This document shows positions 1-64,000 of a DNA stretch of 64,000 bases, one piece after another (position 1 is the first letter of the stretch; the number at the start of each line of letters is the position of its first letter). This stretch comes from Macrostomum lignano. Taxonomy: Eukaryota. The stretch spans positions 248,001-312,000 of the forward strand of contig NIVC01000416.1 of NCBI GenBank assembly GCA_002269645.1, written 5' to 3'. The notes beneath the pieces are model-generated. The model did not search any database. It saw nothing but the letters and a program-made list of their open reading frames with translations, and had not been told where the DNA came from. Made by a program: the position numbers and the translations under genes.

Positions 1-3000
1 TGTAGCTCTCCGTGTAAGTGTCATCCGCAAAGCGCAACAATAGGCAGCTTTTGCCAACACCAGAGTCGCCAATCAGAAGCAACTTGAACAGATAGTCACT
101 GATAGGGGTGGAGGAGTAATGAAAAGTTGTCATTTTGATAAGTAAAATGCTTGTAAAATGAAAAACCCATTCATACATACATAATAATTGAACAGGATTT
201 ACTATGCTTCCAGCTAAACATAGCCAAATATAGTATTAAAAATCAACTGCCAAGTATCATTATATTGCATACTTAAGCATACTATAGAATCCAATCAAAG
301 TATTTAACTTGGCTAGAAACTTTATAGGATAATATTATTTAATAGTTGAGTATAGCTTATTTGACTGGTAAAAACTTTTAATTAGCATATAAAAAAGTAT
401 CATTAACAAATAAATGGGTTGATAAGATTTGCCTGCCAAGATTTTCTTGCAATTGTGCCAAGATTTGCCCACAGTGCATTTTGCCCACAAGTGAGTGGTC
501 TACCATGTTTTTCCCACTGAGGTTTACCCACAATGCTTCTTCCTGCAGTGCATTTAGCCACAAGGCAGATCTTGTCTGCATTGCCCCCAATGCTTAGTAG
601 TTGTCTTAATAAAGGATTTACCTTATGAAAACATTTTGATTATAACAGAACATCAAATGCCTATTTTTCTTAGGGTTATTTTATTTCTGTATACATGCAG
701 GGGTACATTAGTAAGCTAATAATTCATGCATATGTAATGCTACATTGTTCCATATTTCTCTCTATTAATAAAGATTTAAAATTGGGGAAGAGGCATAGCA
801 GACAAGATCTGCCATGTGGCTAAATGTGCTGCAATAAAAACATTGTAGGCCTAAACAAACCTTGGTGCAAAAAATCTTGGTGGGCAATTTGCTTATAGGC
901 AAATCGCGTTGCAGGCAAATCTTGATAGGCAATTTGCTTATGAGCAAGCTGCATAATACACTGTAGGCAAATCTTGGCAGGCAAATATCTTATAGGCAAA
1001 ACTCAACAGTCAATTCTTGTGCTCCATAAATAAATATATAGAATAAAAGCTCATACAAAACTTTAAACAACAAATTTCTAAGCAAAATCCTTTGCTTCAA
1101 AAATAATAATAAAAGGATACACTTTTATAGGCATATCCTTAGTATTTTTTTATAGTATATAATATAAAGTCATACAACCTTATACTAACCATATTTTAGA
1201 TAATAAATGCTAGGAAATTCTTATATATGAAAGCTCTAGCTAGTGCTATAGTATATAAGCAAGCAGTGGTAGATCTAGAGTTTCATTTGGGGGGGGGGTA
1301 GTCCAAGTTTGGGATGCCAACACAAGTAAAAGGGGCACCAATTTTTAAGCTAGGGGACACCAAAAATGCATGTATAGGGCAAAAAGTCAAGCTTAGGGAT
1401 GCAAAAAAGGCATTGGGAGGCAAAAAATCAAGTTTAGGGGGCATAAACTCAGGTTTTTGGGGGGTGCAATATGTTCTATCAAGCTATTTTAGGGGAGGCA
1501 GGCAGCCACCCCCCCCCCCCGGCCTCCTAAATCCACCCCTATAAGCCAGGATCGAATTCTTGCTTCGGGGTAGGAAAACACACATGCACATTTTTGGAGC
1601 ATTGCGCAAATGCACGCGCCAGCTGTAAAAAAATTCATATGCAGATCATGGCCCATGAGCTAAAAAATGACATTTATAGTTTTTAAATTCTATGCTGGCA
1701 TAAATTAAAAAGTTGTACTTTAAGTGTAGAATAGCTTGAACTAGAGGTCAGACGAGCAGAAAATTTTGGTCGAGTGTGAAATTTCGTGAAATTTTCAAAG
1801 TTGGGCGTGATCGTGATCATGATCGTGAATTTATATTTGCATATACCTATTTTGAGCTTGTAAGTTACAAGTGTTGAAAATAACAAAACAAGAAAAGAAA
1901 TATTTATAAATTGATAATAGCTACTCGGTAATGCTGTCAAGTCAACAAATTAAAAATTTATTACTCTTTTACACATTTGTGTTCACATATTTTGGTAAAC
2001 CAAGTAGAAAAGCTATACTTCTAATAAAAATGTAATAAAGCGGAAATTCACGACTGTCGTGAATGGGTTTCAAGGAAATCACAATCGTGAAAAAAATGGT
2101 TATGAATTCATGAAATTGTGATCACGATCGTGATCACGTCCAACCCCTAGCTTGAACACTATATTTTTTAAAGAAAATATTCTTTAAAAGTTATAAGAGT
2201 TTCACTAAACTTTAAAGTAAATGTTTTTTGCTAAAAAAATTATATATTGTTTTACTTTTGTTTTGAAATTTTCCACCATAAAAACAACCTTCCGGACTAT
2301 GAAAAGTAGTACTTGAGCACACATACACCACATGGCACATAACCATGTTGAATGCATGTAAAAGTCAAATCCTATCTGTGATTTTGTGGCAAACAGCTTC
2401 TTGCGCAAGCATATACAATGGAACATGCACATATGTGCGCAATAGTCAGCCGAGTCGGCCAATCTGGCCGACCGATTTGGTGGCTAAACAAGGAAGTCGC
2501 AAAAATGCCCACCCAAAAATACCCAAGTAGTAGTACTAAGTAGCTGATAAGGCATTTTGACTTAATAAGACAGTCATAGTTACTCCTACCATTTAACCTA
2601 CGTAGTGTTAATTTTGCATTACGCTATTTATGCTAGGGTTTTTTACATGTAAGTTGCATTTTTAGCCAAAAACTGTCGCATTTTTGTTAAAACTAAGTCA
2701 CATGGCTGACCAAATTTTGGAGGTTGCGCATTTTTGAGCATGTATACACCTTTAAAAGTGCGTAAATAGGCTCCTTTTCAGCATGCAAGTGCGCACAAAT
2801 TTGACAAGCACGCACATGTGCGTAACAAATTTTGTGCAAGAATTCCATCCTGGCCTATATAAGCAAGAAATATTACTTGCTAGCATATCATATCTTCATT
2901 GGAATATAATTAATAATTTATATCTATATACTAAATTTATAACTATACTTGTTATAGTTTTTGGCTATATATATAAGTCTATAATAGTATTAAAAAAATA

Positions 3001-3441
3001 TGCATATGCTAGACCTGACTAACATCAACATGTATAAATAATATTTTATTGCCATGCCATATCTCTATACTTTTGTAGCTATAAATATACCAAATTTGAT
3101 TAGGGCCTATGCCATCTCTGTAGTTGCAATTCATTATGTTTTAGAAATATGAAATATAACAAACTAGACAAGTTTTATTACTGCTATGACATTTGGAATT
3201 TAGGATTCAAAAGTATAAATACTATAACTTCTACAAGGCATATATTTTTGTAAAAGAACTTGCCAACAGATCTGAGATAAAACATAAAAGACTACAATTA
3301 TTATACAGCTTATCAGAGTAAATTAAAAGTAATATATTAAACAAAAATAATCAATCACAAAAAACAACCAGAGTACTGATACTGAATAATTAATAACAAT
3401 TTTTTATCAGAATAGTACAAAACTTACTATTCGGGCGTCAT
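1..3441 (-). CDS. RAB1: Rab1 small GTPase, 5' part (coding exons 3428-3441 and 1-98; gene continues off the left edge)
   Basis: The minus strand of 1-98 reads (Y)[32 protein letters not shown], preceded by a TATCAG acceptor. The minus strand of 3428-3441 reads ATG ACG CCC GAA TA followed by GTAAGT. Joined across a phase-2 intron (99-3427) this gives [13 protein letters not shown], the Rab1 N-terminus. Confidence 0.95.
421..995. mobile_element. small foldback/MITE with modular inverted arms, in Rab1 intron 1
   Basis: GATAAGATTTGCCTGCCAAGATTT (421) is inverted at ~969-993. GCATTTAGCCACAAGGCAGATCTTGTCTGC (~550-580) is inverted at ~795-830. The arms are built from GGCAAATCTTG-like sub-repeats. 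Confidence 0.6.
1264..1541. mobile_element. hAT-type MITE (GC-rich ends)
   Basis: Ends are CAGTGGTAGATCTAG...CTAAATCCACCCCTA. The 8-bp TSD TAAGCAAG lies at 1256-1263 and 2860-2867, the right copy displaced by a later insertion. A related copy lies at 53430-53584. Confidence 0.65.
1542..2857. mobile_element. non-autonomous DNA transposon with ~22-bp TIRs and a TA duplication
   Basis: TAAGCCAGGATCGAATTCTTGC at the left end, GCAAGAATTCCATCCTGGCCTA at the right end, TA on both flanks. Confidence 0.55.
1742..2149. mobile_element. hAT MITE (408 bp), nested copy 1
   Basis: Imperfect TIR TAGAGGTCAGACG / CGTCCAACCCCTA, perfect 8-bp TSD GCTTGAAC (1734-1741, 2150-2157) and GTGATC sub-terminal repeats. 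A near-identical copy lies at 24197-24590. Confidence 0.85.
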
Positions 3442-4110
3442 AGTGTACTAAATTTTTTACCAGTTAAAAATGCAAAGAACCACTTAAGTAGCAACAATGC
3501 TTATTAGAAGTAAGTGCAACAATTATATTATATGAAGCACCAAGTATAAAAACTTCACTAGCTAGTAATTCAGAAGAATGAAAAGATTAGCGAAATAATA
3601 GCAATTAGAAAAAAAGATTGACGAGTTCGAACTCTAAATTTTATTAATCACTCGAAAGCAGTGTTATAACAATAGGTATTTAATAATACTTAAAATTCGA
3701 TACACATTCAAAACTATGTTTGTTTTATTATTTTTAACTGAAAAATTCTATAATAAAGCAAATAATTCAGCAACCTATAATTTTTAAAACGTTGACCACT
3801 TTCCACTTTTCTATATCACAAATAAGTGCAGCAAAAAGGCTCAGATATAACGATACGGTGATATTATATCATGCTTTTCTTAGCCAAAATGCTGCAACAA
3901 TGTATATAGTTGGGATTGTTTACATGGCGTCGTTTTAAAGTCTAAATGAAGCATAATTTCCCCCCAGCATTAGGCCTAGCATATTAAGAAACTTCGCTGG
4001 TAGCACATGGCCATGTGAAGTATATGCTCATCTCGTATGCTTCCTTTAGCGAATTGAGCATTATTGTATAAGATGGTGTTGCTTAACTGCATCAATTGTG
4101 GCTACAGCAA

Positions 4111-4772
4111 CCCACTGGGAAAAATCATAGCGAGCCACAGTGGCTGCCTCCAACGGCCCGCTTGCGTCACCTGTCACGTGGTCCACTCTCCGACCGCTAG
4201 CGCCCTAGCGGCATTTCGCTAGCTAGCGACTAGTGATCAGCTATAACGGTCCATATGTCTAGCAATTCTATTACATGTATTGAATATACAATATATGCGC
4301 CGCTTTATGTCGGATTTGTACAGGCCTAATTAATTCCGTGTAGCTCTGATAATACACCGCACATGCATGGTATTTAAGAATGCTTCATTATACCGAATTT
4401 CGGCATAAGAACTGTAAGAAGCAGTACGTGATCAGTACAATTAGAATTGTCATTAGCTCTGCTGCCTGCTGGCTAATAATAAAAAAAACTTAGGATTGGC
4501 TAAAAGCGCATTTACAAATTTAGATTTTCATAAGCTGCATGAAGCGACCAATGACCATATAGTGAAGAAATCGCATTCACATATAATTATTTATTACAAA
4601 ATGCAATACATGTATGTAAATATATACACTTTAATTCCAGATAAAATAGGAACTTGCAATACAATAGATCAACAGAAAAATGCCAAATCGATGTCTTTAT
4701 TTTAAGTTTCCTCCATGATACCGCTAAGGGTTAAGTGGCACACAAGAGGCCCACTAGAACTTTCCCAGTGGG
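4111..4772. mobile_element. MITE inserted in the left arm of FB1
   Basis: TIR CCCACTGGGAAA / TTTCCCAGTGGG. The empty site GCTACAGC-TA-GGGCGC is preserved in the opposite arm (~7662-7677), implying a TA TSD. Confidence 0.75.
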
Positions 4773-4924
4773 TAGGGCGCAGATTAATATAAATTTATTT
4801 GACTTTGATGAGTGTTACTGACTAAATTAGCGCATTGTTGTGTTTTCTATTGAATGCATATCACACTTATCATGGTTAGGCCTATGGCTATGTAGCAGTA
4901 GTTATACCCGATTTGCTCGAACCC

Positions 4925-6243
4925 TGCTTTGCCCCCGGCTCTGCCACCCTGCTCTCCCTCTTCCTACTCTGCCCCCTTGCTTTGCCACACTGCTTTCCCT
5001 CCCTTGCTCTGATCTGCCACCCTGCTTTCCCTCCCTGCTCTGCCCCCTGCTCTCCCTCCCTGCTCTGCCCCCTGCTCTTCCACCCTATACCCTGCATGCT
5101 ATGCCCCCTGCTCCGCCACCTACTCTGTTCTCCTGCTCTACCCCCCTCACTGCCAACCTACTGTGCCCCCCTATACTCTACCTCTTGCTTTGCCATCCTG
5201 CTCTGCCCCCCTTGCTCTGTCACCCTGTTCTACCCCTTGCTCTCCCTGCTGTGCCCCCTTCTCTCCCTCTGTGCTCTTCCACCCTGCTCTGCCCCCTACT
5301 CTGTCCCCTTCCCTCCTCCTGCAATTCTACCCTGCGCTGCGTTCCTGCGCTGCGTTCCTGCCTGCCCCCTGCTCTGCCCCCTGCTCTGCCCCCTGCTCTA
5401 CCCCCTGCTCTGCCCCCTGCTCTGCCCCCTGCTCTGCCCCCTGCTCTGCCCCCTGCTCTACCCCTGCCCTGCCACCCTGCTCTGCCCCCTGCTCTGCCCC
5501 CTGCTCTGCCCCCTGCTCTGCCCCCTGCTCTGCCCCTGCTCTGCCCCCTGCTCTGCCCCCTGCTCTGCCCCCTGCTCTGCCCCTGCTCTGCCCCCTGCTC
5601 TGCCCCCTGCTCTGCCCCCTGCTCTGCCCCCTGCTCTGCCCCCTGCTCTGCCCCCTGCTCTACCCCTGCCCTGCCACCCTGCTCTGCCCCCTGCTCTGCC
5701 CCCTGCTCTGCCCCTGCTCTGCCCCCTGCTCTGCCCCCTGCTCTGCCCCCTGCTCTGCCCCCTGCTCTGCCCCCTGCTCTGCCCCCTGCTCTGCCCCCTG
5801 CTCTGCCCCCTGCTCTGCCCCCTGCTCTGCCCCCTGCTCTGCCCCCTGCTCTGCCCCCTGCTCTGCCCCCTGCTCTGCCCCCTGCTCTGCCCCCTGCTCT
5901 GCCCCCTGCTCTGCCCCCTGCTCTGCCCCCTGCTCTGCCCCCTGCTCTGCCCCCTGCTCTGCCCCCTGCTCTGCCCCTGCTCTGCCCCCTGCTCTGCCCC
6001 CTGCTCTGCCCCCTGCTCTGCCCCCTGCTCTGCCCCCTGCTCTGCCCCCTGCTCTGCCCCCTGCTCTGCCCCCTGCTCTGCCCCCTGCTCTGCCCCCTGC
6101 TCTGCCCCCTGCTCTGCCCCCTGCTCTGCCCCTGCCCTGCCACCCTGCTTTGTATCCCTGCTGTGCCCACTACACTCTCCCTCCCTGTTCTGCTACCCCG
6201 CTCTATCCCCTTGCTCTCCCTTCCTGCTCTACCCCCTGCCCTG
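4925..6243 (+). repeat. C-rich 12-bp minisatellite (CCCCCTGCTCTG)n in the left arm of FB1
   Basis: Near-perfect core ~5370-6140 with degenerate edges. It is the source of the PALP/CPLL/SAPC ORFs. Confidence 0.95.
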
Positions 6244-6451
6244 CATCTAAGTCAGTCAACGAAAGTAAAGAGCACAGAGAGAATCCCATTCGACAAAAGT
6301 TCCACAAGACTTAGCAAGAGTCGCAACAACAGGTGTTTTACACCTGTAAGCCAATTTATGCTTTTTTGTGACCAAAATATAAAAAAGCAGAAGGTATTAC
6401 AAACTCAGCCACACTCTTAGAGCGCTAAGACAGTTGTTTTAAAACAGTTGC

Positions 6452-6615
6452 CGCCACCTTCCCGCTCTCTGCCGCCACCTTCCCGCTCCTCTGCCGCCAC
6501 CTTCCCGCTCCTCTGCCGCCACCTTCCCGCTCCTCTGCCGCCACCTTCCCGCTATCAGCTGCCGCCACCTTCCCGCTCTCAGCTGCCTCCACCTTCTCCC
6601 GCCCTCCACACCTCT
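6452..6615 (+). repeat. 22-bp tandem repeat CTGCCGCCACCTTCCCGCTCCT
   Basis: About 7 copies in the central spacer of FB1. Confidence 0.85.
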
Positions 6616-6994
6616 GCCAACATTAGATATATATGGCTTGTGATGAATGCATGGCTTTTCTGTTTTAGCTATTGGAGAGTTGTAAAACCTCACTAACGGT
6701 GATCGGAAGTACTACTGCATGTACATGTGTATGAATACATGAGCAAGAAGCTAAGTTAAGAGTAGAACAAGGGTAAGAAGTACAGTTAAACAAAGTTAAA
6801 AATTTGACTGAAAATAGAGCTAAACTGAGGTGTCAATGCTACGAATTTCCTTTTGCTAACAGCTCAAGACAAAATCCTTTCAATGAACGTTCCATCCTGA
6901 GCTAACTTTGATACCAGGTACGACCACACCGCATTGCTGAAGGGTATGGTACGCATTGCACCGACTGCAGTGTTGTTGGGTAGAAAAGCAGTCG

Positions 6995-7520
6995 GCAGAG
7001 CAGGGTGGAAGGGCAGGGGGCAGGGCAGGGGGGGCAGAGCAGGGAGGCAACGCAGGGTAGAATTGCAGGGGGAGGAAAGGGGACAGAGTAGGGGGCAGAG
7101 CAGGGGGGGGGAAAGCAGGGTAGAGCAGGGTGCAAAAGCAGGGGGTAGAGCAGGGTGGAAAAGCAGGGGGTAGAGCAGGGTGGAAAAGCAGGGGGTAGAG
7201 CAGGGTGGAAAAGCAGGGGGTAGAGCAGGGTGGAAGGGCAGGGAGGGAGAGCAGGGGGGCAAAGCAGGGAGGGAGAGCAGGGTGGAAGAGCACGGAGGGA
7301 GAGCAGGGGGGCAAAGCAGGGAGGGAGAGCAGGGGGCAAAGCAGGGAGGGAGAGCAGGGGGCAAAGCAGGGAGGGAGAGCAGGGGGCAAAGCAGGGAGGG
7401 AGAGCAGGGGGCAAAGCAGGGAGGGAGAGCAGGGGGCAAAGCAGGGAGGGAGAGCAGGGTGGCAGAGCAGGGGGCAGAGCAGAGCAGGAGGTAGAGCAAG
7501 GGGTAGGCAGGGTTGCAGAG
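6995..7520 (+). repeat. G-rich minisatellite, the inverted counterpart of 4925-6243
   Basis: Units such as AGAGCAGGGGGCAAAGCAGGGAGGG and AGAGCAGGGTGGAAAAGCAGGGGGT. Confidence 0.9.
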
Positions 7521-8226
7521 CAAATCGGGTATAACTACAGTACTACTATAGCCATATGCCTATAACCATGATAAGTGTGATATGCATACAATACAAAAAC
7601 ACAATAATGATTGCGCTCATTTAGTCAGTAACACTAATCAAAGTCAATTTATATTATACTGCGCCCTAGCTGTAGCCACAATTGATGCAGTTAAGCAACA
7701 CCATCTTATACAATAATGCTCAATTCGCTAAAGGAAGCATACAAGATGAGCATATAATTCACATGGCCATGTGCTAGCTACCAGCGGAGTTTCTTAAGCT
7801 AGGCCTAATGCTGGGGGAAAATTATCCTTCATTTAGACTTTAAAACGACACCATGCAAACAATCCCAACTAGATACATTGTTGCAGCATTTTGGCTAAGA
7901 ATATCATAATACATATCACCGTATTGTGAAGATTATTCGGTGCCTCGAGAGTAATTAACGAAGACAAACACGGCAGAGGCAAATTTTGAAGCGGTAGCAC
8001 TTGATGATAGTACGATTGATGCGGGCACAAGGACTACTTAACTTATATGCTGTGGTCCTTGTGCGGGCAATGGCCGCAGTCTTTGTTTATTGTAACCGTA
8101 TGAGAGGATAGTTAGGCTTGCTACGAGTATTATCAATTCTGTCTGGGTGGACAACAGAGATAGGCCAGAGTACTTGCTGAATCCGTAGTAGGAAATGCAC
8201 TGGGCGGCTACGCAACAAAGATAGCT

Positions 8227-8629
8227 TGTAGCGTATTCACTATATTATAAGTATTGTAGCGTATTTCTATTTTCTATAATATTCTATAACATGCTTAAAT
8301 CTTCATATTCTAGAAAGTTCTCCAACTAAACAACGCGCATATACGGTATAAAATAGCGTACAGTAAGTACAATACTTATATTCTAGAAACTTCCGCGTAA
8401 ACACGCACTTTCTATATTTGGTATTTTGAACTCCCGCGCACCCCTTTCTAAAAACCGCTTCTCGAACTTTCCGGATTCCGGAATGTTCTATTAACACATA
8501 TATAAATATACAGCACCCTAACGCGCAATTATTCAAGCCTCTTCTTTTCCGCACGGAAAACAATCAAAGCAAAAACCAAAACAAACGAACCACCGCGTTT
8601 CACGCCTCAATTATTTTCGCAATTCTACA
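8227..8629 (+). repeat. 5' LTR of the CsRN1-like element
   Basis: TGTAGCG...TTCTACA, a direct repeat of 13008-13410. Confidence 0.95.
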
Positions 8630-8666
8630 ACTGGTCCAGTGAGGCGTTCGCTGCCAAACAGCAACA

Positions 8667-9569
8667 ATGTCAACAGAAGCAACCTCTGGTACTGCAACGA
8701 CCGCCAATGCGGGGAACGCTCCAACGGCTTCAATCTCAGCATCAGCGGAACATCCGAACCCGATTGAGGAGTCATCACTAGCCACGGTAAGTCTCAAAAT
8801 ACCTTCTTTTTACAGGAACAACCCCGAAGCCTGGTTTCGGATGCTGGACGCCCAGTTCGAGCTGCGGAACATCACGTCGGAGAAGACTCGCTTCAGTCAT
8901 CTCATCTGCCAGCTCCCGGAAGACATCGCGTCCGTTCTCATCTCTACGACCACGCCGGCAAACTACAGTGACTTGAAGAAAGCCGTGCTCGCCATGCTCC
9001 AGAAAAGCAAGCAGGACAAAATCAACGAGGTCATGAACACCTCAGACCTGGGTGGCGACAAACCATCTGTTTTCGTCAAGCGTCTGACATCTAAGATGGC
9101 TCGGTGTGGCCTACAAGATAATCCGGATATGGTAAAGGCCACGCTGATTCGTTGTCTACCACCCGAACTGCAACGCCATCTGGCCTGCTTCCAAGAGCAG
9201 CAGACACCGGAGCAACTGGCTTCCATCGCCGATTCGCTGCTTGAAATCCAGCATTCCAAGATCAACACCGTCCAACCACGCGACACAACTCGACACACCG
9301 CAACGAGTTCACAACAGGAGACATCTCCGCAGCTGCCATCATTAGCACCCTACCGTCCAGGCCAGCGCCCGGTCATCTGTCGTGGACATCTCTATTACGG
9401 ACCCCGGTCGCGCACCTGTCGCCGCTGGTGCCAATTTCCACGAAAGAGCAACGGCCCACAACCAAGGATCCTGGGCCCCAACGAGCGGACCCCAGTACCG
9501 TCGCGCTCGAGCTCCCCGGAGCGACCGTCTCCGGAAAACTCCAGGGCACTACCCATGACGCCGCAGTGA
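8667..9569 (+). CDS. gag: retrotransposon Gag (300 aa)
   Basis: Intact ORF with [15 protein letters not shown] and a C-x2-H-x9-C-x3-C motif. Confidence 0.9.
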
Positions 9570-12500
9570 GCAGTGCCACGGACTCAGCGGCGCGCAAGTC
9601 CTGCCTCGTCGTCGAACTCCTATTCGATGCGCGTCGTTTGTCCTTCCTGGTCGACACCGGCGCAGCAGTTTCAATCATTCCTCCGCAGTACTTCAGCAAC
9701 AACGTCCGCGCAACAGGATATCAGCTAACAACCGCCACAGGCGACTTGATCCCAGTTGCCGGTGAGATTTCACTCGAAGTCGCAATTCGGGGACTACGCC
9801 GTTCCTTCCGTTGGACTTTTCTCGTCGCCTCCGTCGTTCGTCCAATACTCGGCTACGACTTCCTTTCCCACTTCGGACTGCTAGTAGACTGCAAGGCAAG
9901 ACGACTGGTGGACCCAACAACTCGACTCCACACTCCAGAACTGCCAGTCTCCACACTCAGCATCTCATCGTTTACCGTCACGCCAGCATATCCAGCCAAC
10001 TGCAACCCGCGGATCAAGCAGCTGATCGACCGCTATCAAGACACCTTCACCTACGTGGAGGGGGGTCGACTGCCGCCTGCAGACGCGGTAAAACACGACA
10101 CCGTCCATCGGATCGACACCGGCAACCAGCTACCGGTACATGCCCGAGCTCGTCAGTTGCACCCAGAGAAGCTGTCCATCGCCAAAGAGGAATTCCAGCA
10201 ATTGATCGACGCCGGTTACATCCGGCCATCCAACAGCTCATGGGCGTCACCACTTCACATGGTACCGAAAAAGTCGGATGGGAAACCCAACGGTAAGTGG
10301 CGTCCTTGCGGCGATTACCGTGCTCTTAATAAGGCTACCAAACCCGACAGCTATCCCGTACCACACATTCAGAGCTTCACTCAATATCTACACGGTGCAA
10401 CGACATTTAGCAAACTTGATTGATCTCGTCCGAGCCTACCATCAAATTCCGATTGCCGAAGAAGACATCCCGAAAACGGCTATCATCACTCCTTTCGGTT
10501 TGTTTGAGTGGACCCGCATGCCGTTCGGTCTCCGAAATGCAGCGCAGACCTTCCAACGCTTCATCGACTCGGTACTTCGCGGTCTGCCAGGTGTGATCGC
10601 ATACCTCGACGACCTCTTGGTTTACTCCAAGACCGAGGAGGAACACCTTCAACATCTTGAAGCCGTCCTGTCACGCCTGGCCCACCATGGATTGAAAGTT
10701 CAACTCAGCAAATGTGTCTTCCTGCAAAGCGAGATTAACTTCCTCGGGCATCACGTGTCGGCAGCAGGAATCCGCCCGTTGGAATCCAAGGTCGAGACCA
10801 TCAAGAAGTGGCCAGCACCACGCGATTCTGCAGCATTACGACGATTTTTAAGCGTGATTGGCTTCTACAGACGTTTCGTCCCAAACTTCGCTGACATCGC
10901 CGCTCCGTTGCAGGACCTCCTCACCGCATCACTACGGTCTCCCAGATCCTTCAACTGGAGCGACACACATCAGGCAGCATTCGAGGAACTCAAGTCGAAA
11001 CTGACCGAGCGACTTCTACTCAGCCACCCAGACCCAGATTGCTCGGCATATAAACTAGTCACGGATGCATCGGCAACTTGTGTCGGCGCCGCCTTACATC
11101 AAACCGTCGGAGACAGCACTACTCTGCTCGGAATGTACAGCAAGAAACTCTCATCGACACAGCAGACATACTCGGCATTCGACCGTGAGCTTCTCGCCGT
11201 TTACTTAGCCGTACTCCACTTCCGGAACCTGATCGAAGGTCGACACGTAACGGTCTTCACGGACCACAAACCACTCGAGCAGGCCTTCCGGCAAAACTCC
11301 TATGGAAAATCGGACAGAAACCAGCGCTATATGAGCGTCATCTCTGAGTACATCGCCGACATTCAATACCTTCGCGGAGCGGACAACATCGTAGCCGACG
11401 CCTTGTCGAGAATCGAGCACAACCCCATCGCAGCCATCACGCAAGACGACTCGCCAACTGATCTGCCAGCGATCGCCGCACAGCAGGCCCTCGACGGGCT
11501 CACAGAGGAAGACAACTGCCGATACTTCCCACTGGGAGACGACCGACGTGTCCTTTGCGAGACTTCCACAGGCTACCCACGACCAGTCGTCCCTGTCTCA
11601 ATGCGTCACGCACTGATCCGACATTTTCACCAGCTCGGACACTATGGATTCCGAAAGACGGCCAATCTCATCTCCAGTCGCTACTTCTGGCATAACATGC
11701 GCGACGAGATCAAGGAATACTGCCGAACATGCGAGGAATGCCAACGCTGCAAAGTAGACCGCCACACGACGGCTGGCAGCTCAGCATTCAACCTTCCGTC
11801 AAATCGCTTCGAAACCATACATCTAGACGTGGTCAGACCTCTTCCAGTCCCGGACAAGAACCAGCCCCGGTACCTTCTCACGATGATCGACAGGAACACC
11901 GGTTGGCTCGAAGCAGCACCACTCGAGACAGTCACAGCCCAGAGTATTGGAACAGCCTTCATCACAACGTGGATTTCGCGCTTTGGAGTCCTACTCTACG
12001 TCATTACGGATCGCAGACCTCAATTCGAAGCGGAGCTCTTCCACATCCTCTCGTCAGCTGTGGGTTTCCATAGGCTACGCACCACGGCGTACCATCCACA
12101 GTGCAACGGAAAAGTGGAGAGAGCACATCGCACTCTCAAGACCATGCTCAAAGCGCGAGGAGCTTCATGGCTTGACAACCTGCCTCTAGCATTGCTTGCG
12201 ATGCACATCGCACCAGATGATGCAGGTGTCAGCCCATTCACCAGGCTCACAGGCGAAAATCCGATGCTGCCTCGAGTCCTAGTCAACGCTTCAGACCCCG
12301 CGACGATCCAGTTGAACCTCGATCAACTTCTTGAACACCAGCCACGGCAACCGGTCATTAACAACACCTACACCCCGAAAGACCTTTGGACGGCCGAGAA
12401 AGTCTGGATCCGCGTAGACAGAGTTCGAAAGCCGCTCGAAGCGCCTTACTCCGGACCTTATACCGTCGTCCGGCGCACACCCAAGTTCTTCATAGTCGAG

Positions 12501-12788
12501 ACACGAGCCAAACAAGAGGAAGCAATCTCAATCGACCGTCTGAAGCCATGCCGTTCTGCAAGCCTACAGCAACCGAAGTCGATCCAAACGCCACCTACCA
12601 GCCGAACCCCTCGAGAGGCTCCTCAGGATGAGACGACGACAAACGAAAGGGAGAAAAAGGACGAGGCGACTCAACAGACGACACCGTCGACGACAGCCAG
12701 TAATGACAATGCCCAGGAGTCGCCAACTCGAACCAGGAGTGGACGACGAGTGCACTTCAACCCCAGAAAAGACTTTTTCTACTTCTGA
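9533..12788 (+). pseudogene. pol: retrotransposon Pol (protease, RT, RNase H, integrase), frameshifted at ~10420
   Basis: Motifs are FLVDTGAA (PR), [11 protein letters not shown] and YLDD (RT), TDAS/DRELLA (RH) and an HHCC-DDE integrase. A 4-bp duplication (AAACTTGATTGATCTC) breaks KLDLVRAYHQ. Confidence 0.9.
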
Positions 12789-13007
12789 CTTGTATATAGA
12801 CTTGTTCATATAGCCTCCGCAATGCATGTACATGTAACATTACCATTTATCGCTTTTACAGTATGGATGCGCACGTACAATGCACGTGTAGTTTCATACC
12901 CATCCAAGACTTCATTTCTAAAAATTCCATTTACACGTATAGTTAACCAGCATTTATCCAGTAAATTTTGTACCCCTTTGAGACTCCGTCTCCGGCGGGG
13001 GAACTGT

Positions 13008-13410
13008 TGTAGCGTATTCACTATATTATAAGTATTGTAGCGTATTTCTATTTTCTATAATATTCTATAACATGCTTAAATCTTCATTTTCTAGAAAGTT
13101 CTCCAACTAAACAACGCGCATATACGGTATAAGATAGCGTACAGTAAGTACAATACTTATATTCTAGAAACTTCCGCGTAAACACGCACTTTCTATATTT
13201 GGTATTTTGAACTCCCGCGCACCCCTTTCTAAAAACCGCTTCTCGAACTTTCTGGATTCCGGAATGTTCTATTAACACATATATAAATATACAGCACCCT
13301 AACGCGCAATTATTCAAGCCTCTTCTTTTCCGCGCGGAAAACAATCAAAGCAAAAACCAAAACAAACGAACCACCGCGTTTCACGCCTCAATTATTTTCG
13401 CAATTCTACA
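13008..13410 (+). repeat. 3' LTR of the CsRN1-like element
   Basis: Direct repeat of 8227-8629. Confidence 0.95.
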
Positions 13411-13916
13411 AGCTAGATAATATACGAAAGAGTGAGTCGATGAAGCCTGAGACAGCGGTGACGATGTGATGGCAGTGAACGTGTGGTGGCGGTGCTCGTA
13501 GCGAGAGCTCGTACAGACAGTAGAGGTGGCGTGACTGATCGAGTTTTGGCAGAGGCGTGGTTTAGAACCGTGGCGCGGAGCGAGGCGGAGAGAGAAGGCA
13601 GAGCACAAGGAGTACCGCGGTGGCAAGGCTCTTAAGGGGTCTACGGCAGGAGGGGTGAAGGAGGATACCCCGAGCGCCCCAGCCAGACGACTGATAAGGA
13701 GCGGACTGCTGGGGGTGGGCGCGCGCGGAGAACTTAATTTCAGGCAAACATAATTTATGCGCGGCTTTTCTATTGGCCGGCGAGAAAAACCTTAGAATTT
13801 ATCGATCGCCTAACTGTACTTTGGCTTTACAAACGTACGCAAGTTGATTAAAATTCTTTGGGCACTACTTTAAGCAGACGTGAGAGTATACGGGACCATT
13901 AAATTAACAATATTAC

Positions 13917-15189
13917 GGGTGCACGACAGTTGACTGCCACAATTTGAATGCCACAATTTGACTGCGGTCAAGTCAATTTGACTGCGGACAATTTGACTGC
14001 CGAGCAATTTGACTGCCGACAAAATGACTGCCAACAAAATGACTGCCGACAAAATGACTGCGGAAATTTGACTGCCGACAATATGACTGCGGACAATTTG
14101 ACTGCCGACAAATTGACTGCGAACAAAATGACTGCGGACAAAATGACTGCCGACAATTTGACTGCCGACAAAATGACTGCGGACAAAATGACTGCCGACA
14201 ATTTGACTGCCGACAAAATGACTGCCAACAAAATGACTGCCGACAAAATGACTGCGGAAATTTGACTGCCGACAATATGACTGCGGCAATTTGACTGCCG
14301 AGCAATTTGACTGCCAGCGAAATGACTGCCGGAAAAATGATGCTCCTAAAGTTTAGCACTCTGTCAACCCTTTTAAGTCTATGCATGTAGTGAAATATTG
14401 TATTTACGAGCTAGAATGATGCAGAACAGAACACATAACTTTTATACAACAAGCTGTAACAGCTGTTGTAACCCGCGGATTTTGAACAGTGGGAAATGGG
14501 AATTCCAATATTAGGAACTATTTTGCATATATTCGAAAATCTGAAGTTAAACTCAAGCAAAAACTTTTATTATTAGAGTTAAACATAACATAGATTACAT
14601 TCGTGTAAAATTAGGAATGGAGGCAAACTATTGATATTGTTGGCTGGGGTGCGGCGCAGAATGTCAGAAAAACTCTGGCCTCTACTTCTGCCTCTCGTTC
14701 CCTATGTTCCTTGCATCCTTTGAACCTTCTATCTTCTCTTCTGTTTTCTCACTTCTCTCTCGTCTCTTCTCTCTCGTCTCTGCTCTCTCATCTACCCTCT
14801 CTCATCTGTCATCTTTACTCTCTTATACTGGTATGTTCTCTCACCTCTCTCCTCTGTACTCTTCTCTTTCCCCTCTTTTGACTCCTCTCTTTCCTTAGTC
14901 ATCATCTTTTCCCTCTTCTATACTCTCCCCTTTATTCACTTCTCTCGTCTCTCTGCACTCTGCTCTCTCCGCCTTCATCTCTCATCTCTCTCTCCTCTTT
15001 TGCATAACGAGAATGCGCCTAGCAAGTTTTTCAAATTCATTTGTCAATATAAAGCTGTGCACAACTAGGCTGGGCTTTTGGTTTTGGTGTTTGGGGTTGC
15101 CAACTTTGGGGTTTGGAGTCAAATAATAAAAGGAGAGGGTGATCAGTGGAGCCCACAAGTTTAGGTGGCGAGCAAACTCATAAAACTCC

Positions 15190-15268
<79 letters not shown>

Positions 15269-15704
15269 GAGGCGAACATTGAGGGACTGCGGGAGAGAGG
15301 AGGAGCCTCTTGTTTTCTATATTGTCGGCAGTCAATTGCCGCAGTCATTTTGCTGGCAGTCAAATTGCCGCAGTCATTTTGTCGGCAGTCAAATTGTCCG
15401 CAGTCATTTTGTTCGCAGTCATTTTGTCGGCAGTCATTTTGTCGGCAGTCATTTTGTCGGCAGTCATTTTGTCGGCAGTCATTTTGTCGGCAGTCAAATT
15501 GCTCGGCAGTCAAATTGTCCGCAGTCAAATTGCCGCAGTCATTTTGTCGGCAGTCAAATTGTCGGCAGTCATTTTGTCCGCAGTCATTTTGTTCGCAGTC
15601 ATTTTGTCGGCAGTCAAATTGCTCGGCAGTCAAATTGTCCGCAGTCAAATTGACCGCAGTCAAATTGTGGCAGTCAAATTGTGGCAGTCAATTGTCGTAA
15701 ACCC
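13917..15704. mobile_element. Mutator-like foldback element (FB2) with TIRs built from a 15-bp tandem repeat
   Basis: Ends are GGGTGCACGACAGTTGACTGCC / GGCAGTCAATTGTCGTAAACCC. There is a perfect 9-bp TSD CAATATTAC (13908-13916, 15705-15713). Arms are (TGACTGCCGACAAAA)n at 13930-14335, inverted at 15325-15695. No transposase seen. Confidence 0.85.
15193..15271 (+). repeat. (GA)n microsatellite
   Basis: Direct reading. Confidence 0.95.
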
Positions 15705-15714
15705 CAATATTACA

Positions 15715-15938
15715 TGTAGCATGCGCAGGCAGGCAGTTCGGGCACCTAGTTTGCACTCCGTGACCCCCACCCATCCTATCCACTTCCCTCTGCTCGAGCA
15801 CATCCCAACGCGCACTCAATGAACCGGAAATCTGTGTTCAACCAGACAATAAAAATGTGGCACAGCCACATTCTATTTCTTCACCTTTTTGAGTGGCTAA
15901 CTAACACTCGCAACAACCAGCTAGAGTTGCTCGCTACA
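15715..15938 (+). repeat. 5' LTR of the Mag-like element
   Basis: Direct repeat of 20104-20327 with several substitutions and two 1-bp indels. Confidence 0.95.
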
Positions 15939-15961
15939 TTGGCGTCACAAGCCAGAACCCA

Positions 15962-18900
15962 ATGGCGCTACTACAGCTACAGCCGCCATCCGCATTCAGC
16001 ATTAGCGCGGACCCCCACACCGTCAGCAAGCGCTGGACAGAGTGGGCCACCACACTAAAGCGATTCTTGGCAGCATCAGGAATCTCGGACGACGCCCAGA
16101 AGCAGGAAATCCTCCTGTATACCGCGGGAAAAGAGGTTGCAGACATCTTTAAAGAGATCTCACAGACGCGTACCGCCACTGACCAGCCGGAGCAGCAAAC
16201 GCTTGACTCACTCATAGCGGCGCTAACTCAGCACTTTCAAGGACGCGACAATGTGGTGTTCACCCGGTACCAATTCCGCCAGTGCACGCAGCTAGACGGC
16301 GAAGGCATCGACAGCTGGTACAACCGACTGTGCAACGCGGCTGAGGCCTGCCAGTTCGGAGAGCTGCGCCAGTCCCTCATCCGCGACCAGATCGTCGCCT
16401 GCTGCCGCAGTGAATCCCTCCGAAAGCGGCTGCTCAACGTGCCCAACATCAGCCTCCCCGAGGCCCTCCAGCTGGCGAGAACAAACGAAGCAGCCAGCCA
16501 GCAAGCGGCAATCATGGAGCGCTCGGCAGCCGGACCAGCTGAAGAAGTGCACGCGGCACGCGACAAGCGCCCCACCAGGCGCCCGCCAGCCAGCCCGGCC
16601 GACAAATGCCTGCGGTGCGGAGAGCCCGGCCACCGCACTTGCAACCGAGCCCAAGGCAAGCGCTGCAGCAACTGCGGCAAGCTGCACCACCTGGCGAAGG
16701 CCTGCCTAAGCGGCCGCGCACGCATCATCATGGCAGAGCCTGAGCCAGAGGAACCAGCAGTGGCGCACCTGGCGGAGGCGGTATTCTCCAGCCTCGACCC
16801 CAGCCGCAAAAGCGCCACCTTCAAAGCGGTCATCAACGGCGCGAACGTACCCGTCCTGATCGACAGCGGTGCGAGCTGCAACGTGCTCAGCCAGCGGACC
16901 ATTCATCTAACGGGAGCACCCGAGCGGGCGCTTCAGCCCACGCACACAAGGGTCTATCCTCTCGGAGCAGCGAGGCCCCTGACACCCGCTGGCCAGATCA
17001 CTCTGCACACGAAGATCAACGGCAACTCGGAGAGAGTGCGCTTCATCGTCATCAGAGAGGACTGCATCACCATCCTAGGCCGCGAGACAAGCACGCAGAT
17101 GGGGATGCTGAGGGTCGGACCGCAGGCCGAGACAGCTCTCACCGCCGGACTGACACCAACGGTTAACGACCTGCACCTTCCGCAAGACTTGCGACTGTCA
17201 TCGATCATGAAGGAGTTCAGCGACAGGTTTCAAGGAATCGGCTGCATCAAGGGCGTCTCAGTCAGAATCCAGCTGAAGGAAGAAGCGGTGCCAGTCTGCC
17301 ACCCTCCGTCTCGAGTTCCAGTGCATCTTCGAACCGCCGTGGAAAAGGAGCTGAAGGGCCAGCTATCAGCCGGCATCCTGGAGCGAGTGACGGGGCCCAG
17401 CGCTTGGAGTTCACGCATGGTGGTCGTTCCAAAGGCCTCGCCAGGCGAAATCCGCATCACGCAGGACCTGAGGGACGTCAATAAGTACGTCATTCCAGAA
17501 AAGCAGCCAATACCGACATTCGAAGAAGTCACCGACGAGATGGCCGGTTCCACCTATTTCTCCGAACTAGACGTTGCCAAGGCCTTCCACCAGATCGAGG
17601 TCACCGAGGAGTCCCGGCAGCTGCTCACTTTCTCAACGCCTCTGGGCCTGCTCCGCCTCAAGCGCCTTTGCATGGGATTTACCTCAGCATCTGAAATCCT
17701 ACAGCGCGTCATGACATCTATCCTGAGCGGTTTGAGAGGCGTGCGGTGGGTCCATGACGATATCATTATCTTCGCCAGCACCATAAAGGAGCACAACGAG
17801 AGGCTGCGCAACTGCCTTGACAGGCTGCGTCAACACAACGTGACTCTGAACCCCCGCAAATGCCGCATTGCAACCCAGCAGGCCGACTTCCTGGCCATGC
17901 GCCTCTCGGCGGCCGGAATCCAACCGACCGAGGAAAAGCTGGAAGCTGTGGCCAACTTCAAGCGACCAGAAAATGCAACGGAGGTGCGGTCCTTTCTCGG
18001 ACTCGTCACATTCGTAGCCCGCTTCATCCCAAACCTCGCCGACAAAGCGAGGCCACTTCGAGAGCTGACCAAGAAGAACGTGAAATAGTCGTGGGGTCCA
18101 CAGCAAGCCTCAGCCTTTCAGACAATCAAGCAGTCGATCGCTCACAGCACCACGCTTGCCTTCTTCAACAAGAACTGCGAGACCAGGCTGATCGTCGACG
18201 CCAGCCCGACCAGCCTCGGGGCGATCCTCGCTCAGGTGCAACCTGGCGGCCTCACCAGGCCAATCGCCTACGCCAGCCTCAGTGACACCGAGCAGCGCTA
18301 CTCGCAGACAGAGAGAGAGGCGCTGGCCGTCAAATTCGGCTGCCTCAAGTTCCACCACTACCTTAGCGGCTGCCCAAAGTTCAAGGTCATCACCGACCAC
18401 AAGCCGCTGGTCAGCCTGCTCAGCCCCGGCTCACAGCCCCCGCCGCGGATCAAGCGCATGGCACTTCGGCTGCAGGATCTCCACTTCGAAGTCATCTACC
18501 AGCCGGGGGCAGATAACCCGGCAGATGTCCTAAGACGCCAGCCACGTCCAACACCACCGAAGAACGAGGGCGAGGATCTCGACACGGCCTACATCGCAAT
18601 GACAGCACAGGCAGCAGCGCCGAACAGCATCAGCCTCGACACGATCAAGGTGGCCGCCGCAGGCGACAAGGCGATCCAAGCCGCCGTATCCGGGCTCCGG
18701 TCCCATCGGTGGCAACTCGATAGCCACGACACGCGCAGCCTGCACGGCCTGCGGCACGAGCTCTCACAACACGACGGACTCCTGCTCAAAGGGCACCAAA
18801 TCGTCGTTCCTGCCATTCTGCACTACCGCTGCCTGCAGCTGGCGCACCAAGGCCACCTGGGTGTCCAAAAAACATTGGCACGCCTCCAGACAAAGGTCTG

Positions 18901-19975
18901 GTGGCCCTAAATGCGGGCCTCCGTCGAGAATTTCGTAAACTCCTGCCTCAGCTGCAAGGCCTGCACGAACACAGCCGAATTGAAGGCAGCCCCACTTCAG
19001 CCGACTGAGCTGCCGCAGGGGCCGTGGCTAGAGCTGGGCCTGGACTTCCTGGGACCGATCAGAGGCCACATTCTGCTGGTGTGCACCGACTATTTTTCAC
19101 GTTTCCCACTGGTACAGACGATGTCGGGGTCGACAGCGGCAGCTCCGGTCATCCGAACCCTCCGCCAGTGGTTCAGCACGTTCGGCCAGCCAGTCAAGAT
19201 CACCACCGACAACGGCCCGCCATTCTCGTCCGCAGAATTCAACGCCTTCCTGCGCAGCCAGGGCGTCCACCACCATCGGACTACGCCGCTGCATCCCCAA
19301 GCCAACGGACTCGTAGAGCGATGCAACCGAGGCCTCAATAAGGCAATCAGAGCGGCGATTCTGGAAGGCAGCGACTGGCAGGCGGCACTGGACGACTACC
19401 TGGCTGCATACCGGCGAACACCGCACGCAGCAACCGGCATGGCCCCAGCCGACCTGCTATTCGGCCGACAGCTCAACGACTCAATCCCCAGCTTGCGCCA
19501 CTCCCGGCCGGTTGACGCCAGGCGACAGACCGTCCGCGGCCACGACTCCAGGGCGAAGGAGCGGATGAAGGCCTTCGCCGACAGCAAGAGGGGCGCCACC
19601 GACCACCAGATCACCGTAGGCGACCTCGTACTCCGCCGGCTCACCAACCGCAGCAAGACCGACCCCTTCTTCGAGGCCTCGCCATGGACCGTGACAGAAG
19701 TCCGCGGCAACACCCTGCAGCTCCAACGGGCCGGCCAGAGGTGCTCCAGGCACGCAAGCCACGTCAAGCGAGTCTCCCAGGCAGCCGACGAGTGGCCGGA
19801 TGACCCCGGAGAACGCAACAGCGGACAGGACAGCCGGCCGGATGAACCAACCGGCCCGCCCGAGCCAACCGGCAACCAGGACGTCCCTCTCGCCAACAGG
19901 CCGCACCCCCGACAGGCCAAGGAGACGCCGAAACGCTACGAAGAGGGCGACCGGCGAAAGGCTCTGGACATCTGA
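15962..19975 (+). pseudogene. Gag-Pol polyprotein with two in-frame stops (18086-18088, 18908-18910)
   Basis: The ORFs starting at 15962, 18236 and 18911 share one frame. Motifs are two Cys/His knuckles, LIDSGAS protease, RT (VHDD), RNase H (VDAS..EREALAV) and integrase (HQGH..CLSC, LDF, TDNG, NGLVER). Confidence 0.92.
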
Positions 19976-20103
19976 CAGCTGGCGGAACAGCAGCAAGGAC
20001 TGATCATTGACTCTAATGACTGATACTGATTGCTCGATCGCGCGTAACATGAACCCAACGTTGTACCCAACCCCACCCGGGTTCCAATCCACCAGACGAG
20101 GGA

Positions 20104-20327
20104 TGTAGCATGCGCAGGCAGGCAGTTCGGGCACCTAGTTTGCACTCCGTGACCCCCACCCATCCTATCCACTTCCCTCTGCTCGAGCACATCCCAAGGC
20201 GCACTCAATGAACCGGAAATCTGTGTTCTACCAGACAATAAATATACAGGCACAGCCACATTCTATTTCTTCACCTTTTGAGTAGCTAACTAACACTCGC
20301 AACAACCAGCTAGAGTTGCTCGCTACA
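20104..20327 (+). repeat. 3' LTR of the Mag-like element
   Basis: Direct repeat of 15715-15938. Confidence 0.95.
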
Positions 20328-21885
20328 TTACAGATTGGTACCGTATGTTAAAACGGCGCTTGACGGGGCTACTAAAATTGACAACGTCACGGTATCATGA
20401 TATCTGAGCCTTTCCCGCAGGGTTTTTAATTTTGGAATTCAAGTAAAATCGGATTTGAAATCTAGTCTAGTCTAGTTCTAATCTAGTCTAGTTTTTATTC
20501 TAGTCATAGTTTATGTCTTGTCTAGCCTAGTAGGCTACATAGTTCTATAATATCCATCATTTCTGACTGCATGGATTGGGATTTGACTAATTGAAAGATC
20601 CGACTGTAAAAACTCTCGCGGGAAAACTCAGCGAGAAAAGCTCGCACGGGCAAACCTCGGCGAGAAAACTACCTCCCGTAACAAATTCCATATACATGTG
20701 GTTTGCAGCTGCAGTTTGAGGCTCCACTCTCTCCATGTATGACAATAAGTTTTAATGCATAGATAAAGCGCTGCTGATTATCAGTCTAACACGCAGGGTC
20801 TCAAACTCTAATAAAAAAATACTGCATTCGTATTCGTATTTCGAACTTTTGTCTATGGGATTCGACTCAACCCCAACCTCAACCCCAACCCCTTATAACG
20901 GTCGAACAAACGTTTCATATGTTTGTTTCGTTCCTTCGTTTTTTATTATCGCATACCGCGCGAACTTAAATAAGCACGGCTAAATATCGAAATTTTTTAT
21001 TGCCTTTTTGTCTTAGCTATCATCTCTACGCTGGCTTTTTAAGATAGGCCTTTTTGAATTATGTTAACGTTGCGTATTTACTTATTTATTTGTTTAAGTC
21101 CATTTTGATCAAGCCAGTCAAAGAAACAGACTAAGTTTTGGTTTTTAAGTCATATGTTTTAGGCCCTATTTTTACATTTTATGCAGTCAAACTTCAATTT
21201 TAACCAGATTACCAAAGATATAGTGTAAATACTTTAAGTATATTACCATATAGATATAGATATAGTATAATTATGTCGTTGTGCCTAGGCCCAATATAAT
21301 TGGGCTACAACTAAAATGATATTATCCTTGAGTTGAGCTTAAAGTAGAGGTAGTATAGTAGGCCTAATATGACTATGACTATGACATCTTGATCCTAAAC
21401 CTAGCCTGCCTACTAGGCCAGCTGCCAGCCACACTAGATCATAGTATATATGCCCAAAGAAATTTGGGCATGCATTGGCCTTGAATGCCAAAAGTTGGGT
21501 CAAGGACAACTTAAGTAGAATTAGAAGGATGGGAAACCTCATTTCTTAGAAAATTTTAGAAGGCAGGTTTTAATTCCCAAAAAATACATTATAGAGAAAG
21601 GAAGTTTTCATTTTTTTCAGCATAAAAATTGTTATTGCTTTTGAAAGAAGGCAGATCCAGTGTTTATCTTTTGATATGTTATGCCTTTTTTATTGTTCTA
21701 TTAATATTTATGAAGGTTTTTATTTAGAAAATTAGGATTTTATGTTATTTTTTTATTCTATTTGTTTTTATATGACAAGGATACATTTGGATCCTAAATC
21801 TAAATTTAGCATCTTGAAATTCAATCAAAAATGCCAATTTGCATAATCTTGATCTTTTTCTAACGACTAAAGATATTTATAAATA

Positions 21886-21888
<3 letters not shown>

Positions 21889-21940
<52 letters not shown>
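21889..21940 (+). repeat. (AT)n microsatellite
   Basis: Direct reading. Confidence 0.95.
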
Positions 21941-21944
<4 letters not shown>

Positions 21945-22599
21945 ATATATGTTAGTAAAATGTAGTAGTTTTATTTATTAATATATTTAATGTACTTGTA
22001 TTGATTTATTGTCCAGGAACTAAAAAGTTTTTTTATTTTTTATAGTAAAAAATTTATAAAACTAATCATGTATAATATATTGTATTTTGACTTTAAAATA
22101 AGTAGCATCTAGCTCAAGAGGAATAAAAAGTTAATATAGCCTAGTGATTAAAGTGTTAGACTTACAACATGAAAAGTTGGATGATCCCTAATCCCACTGA
22201 AACAATCGGTGTCTTTGAGCAAGAGACTTAACTTTATATTACTTCAGTTTACCCAGCTAAAAATAGGTGCCAGCATTAGCTGGGGTAATTGAGGGTATGT
22301 GGCAACCAGTGTGATCACCAACAAAAAGTGAAAAATGATACAGCTAGAAAGAAAAAACACAGCAGCTACTTAAATGAAGAAAAAGTGAAAAACATTCACT
22401 ATAGCAATTTTGCCAATGCTTACTTATTGTCCAAATAGCAATTCTCATTTTAATTCATTCCAGCTTTAAGCATGCACATTTTCATCTTAAATCAACATCG
22501 TCATCAATCATACATTGTAGGGATAGATTGAAACGGTATATATAGTCAATCAATTTTAAAGTTCACAAGAATCATGACTGCAGAACTTGTGATTTGTAT

Positions 22600-24195
22600 G
22601 TCATCAATTCAATGTCCCCTGCCCCTAGTAGAAGGCGCACTAGAGAGCCTCAACTTCTTTGCAGCTGGAGCTAGGCCTCGGCGCTGGCATAATTCCTGTT
22701 CAGCTGAAGCTGCCTCTGTAAGCAGCTCCTGCACCTTCCTACACATGGCATCAATATTTCACTGTGTCGTTGCATCCTTTTGCACCTGCTGCAAATTTTG
22801 CTGCTGTGAACTAAAGGCAGCTTGGAGCCTGTTCATTGTTTTTTCAGTCTTCTTTGAGCGCACTCTTTTGTCTGCTTTTGCTTTTGCTGCAAAACCCACT
22901 CTGACAAAGTCGACTCTGACATTGGCCATGATGCACAAGGCACCGTGGAATTTCATCCAGGGCAATTAGTGAGTCCAACATTGCATCACTTAGCTGATTG
23001 CGCTACTTCGTTAAGTTGTTTGCGAGCCACTTTAGTACCTGCTCACTATTGGCATTGCCGTGTAGAAGGCTGCAAGTAGTTCGAGCAAGCAGTGTCAGCA
23101 GGGGAAATCTTTCAGCTGATACTTTGGCCCAGAATTTCTCGGGGATCATTTTGTCCTTCAATGATGCAGGGCAGTCGGAACATAAAGTAGCAATTTCAAC
23201 TCGCAGGTTGTTGAGTTCGCTCCTGGGCACAACAGAAAGCATGGCCTGTGCAACAGGTAGAATGTAGCCATCAAACGTGCAATCTGATGAAAGGAAGAAC
23301 TCTGGCTTCAAAAAGCTGGCTGCTCTCAGAACTTTGTTGTCCAATGGCAGGTACTTGAAAAGTCAAACAATGAGTTCTCCATAGAACTGACAAACAGACA
23401 TAGAATGCCACCTTGTGAGCTCCTTAATAGTGTCCCTTGTCAAACCACCAACTGCTAGCTCGCCATTAGTGACCTGACAGCTGTAGTCTCTGACCTTCTC
23501 TGCCAGGTATTTCAACGTTGTGGCCTCCTCAATTACGTCAGGACGCATAAAGGATCTTAGAATGTCGCCGCAAATGTCATCGATAGATGACGACAGGATA
23601 TGAATTTGGGTCGACTCGCGCTGAAAAAGCTTGTTCAGCTTTTTGCACCATGGAAGTGCATGTTCTAGGAACTGCAACCATGCTAGATTGCTAGGATTTT
23701 TCAGTGCTTCCACAATTCGCTTCGCGCGCTTATTGTCAGAATTGGATCGTTGAGTCTGGAAGTACTCTTTGAGTGGCACCCACTGCTCCAAAAGTCATTA
23801 TACCACCTAGAGTACTTGGAGCCAGCGTATTTCAACTCGCCTAAGGAAGACGTGTTCAGAAACTTCAAAGGCCTCTTGAATATAAAACATGTACATATTT
23901 GAGCTATGTACATATTTGAGCTAAAACATGTACAAACAATTGCATATAGCCCAAGATTGTGGATACAAAGTACATAATGCAGAGCAAAGGAAATAAGGAG
24001 CGTACTGCAAGTACTTACTCGGACAAAGGAAACACATCTTGCTTCATATCAGAAGTGGTTGTATACATCATCCATGAGGCTCTCAGTCTCACCCTCTGAG
24101 TCAGAATCCAATGCCTGGACAGCATACTGCACCGCATTGTGAATGTGATGCAGACTACAGCCACCAATATCAATAAGATGAGGCATGACATCCTG
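22600..24195 (-). pseudogene. hAT transposase remnant (central and C-terminal dimerisation regions), with stops, frameshifts and an apparent intron at ~23881-24017
   Basis: Fragments PHLIDIGGCSLHHIHNAV, RRVEIRWL..LEQWVPLKEYF and RFPLLTLLARTTCSLLHGNANSEQV..RNQL. The N-terminal part is missing. Confidence 0.85.
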
Positions 24196-24196
24196 C

Positions 24197-24590
24197 TTAG
24201 GTCGGACAAGCAGAAAATTTTGGTCAGGTGTGAAATTTCGTGAAATTTTCAAAGTTGGGCGTGATCGTGATCGTGATCGTGAATTTATATTTGCATACAC
24301 GTATTTTGAGCCCATAAGTTACAAGTGTTGAAAATAACAAAACAAGAAAAGAAATATTTTTAAATTGATAATAGCTACTCGGTAATGCTGTCAAGTCAAC
24401 AAATTAAAAATTTATTACTCTTTTACACATTTGTATTCACATATTTTGGTAAACCAAGTAGAAAAGTTATACTTCTAATAAAAATGTAATAAAGCAAAAT
24501 TCACGACTGTCGTGAACGGGTTTCAAGGAAATAACAATCATGAAAAAAATGGTCATGAATTCACAAAATTGTGATCACGTCCAACCCTTA
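24197..24590. mobile_element. hAT MITE copy 2 (same family as 1742-2149), inside the hAT element
   Basis: Near-identical to 1745-2149 over ~390 bp. The left terminus is clipped and there is no TSD. Confidence 0.85.
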
Positions 24591-24969
24591 AAAAAACATA
24601 ACTAACGATTAAGTAAAAAAAAACTGCTATGAAATATACAAGCTATAGTCTACCTACATCTGGTCTAGTGGTCTAGAATTTTCAGTATATAAACTATGCA
24701 GTTTGCTAGAATTCCAATCTACCCTATTTGTCTGGGCTAGTGGCCTTCCTTGCTACTGCTAGTTGCTTTCCACCCAGGAAAAAAATATAAAAACACAAGA
24801 AAAAGCTAAATTGGGCTGTTTATTTTAGTTTAACACAGAAAAAGGATGACTTCTTAAAAAAAACACAATAACACAGCTATTTTAAAAAATCACAGAAAAA
24901 CACAAATAACACAGCAGTGATCACACTGGTGGCAACCCCCTAGTCCTTGGACTGAACAGCCATATATAG

Positions 24970-25612
24970 TAGTGTTCTACTGTAAGGAGGGTCCATGTAC
25001 TGTAGCCATAGCTGTAAGCAAAACTATGGCTTATTCCAATTCTCTGTATTCCCTAGCTGTAGGGACCCCAATATTACCATATTCCCAATATAGTTCCCAT
25101 AGCCATAGCCATAGTTTTAACAAAAAGTCTAGAAAACAAAATATTTTGAATCAAGAAGATAACCCAGTGCTTAAACAACTGCAAATTAAACTAGAAAATA
25201 AAAGAAACACTCAATTGCCCTTGTAAGATTATATTTCATCTTTTTTCAGAGCAACAACACTTAATCGTTACTGAAAGTACTAATGCTGAACTTTTTCACA
25301 TTAATAAAAATTAGAGTTTGCTAGTGTTTAATTGTACTTAGGTATATTTAAAGAGTTTCTAAGTTGATAATACAGTTAAATAAAAGTATATTTGTTTTAC
25401 TCTACCTGTTTCTAATATCTTTTCAATTTTTTAACATTAATAACTACAGCTATGGGAATCTATGGAATGTGACAACAACTACCATATTTCTGTATTCGAA
25501 GCTGTAAGAGCAGCTAGCTACCATAGGCGTATCCGTAGCTGCCATAGGCACCTATTTTACCATATTTGCCGTAGGATCCCGTAGCTGTAGCTACAGCTAC
25601 GGCAGAACACTA
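24970..25612. mobile_element. hAT-type MITE inserted into SINE copy A
   Basis: TIR TAGTGTTCTACTGTA / TACGGCAGAACACTA. The 8-bp TSD is ATATATAG / ATATGTAG, one mismatch, and corresponds to GTACGCAG of the intact SINE. Confidence 0.8.
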
Positions 25613-25713
25613 ATATGTAGCCTTCAGATATGCCGCACAATATCTGCAACTGAGCTGTTGGTTGCACATCTGGCCCAATGGGGGCAGGTATAATCAGTTA
25701 CTATTAATATTAA

Positions 25714-25750
<37 letters not shown>

Positions 25751-25821
25751 GATTTTGGAAGTTTCATCATATTTCAAAAAAATTTCACTCTACTGCATGC
25801 TCTATAGTAAACTGCCACACT

Positions 25822-28750
25822 ATGTCTGGCCAACAATCAGAAGATGCCATACCAGTGCTATCAAGGCCTGATTTACCAGGCAATCACACTGCCGCCATTG
25901 AGAGTCTACTGACCCACTATAGTAAAACATTTGACAATTCCAAACCGGAATTTGTTGCCAGAGCACCAGGCCGCGTAAATCTCATTGGCGAGCACATTGA
26001 CTATTGCGGCTACTCTGTCCTGCCTATGGCCATCGATCGGCACATTCTTATTGCGGTTGGCTATCCTAGTAATGCGCGTAGCAACCAAAATGAACGCTCA
26101 TCTTCAACACTGAGAATTTTTCATATCGATAGTAGTGATCGACCAGCTGCCACTGTCACAGTTGAAGCGGACGGGGTGGCTGTAGATAAAGAAAACCTGG
26201 CCTGGCATCAGTATGTTCTGTGTGGATTTCGCGGCGTGCAAGACTACCTGTTGAAGGTGTGTTTCTTTTCTAAGAAGCATAACCTCTTGTGTTACATAAG
26301 TTTCATTTCATAATTTCCATAAATAATCCCAGGGAGGCGGATTTCCCCAGCTAGACATCAACCTCATGGTCACTGGCGATATTCCATCCAGTTCCGGTCT
26401 ATCCAGCAGCAGCGCTTTAGTTGTCTGCTCCGCTTTAGTTGCTATGCGAGCCTACACTGGTAGTTTGAGCCTGCTGGATAGGCGGGGCATGGCTTCCCTG
26501 TGCGCCACTGCCGAGCGGTACATTGGCACCGAGGGCGGCGGCATGGACCAGGCCATCTCACTGTGCGCCAGGCCCGGCCAGGCTATGTGGATTAACTTCA
26601 AATCTGGATTGGAAACCCGACCGGTGAGAGGCGCCCGATTTCTGGCTGGTTGAAACAAAGCCGGAAGTGGGGTTTAACGCCAAGAAAACATCCTAATTCA
26701 GCCGAAAGTGGGATTTAGTGCCAAGAAAACCATCCTGATTCAACCGGAAGTGGGATTTAGTGCCAAGAAAACCATCCTGATTCAACCGGAAGTGGGATTT
26801 AGTGCCAAGAAAACCATCCCGATTCAACCGGAAGTGGGATTTAGTGCCAAGAAAACCATCCCGATTCAACCGGAAGTGGGATTTAGTGCCAAGAAAACCA
26901 TCCTGATTTAACCGGAAGTGGGATTTAGTGCCAAGAAAACCATCCTGATTTAACCGGAAGTGGGATTTATTGCCAAGAAAACCATCCTGATTCAGCCGAA
27001 AGTGGGATTTAGTGCCAAGAAAGACCATCCCGATTCAACCGGAAGTGGGATTTAGTGCTAAGAAAACCATCCTGATTTAACCGGAAGTGGGATTTAGTGC
27101 CAAGAAAGCCATCACGGTTCAACCGGAAGTGGGATTTAGTGCCAAGAAAACCATCCTGATCCAGCCGGAAGTGGGATTTAGTGCCAAGAAAACCATCACG
27201 ATTCAACCGGAAGTGGGATTTAGTGCCAAGAAAACCATCCTGATCCAGCCGGAAGTGGGATTTAGTGCCAAGAAAACCATCCTGATTTAACCGGAAGTGG
27301 GATTTAGTGCCAAGAAAACCATCCTGATTTAACCGGAAGTGGGATTTAGTGCTAAGAAAACCATCCTAATCCAGCCGGAAGTGGGGTTCTTGGCTAGGCT
27401 CTGATTCAGTCGGACATGATGATACTTTTTGAAAGTTTGCGATATTAAAATAATTTTTGCTGCCTTTGCAACCTAGGTAAATCTGCCACCAGGCTACAGC
27501 TGGGTGGTGGCTCACTGCGGTCAGGTGCTCAACAAGGCGGCCACCGACCAGTTCAATCAGCGTGTTGCCGAGTGCCGTCTCGCCGCCAGGTTGCTTAGCA
27601 AAAATACCGACTCTGCCAATATGCGTCTGGTGGATGCGCAGGTAGGTAACCGCGCTTCCGGTACTGACATCCTCTCTTGCCGATACTGATATCCTCTGCA
27701 CTCCCCGATCCTGATATCCGCACTCCCCGATCCTGACATTCTCACTCCCGATCCCTGACAACCTCATTCCCGATCCCGGGATGTGGAGCCTACCTGACAC
27801 TCTCACTCCAGATCCCTGACACCCTGACTTCCCAATCCTGACACCCTCACTCCCGATCCTGACATCCTAACTTCCCGATCCTGACACCCTAACTCCCGAT
27901 CCTGACACCCTAACTCCCGATCCTGACACCCTCACTCCCGATCCTGACACCCTCACTCCCGATCCTGACACCCTCACTCCAGATCCTGACACCCCAACTC
28001 CCGATCCTGACACCCTCACTCCCAATCCTGACACCCTAACTCCTGATCCTGACACCCTAACTCTCGATCCTGACACCCTCCCTCTTGACCTTGACACCCT
28101 CACTCCCATCTTGTCTCCACCCTGACACCTGAACCTGACCTACTGAATCAATCGGAACTCCTCAGGATGCTCTTGGCGTGACCCAGCCAGGCGCCGCGGC
28201 CGATCTCGCAGCCCAGCGCCTTCGAGCCGAGCCACCCTACAGCCTGGCCGAGGTGGCGGCCGAACTGTCTGTTGAATCGTCAGCTCTGTCCGCCATCTGC
28301 CTGACATCAGAGGCTGCCAAACGGCTGGCCGGATTCCAGCTCCGTCAGCGAGCTCTGCACGTATTCAACGAGGCCCAACGCGTGCTGGACTTTCGAGACG
28401 CTTGCGGCCGAGCTGGCAGCGGTGACAACGACGAGAATTTGGCTGCCAGGCTGGGCGAGCTGATGAACGCGAGTCACCAGAGCTGCTCGGAGCTGTACAA
28501 CTGCTCCTGTCCGGAGTTGGACCGGCTCTGCCAGATCTGCCGGGACGTCGGCGGCGCTCTGGGCAGCCGTTTGACCGGCGCCGGCTGGGGCGGCTGCTGC
28601 GTCTCGCTGGTGCCTGACAGCAGGGTTGAGAAATTCCTCAGCAGCGTCAGGGACGCCTTCGCTGGACCAACTGGACTGGTTGGCGGTCGGCCGTTTCTGG
28701 CCTTCGCTAGTTCGCCTAGCACGGGAGCCTACCTACTGCAGTTAAATTAA
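25822..28750 (+). CDS. GALK2: N-acetylgalactosamine kinase / galactokinase 2 (491 aa); exons 25822-26256, 26333-26623, 27477-27641, 28166-28750
   Basis: GHMP motifs APGRVNLIGEHIDYCGYSVLPMAI, IPSSSGLSSSSA, GGGMDQ, NKAAT..FNQRVAECRLA and GSRLTGAGWGGC. All three introns are GT-AG and phase 0. Confidence 0.95.
26660..27385 (+). repeat. 42-bp minisatellite in GALK2 intron 2
   Basis: Unit AACCGGAAGTGGGATTTAGTGCCAAGAAAACCATCCTGATTC, ~17 copies. Confidence 0.95.
27680..28135 (+). repeat. 21-bp minisatellite in GALK2 intron 3
   Basis: Unit CCGATCCTGACACCCTCACTC. Confidence 0.9.
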
Positions 28751-28899
28751 CCGTCTGGTTGGATGCTTTGCCTAAATCTGTACGGCTAGCTAACAGCATG
28801 GATTCTGTGAGCAGTATGCTTCTAACACTAGCTTTAATATTATTGAGCAGCTTTTTTCTTTAAAAATGTTATTAAAAAAACTTTAAAAAATCGCCTTTG

Positions 28900-30355
28900 A
28901 ACTTTTTCATAAGAATCGCCCTTGAGCTGTCTCAGAACTGAAAACCCACTTGAGCTGTCTCAGAAGATTCGCCCTTGAGCTGTCCTAGAAGGATCGCCCT
29001 TGAGCTGTCTCAGAACTGAAAACCCACTTGAGCTGTCTCAGAAGATTCGACCTTGAGCTGTCCTAGAAGAATCGCCCTTGAGCTGTCTCAGAAGAATCGC
29101 CCTTGAGCTGTCTCAGAAGATTCGCCCTTGAGCTGTCCTAGAAGAATCGCCCTTGAGCTGTCTCAGAACTGAAAACCCACTTGAGCTGTCTCAGAAGATT
29201 CGCCCTTGAGCTGTCCTAGAAGAATCGCCCTTGAGCTGTCTCAGAAGAATCGCCCTTGAGCTGTCTCAGAAGATTCGCCCTTGAGCTGTCCTAGAAGAAT
29301 CGCCCTTGAGCTGTCTCAGAAGAATCGCCCTTGAGCTGTCTCAGAACTGAAAACCCATTTGAACTTTTTCATAAGAATCGCCCTTGAGCTGTCTCAGAAC
29401 TGAAAACCCATTTGAACTGTCTCAGAAGAATCGCCCTTGAGCTGTCTCAGAAGAATCGCCCTTGAGCTGTCTCAGAAGAATCGCCCTTGAGCTGTCTCAG
29501 AAGAATCGCCCTTGAGCTGTCCTAGAAGAATCGCCCTTGAGCTGTCCTAGAAGAATCGCCCTTGAGCTGTCTCAGAAGAATCGCCCTTGAGCTGTCTCAG
29601 AACTGAAAACCCATTTGAACTGTCTCAGAATAATCGCCCTTGAACTGTCTCAGAACTGAAAACCCACTTGAGCTGTCTCAGAAGATTCGCCCTTGAGCTG
29701 TCCTAGAAGAATCGCCCTTGAGCTGTCTCAGAAGAATCGCCCTTGAGCTGTCTCAGAAGATTCGCCCTTGAGCTGTCCTAGAAGAATCGCCCTTGAGCTG
29801 TCTCAGAAGAATCGCCCTTGAGCTGTCTCAGAACTGAAAACCCATTTGAACTTTTTCATAAGAATCGCCCTTGAGCTGTCTCAGAACTGAAAACCCATTT
29901 GAACTGTCTCAGAAGAATCGCCCTTGAGCTGTCTCAGAAGAATCGCCCTTGAGCTGTCTCAGAAGAATCGCCCTTGAGCTGTCTCAGAAGAATCGCCCTT
30001 GAGCTGTCCTAGAAGAATCGCCCTTGAGCTGTCCTAGAAGAATCGCCCTTGAGCTGTCTCAGAAGAATCGCCCTTGAGCTGTCTCAGAACTGAAAACCCA
30101 TTTGAACTGTCTCAGAATAATCGCCCTTGAACTGTCTCAGAACTGAAAACCCACTTGAGCTGTCTCAGAAGAATCGCCCTTGAGCTGTCTCAGAAGAATC
30201 GCCCTTGAGCTGTCCTAGAAGAATCGCCCTTGAGCTGTCCTAGAAGAATCGCCCTTGAGCTGTCTCAGAAGAATCGCCCTTGAGCTGTCTCAGAAGAATC
30301 GCCCTTGAGCTGTCTCAGAAGAATCGCCCTTGAGCTGTCTCAGAAGAATCGCCTC
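28900..30355 (+). repeat. 25-bp satellite with higher-order structure
   Basis: Unit GAAGAATCGCCCTTGAGCTGTCTCA with AACTGAAAACCCA variants. A rare variant block recurs at 29354 and 29841. Confidence 0.95.
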
Positions 30356-30959
30356 CAGCCATATTTATTTTAACTTAATTACTATTTTTTATATAATACG
30401 GATTCCTATTCTGTCAGAGTAAGTCGACAAATTTTGATTTTTTACAACGCAATTTTCGGTGTATTTCATTTGTTAAATCGTGCATAGTTTTTGATCTAGT
30501 TCAATATAAGGTGCCAATGTCTATTATTAGTAATCAATTTTCCACTCCTTATAATTAAATTTTACTAACGCCTTTTAACACTTCTAAGAATAAATTTTTC
30601 CTGAACTTTAACGGCATTCTTGTTTAGTTAGACAAACTTACATAATCGATGGAAAAAAGGTTTTTTTATAACCCATACTAGAAAATAAAACGGTGATGAA
30701 TTTTAATTAAACAGTTTGTGGCATCTTTTATTTGTGATTTTATAGCTACGACACTGTCACTAAGGCCAACCCCCTAAGGACACTAGGACACTAAGGACAA
30801 TATTTAAAACAGAGATGATAATGATTTTTTCAGCTCTCCGCAATTAAATCTGGTCGAACGCTGCACACTCTACTGACCAGTGCTAGTAGTAGTAGTATAA
30901 TTAGTGCTACTAGTCCGAGCTTTACCACCAGCGGCATCGTCAGTAGTTGCGGCAGCGGC

Positions 30960-31340
30960 ATGGGCAACAAGCAGAGCAGCGACGGCAAGTCCAATTTAAC
31001 ACCTGCCGAGTTCATCGTTGACACGGTGAAGCGCAACCCTGTAGTTGTGTTCAGCAAGACCACCTGTCCCCACTGCGTCCAGGTGAAGTCTCTGTTTGGC
31101 CAGCTGAAAGTGCCCGCTACTGTTATCGAACTGGACAAGCGTCAAGATGCTGACAAGCTTCATCCGGAGCTAATTAAACAGACCGGTGCCAGAACTGTGC
31201 CCCAGGTGTTTGTCTGCGGCCAACGCGTGGGCGGCGCCTCGGACACGATGTCCCTGCACAAGGCTGGCGGCCTCGAGGAGCTCATCGCCAAATGCTGGAA
31301 GCCGTCCAGGTGCGGCGGGTCCAAGTGCGATGGAGCCTGA
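30960..31340 (+). CDS. GLRX2: dithiol glutaredoxin (CPHC), GLRX2-like, 126 aa; the frame stays open upstream to an acceptor at 30833
   Basis: VVVFSKTTCPHC, TVPQVF and GGASDT..LHKAGGL resemble GLRX2. The N-terminus is MGNKQS. Confidence 0.9.
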   Translation: MGNKQSSDGKSNLTPAEFIVDTVKRNPVVVFSKTTCPHCVQVKSLFGQLKVPATVIELDKRQDADKLHPELIKQTGARTVPQVFVCGQRVGGASDTMSLHKAGGLEELIAKCWKPSRCGGSKCDGA

Positions 31341-31479
31341 CATTATTACGGGATTGGACTGACTCGTATAGATGGAACTGCAGCATCTGATTCGTTGAGA
31401 CTAGTCAAGCGCTTCTTTTAGTGGGATTATACGTGCGTAGATTGTCGGGAAGCTGAACAACAAATGTGCAACAAATTTG

Positions 31480-32150
31480 CAAATGTGTGAAAGTGCGCGT
31501 GTACTAGTGTGTGAAAGTTCGCGTGTACTATTGTGTGAAAGTTCGCGTGTTCTGTTGTGTGAAAGTGCGCGTGTACTATTGTATGAAAGTTCGCGTGTTC
31601 TGTTGTGTGAAAGTGCGCGTGTACTAGTGTGTGAAAGTTCGCGTGTACTAGTGTGTGAAAGTGCGCGTGTACTAGTGTGTGAAAGTTCGCGTGTACTAGT
31701 GTGTGAAAGTTCGCGTGTACTATTGTGTGAAAGTTCGCGTGTTCTGTTGTGGGAAAGTGCGCGTGTACTAGTGTGTGAAAGTGCGCGTGTACTATTGTGT
31801 GAAACTGTGTGTGTACTATTGTATGAAAGTGCGCGTGTGCTATTGTGTAAAAGTGCGCGTGTACTAGTGTGTGAAAGTGCGCGTGTACTATTGTGTGAAA
31901 CTGTGTGTGTACTATTGTATGAAAGTGCGCGTGTGCTATTGTGTAAAAGTGCGCGTGTACTAGTGTGTGAAAGTGCGCGTGTACTATTGTGTGAAACTGT
32001 GTGTGTACTATTGTATGAAAGTGCGCGTGTGCTATTGTGTAAAAGTGCGCGTGTACTAGTGTGTGAAAGTGCGCATGTACTTTTGTGTGAAAGTGCGCAT
32101 GTACTAGTGTGTAAAAGTGCGCGTGTACTTTTGTGTGATATGCGCGTGTA
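31480..32150 (+). repeat. 24-bp minisatellite
   Basis: Unit GTGTGAAAGTGCGCGTGTACTAGT, with 72-bp higher-order triplets at ~31790-32060. Confidence 0.95.
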
Positions 32151-32928
32151 GTTGCAAAAGCCGTGAATGTACTTCTGTTAAAAATGAGCGAAGTTCTTTT
32201 TTTTTTAGGAAATTTCAACCAATCGCTTTCTGCTTTCACCTCAAGTGCTCAAATAGGTAAAGCAATTAGCTAGTGCTTTTATTTGCTCGACGATATTTCA
32301 ATATTTTTCATTGTCAACAAAAGAGTTTCTAAATATTTGTTTTTAACTGACCTGTGCTCACTGAGCTCAGTTACTCTTGAAATCAGCGGCAATGTCAATC
32401 ATTGGCGCATATAAACATATCCTTATGTCAAACTGAACTGCGAACTTTGGTTGATTAAAATAGCTAATGAGTAATATAAAAGTACACGGGCTGTCGTGGC
32501 GTTTGATATATTTTAATTGCCTATAATTTCACGGCGGATTCTGCGTGTTTATCTTCTGGCTCTTTTTTTTTGATTATTATTGCTAACCTTTCAGTGTGGA
32601 ACTTTGTAAATTGTTTATTTTCTAGAAGTTTCTAACGGCTACCAGAAGGTTACTGAAGTTGTTTAATCTTCGCTGCCTACTGGTCTAATTTATGATTATT
32701 CTACTTGACTCTGCTTTTGGGCGTTCGCTTGCATTTTTGGCAGAAGTGTTGCCTGCATCCGCTTCTTGGCTTCAGTTCGCCATGCGGGCTTCGTAGATGA
32801 AGATTGCTATTACCAGAGTCTATCGCTTTGTCCGGCATCATCTAGCTGGCAATTTGACAGCCCGGATTTTAAATTTACCCCCAGTTGTCACACTGCACGT
32901 ATCATGTGCGTTGCCTTTACATTCCGAT

Positions 32929-33235
32929 GTGCCAGCCTCTTAGATCCTCAGTTGCTGAGCTGCCAGCCTCCCAGATCCTCAGTTGCTGAGCTGCCAGCCT
33001 CCCAGATCCTCAGTTGCTGAGCCAGCCTCCCAGATCCTCAGTTGCTGGGCCAGCCTCCCAGATCCTCAGTTGCTGGGCCAGCCTCCCAGATCCTCAGTTG
33101 CTGGGCCAGCCTCCCAGATCCTCAGTTGCTGGGCCAGCCTCCCAGATCCTCAGTTGCTGGGCCATCCTCCCAGATCCTCAGTTGCTGGGCCATCCTCCCA
33201 GATCCTCAGTTGCTGGGCTGCCGGCCTCCCAGATC
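32929..33235 (+). repeat. 28-bp minisatellite
   Basis: Unit GATCCTCAGTTGCTGGGCCAGCCTCCCA. Confidence 0.95.
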
Positions 33236-33914
33236 GTCAAGTTTGGCACCTAGCCTATAGCGTGTTTACGCAAATCCATCAGCTTCCAACTGTAATAAGT
33301 TACCCAACTGATCCATCACAGTCAGGTGCATAATCGTGACGAATTTCCTTCTGCAAGGCGCACCTGTGCCGGATGTTGTTACAGCCGTCAAGTTTTTGGA
33401 CCGGAAAGGGCCGAGATAAATATCGAGGTTGGGGCTGCACGGGTTTCCTCGCGTAGCCATGCGGCTTCATCGGCTGTGGTGTGTTATTTGGATAGGTACA
33501 ATATGATTTACTTTGCGCGTCGCCTAGGCCTGTGCTTGACGGGGTAATTGTATTAATTATACAGTATAATAATAATATCAGGTATATTTTAACACCGCAC
33601 AGAAGTTGAACAACTTTTGGAAGCCAAGGACTACTGAACTAACTAACGTGAAGTACCCGCGAAAATCTAGCTATCTTTTTTTAAAGAAAACATTTCTTAT
33701 GACAGCGCAGCCTTGTATTTGCAACTGTGGGTTTAAAATAGAATTTGTCATAATCCTGATACTGATCGCAATACTGTGTGCTTGGAATGCCGTTAGGAAT
33801 ATGGCATTAATGCATTGGTCTTAAATTTGTAACTTAATTAGCTTTGGTGGACTTTACATGCGCACATATGTACGCTTTCAAATGTATGGATTGCAGCTTC
33901 CACTAAAAAGTCAA

Positions 33915-35320
33915 GGGGAATTACATGCAGGGGATGGCAGTTCCAACTGAAGTTCAAGGAGAATTACATGCAGGCGATAGCAGTTCCAACTGAAGGTCAT
34001 TGGGAATTACATATGCAGGGGATAGCAGTTCCATCTGAAGGTCAATGGGAATTACATGCAGGGGATAGCAGTTCCAACTGAAGGCAAGGGGAATTATTGT
34101 ACATGTACATGCAGAGATAGTATTTCCAACTGAACTGAAGGTCAAGAAGGGGAATTACATGCAGGGGATAGCAGTTCCATCTGAAGGTCAATGGGAATTA
34201 TATGCAGGGATAGCAGTTCCATCTGAAGGTCAATGGGAATTACATGCAGGGGCCATAGCAGTTCCAACTGAAGGTCAAGGGGAATTATATGCAGGGGATA
34301 GCAGTTCCATCTGAAGGTCAATGGGAATTACATGCAGGGGCCATAGCAGTTCCAACTAAAGGTCAAGGGGAATTATATGCAGGGGATAGCAGTTCCATCT
34401 GAAGGTAAATGGGAATTACATGCAGGGGCCATAGCAGTTCCATCTGAAGGTCAATGGGAATTACATGCAGGGGATAGCAGTTCCATCTGAAGGTCAATGG
34501 GAATTACATGCAGGGGATAGCAGTTCCATCTGAAGGTCAATGGGAATTACATGCAGGGGCCATAGCAGTTCCATCTGAAGGTCAATGGGAATTACATGCA
34601 GGGGATAGCAGTTCCATCTGAAGGTCAATGGGAATTACATGCAGGGGCCATAGCAGTTCCATCTGAAGGTCAATGGGAATTACATGCAGGGGCCATAGCA
34701 GTTCCATCTGAAGGTCAATGGGAATTACATGCAGGGGATAGCAGTTCCATCTGAAGGTCAATGGGAATTACATGCAGGGGATAGCAGTTCCATCTGAAGG
34801 TCAATGGGAATTACATGCAGGGGCCATAGCAGTTCCATCTGAAGGTCAATGGGAATTACATGCAGGGGATAGCAGTTCCATCTGAAGGTCAATGGGAATT
34901 ATATGCAGGGGCCATAGCAGTTCCAACTGAAGGTCAAGGGGAATTATATGCAGGGGCCATAGCAGTTCCAACTGAAGGTCAAGGGGAATTATATGCAGGG
35001 GCCATAGCAGTTCCAACTGAAGGTCAAGGGGAATTACATGCAGGGGCCATAGCAGTTCCAACTGAAGGTCAAGGGGAATTATATGCAGGGGATAGCAGTT
35101 CCATCTGAAGGTCAAGGGGAATTACATGCAGGGGCCATAGCAGTTCCATCTGAAGGTCAATGGGAATTACATGCAGGGGCCATAGCAGTTCCATCTGAAG
35201 GTCAAGGGGAATTACATGCAGGGGATAGCAGTTCCAACTGAAGGTCAAGGGGAATTACATGCAGGGGATAGCAGTTCCAACTGAAGGTCAAGGGGAATTA
35301 CATGCAGGGGATAGCAGTTC
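33915..35320 (+). repeat. 43-45-bp minisatellite
   Basis: Unit GGGAATTACATGCAGGGG(CC)ATAGCAGTTCCATCTGAAGGTCAAT, ~30 copies. Confidence 0.95.
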
Positions 35321-35914
35321 TCTGGCAATAATACAAGTCAAATTGCCTGGGCCTGCAGCAGAAAATGAGCACCCCCCCTAGCAACACATTCCCACTGCTT
35401 CATGCTTGACTGTTGGCTTCAACTGGCTGGCATTTTTAAAGGAATTGTTTAGCAGGCGCCTCGTACGTGTAGCGTTTTCATGGTTGACCAAAACATTTAA
35501 TCCTAGCATATGGTCTCGTCTTTAAACACAAGACTTCTCCAAAAGTTTACACCTGGTTTGCTGCAGATACCAGTTTATATCACATTCAAACCTCCAATAA
35601 ACAAAAATATTGCTCAATTTTTGTTTCAGTCGCTTTTTTCGTTCTTTAGTTATCGATTTTTTCTAAAAAATGGTTGTTAGGGGTGAACCTAATTAATTGC
35701 ATGCATCTGTACATCATAATTAATTTTTCCAAAAAAAGCAGGGAAATATTTTACTCATCCTGTTGACTCATCCGTTTAGGAACTTATTTTAAATTTGAGG
35801 CCAGCAATTATATCATATTTATAAATATTACTACATACAATATACTATTTATATACTTTACGAGCTACTGTGTACTTAAACATCTTCTTTATAACTTGAG
35901 ACTGAGCCAGATAG

Positions 35915-36070
35915 AGAATCTCGCGCATGACTGCGGGCCGGACGAAAGAGACAGGAAAGTGAATAGGAGAGAAAAGAGAGAGAGGAGAGGAGAGAAGAGA
36001 GCTAAGAAGAGACAAGAAGAGGGCCGGATAACAGAAGCTTCCGTGCAGGCCGGAGTTCGCCGACCCCTGC
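35915..36070 (-). mobile_element. hAT/Charlie-like terminal fragment
   Basis: The minus strand begins CAGGGGTCGGCGAACTCCGGCC...CGGCCCGC, typical of Charlie-type ends. No partner TIR was found. Confidence 0.4.
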
Positions 36071-48400: not shown

Positions 48401-51400
48401 ACACTCGTCTCTTCTCAGCTCTCTTCTCTCCTCTTATCTTCCGAATGTTATCTCATCTCACATCTCTCGCCTCTCCTCTCTTCTCATATCTTATTTTCTA
48501 CTTTCCTAATTTCCTCTCTCATATGTCCCGCAGCCAGATGTACTGGATTCTTTATCTGGCCCTTGGTGTAAATAAGTTTGCCGAACCCCGTATTAGTAAA
48601 TATAGAATCGATAGATCTAAATCAGTCAAGGATCGTCGCCTTGATCTGACATCTCCTAGAGCGGCACACACAGAAACTAAAAAACACAAGCAAGGCCAAA
48701 TAAAATATTCAAGCTAACTCAGAAAGTATTGAGTTAACAAGGTAAGCCTAACCAGCATCTGTAGTGGTGATGAAGCATAAGGTGAGCGAACTGGATGCTG
48801 TCTTGTATTTTTACGATCGTTGAACATGACAATCCTCTCTGACTGGCTACCAGCCAAGTGAGGGCTACTAACACTGATCTTAAATCAAATGCGGTATATC
48901 TACCACTGTAGATCCTGATTAGGGCATAAAGTCATTCTGTGTCATCCTGCCTGGAGACGGCTTCAAGTTGGCATTGTGGATATGTTCCACGAAGCTTAGG
49001 GGTTTTAGCCGTCGGACTCACGACTTGAAGGTCGGGGGTTCGATTCCCGATCCCACTCGGAACAATTTGTATCTTTGAGCAATACACTTGACTCAGCATT
49101 GCTTCAGTTCAACCAGCTGTAAAATGGGTGCCAGCATTAGCTGGGGTAATTGAGGGTCCTTGGACTGAGCTTTCGGTTGCACATCTGCCCAATAGGGCAG
49201 GCCGCAGGTGTAATCAATTATTATTATTCCATGAAGCTTGAAAACGATTTTTATATTGCATTGGAATAAATAAGATGTGCAAATCAAACCTACCAAGCAT
49301 GGACCCGGTTTCAGCTGGCATCGGCCTGGCAGCCGCAGTTGCACCCTGCAGCAGAGGAGGTGGAGGCGGCGGCGGTGGCGGAACCACGGCGAGCAAAGGC
49401 ACTGGCGGTTGGTGTTGATACATCGGCTGCAATGCAAATGTGATCGTTTATGCAATCCATGTGACTGATGGGTGTCAGGATTCCGGTGTGACTGATGGGT
49501 GTCAGGATTCCGGTGTGACTGATGTGTGTCAGACTCACCAAGAAAATGGACGGCTGTTCAGAATTAGACAGGGGTGGCTGATGTTGCTGAAGATGAAGAA
49601 GATGCGCAGCCTCTAATGGAGGCGCAGCTTGCTGCCCGGCCTCAAATTTCATCTGCTGCTGCTGCTGTTGTTCCTGCGGCGGAGGTGCGGAGTTCGAATC
49701 CACTTCTGAGACCGACATCTTGCCTTTCAGACAGGTGATGTACCGAGTACAGAAGTTGTCGCACAGCTCGTGAACCTGCCGTGGACAGGACGTAGAATGA
49801 GCATCACAGCCTCGAGCCGTGACCCCCCCTTTGACCCCGTGACCTCACTTCGCTCTATTGGCCTATGACCCGATCAGATTAAATTTACCAACTCTGACCG
49901 ACTCATGAATCTTTAATTTACCCCCTTCTTGACCCCCTCTGATTGAATCTACTGACCCCTGACCTCGCTCAGATTGAATCTACTGACCCCTTGACCCCCC
50001 AGATTGAATCTACTGACCCCTGACCTCGCTCAGATTGAATATACTGATCCCTTGACCCCCCAGATTGAATCTACTGACCACCTGACCTCGCTCAGATTGA
50101 ATCTACTGACCCCCTCACCCCCCTCAGATTGAATCTACTGGCCCCTGACCCCCCCCCCCAGATTGAAGCTACTGACCCCCTCAAATAAGTCACTTAAGGC
50201 ATCTAGATGGGTATCTACGATTATATAATATGGTATATAATTAATCTCGACAGGGAATGCCAAGGCGAACTGACAGGTGCAATTAGTTTTTTTTTCCAAA
50301 GCCCCAGGCCGAGAAAAATCTACATCGATTCTTTCTGCTTACCTTCTCCAATTCGAGTAGATGGAGGCGAAGCACCTGGATGGCCTGAATCATCTGAAGA
50401 GTGAATTACGGTCGAGGTTGTACTCGATGTGCTGGTTATAGAAACTGCTGCCCGACTTTCTATGTGTCTGGCCTGTCTGTGTGTCTGCCTGACTTTCCAT
50501 GTGTCTGGCCTGTCTGTCTGTCTGTCTGCCTGACTCCCAATGTGTCTGGCCTGTCTGTCTGTCTGTCTGCCTGAGTTTCCATGTGTCTGGCTGTCTGTCT
50601 GTGTGTCTGCCTGACTTTCCATGTGTCTGGCTGTCTGTCTGTGTGTCTGCCCGACTTTCCATGTGTCTGGCCCGTCTGTGTGTCTGTCCGACTTTCCATG
50701 TGTCTGGCCTGTCTGTCTGTGTGTCTGCCCGACTTTCCATGTGTCTGGCCCGTCTGTGTGTCTGTCCGACTTTCCATGTGTCTGGCCTGTCTCTCTGTGC
50801 GTCTGTGTGACTTTCCATGTGTCTGGCCTGTCTCTCTGTGCGTCTGTGTGACTTTCCATGTGTCTGGCCTGTCTCTCTGTGCGTCTGTGTGACTTTCCAT
50901 GTGTCTGGCCTGTCTCTCTGTGCGTCTGTGTGACTTTCCATGTGTCTGGCCTGTCTCTCTGTGCGTCTGTGTGACTTTCCATGTGTCTGGCCTGTCTCTC
51001 TGTGCGTCTGGCCAGTTTGTCTGTCTGTCTGGTCTATCTATCTGTCTTAGTGTTCATCTGTCTGCGTGTCTGTCTGTCTGTCTGGCTGTCTGTCTGCCTA
51101 TAACCCAGTTACATTAGTCAGAAGTCAGCCGCAGGTGCAGGCGCTGCCAGAACTCACCAGCGAGTCCAATTCCTCATCCGCCGTTAATGGGCCGCCATTG
51201 GCTGTGTTGAGCTGCAAAATGGAAACCGGTAGTGTGCTCAACTAGTGATAATTGATCTGGTTCCTAGCCAATCTACCCTCCAACCCTCACCAATCTACCC
51301 TCCAACCCCTCACCAATCTACCCTCCAACCCTCACCAATCTACCCTCCAACTCCTCACCAACCTACCCTCTACCCTAAACCAACCTACCCTCTACCCTAA

Positions 51401-54400
51401 ACCAACCTACCCTCTACCCTAAACCAACCTACCCTCTACCCCAAACCAACCTACCCTCTGCCCCAAACCAACCTACCCTCTACCCCAAACCAACCTACCC
51501 TCTACCCCAATCCCAAACCAACCTACCCTCTACCCCAAACCAACCTACCCTCTGCCCCAAACCAACCTACCCTCTGCCCCAAACTAACCTACCCTCTGCC
51601 CCAAACCAACCTACCCTCTACCCCAATCCCAAACCAACCTACCCTCTGCCCCAAACCAACCTACCCTCTGCCCCAAACCAACCTACCCTCCGCCCTTAGC
51701 AATATCAGTTTTTCTCAATTTTTCAATCTTGAAGCTAAATTTTTGAAAAGTTCAATAAAATGAAGTAACGCGTTATTATTTCAAAACAGCCTACAAACAA
51801 AGAAGCTAGATAGATAGACAACTGAAACACTGAAGCACTTATTCCATTCACCTCTCTAGCAAAAGCGGCAATGTCTTCATCAAAGCTTAAACTCGAACAG
51901 ACATCGCCTTCACTGCCGCCGCCTCCCGCTGCCGCTGCGCCTTGAAGATCTGAGCTTGCCGCGGCAGAAGCCGATGACCCATCGTCAGCCAAGCTGCCAG
52001 GCTTTTCTCGATTCGTTTGACAAGTGGCCAGTTCGCATTTTTCGAATACCATCGATAACAGAGGGTAGAGCGGGTGACTGCCGGATTAGACGAAAAGGTT
52101 TGCATAGATCTGTACGAATCTTCTGGTTAGTTGTACTGAGCAATCATACGAAACCCATGTAGTTTTGGGTAAACAGCAGGAGTAACTATTATGTAATATT
52201 AGGGCTCAATGCCTCGTCATCTAATTAGTACTACAACTTGGGCTACTTGGGTGTTCTTTTTAGGGTGGGCATTTTGCGACTTTACTTATTTTGGCTGGGC
52301 CCCTATAGACCTATGAAAGAAACCCTAAAGCAAGTTTAACGTAATTTTGGGCAAACGGCAGGAGTAACTATGACTGTAATATTAAGGCTAAATACCTCGT
52401 TATCGGGGTCCAAACCAGGGGCCTAGCCAGGAATTTCCTACGGGGGATACACCAAGGTAAAAGTGCTATGACAGAGTCACATGGTAGCATGTATAGCAAC
52501 AAAGGGCAACAAAAAAGTTTTGGTCAGGCTCTTCAGGGGGGATACATCGACCCTATCCCCCCCTCCCTACGCCCCTGGTCCAAACGCCATCATGACACAA
52601 ATAAGATGCCTTAGTGTCAAAGATAACATTAGGAATGAGTTCCAGATACTCGTCAGTAAAATTGACAAACTGTAGAGTTCTGGCAGCTTAGCTAAAAACA
52701 TATTTCAAATAGACAAAATTCTACTTAGATAAGTAACAAGGTACAAAACATGCATTTTTATAAACAATTTTTCATCAAGCAATATATACATGTATCTATC
52801 TAGTCAGTGTTAATATCTTAATGTAGATCTAATCAGCCTCACGGCCTCATCAACTATCAGCACCAGAGCTCTCACACCAGCCTTATAATAATAAATAATT
52901 AATCAACGTTCCCTCCACTGTAAAGTAGTCAGCCAGTCAGCCAAGTAGCACAGGCACGGGGCTTGGCCAATATTGCTCATAGCTATAGGTACATGCCAGG
53001 TAGGTAAGGTAGGCTTAACAGAATGCATGGGGTTTTTCAGCTGAGTTTTTGCGGGCAGCGCGCAGGGTTGAAAAACATTTCAAGGGAAAATTCGTGTGAC
53101 AGGTCATTTTGGACTCGGATTTCTTAGAAATGAGCTGGCAGCTCAGTGGCGGCGCAACACCTCCGATTAGGGGGGGGGGGGGGGGTTGGGTGGTCACCCC
53201 CAACAATTTTTTAGAATTAGAGCAGCGCATTACGCTAAAATCTCACAAACACGCATATAACGAGCTCGTACTAAAAAATTATGGTAGGTCACCCCACGGA
53301 GGGATGGGAGGGTGGTGGTCACCTCCCAGGGGGGTAGGAGGGTGGTCACTGGTCACCCGGGGGCAGCAGCCCCTTCTGCCCAGCCCCCGCCTGCGCCGCC
53401 ACTCACCGTGCTTTGTGGAATTGTGAAGACTGTGGCAGATTTAGAATTTCATTTTTTTGGGGGGAGGGGCGGTCCAAGTTTGGGGCGCCAACATGAGTAT
53501 GAGGGGCGCCAATTTTAAAGCTAGGGGGCGCAATTCTATCAAGGTATTTTTGGGGCCGGGGGCGCCCCCCTAAATCCGCCCCTGAGAGAGAGCCGTCTCT
53601 CGACTCTCCTCTCATCTTTTATCTATCTCGCCTCTCCTCTCTTCTGTAATCTTTCATGTGGCCCTTCAGGTAACAAAAATTGCCGCCCACGCTCTTAAGA
53701 AATCGAATCTCTTTCTCGAACAATTTTGTCTTATGCCAATACTCCATTAGAGTATGCGTTCGTTATTTATATATAGCGCACTAAATTCACTTAAGTTATT
53801 TGTATAGAACTTTGTAATACAATTCAGAAACTGTTATCACGTACATACACAATAAATAAGCGACAGACGGAAGCGACAGTAAAAGTCAAATAAATGAACT
53901 TGATTTAATTTTTTGGCTTTTATTAACAGTATAGCCCGCCGTATCAAAATACTGCAAAATAAAGTCATAAAATTGATTGGTGCTACCGTGCTTAATTATC
54001 TATCTTATTTATAAAATCTTATCAATATACACGGTGAAATCAGTAAGAGAGATAAGGAAAAGTTTGAAGGCGGAACACTTCAAACAAAACGTGCGCACGA
54101 CTAGACTTGGCAATAATAATAATAATAATAATAATATTAAATAATATTTAGTAATCTTATGCTAGAGTCAAGAATAATGGTTATAAACGTATGAAACAAG
54201 TATAACAGCGGAGCACAACTCACTCACCTGCAGATCAAATTGTGACTCAGCTCTATGTGCTGGGACTGCACGCCTGATTCAGCTGAAGCAGAAGAAGAAG
54301 CATCCACTGACGCAGTCTGCGAACTACTCGAGTTCTCCTGCCGAGGTTGCTGCTGTTGTGGCACGTCAACACGGTCAACAGTCTGCTGTTGACGGAGGTG

Positions 54401-55088
54401 TGGAGAGCGGGGAGTGCAACTGATAGATGGGAAATAACATACGGTCAGTGGTCACGGAAGACAGGGGGGATGCCATAGGGAAGAAAAAGAGAGAATGCCA
54501 GAGGGAAGACAGGGAATCACCTGGGGAACACAGACAGGGAACACCTTGGAAACACAGACGGGGATCACCTGGGGAACACAGACGAGAATCACTTGGGGAA
54601 CACAGACGGGGATCACCTGGGGAAGACAAACAGGGATCACCTGGGGAAGACAATGACAAGACCGACAAGAAATCACCTGAGGAACACAGAAGGAATCACC
54701 TGGGGAAGACAGACAGGAAATCAAATCACCTGGGGAACAACAGACGGGGATCACCTGAGGAACACAGACGGAATCACCTGGGGAAGACAGAAAGGAAATC
54801 AAATCACCTGGGGAACAACAGACGGGGATCACCTGAGGAACACAGACGGAATCACCTGGGGAAGACAGACAGGAAATCAAATCACCTGGGGAACAACAGA
54901 CGGGGATCACCTGAGGAACACAGACGGAATCACCTGGGGAAGACAGACACGGAAGGGAATCACCTGGGCTGGGGCCTGAGGGGACAGCCAGGGAATCACC
55001 TGACCCTGGGGAAGTGTAACTGTAAGAATTAATAATTGAAATTTCACAATTGCAAAAAAATTCTTACCTGTTGTTGTGGGGCTGTCAT
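45421..55088 (-). CDS. MEIS: Meis/homothorax TALE homeobox protein (~503 aa); exons 55068-55088, 54228-54385, 51852-52077, 51158-51211, 50343-50393, 49539-49775, 49294-49426, 48056-48261, 47203-47279, 47031-47089, 46060-46149, 45421-45620
   Basis: The MEIS/HM domain reads [73 protein letters not shown]. The homeodomain reads [60 protein letters not shown], which is Meis-type rather than PKNOX-type. All junctions are GT-AG and phase-consistent (1512 nt total). The first two and last two exons are less certain. Confidence 0.92.
45715..46005 (+). repeat. 21-bp minisatellite in the last Meis intron
   Basis: Unit CCCGATCTACAATCCCGAGAT. Confidence 0.9.
46370..47005 (+). repeat. (GACA)n-derived compound repeat in a Meis intron
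   Basis: GACA runs with recurring variant blocks. Confidence 0.95.
47340..47970 (+). repeat. 23-bp minisatellite in the Meis homeobox intron
   Basis: Unit ATTGATCCCTATAGATCCTATCT. Confidence 0.95.
48999..49229 (+). mobile_element. CORE-like SINE copy C (internal deletions), in a Meis intron
   Basis: GGTTCGATTCC B box, core CAGCTGTAAAATGGGTGCC and an (ATT)n tail. Confidence 0.85.
49870..50180 (+). repeat. ~30-bp minisatellite in a Meis intron
   Basis: Unit GATTGAATCTACTGACCCCTGACCTCGCTCA and variants. Confidence 0.85.
50455..51010 (+). repeat. ~37-41-bp minisatellite in a Meis intron
   Basis: Unit GACTTTCCATGTGTCTGGCCTGTCTCTCTGTGCGTCTGTGT and variants. Confidence 0.9.
51270..51695 (+). repeat. 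20-22-bp minisatellite in a Meis intron
   Basis: Units CCAATCTACCCTCCAACCCTCA then CCAAACCAACCTACCCTCTACC. Confidence 0.9.
52416..52577. mobile_element. hAT MITE (162 bp)
   Basis: TIR CAGGGGCCTAG / CTACGCCCCTG with a perfect 8-bp TSD GTCCAAAC (52408-52415, 52578-52585). Confidence 0.85.
53144..53404. mobile_element. MITE with CAGTGGCGGCGCA TIR
   Basis: Inverted end TGCGCCGCCACT at ~53392-53403. No clear TSD. Confidence 0.6.
53430..53584. mobile_element. MITE related to 1264-1541
   Basis: Shares GTGGCAGATTTAGAATTTCATTT..GTCCAAGTTTGGG..AATTTTAAAGCTAGGGG and the CTAAATCCGCCCCTG end. Confidence 0.7.
54500..55010 (+). repeat. ~24-bp modular repeat with a 78-bp higher-order unit in Meis intron 1
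   Basis: Core (G/A)ATCACCTGGGGAA-ACAGAC, with three 78-bp copies at ~54670-54950. Confidence 0.9.
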
Positions 55089-57940
55089 AATTAAAAATCT
55101 GTAGACTATAGTTATAAGATAGAAATTTCCTTGTGATGAGTTAGTTATTCTAAGCCGAGTCAGTCAAGTTGTAACTGTTATTCTGTTAAGTGAGGCCTTC
55201 TCAACTGCGCTCTTCTGTTTCTTGTCTCTTTTGAAGCGCTTGCCTTTTGAAAAGAATGAGAGTGAAGGGTCAGTCAGTCACTCACTGTCCTTCACTCTGG
55301 CTAAAGCCCGTTCACTCGCAGAGTAAAGGAAGATAGGATGACGGTTTAATTATAATTGACGAGAGCTTGCGGAGTCGGGGTCAGTAAAGAGAGATACGAG
55401 ACGCGGAGTAGGGAGGTTTGGAAGAGGGGTTGGGGTAGGTTGGACTGCGGAGGGAGGGGGGGGGCTGATGGCCAACCAAGCTCACTGCTGCTCCAGTCCA
55501 GACTGTCAAAATTTGGCGTGGGCACGACGGGACGGGTCGTAATAAAACGTCAAATAAATTTATACACAGTCACGGCAGACTTGGCAGAGCGGCAATTGCT
55601 ATTGCTAAACGGAGCTTGAGCAGGGGGGGGGGGCTTGCCTTGCAATACAAAAGAGAATGAATGAATGAAAGAGCGATCTTTCTTTTTAATAACTCGGTTC
55701 TGCTCTCTCTGTGAACAGAGCGGCAAGCGGGTGGAGAGGGTGCTGACTGCCGTCGCTGGTTGGCTAAATAACAAAAGTGGCAGCTCTCAAAGGAAAATTA
55801 TACCCATGCAACAAACACTAAGGCAGCTAAGCGGATTCTTCTGACTTCTTGAAGTTGTGCCGCCGTCTTTTGTAGGTTTGGATTGGGTTGGATTGACTGC
55901 CAACGCCAAGCCTGTCTCTTTAGTCTTTACAGTTCTCAGACTGGCAGCTTAAAGCTGACTGCAGGTTTAGTTATGCCGGTGGCCCGTATATTATAATTGG
56001 TTTCCTCCTTGTGGGTGGCACAGTGGCAGGCATAAAATCTCTCTTGTTTCGTCTGGACCCGGACCCCGGTTGGGGTTGGGAGAGTGCGCCAGCCGGGCAT
56101 TGGAGGGTCCGGGGTCCCTTCTTTACCCCCACCTCACTCCCCGGGGGTTGAGGCGGTTGAAACAATCGCAAGTTAAACCACAGCGGGAGGCATATTATAA
56201 GAACGGTTATATAGCATAGTATGAATAATAGTCCAAGTATACCTAATTGACGTTAGTACAAAACCACTACAACAAAGCTTACAGGACAGTAGACACCGGT
56301 TATATTATATTTTTTACTTCAAACTCAAGACATTTAGAGAATTAATTAATAACAGAAATACGCTGACTAGACTAATGTAATGCTTTCGAAGAGCTACCAC
56401 TTTTATATTCTAAGCAAGCTACAAATCAAAATATCATGCTGATACCCTTGTTTGTATATTATTTGTATTTGTATTACAGTTATTTGTATTATTTGTATAT
56501 TTTAATACAAAATATTCAAACGCATATTCCGAAACACAAACTACTATAAGTAGACGAAGGAGAGGTCCGTAAAGACCACAATTTTTATTAGGCATTTAAT
56601 CCGCTGCTGCAGATCACTTTGTGTTTGTATTCATTAAGGGAATTAAGAAAGGATAATTAGGAACAAGAAGTCGACAATCTGAACGCGTATTAACCACCTG
56701 CGTGAGTTTAAGCACACAACAGAATTTTATGCAACGGCTGCTCTTGATGCAAGCAAATGTTTTGTTTTCAATGGACATTTATTTATCAAAGGTAACATAA
56801 AAGTGAAACAAATTAAACAAACAGTCAATTTTTTTCTAACTTTATTTTCGACACAAAAATATATTTAGATCAAATGGTTTTTATTGTATATGCATAAGAA
56901 TAATTAACACATACCTGCTCTATGTATTACCTTCTTAGCTAATCGGCAGACATTGAAAGGTGAACACACCAAGGCGGCAACAAACTTCAAACTAAATTAG
57001 CCGGGAAAAGCAAAGTAAGACTTGTAAGACAAAGCAATTGCTCAGCTAGTGCAGCCAGTAGAAAAAGCGCATATAGCACGTAACTAAGCGCATGAAAGCT
57101 AAAGAGAGAGATGAGACCGCGCCTCACGGGTCAGCAGATTAAGGAATGAGCTAAATCTATAATTAGCCAAATAATTAGCCAATGAATCAACAACTAAAAT
57201 TTTGATTTCTCACTATATTATTAATAAAGCAAAATGGTAGAAACACTCAAAGCTTAGTAATGATTACATCCGATTGGAATGGCCAAAATGCCTTGAATAA
57301 ATTTTTACATATTATAAGAATAATTAAAGGAACAAAACTGTGTATTTAAATAAATAAAAAAGAATAAAACAAACCAATTACAGGTGCAAAGCAAGCAAAA
57401 ATGTCAGACAACAACACAATTCCCAAAGAAGAGTCAAAATCAACACAGCGATAATTTTTCTCCACAGAATCAAACACAGACAGTTGATTGGTTGCCTCAG
57501 ATTCGGACACGCGGCACAAGTTGAGAGGCAACAAGTCGTACAGCAAAGAAAAAAACAGAAACTGCAACAACAGTTCCACTAATCAAGGTAATTATTAGTA
57601 AGTTTTTTTATAAGTCCGATTCTGCAAACAAGGAAAGAAAAGACACACGTTACGTAACTTTCATTATATTGAAGTTGTACCTTCTTGTATATACTACTTA
57701 CTTGCTTAGTAGATCGAATTTCTTTGGCTTTAACCGTCTATTTATACTACTTAGTTCAACGAGTAATAAGTAGGGTGAACGATTATAATTCTTGAAACAG
57801 TTGACGCTGTTAAGCAGGCATGAACTGGATGTAAATATTAAATAACTAATTATTGTGGCCATATATTAATTAGTAGAATAAAATTACACACTGAGCTGTT
57901 ATTACAATCAATATAATCATAATTATGAATAGTTATTAAA

Positions 57941-60900
57941 TCACTGATTGTGATGATTGTGTCGATGACTTCGGCTGGAGCTTCTTCGCCTAGATTTGTG
58001 ATGCGAGGATTTCCGTTTGTGTCGCTTGTGATGGTTTTGGCGGCGACTGTGGTGGCGATCGTGCTGCTGGTGATGGTGACGCTTGCTGCGTTTCTGTGGG
58101 AAAAATGAATGGAAAAATATCACAACGGTAAAGCAGCTCAGCGCTTAACGCGTCTGACTGTTGCGCGTCAAGTCAGTGGGGCCACATTCATGAAGTTCGT
58201 GCACGGCATTTAGCGGAGGCGCTGCATAAGCGCGCAGTTGCATAAGTGCAGCAGTTGCATAAGCGCGCAGTTGCATAAGCGCAGTTGCATAAGCGCGCAG
58301 TTGCATAAGCGCAGTTGCATAAGCACAGCAGTTGCATAAGTGCAGTTGCATAAGCACAGCAGTTGCATAAGCGCGCAGTTGCATTAGAGCACATTTGCAT
58401 AAGCGCCAGTTGCATAAGCGCAGCAGTTGCATAAGCGCGCAGAGTAATAATCCCGCAGTTGCATAAGCACGCAGTTGCATAAGCGCGCAGTTGCATTAGA
58501 GCACATTTGCGTAAGCGCCAGTTGCATAAGCGCAGTTTTGCAAAAGCGCGCAGTGTAATAAGCGCGCAGTGTAATAAGCACGCATTTGCAAAAGCGCGCA
58601 GTGTAATAAGCACGCATTTGCATAAGCGCTAGTTGCATAAGCGCTAGTTGCATAAGCGCTAGTTGCATAAGCGCTAGTTGCATAAGCGCAAATTTGCAAT
58701 AAACAATATAAACAATGTAGCAAATTTCAAGTTACCTTAGCGGTTTCCCGGTCACTGCTACTACTGCTTTCGTCACTGTCGCTGTTGCAGTCTTCTTTGG
58801 CGCTATTGTGAGCACTGTGCGCTGCTGCGGCGGAAGCGGCGGCGGCGGTGGCCGCGGCTGCGGCAAGCCCGGAGCAGCATTCCACCCAGTCGTATTCAGA
58901 CGAGGAAGGCGACGAAGAGGACTGGTCTTGGCTTGCTTTCCGCTTCAAGCTGGACGATTGTTGATGCCGCTGCTGCTGCTGCTGCTGCTGAGGCTCGGAG
59001 TTCGAAGCGGCTGGCAGCTGATACGACGGCGGCGGAGTCCGTGCCGACGCTCTAGCATCAACTGGCGCAGATGCCGACGCCACGACTGACTTAGTAGGCT
59101 GCGGAGGCGTCAACTGCATCACGAGTTGTTGCTTTTGCTGTTGCTGCTGCTGCTGCAGAGGAACCGGGACACAGCTGAACTTGTTGCCCTCAACCTTGTG
59201 TATTTTCAATCGAATACAAGTGGACGACGGCGACGCGGCGGCAGAGGCGGACGAATGAGACGGCGACTGGGAAGGACTGCCGTAGCTAACCAATAACTCA
59301 CTGTTGCCAGCCTGAGCTGCTGCAGCCTGAGCTGTCGAATCGCTTGTAGAACCGTTGTTGCTCTTTGAAGAATAGCAACTAGAGTTGACATTGCGAGCGG
59401 ACATGAACTGTAACAGGTCGGTTTTGCTGCCACTACTGGTGCTGCTACCGCTGCTAACTGATCCGCTGCCATTGCAATTGCCATTGCTGGAGTTATTGCG
59501 CAGGACAAACACTGGACGCGGTGTAAACATCGGTCCAGACGATGTTGTCGACGTTATAGTGGACTGAATCGGACTAGCGGCCGATGACACCAGCACGCGA
59601 ATAGTGGAAGTGGACGGAATCGATCGAACGGCAGCCGTCTGGCTAGTCGGTATCGATGACGCCGGTATCGTCGGAGCAGCAGCAATAGGCGGCGTCGGGT
59701 GAGGCGCATCCACAGTGGACACGGGCCTGGCGCCGTTGCTATTATTGTTGACAAGAGCTGACAGGTCAGTCCGCCTGTAGAACAGAATATACGGGCAAGA
59801 GTTCAGCACCCGAGTCTCGCTGATTCGTTCAACCGAGGCATCGTTCAAGCACCACCAGGCCTCGTTGCGTTTAGCGTAGCAATAATAGTGCCCAAACTTG
59901 GTGCTGGCGCCGTGGTGTATGACCACGGAATACAGGTCGTATTGCACTGGCCGGCCTCGCTTAGACATGAACGGACGCAGGTCCAGACTAAGCGGAAACT
60001 CAACAAACCGGCTAATCTTGCTGTTGTGACCCCATTGGAATCGGTTCAACTGGATAGTTAAGATTGGCGGGCCAACAGCAATGCTGAAACTCTTCTTGGC
60101 AGTCACTTTTGTGCGACATTTCTCGCATTTGTAAGCGTTGGAGTCTTTCAACAGATCGGCGGATACAAACCGCTGCAGACAGTCGATCAAGTTGTTGCTG
60201 CTCTGGATGCACAGGCTTAGATCCATGAAATCGTCGAATGTCTGCGACTGGGCGCCGCATTTTGAGCAGAGTACGGACGATTTGAGCTTGCCGCAGAATA
60301 GCACTCGGATTGGATTGGATGCGCGCCTGTTGGTTGCAAATATAGCAGTAAATTTTATAAATTGCTCACGTACCTAACGGTATTACTGCTCACCGCTACT
60401 CATCGGTCACCGGACACCACTACTCATCAACAGGTACTTTTGACGGTCACCACTACTGATCAACAGGCAATTTTAAAGGGATACAGCTACTCATCATCAT
60501 TCATCAACCGGTACGTTTGACAGGACACAGCTACTCATCATCATTCATCAACCGGTACGTTTGACAGGACACAGCTACTCATCAACCGGTATGTTTGACA
60601 GGACACAGCTACTCATCAACCGGTATGTTTGACAGGACACAGCTACTCATCAACCGGTATGTTTGACAGGACACAGCTACTCATCAACCGGTATGTTTGA
60701 CAGGACGCAGCTACTCATCAACCGGTATGTTTAACAGGACACAGCTACTCATCAACCAGTATGTTTAACAGGACACAGCTACTCATCAACCGGTATGTTT
60801 GACAGGACACAGCTACTCATCAACCGGTATGTTTAACAGGACACAGCTACTCATCAACCAGTATGTTTAACAGGACACAGCTACTCATCAACCGGTATGT

Positions 60901-61769
60901 TTGACAGGACACAGCTACTAATCAACCGGTATGTTTGACAGGACACAGCTACTCATCAACCGGTATGTTTGACAGGACACAGCTACTCATCAACCGGTAT
61001 GTTTGACAGGACACAGCTACTCATCAACCGGTATGTTTGACAGGACACAGCTACTCATCAACCGGTCCTTTGGTGGTTAATACTTGAAAAAAGGGACGAG
61101 ACAATGATAAAGTTAGTAGAGATTTTAAAAGAAATAAAACAAAATTAGACACAGAAGAACCTACTTCGAGTAATAGAAATGTCACAAAATGTCTAAAAAG
61201 GACACAACAGACTCTTACTTAGACTCGGCGCCCGTATAACCGTGCAAACAATTGCTCTCCATATAGTCCAATAGGCCGCGCAAAAACTCGTGCGCATCCT
61301 CTTGCCGATTAAGGCGCATTGTAGGCGATATAGCGCTCAATCTGTTCATGAAAGCGCGCGGATAACAGGCCGACCCGGGACCGCAGCTGTAGCGCTTATA
61401 ATAGCGCACAAATTCACAAACTGCGCACCATTTGTCAACGCTAGGCACAATTCTACAAGTCGACACGTGACTGCTCAATACGAAATTGATAAAAGCCGGC
61501 GTGTGCAGCAGAGACTGGAGCACAGAGATCATATAGCAGTAGTTGCCTTCGTTAGTGAAGCCAAACGGTAGACCAGTGTAGCTGTGCTGCAGCTGTACCA
61601 GCTTGTAGGAGAATAGCTTTGGTTGCTGCAGTTGCTGCTGCTGCTGCTGCAGATGCTGCTGCCTGTCTCCATTCAATAAGCTGTGATGCCCGTAGCCGTT
61701 CGACGTTGAAGCGATCGATCCGTTGCTATTAGAGCCATTCTGCTGCTGCTGCAGGATGGGTGCCAGCAT
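57941..61769 (-). CDS. USP36: ubiquitin-specific protease USP36/42 family (scrawny-like, ~764 aa); exons 61219-61769, 58736-60326, 57941-58093
   Basis: Cys box GFTNEGNYCYMISVLQ, RQEDAHEFL, C-x2-C zinc pairs (CSKC, CEKC) and His box GHYYCYAK..WWCLND..PYILFY. Introns are GT-AG, phase 2 and phase 0. The start is inferred. Confidence 0.9.
58225..58690 (+). repeat. 15-16-bp minisatellite in the last USP36 intron
   Basis: Unit GCAGTTGCATAAGC(GC). Confidence 0.9.
60400..61070 (+). repeat. 34-bp minisatellite in USP36 intron 1
   Basis: Unit GGACACAGCTACTCATCAACCGGTATGTTTGACA. Confidence 0.95.
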
Positions 61770-61974
61770 CCCGGGACGCTGGGCGGCAATTGATGAAGCC
61801 AGAATTGTCAAATTAGTATCACTTGTAACCAGATGAATTTATTATATTGATTAATATCTAATTAGATACCAGAACTGCGGCGACTCAATTCGGCATGCGT
61901 TCAGATCTGGAATGTTTGGCAACCTTTCTGATTAAGCTACTAAAAGTAGTATTATGATTCAATTTTAGGTTTAC

Positions 61975-62212
61975 ATAATATTAATAATTGATTACACCTG
62001 CCTTAATGGGCATCTGAAGGCTGCGTACGGCTGTTCAGTCCAAGGACTGGGGGGTCGCCACACACACCCTCAATTACCTCAGCTGGGTGAACTCAAGCAA
62101 TGCAGAGTCAAGTGTCTTGCTCAAGGACACAAATTGTTCCGAGTGGGTCGAGAATCGAACCCCCGACCTTCAAGTCGTGAGTTTGACGCTTTAACCACTA
62201 GGCTACAACCCC
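61975..62212 (-). mobile_element. CORE-like SINE copy D (intact tRNA-like head, internal deletions)
   Basis: Head GGGGTTGTAGCCTAGTGGTTAAAGCGTCAAACTCACGACTTGAAGGTCGGGGGTTCGATTC contains A and B boxes. Confidence 0.85.
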
Positions 62213-63027
62213 TAGTTCTACAAAGATCGACAAAAACTTAAAAATAAATCAAGTAAATAAATGAAGACCAAAAACGCACGTAATCAGCAATTAAATCCCA
62301 AACAACCATAAATTAACCTTGTATTTTTATTGAATAAATTCTCAGTAACATTGACAGAAGAAAAAAACACTTAACACGGTTTGAAACTTACTGGACAACA
62401 TAGTTATGTATATAGTTTTTTTTTAATTCTGACCACAGATACTATAATAACTAGATGGGCCTCTCAGCACATTTGCGTGTAAGCTACTGTCAGTTTAGTA
62501 GTAAGTTGTTAAATAGAAGTATGTTAATGTATTTTTTAAGCCAAGGTTCATTTATTAGCTCTTAACCCCCACTAAATCCTTTAAACGCGACTTATCAAGA
62601 CTACCCCTCGCCCCACCCCAAGTTTTATTGCCTTTCTCGGAATTCCAGTCTAAAGCGGCCATGTATATTTCAGTGAACTGGCTAATGTACATTACTGCTG
62701 AACCAATTAGCAAGTTGTTCTTCCAAACTTATCAACGTCATTCCAGCTGCCTTTATTTTTATAAAAAAGCTTATGTTTTCTTCTTTGCTACTGAACTGAA
62801 AGTAGAAAGCTGTTTTGCATGGCCCATCTAGACATTTTATTGTCTGCGATTCTGACTAACACTTCGAAATCCGATTTTTGATAGACTACTGACTCAAGAG
62901 TAGTTTAAGCAAATATTTATATCATAATTGATGATAGAACATCTAGAGATATTTATCTAGGGATACTATAGTCATTAACAATGCCCTACACCATCAGTTA
63001 TTGGAGCTAAGACTAAAAAGTTCTAAT

Positions 63028-63433
63028 CTACCAACGTCCGCCGCGAGCTTTCTTCTTTTTCTGCTGCTGCTGTTGCTGCTTCGGCTTAGTCGCCGTGGCG
63101 GCGGCGGCGGCTGCTCCGGCAGCCGGTTCTGAAGCGGCAGCAGCGGCCGCGGCGGCGCCTTCCGCAGCTTCAGCGGCGGCGGCCATCTGTCTGGCTCGAA
63201 CGTCCAAATCGCCGGAGGCCGCGGTGGCGCCCTGCGGTCCGCGCGTCATCTGCCTGTGCTTGTCCTTCTTCTTGCCCCGATAGTAGGAGCGCTCCCGGCG
63301 GGGCAGCCAGCGCTCGGGGTCGGGCGGCGGCCCGGCAGGATCGAAGTTCTTAGGCAGCTTGCCCTTCTTCTTTTTCTTCTTCTGAGCGGCGGCAGCCGAG
63401 GCTGGCGAAGCGGCGGCCTGCTTAGCCGCTTCT
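63028..63433 (-). CDS. SRP72: signal recognition particle subunit SRP72, last exon (upstream exons lie off the right edge)
   Basis: After a CATCCGCAG acceptor the frame reads EAAKQ..KKKKKKGKLPKNFDPAGPPPDPERWLPRRERSYYRGKKK..GPQGAT..KKKKARGGRW*. This is the SRP72 RNA-binding motif and C-terminus. Confidence 0.93.
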
Positions 63434-63489
63434 CTGCGGATGCGAGAAATATATTGAATTTGATGAGTTTGTCAACAATGATTGCCGCC

Positions 63490-64000
63490 GAAGTTGAGAT
63501 ACTGGCGCTTAATTTGAGTTACTGGCGCTAAAGTTGAGATACTGGCGCTAAAGTTAAGATACTGGCGGGTTAAAGTTGAGATACTGGCGCTAAAGTTAAG
63601 ATACTGGCGGGTTAAAGTTGAGATACTGGCGCTAAAGTTGAGATACTGGCGCTAAAGTTGAGATACTGGCGCTAAAGTTGAGATACTGGCGCTGAAGTTG
63701 AGATACTGGCGCTGAAGTTGAGATACTGGCGCTAAAGTTGAGATACTGGCGCTGAAGTTGAGATACTGGCGCTGAAGTTGAGATACTGGCGCTAAAGTTG
63801 AGATACTGGCGCTAAAGTTGAGATACTGGCGCTGAAGTTGAGATACTGGCGCTAAAGTTGAGATACCGGCGCTAAAGTTGAGATACTGGCGCTGAAGTTG
63901 AGATACTGGCGCTAAAGTTGAGATACTGGCGCTGAAGTTGAGATACTGGCGCTAAAGTTGAAATACTGGCGCGTTAAAGTTGAGATACCGGCGCTAAAGA
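63490..64000 (+). repeat. 20-bp minisatellite in an SRP72 intron
   Basis: Unit GAGATACTGGCGCTAAAGTT, running to the window edge. Confidence 0.95.

What the first reader, a model, noticed from the sequence alone, without database searches (positions are those of the whole stretch)
30826..31340. Glutaredoxin with a hidden in-frame presequence behind a splice acceptor: possible spliced-leader-AUG switch between mitochondrial and myristoylated isoforms
Seen: a TTTTTTCAG acceptor ends at 30833. It is followed in phase 0 by 42 open codons with no ATG (LSAIKSGRTLHTLLTSASSSSIISATSPSFTTSGIVSSCGSG) that run directly into MGNKQS. The 42-mer has no D/E, is S/T-rich and carries K/R/H, as mitochondrial presequences do. 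MGxxxS is the N-myristoylation consensus. Known: vertebrate GLRX2 has a mitochondrial isoform made with an alternative first exon, and flatworm spliced leaders end in an AUG that can initiate translation. Inference: an SL (or a tiny upstream exon) joined at 30834 would supply the Met for a mitochondrial form, while the ATG at 30960 gives a membrane-anchored form. One exon would then serve two compartments.
Basis: partly seen in the sequence, partly recalled or inferred. Interest (0 to 1): 0.72.

Follow-up and report, generated by a model that had tools for sequence, protein, structure and literature searches.

The report
Flatworm glutaredoxin with open in-frame leader
A glutaredoxin-2-type gene of the flatworm Macrostomum lignano has 42 stop-free codons between a probable spliced-leader acceptor and its conserved start codon, so a longer protein could be made, but nothing yet shows that this longer form goes to mitochondria.

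Summary
TTTTTTCAG ends at 30833. Forty-two in-frame codons with no stop and no ATG follow, running into ATG 30960. That ATG opens a 126-aa single-exon glutaredoxin.

The window is Macrostomum lignano. Its spliced leader (SL) ends in ATG, and its trans-splice acceptor motif is [T/C]TNCAG. The deposited gene model is a 5'-partial ORF starting at 30837, so the annotated mRNA begins 1-3 nt after that CAG. I put trans-splicing at about 0.75; a TATA/Inr-like promoter is the main rival. A trans-spliced mRNA would carry two in-frame AUGs: the SL AUG in weak context (169 aa) and the internal AUG in strong context (126 aa).

The Met-Gly start is invariant across 15 aligned GLRX2-type relatives. Fifteen of 16 N-termini fit the N-myristoylation pattern. 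Vertebrate GLRX2 also puts alternative N-terminal extensions directly before this MGN.

The mitochondrial claim is weak. The extension has one Arg and one Lys, is AGT-microsatellite-like, has UTR-like composition, and has no detectable homologue.

SL-AUG initiation and trans-splicing-dependent mitochondrial/cytosolic redox isoforms are already known in flatworms. Verdict: partly supported, moderate interest, a new member of a known kind.

The parts
25801..28750 (+). Upstream same-strand gene: N-acetylgalactosamine kinase/GALK2-like, 498-aa annotated product. It is the possible first gene of an operon-like pair with the glutaredoxin.
   Evidence: The gene call with GalKase_gal_bdg/GHMP_kinases_N/C Pfam hits is. 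The last exon matches N-acetylgalactosamine kinases. An ATTAAA lies at 28871.
28798..28806 (+). The only upstream ATG-to-GT mini-exon that could cis-splice in phase 0 to 30834 (ATGGATTCT|GTGAGC). It lies in the GALK2 3'UTR and is not in the deposited model.
   Evidence: Found by enumerating all ATG...GT combinations in 28751-30800.
28889..30353 (.). 25-nt tandem repeat array (57 copies) that fills most of the GALK2-Grx intergenic space. Without it the spacer is about 618 nt.
   Evidence: TRF; sequence. The operon criterion of <1 kb after removing repeats is from PMC8629364.
30801..30809 (+). TATTTAAAA, a TATA-like element 31 nt upstream of A30832 in TTCAGCT (Inr-like). It is the basis of the rival reading that this is a transcription start.
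   Evidence: Sequence. Three such TAT[AT][AT]A[AT] matches occur in the 480-nt unique upstream region, so the match carries little information.
30816..30824 (+). Three consecutive in-frame stop codons (TGA TAA TGA) that close the frame just upstream of the acceptor.
30825..30833 (+). TTTTTTCAG, the probable SL trans-splice acceptor.
   Evidence: It matches the M. lignano motif [T/C]TNCAG. On the + strand between the GALK2 stop and the ATG there are only two such matches. The annotated 5'-partial ORF starts at 30837.
30834..30959 (+). Forty-two in-frame codons with no stop and no ATG in any frame. This is a 5' leader, or an N-terminal extension if translated from the SL AUG.
30960..31340 (+). 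Single-exon GLRX2-type dithiol glutaredoxin CDS (126 aa plus stop). The start context AGCGGCATGG is strong.
   Evidence: Pfam PF00462. The best solved relatives are zebrafish Grx2 3uiw (1.1e-26) and human GLRX2.
30960..30980 (+). MGNKQSS, an N-myristoylation-type N-terminus. Met-Gly is invariant in relatives.
   Evidence: PROSITE PS00008 matches in 15 of 16 family N-termini. M43 and G44 are invariant in A1.
31065..31076 (+). Active-site CPHC. This is a dithiol site with Pro, unlike the CSYC of mammalian and gecko GLRX2.
   Evidence: Translation; alignment.
31484..32150 (.). 24-nt satellite (28 copies) starting 144 nt after the stop codon. No canonical poly(A) signal occurs before 32454.
   Evidence: TRF; signal scan.

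Best explanation
This is the 5' end of a single-exon, GLRX2-type dithiol glutaredoxin gene of Macrostomum lignano.

Most likely (about 0.75) T6CAG at 30825-30833 is a real spliced-leader acceptor. The gene would then be the downstream partner of an operon-like pair with GALK2. The mature mRNA would be SL(35 nt)+CTCTCC... with two in-frame AUGs and no other AUG between them.

The first AUG is the SL's own 3'-terminal AUG. Its context is poor (U at -3, C at +4), and it opens a 169-aa ORF. The second is AUG 30960, in a strong context (G at -3, G at +4), and it opens the 126-aa protein.

The conserved product is the 126-aa protein. Its Met-Gly-Asn-x-x-Ser N-terminus is shared with GLRX2 relatives and fits the N-myristoylation pattern.

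Leaky scanning would let some ribosomes start at the SL AUG. That would give an extended protein that cannot be myristoylated. On present evidence the 42-codon leader looks more like a UTR that happens to be open and in frame than like a selected mitochondrial presequence.

Shown: the sequence anatomy, the SL sequence and acceptor motif (from the literature), the 5'-partial gene model, and the family conservation of the MG start.

Inferred: trans-splicing at this site, use of either AUG, myristoylation, and any localisation.
For: - Organism and gene model.
- The SL ends in ATG, the acceptor motif is [T/C]TNCAG, 30% of genes are trans-spliced, and the operon rule is <1 kb after removing repeats: PMC8629364.
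- The site matches the motif, and only two + strand matches lie in the 2.2 kb upstream of the ATG.
- The deposited product P0001 lacks a Met and starts at 30837, four codons after the triple stop. The annotated mRNA must therefore begin at 30835-30837.
- The annotation pipeline cut transcripts at mapped SL-read peaks and called ORFs with TransDecoder: PMC5730564.
- The repeat-adjusted spacer to GALK2 is about 618 nt.
- Two in-frame AUGs, their contexts, and no AUG between them.
- The MG start is invariant, and relatives' N-termini align to Met 30960.
- The leader is UTR-like. GC by codon position is 0.36/0.71/0.45 against 0.58/0.44/0.73 in the CDS. AGT is used for 9 of 14 Ser codons against 0 of 9 in the CDS. 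It contains an (AGT)n repeat.
- Its charge is only +2.
- No homologue aligns convincingly to residues 1-42.
- In-frame SL AUGs are common in flatworms: 28% of S. mansoni trans-spliced mRNAs and 143 of 187 E. granulosus SL clusters.
Against: - No SL-containing read or cDNA could be inspected. Trans-splicing rests on the motif plus the annotated 5' end.
- A TATA-like box at -31 and an Inr-like TCAGCT fit a plain transcription start equally well in position.
- An open, in-frame, acid-free 42-codon leader is uncommon by chance: 1.3% of shuffles before the factor of three for frame.
- The first 18 residues (MLSAIKSGRTLHTLLTSA) are amphipathic. Only 4% of shuffles of the first 20 extension residues reach the same hydrophobic moment.
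- The GLRX2 family is repeatedly dual-localised. A selected presequence is therefore not excluded.
- Codon usage is heterogeneous here. GALK2 exon 1 has GC3 0.42 and AGT for 5 of 14 Ser codons, so the compositional argument is weak.
Confidence: 0.5

Rival explanations
1. The SL AUG joined at 30834 starts a 169-aa precursor whose 42-residue extension is a mitochondrial presequence. AUG 30960 gives an N-myristoylated, membrane-associated form. One exon would then serve two compartments, by leaky scanning or by a mix of trans-spliced and unspliced transcripts.
For: - All the evidence for trans-splicing and the in-frame SL AUG applies.
- The extension has no D/E, has K/R/H within the first 12 residues, and has an amphipathic segment KSGRTLHTLLT with muH 0.56.
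- The weak-then-strong AUG arrangement with no AUG in between is what leaky scanning needs.
- Family precedent: marmot, squirrel, shad and mandarin-fish GLRX2 have long isoforms whose extensions end directly before MGN, and short isoforms that start at MGN.
- Yeast Grx2 uses two in-frame AUGs for mitochondrial and cytosolic forms (Porras 2006, cited in PMC11653698).
- E. granulosus TGR makes mitochondrial and cytosolic variants through alternative trans-spliced mRNAs (Agorio 2003, via PMC2873472).
- Plant GRXC1 is N-myristoylated (PMC13621322).
Against: - The extension has only one Arg and one Lys, net +2, against +3 to +7 in seven family presequences.
- The C-terminal 25 residues are an uncharged Ser/Thr run encoded by an AGT microsatellite-like tract.
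- The codon-position GC pattern is unlike the CDS.
- There is no homologue of the extension and no second Macrostomum sequence to test conservation.
- No predictor (TargetP, MitoFates) was available.
- The finding was selected after the fact.
Confidence: 0.18
2. There is no trans-splicing. TATTTAAAA (30801) and the Inr-like TTCAGCT form a core promoter, and transcription starts at about 30832. The 126 nt are then an ordinary AUG-free 5'UTR, and only the 126-aa protein is made.
For: - The TATA-like T lies at -31 from A30832, and the Inr matches YYANWYY at 6 of 7 positions.
- The neighbouring GALK2 model also starts about 30 nt after a TATTTC element and is also 5'-partial, with no AG before it. 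Annotated 5'-partial starts are therefore not always acceptors.
- A leader without an AUG is typical of UTRs.
- The leader's composition is UTR-like.
- About 60-70% of M. lignano genes are not trans-spliced.
Against: - TATA-like strings are frequent in this 33% GC region: three in 480 nt.
- YTNCAG ending within 3 nt of a given point is expected less than 1% of the time, since there are about 173 matches per strand in 64 kb. It is found at 44% of trans-splice sites.
- Transcript ends assembled from RNA-seq rarely stop this sharply unless a mapped SL peak set them.
- The short repeat-adjusted distance to a same-strand upstream gene fits the operon pattern.
Confidence: 0.22
3. A small upstream cis exon supplies the Met. 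The only candidate in phase 0 is ATGGATTCT|GTGAGC at 28798-28806, spliced over a 2,027-nt intron to 30834 to give MDS-LSAIK...
For: It is the only phase-0 ATG...GT combination in 2 kb, and its donor GTGAG matches the M. lignano donor consensus GT[G/A]AG.
Against: It lies 48 nt after the GALK2 stop codon, inside that gene's 3'UTR and upstream of its ATTAAA, so it has no promoter of its own. The deposited model has no such exon and is 5'-partial at 30837. An Asp at position 2 would weaken any presequence.
Confidence: 0.03

Closest known systems
Flatworm SL 3'-terminal AUG used as initiator methionine (Cheng et al. 2006, J Biol Chem 281:733; 'slORFs', PMC9851317)
   Same: The SL ends in AUG, and joining at the acceptor puts this AUG in frame with the downstream ORF with no stop between. 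The phenomenon has been shown experimentally in flatworms and is common: 28% of S. mansoni trans-spliced mRNAs are in frame, and 143 of 187 E. granulosus SL clusters are.
   Different: In the documented cases the SL AUG is needed to restore the orthologous N-terminus. Here the orthologous N-terminus is the internal Met 42 codons downstream, so the SL AUG would add an extension rather than complete the protein. Use of the SL AUG in M. lignano was not found in the papers read.
Echinococcus granulosus thioredoxin glutathione reductase: alternative trans-spliced mRNAs for mitochondrial and cytosolic variants (Agorio et al. 2003, cited in PMC2873472)
   Same: A flatworm thiol-redox enzyme with a Grx domain, one gene, SL trans-splicing, and two compartments.
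   Different: In TGR there are two different trans-splice sites (exon 1 against exon 2) fed by two promoters. Here a single acceptor and a single mRNA with two AUGs would have to do the job. The short form would be lipid-anchored rather than simply cytosolic.
Vertebrate GLRX2 (Grx2a mitochondrial; Grx2b/c and predicted short isoforms)
   Same: These are the best solved and named relatives (3uiw, 2cq9, 2ht9, 2fls). The common part begins with Met-Gly-Asn-x-x-Ser-Ser. Long isoforms carry an extension ending directly before it (...AASG|MGNHASS in marmot...CGSG|MGNKQSS here). Short isoforms start at MGN.
   Different: Vertebrates use alternative first exons with their own ATG (from my own knowledge for human and mouse; isoform sets). 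Mammalian and gecko GLRX2 have a CSYC active site (the fish and ray sequences in A1 have CPYC), and mammalian, gecko and teleost GLRX2 have a Cys pair (NC...QC). The flatworm protein has CPHC and Pro in place of the first Cys of that pair. It therefore probably lacks Fe-S cluster binding and the structural disulfide.
Saccharomyces cerevisiae Grx2: two in-frame AUGs give mitochondrial and cytosolic forms (Porras et al. 2006, cited in PMC11653698)
   Same: A dithiol glutaredoxin with one mRNA and two in-frame starts, where the longer form carries the presequence.
   Different: Both AUGs are encoded in the gene. No SL and no myristoylation motif are involved.
Arabidopsis GRXC1, an N-myristoylated class I glutaredoxin (Riondet 2012; Schlosser 2024, via PMC13621322)
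   Same: A class I Grx with an MG N-terminus, membrane-attached through myristate.
   Different: It belongs to a plant lineage, and no alternative mitochondrial form from the same gene is described. Myristoylation of animal GLRX2-type proteins was not found in the library searches.

Membership tests
Class I dithiol glutaredoxin, GLRX2-type | Glutaredoxin fold/domain (PF00462) | tested here: met
   Pfam hit E=1.6e-15, 57.4 bits against a cut-off of 22.9.
Class I dithiol glutaredoxin, GLRX2-type | CxxC active site plus the glutathione-binding TVP and GG motifs | tested here: met
   C78 and C81 (CPHC), T121-V122-P123 and G133-G134 are invariant columns in A1.
Class I dithiol glutaredoxin, GLRX2-type | Closest solved or named relatives are Grx2 rather than Grx1, Grx5 or the TGR Grx domain | tested here: met
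   3uiw zebrafish Grx2 scores 1.1e-26 and human GLRX2 1e-22. Grx1-type chains score 1e-12 to 1e-14 and TGR about 1e-11. Named hits are 'glutaredoxin 2'.
Class I dithiol glutaredoxin, GLRX2-type | Pro-free CSYC active site that allows [2Fe-2S] binding, as in mammalian Grx2 | tested here: not met
   The active site is CPHC. A Pro in the active site is reported to prevent cluster coordination (PMC13621322).
Class I dithiol glutaredoxin, GLRX2-type | Extra Cys pair (N-C-VVIF ... Q-C) seen in mammalian, gecko and teleost Grx2 | tested here: not met
   The first Cys is replaced by Pro (RNPVVVF). Only the C-terminal Cys (AKCW) is present.
SL trans-spliced gene of M. lignano | [T/C]TNCAG acceptor directly at the 5' end of the mature transcript | tested here: met
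   TTTCAG lies at 30828-33, and the annotated 5'-partial ORF starts at 30837.
SL trans-spliced gene of M. lignano | RNA-seq reads or cDNAs carrying the 35-nt SL joined at the site | not testable with these tools
   No read data are reachable. Exact look-ups of the SL-AUG form (169 aa), the 168-aa and the 126-aa forms found nothing, and the only product on record is the genome annotation's.
SL trans-spliced gene of M. lignano | Operon-type spacing: a same-strand upstream gene less than 1 kb away after removing repeats | tested here: met
   2,083 nt minus the 1,465-nt tandem array gives 618 nt.
SL-AUG-initiated ORF (Cheng 2006 type) | SL AUG in frame with the main ORF with no stop between | tested here: met
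   The model mRNA has an AUG at nt 33 that opens a 169-aa ORF. This is conditional on trans-splicing at 30834.
SL-AUG-initiated ORF (Cheng 2006 type) | SL AUG required to match the conserved orthologous N-terminus | tested here: not met
   Relatives' N-termini align to the internal Met-Gly (M43, G44 invariant). No hit aligns convincingly to residues 1-42.
Mitochondrial matrix presequence | No acidic residues, net positive charge, Arg-rich | tested here: inconclusive
   D/E count is 0, but there is only 1 Arg, 1 Lys and 1 His, net +2. Seven Grx family presequences have +3 to +7.
Mitochondrial matrix presequence | N-terminal amphipathic helix | tested here: inconclusive
   Maximum hydrophobic moment is 0.56 (KSGRTLHTLLT), similar to family presequences. 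It is reached by 4% of shuffles of the first 20 extension residues. This is a crude measure, not a predictor.
Mitochondrial matrix presequence | Positive call by TargetP/MitoFates, import or cleavage shown | not testable with these tools
   No such predictor or experiment was available.
N-myristoylated protein | Met-Gly start fitting G-{EDRKHPFYW}-x(2)-[STAGCN]-{P} | tested here: met
   MGNKQSS fits the pattern, as do 15 of 16 family N-termini. Gly2 is invariant.
N-myristoylated protein | Myristate attachment shown (NMT assay, analogue labelling) | not testable with these tools
   This needs an experiment.

The most novel reading that the evidence does not exclude
One trans-spliced M. lignano mRNA yields two proteins by leaky scanning. 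The first is a mitochondrial Grx2 whose initiator Met is not encoded in the gene at all but is donated by the spliced leader. The second is an N-myristoylated, membrane-bound Grx2 from the internal AUG. Beyond this gene, the invariant Met-Gly-x-x-x-Ser/Thr start of GLRX2-type proteins marks an old and so far unrecognised myristoylated isoform of animal glutaredoxin 2. This start is seen in flatworm, mollusc, Lepidoptera and vertebrate short isoforms.
Probability: 0.15. Interest if true: 0.55.

Novelty: new member of a known kind. Interest (0 to 1): 0.35.

Why it matters
If the long form is real and imported, it would be a clean case in a free-living flatworm that can be made transgenic. A targeting signal would depend on a start codon supplied in trans by the spliced leader, so trans-splicing itself would decide where the enzyme goes. 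That would extend what is known from the TGR of a tapeworm (Echinococcus).

The family-wide Met-Gly-x-x-x-Ser start matters whatever happens at this locus. It suggests that the short GLRX2 isoforms of animals may be lipid-anchored, which would bear on where this redox enzyme acts.

If the leader is only a UTR that happens to be open, the locus is an ordinary trans-spliced gene. It then stands as a reminder that TransDecoder-style 5'-partial ORFs in the M. lignano annotation overstate protein N-termini.

Tried and rejected
1. RNA-level evidence. Exact look-ups of M+168 aa (the SL-AUG form), the 168-aa and the 126-aa products found nothing. P0001's cluster has a single, genome-derived member. 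No transcript-derived protein of this gene is in the collection.

2. Paralogue test of the extension.
- The USP36-like neighbour has a 97% paralogue on NIVC01000494.1. The fetched locus aligns to the window only from 56683 to 64000 and does not reach a Grx copy.
- A search with the GALK2 last exon, intended to reach the paralogous GALK2-Grx pair, returned no M. lignano protein at all.

3. Orthologues with extensions.
- The exhaustive HMMER search gave no close flatworm orthologue; the best hit outside the gene itself was under 60% identical.
- The few alignments reaching into residues 11-42 are Ser/Thr-rich transit peptides of distant Grx proteins, which reflects composition and not homology.
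- The Logan contigs for P0133 and P0102 are not flatworm transcripts. One has an in-frame stop right before its ATG.

4. Codon usage as a coding test. The leader differs strongly from the Grx CDS. However, GALK2 exon 1 is equally AT-rich at third positions, so the test is only suggestive.

5. The bacterial-type promoter/terminator scan does not apply to a eukaryote.

6. No SL sequence or SL RNA gene lies in the window, so this is not a retrocopy of a trans-spliced mRNA.

7. USP gene models start with Met, so they could not calibrate how annotated 5' ends relate to acceptors.
Full report
**What the sequence shows**

- TGA TAA TGA lie in frame at 30816-30824.
- TTTTTT lies at 30825-30830 and CAG at 30831-30833.
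- Forty-two stop-free codons run from 30834 to 30959, encoding LSAIKSGRTLHTLLTSASSSSIISATSPSFTTSGIVSSCGSG.
- ATG 30960 then opens a 126-aa ORF ending at 31340.

The ORF is a glutaredoxin (PF00462, E=1.6e-15) with a CPHC active site. The 126 nt contain no ATG in any frame.

In dinucleotide shuffles of the 126 nt, frame 0 stays open in 5.5% and open without Asp/Glu in 1.3%. Among arbitrary 126-mers of the window, 23% are open. The spacing must also be a multiple of three. The pattern is therefore expected in a few percent of leaders of this length. That is unusual, but it will occur many times in a genome with more than 20,000 trans-spliced genes.

**Where the window comes from**

The product is on record once, from NIVC01000416.1 of GCA_002269645.1. 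A neighbouring gene is named BOX15_Mlig003458g2 [Macrostomum lignano]. This is the annotated Mlig_3_7 assembly (PMC5730564).

M. lignano has a single 35-nt spliced leader, CGGTCTCTTACTGCGAAGACTCAATTTATTGCATG, which ends in ATG. About 30% of its genes are trans-spliced. The top motif at trans-splice sites is [T/C]TNCAG, found at 9,551 of 21,754 sites (PMC8629364).

**Is 30833/30834 a trans-splice acceptor?**

TTTCAG at 30828-30833 fits the motif. On the + strand only two such hexamers lie between the upstream gene's stop and the ATG.

The deposited product P0001 is 167 aa, has no initiator Met, and begins SAIKSG at 30837. The frame is closed by three stops only four codons earlier. A 5'-partial ORF of this kind therefore means the annotated mRNA starts at 30835-30837, which is 1-3 nt after the CAG.

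The annotation pipeline cut transcripts at peaks of SL-trimmed reads and called ORFs with TransDecoder. A sharp end next to a canonical acceptor is what it would produce at a true trans-splice site. This link from the gene model to SL reads is my inference; I could not see the reads.

The upstream same-strand gene is GALK2-like, with its stop at 28750. It lies 2,083 nt away, but 1,465 nt of that is a 25-nt tandem array. The repeat-adjusted spacer of 618 nt is within the 1-kb rule used to call operons in this species.

Against this, TATTTAAAA at 30801 lies 31 nt before A30832 in TTCAGCT. That looks like a TATA box plus initiator. The neighbouring GALK2 model is also 5'-partial, starts about 30 nt after a TATTTC element, and has no AG before it. 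TATA-like strings are common in this AT-rich stretch, with three in 480 nt, so they weigh less than the acceptor match. I put trans-splicing at about 0.75 and a plain transcription start at about 0.22.

**What a trans-spliced mRNA would encode**

SL plus exon gives an mRNA with AUG number 1 at nt 33 and AUG number 2 at nt 162.
- AUG 1 has the context UAUUGCAUGC, with U at -3 and C at +4. It opens 169 aa.
- AUG 2 has the context AGCGGCAUGG, with G at -3 and G at +4. It opens 126 aa.
- No other AUG lies between them.

A weak first AUG followed by a strong second AUG in the same frame is the classic layout for leaky scanning. Flatworm SL AUGs can initiate translation (Cheng 2006, cited in PMC9851317, PMC12582326 and PMC3510090). 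In-frame SL AUGs are common: 28% in S. mansoni and 143 of 187 SL clusters in E. granulosus.

**The short form**

The best solved relatives are zebrafish Grx2 (3uiw, 1.1e-26) and human GLRX2. Named relatives are 'glutaredoxin 2' of vertebrates and a limpet.

In an alignment of 15 sequences, Met43 and Gly44 of the extended translation are invariant. This is the Met-Gly at 30960. Many relatives begin exactly there. Fifteen of 16 such N-termini fit the PROSITE N-myristoylation pattern.

ATG 30960 is therefore the conserved start, and a myristoylatable N-terminus is a family trait. Plant GRXC1 is a proven myristoylated glutaredoxin. I found no paper in the library linking animal Grx2 to myristoylation.

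**The long form**

The family gives real support to the architecture. Marmot and ground-squirrel GLRX2 have 162-aa isoforms in which a presequence ends ...AASG directly before MGNHASS. They also have 122-aa isoforms that start at MGN. Shad and mandarin fish show the same pattern. The flatworm reads ...CGSG|MGNKQSS.

The 42-mer itself is a weak presequence.
- It has one Arg, one Lys and one His, all within the first 12 residues. Net charge is +2, against +3 to +7 in seven family presequences.
- The remaining 30 residues are an uncharged Ser/Thr-rich run encoded by an AGT-rich, internally repeated tract.
- GC by codon position is 0.36/0.71/0.45 against 0.58/0.44/0.73 in the CDS. AGT encodes 9 of 14 Ser codons against 0 of 9 in the CDS. 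GALK2 exon 1 is similarly AT-rich at third positions, so this is only suggestive.
- The first 18 residues (MLSAIKSGRTLHTLLTSA) are amphipathic, with a moment of 0.56 reached by 4% of shuffles.
- No homologue aligns convincingly to the extension.
- I could not obtain a second Macrostomum copy to test conservation.

**Other routes to a Met**

The only upstream ATG...GT mini-exon in phase 0 is ATGGATTCT|GTGAGC at 28798-28806. It sits inside the GALK2 3'UTR and is absent from the deposited model. I give it 0.03. In-frame near-cognate codons (ACG 30858, CTG 30861 and 30873) lie downstream of Lys and Arg, leaving at most His. They could not make a presequence.

**Verdict**

The most likely reading (0.5) is a trans-spliced GLRX2-type gene whose conserved product is the 126-aa Met-Gly protein. 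Its leader happens to be open and in frame with the SL AUG. Some extended, non-myristoylatable protein may be made, but there is no evidence for a dedicated targeting role.

A non-spliced promoter reading is at about 0.22.

**Comparison with what is known**

The mechanism is not new in kind.
- SL-AUG initiation is established in flatworms.
- E. granulosus TGR makes mitochondrial and cytosolic variants through alternative trans-spliced mRNAs.
- Yeast Grx2 uses two in-frame AUGs.
- Vertebrate GLRX2 uses alternative first exons.

What would be new is the combination: one acceptor, a Met donated in trans, and a lipid-anchored alternative form.

As a GLRX2 relative the protein differs in two respects. 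Its CPHC active site contains a Pro, which argues against Fe-S cluster binding. It also lacks the first Cys of the Cys pair seen in mammalian, gecko and teleost GLRX2.

Noticed in passing
Protein alignment A1 and proteins P0003-P0006, P0043, P0044, P0049, P0063, P0069, P0083, P0102, P0120, P0122, P0133, P0134, P0160, P0164, P0165, P0171, P0173: GLRX2-type glutaredoxins start, or have short isoforms that start, with Met-Gly-x-x-x-Ser/Thr. This holds for vertebrates (gecko, ray, rodents, teleosts), a limpet, Lepidoptera and unnamed eukaryotes. Fifteen of 16 fit the N-myristoylation pattern. No paper in the library links animal Grx2 to myristoylation.
   Followed up: partly
window 28889-30353: A 25-nt tandem repeat (AATCGCCCTTGAGCTGTCTCAGAAG, 57 copies, with 231/256-nt higher-order periods) fills 70% of the GALK2-Grx intergenic region.
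   Followed up: partly
window 31484-32150: A 24-nt satellite (TGTGTGAAAGTGCGCGTGTACTAT, 28 copies) begins 144 nt after the Grx stop. No AATAAA or ATTAAA occurs before 32454, so the 3'UTR either ends without a canonical signal or runs through the satellite.
   Followed up: no
window 25790-25822: The annotated GALK2 product is also 5'-partial, starting at 25801, seven codons before its ATG at 25822. The bases just before it are TGCATG, identical to the last six bases of the SL, and there is no AG. This could be a true transcription start (TATTTC at -30), or an artefact in which genomic TGCATG was trimmed as SL.
   Followed up: partly
window 38623-38636: The ETS-like gene model starts ATGCATTTTTCAG|ACATT. 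A TTTTTCAG acceptor-like site lies right after the annotated ATG. An SL joined there would have its AUG out of frame with the annotated ORF, and the SL-AUG frame stays open for at least 45 codons.
   Followed up: no
window 8667-12788 and 15962-19975: Two long retrotransposon gag-pol-type ORF sets (protease, reverse transcriptase and integrase motifs) in GC-rich blocks. Together with many satellites they make up much of the window.
   Followed up: no
window 56683-64000 against L004 (NIVC01000494.1:295115-318860): The USP36-like gene region has a second copy on another contig. It is 97% identical in protein and 92-95% in DNA. Collinearity stops at window 56683. This is consistent with the duplicated chromosome or hidden polyploidy reported for the DV1 line.
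   Followed up: partly
proteins P0008-P0016: The strongest non-self hits to the Grx domain are proteins of unknown origin with 3-5 tandem glutaredoxin domains, 327-1,034 aa long (for example P0008, 502 aa, four domains).
   Followed up: no
window 31065-31076 and 31290-31337: The glutaredoxin has an unusual CPHC active site and a Cys-rich C-terminal tail (CWKPSRCGGSKCDGA). Fish GLRX2 and P0069 also carry Cys-rich tails.
   Followed up: no
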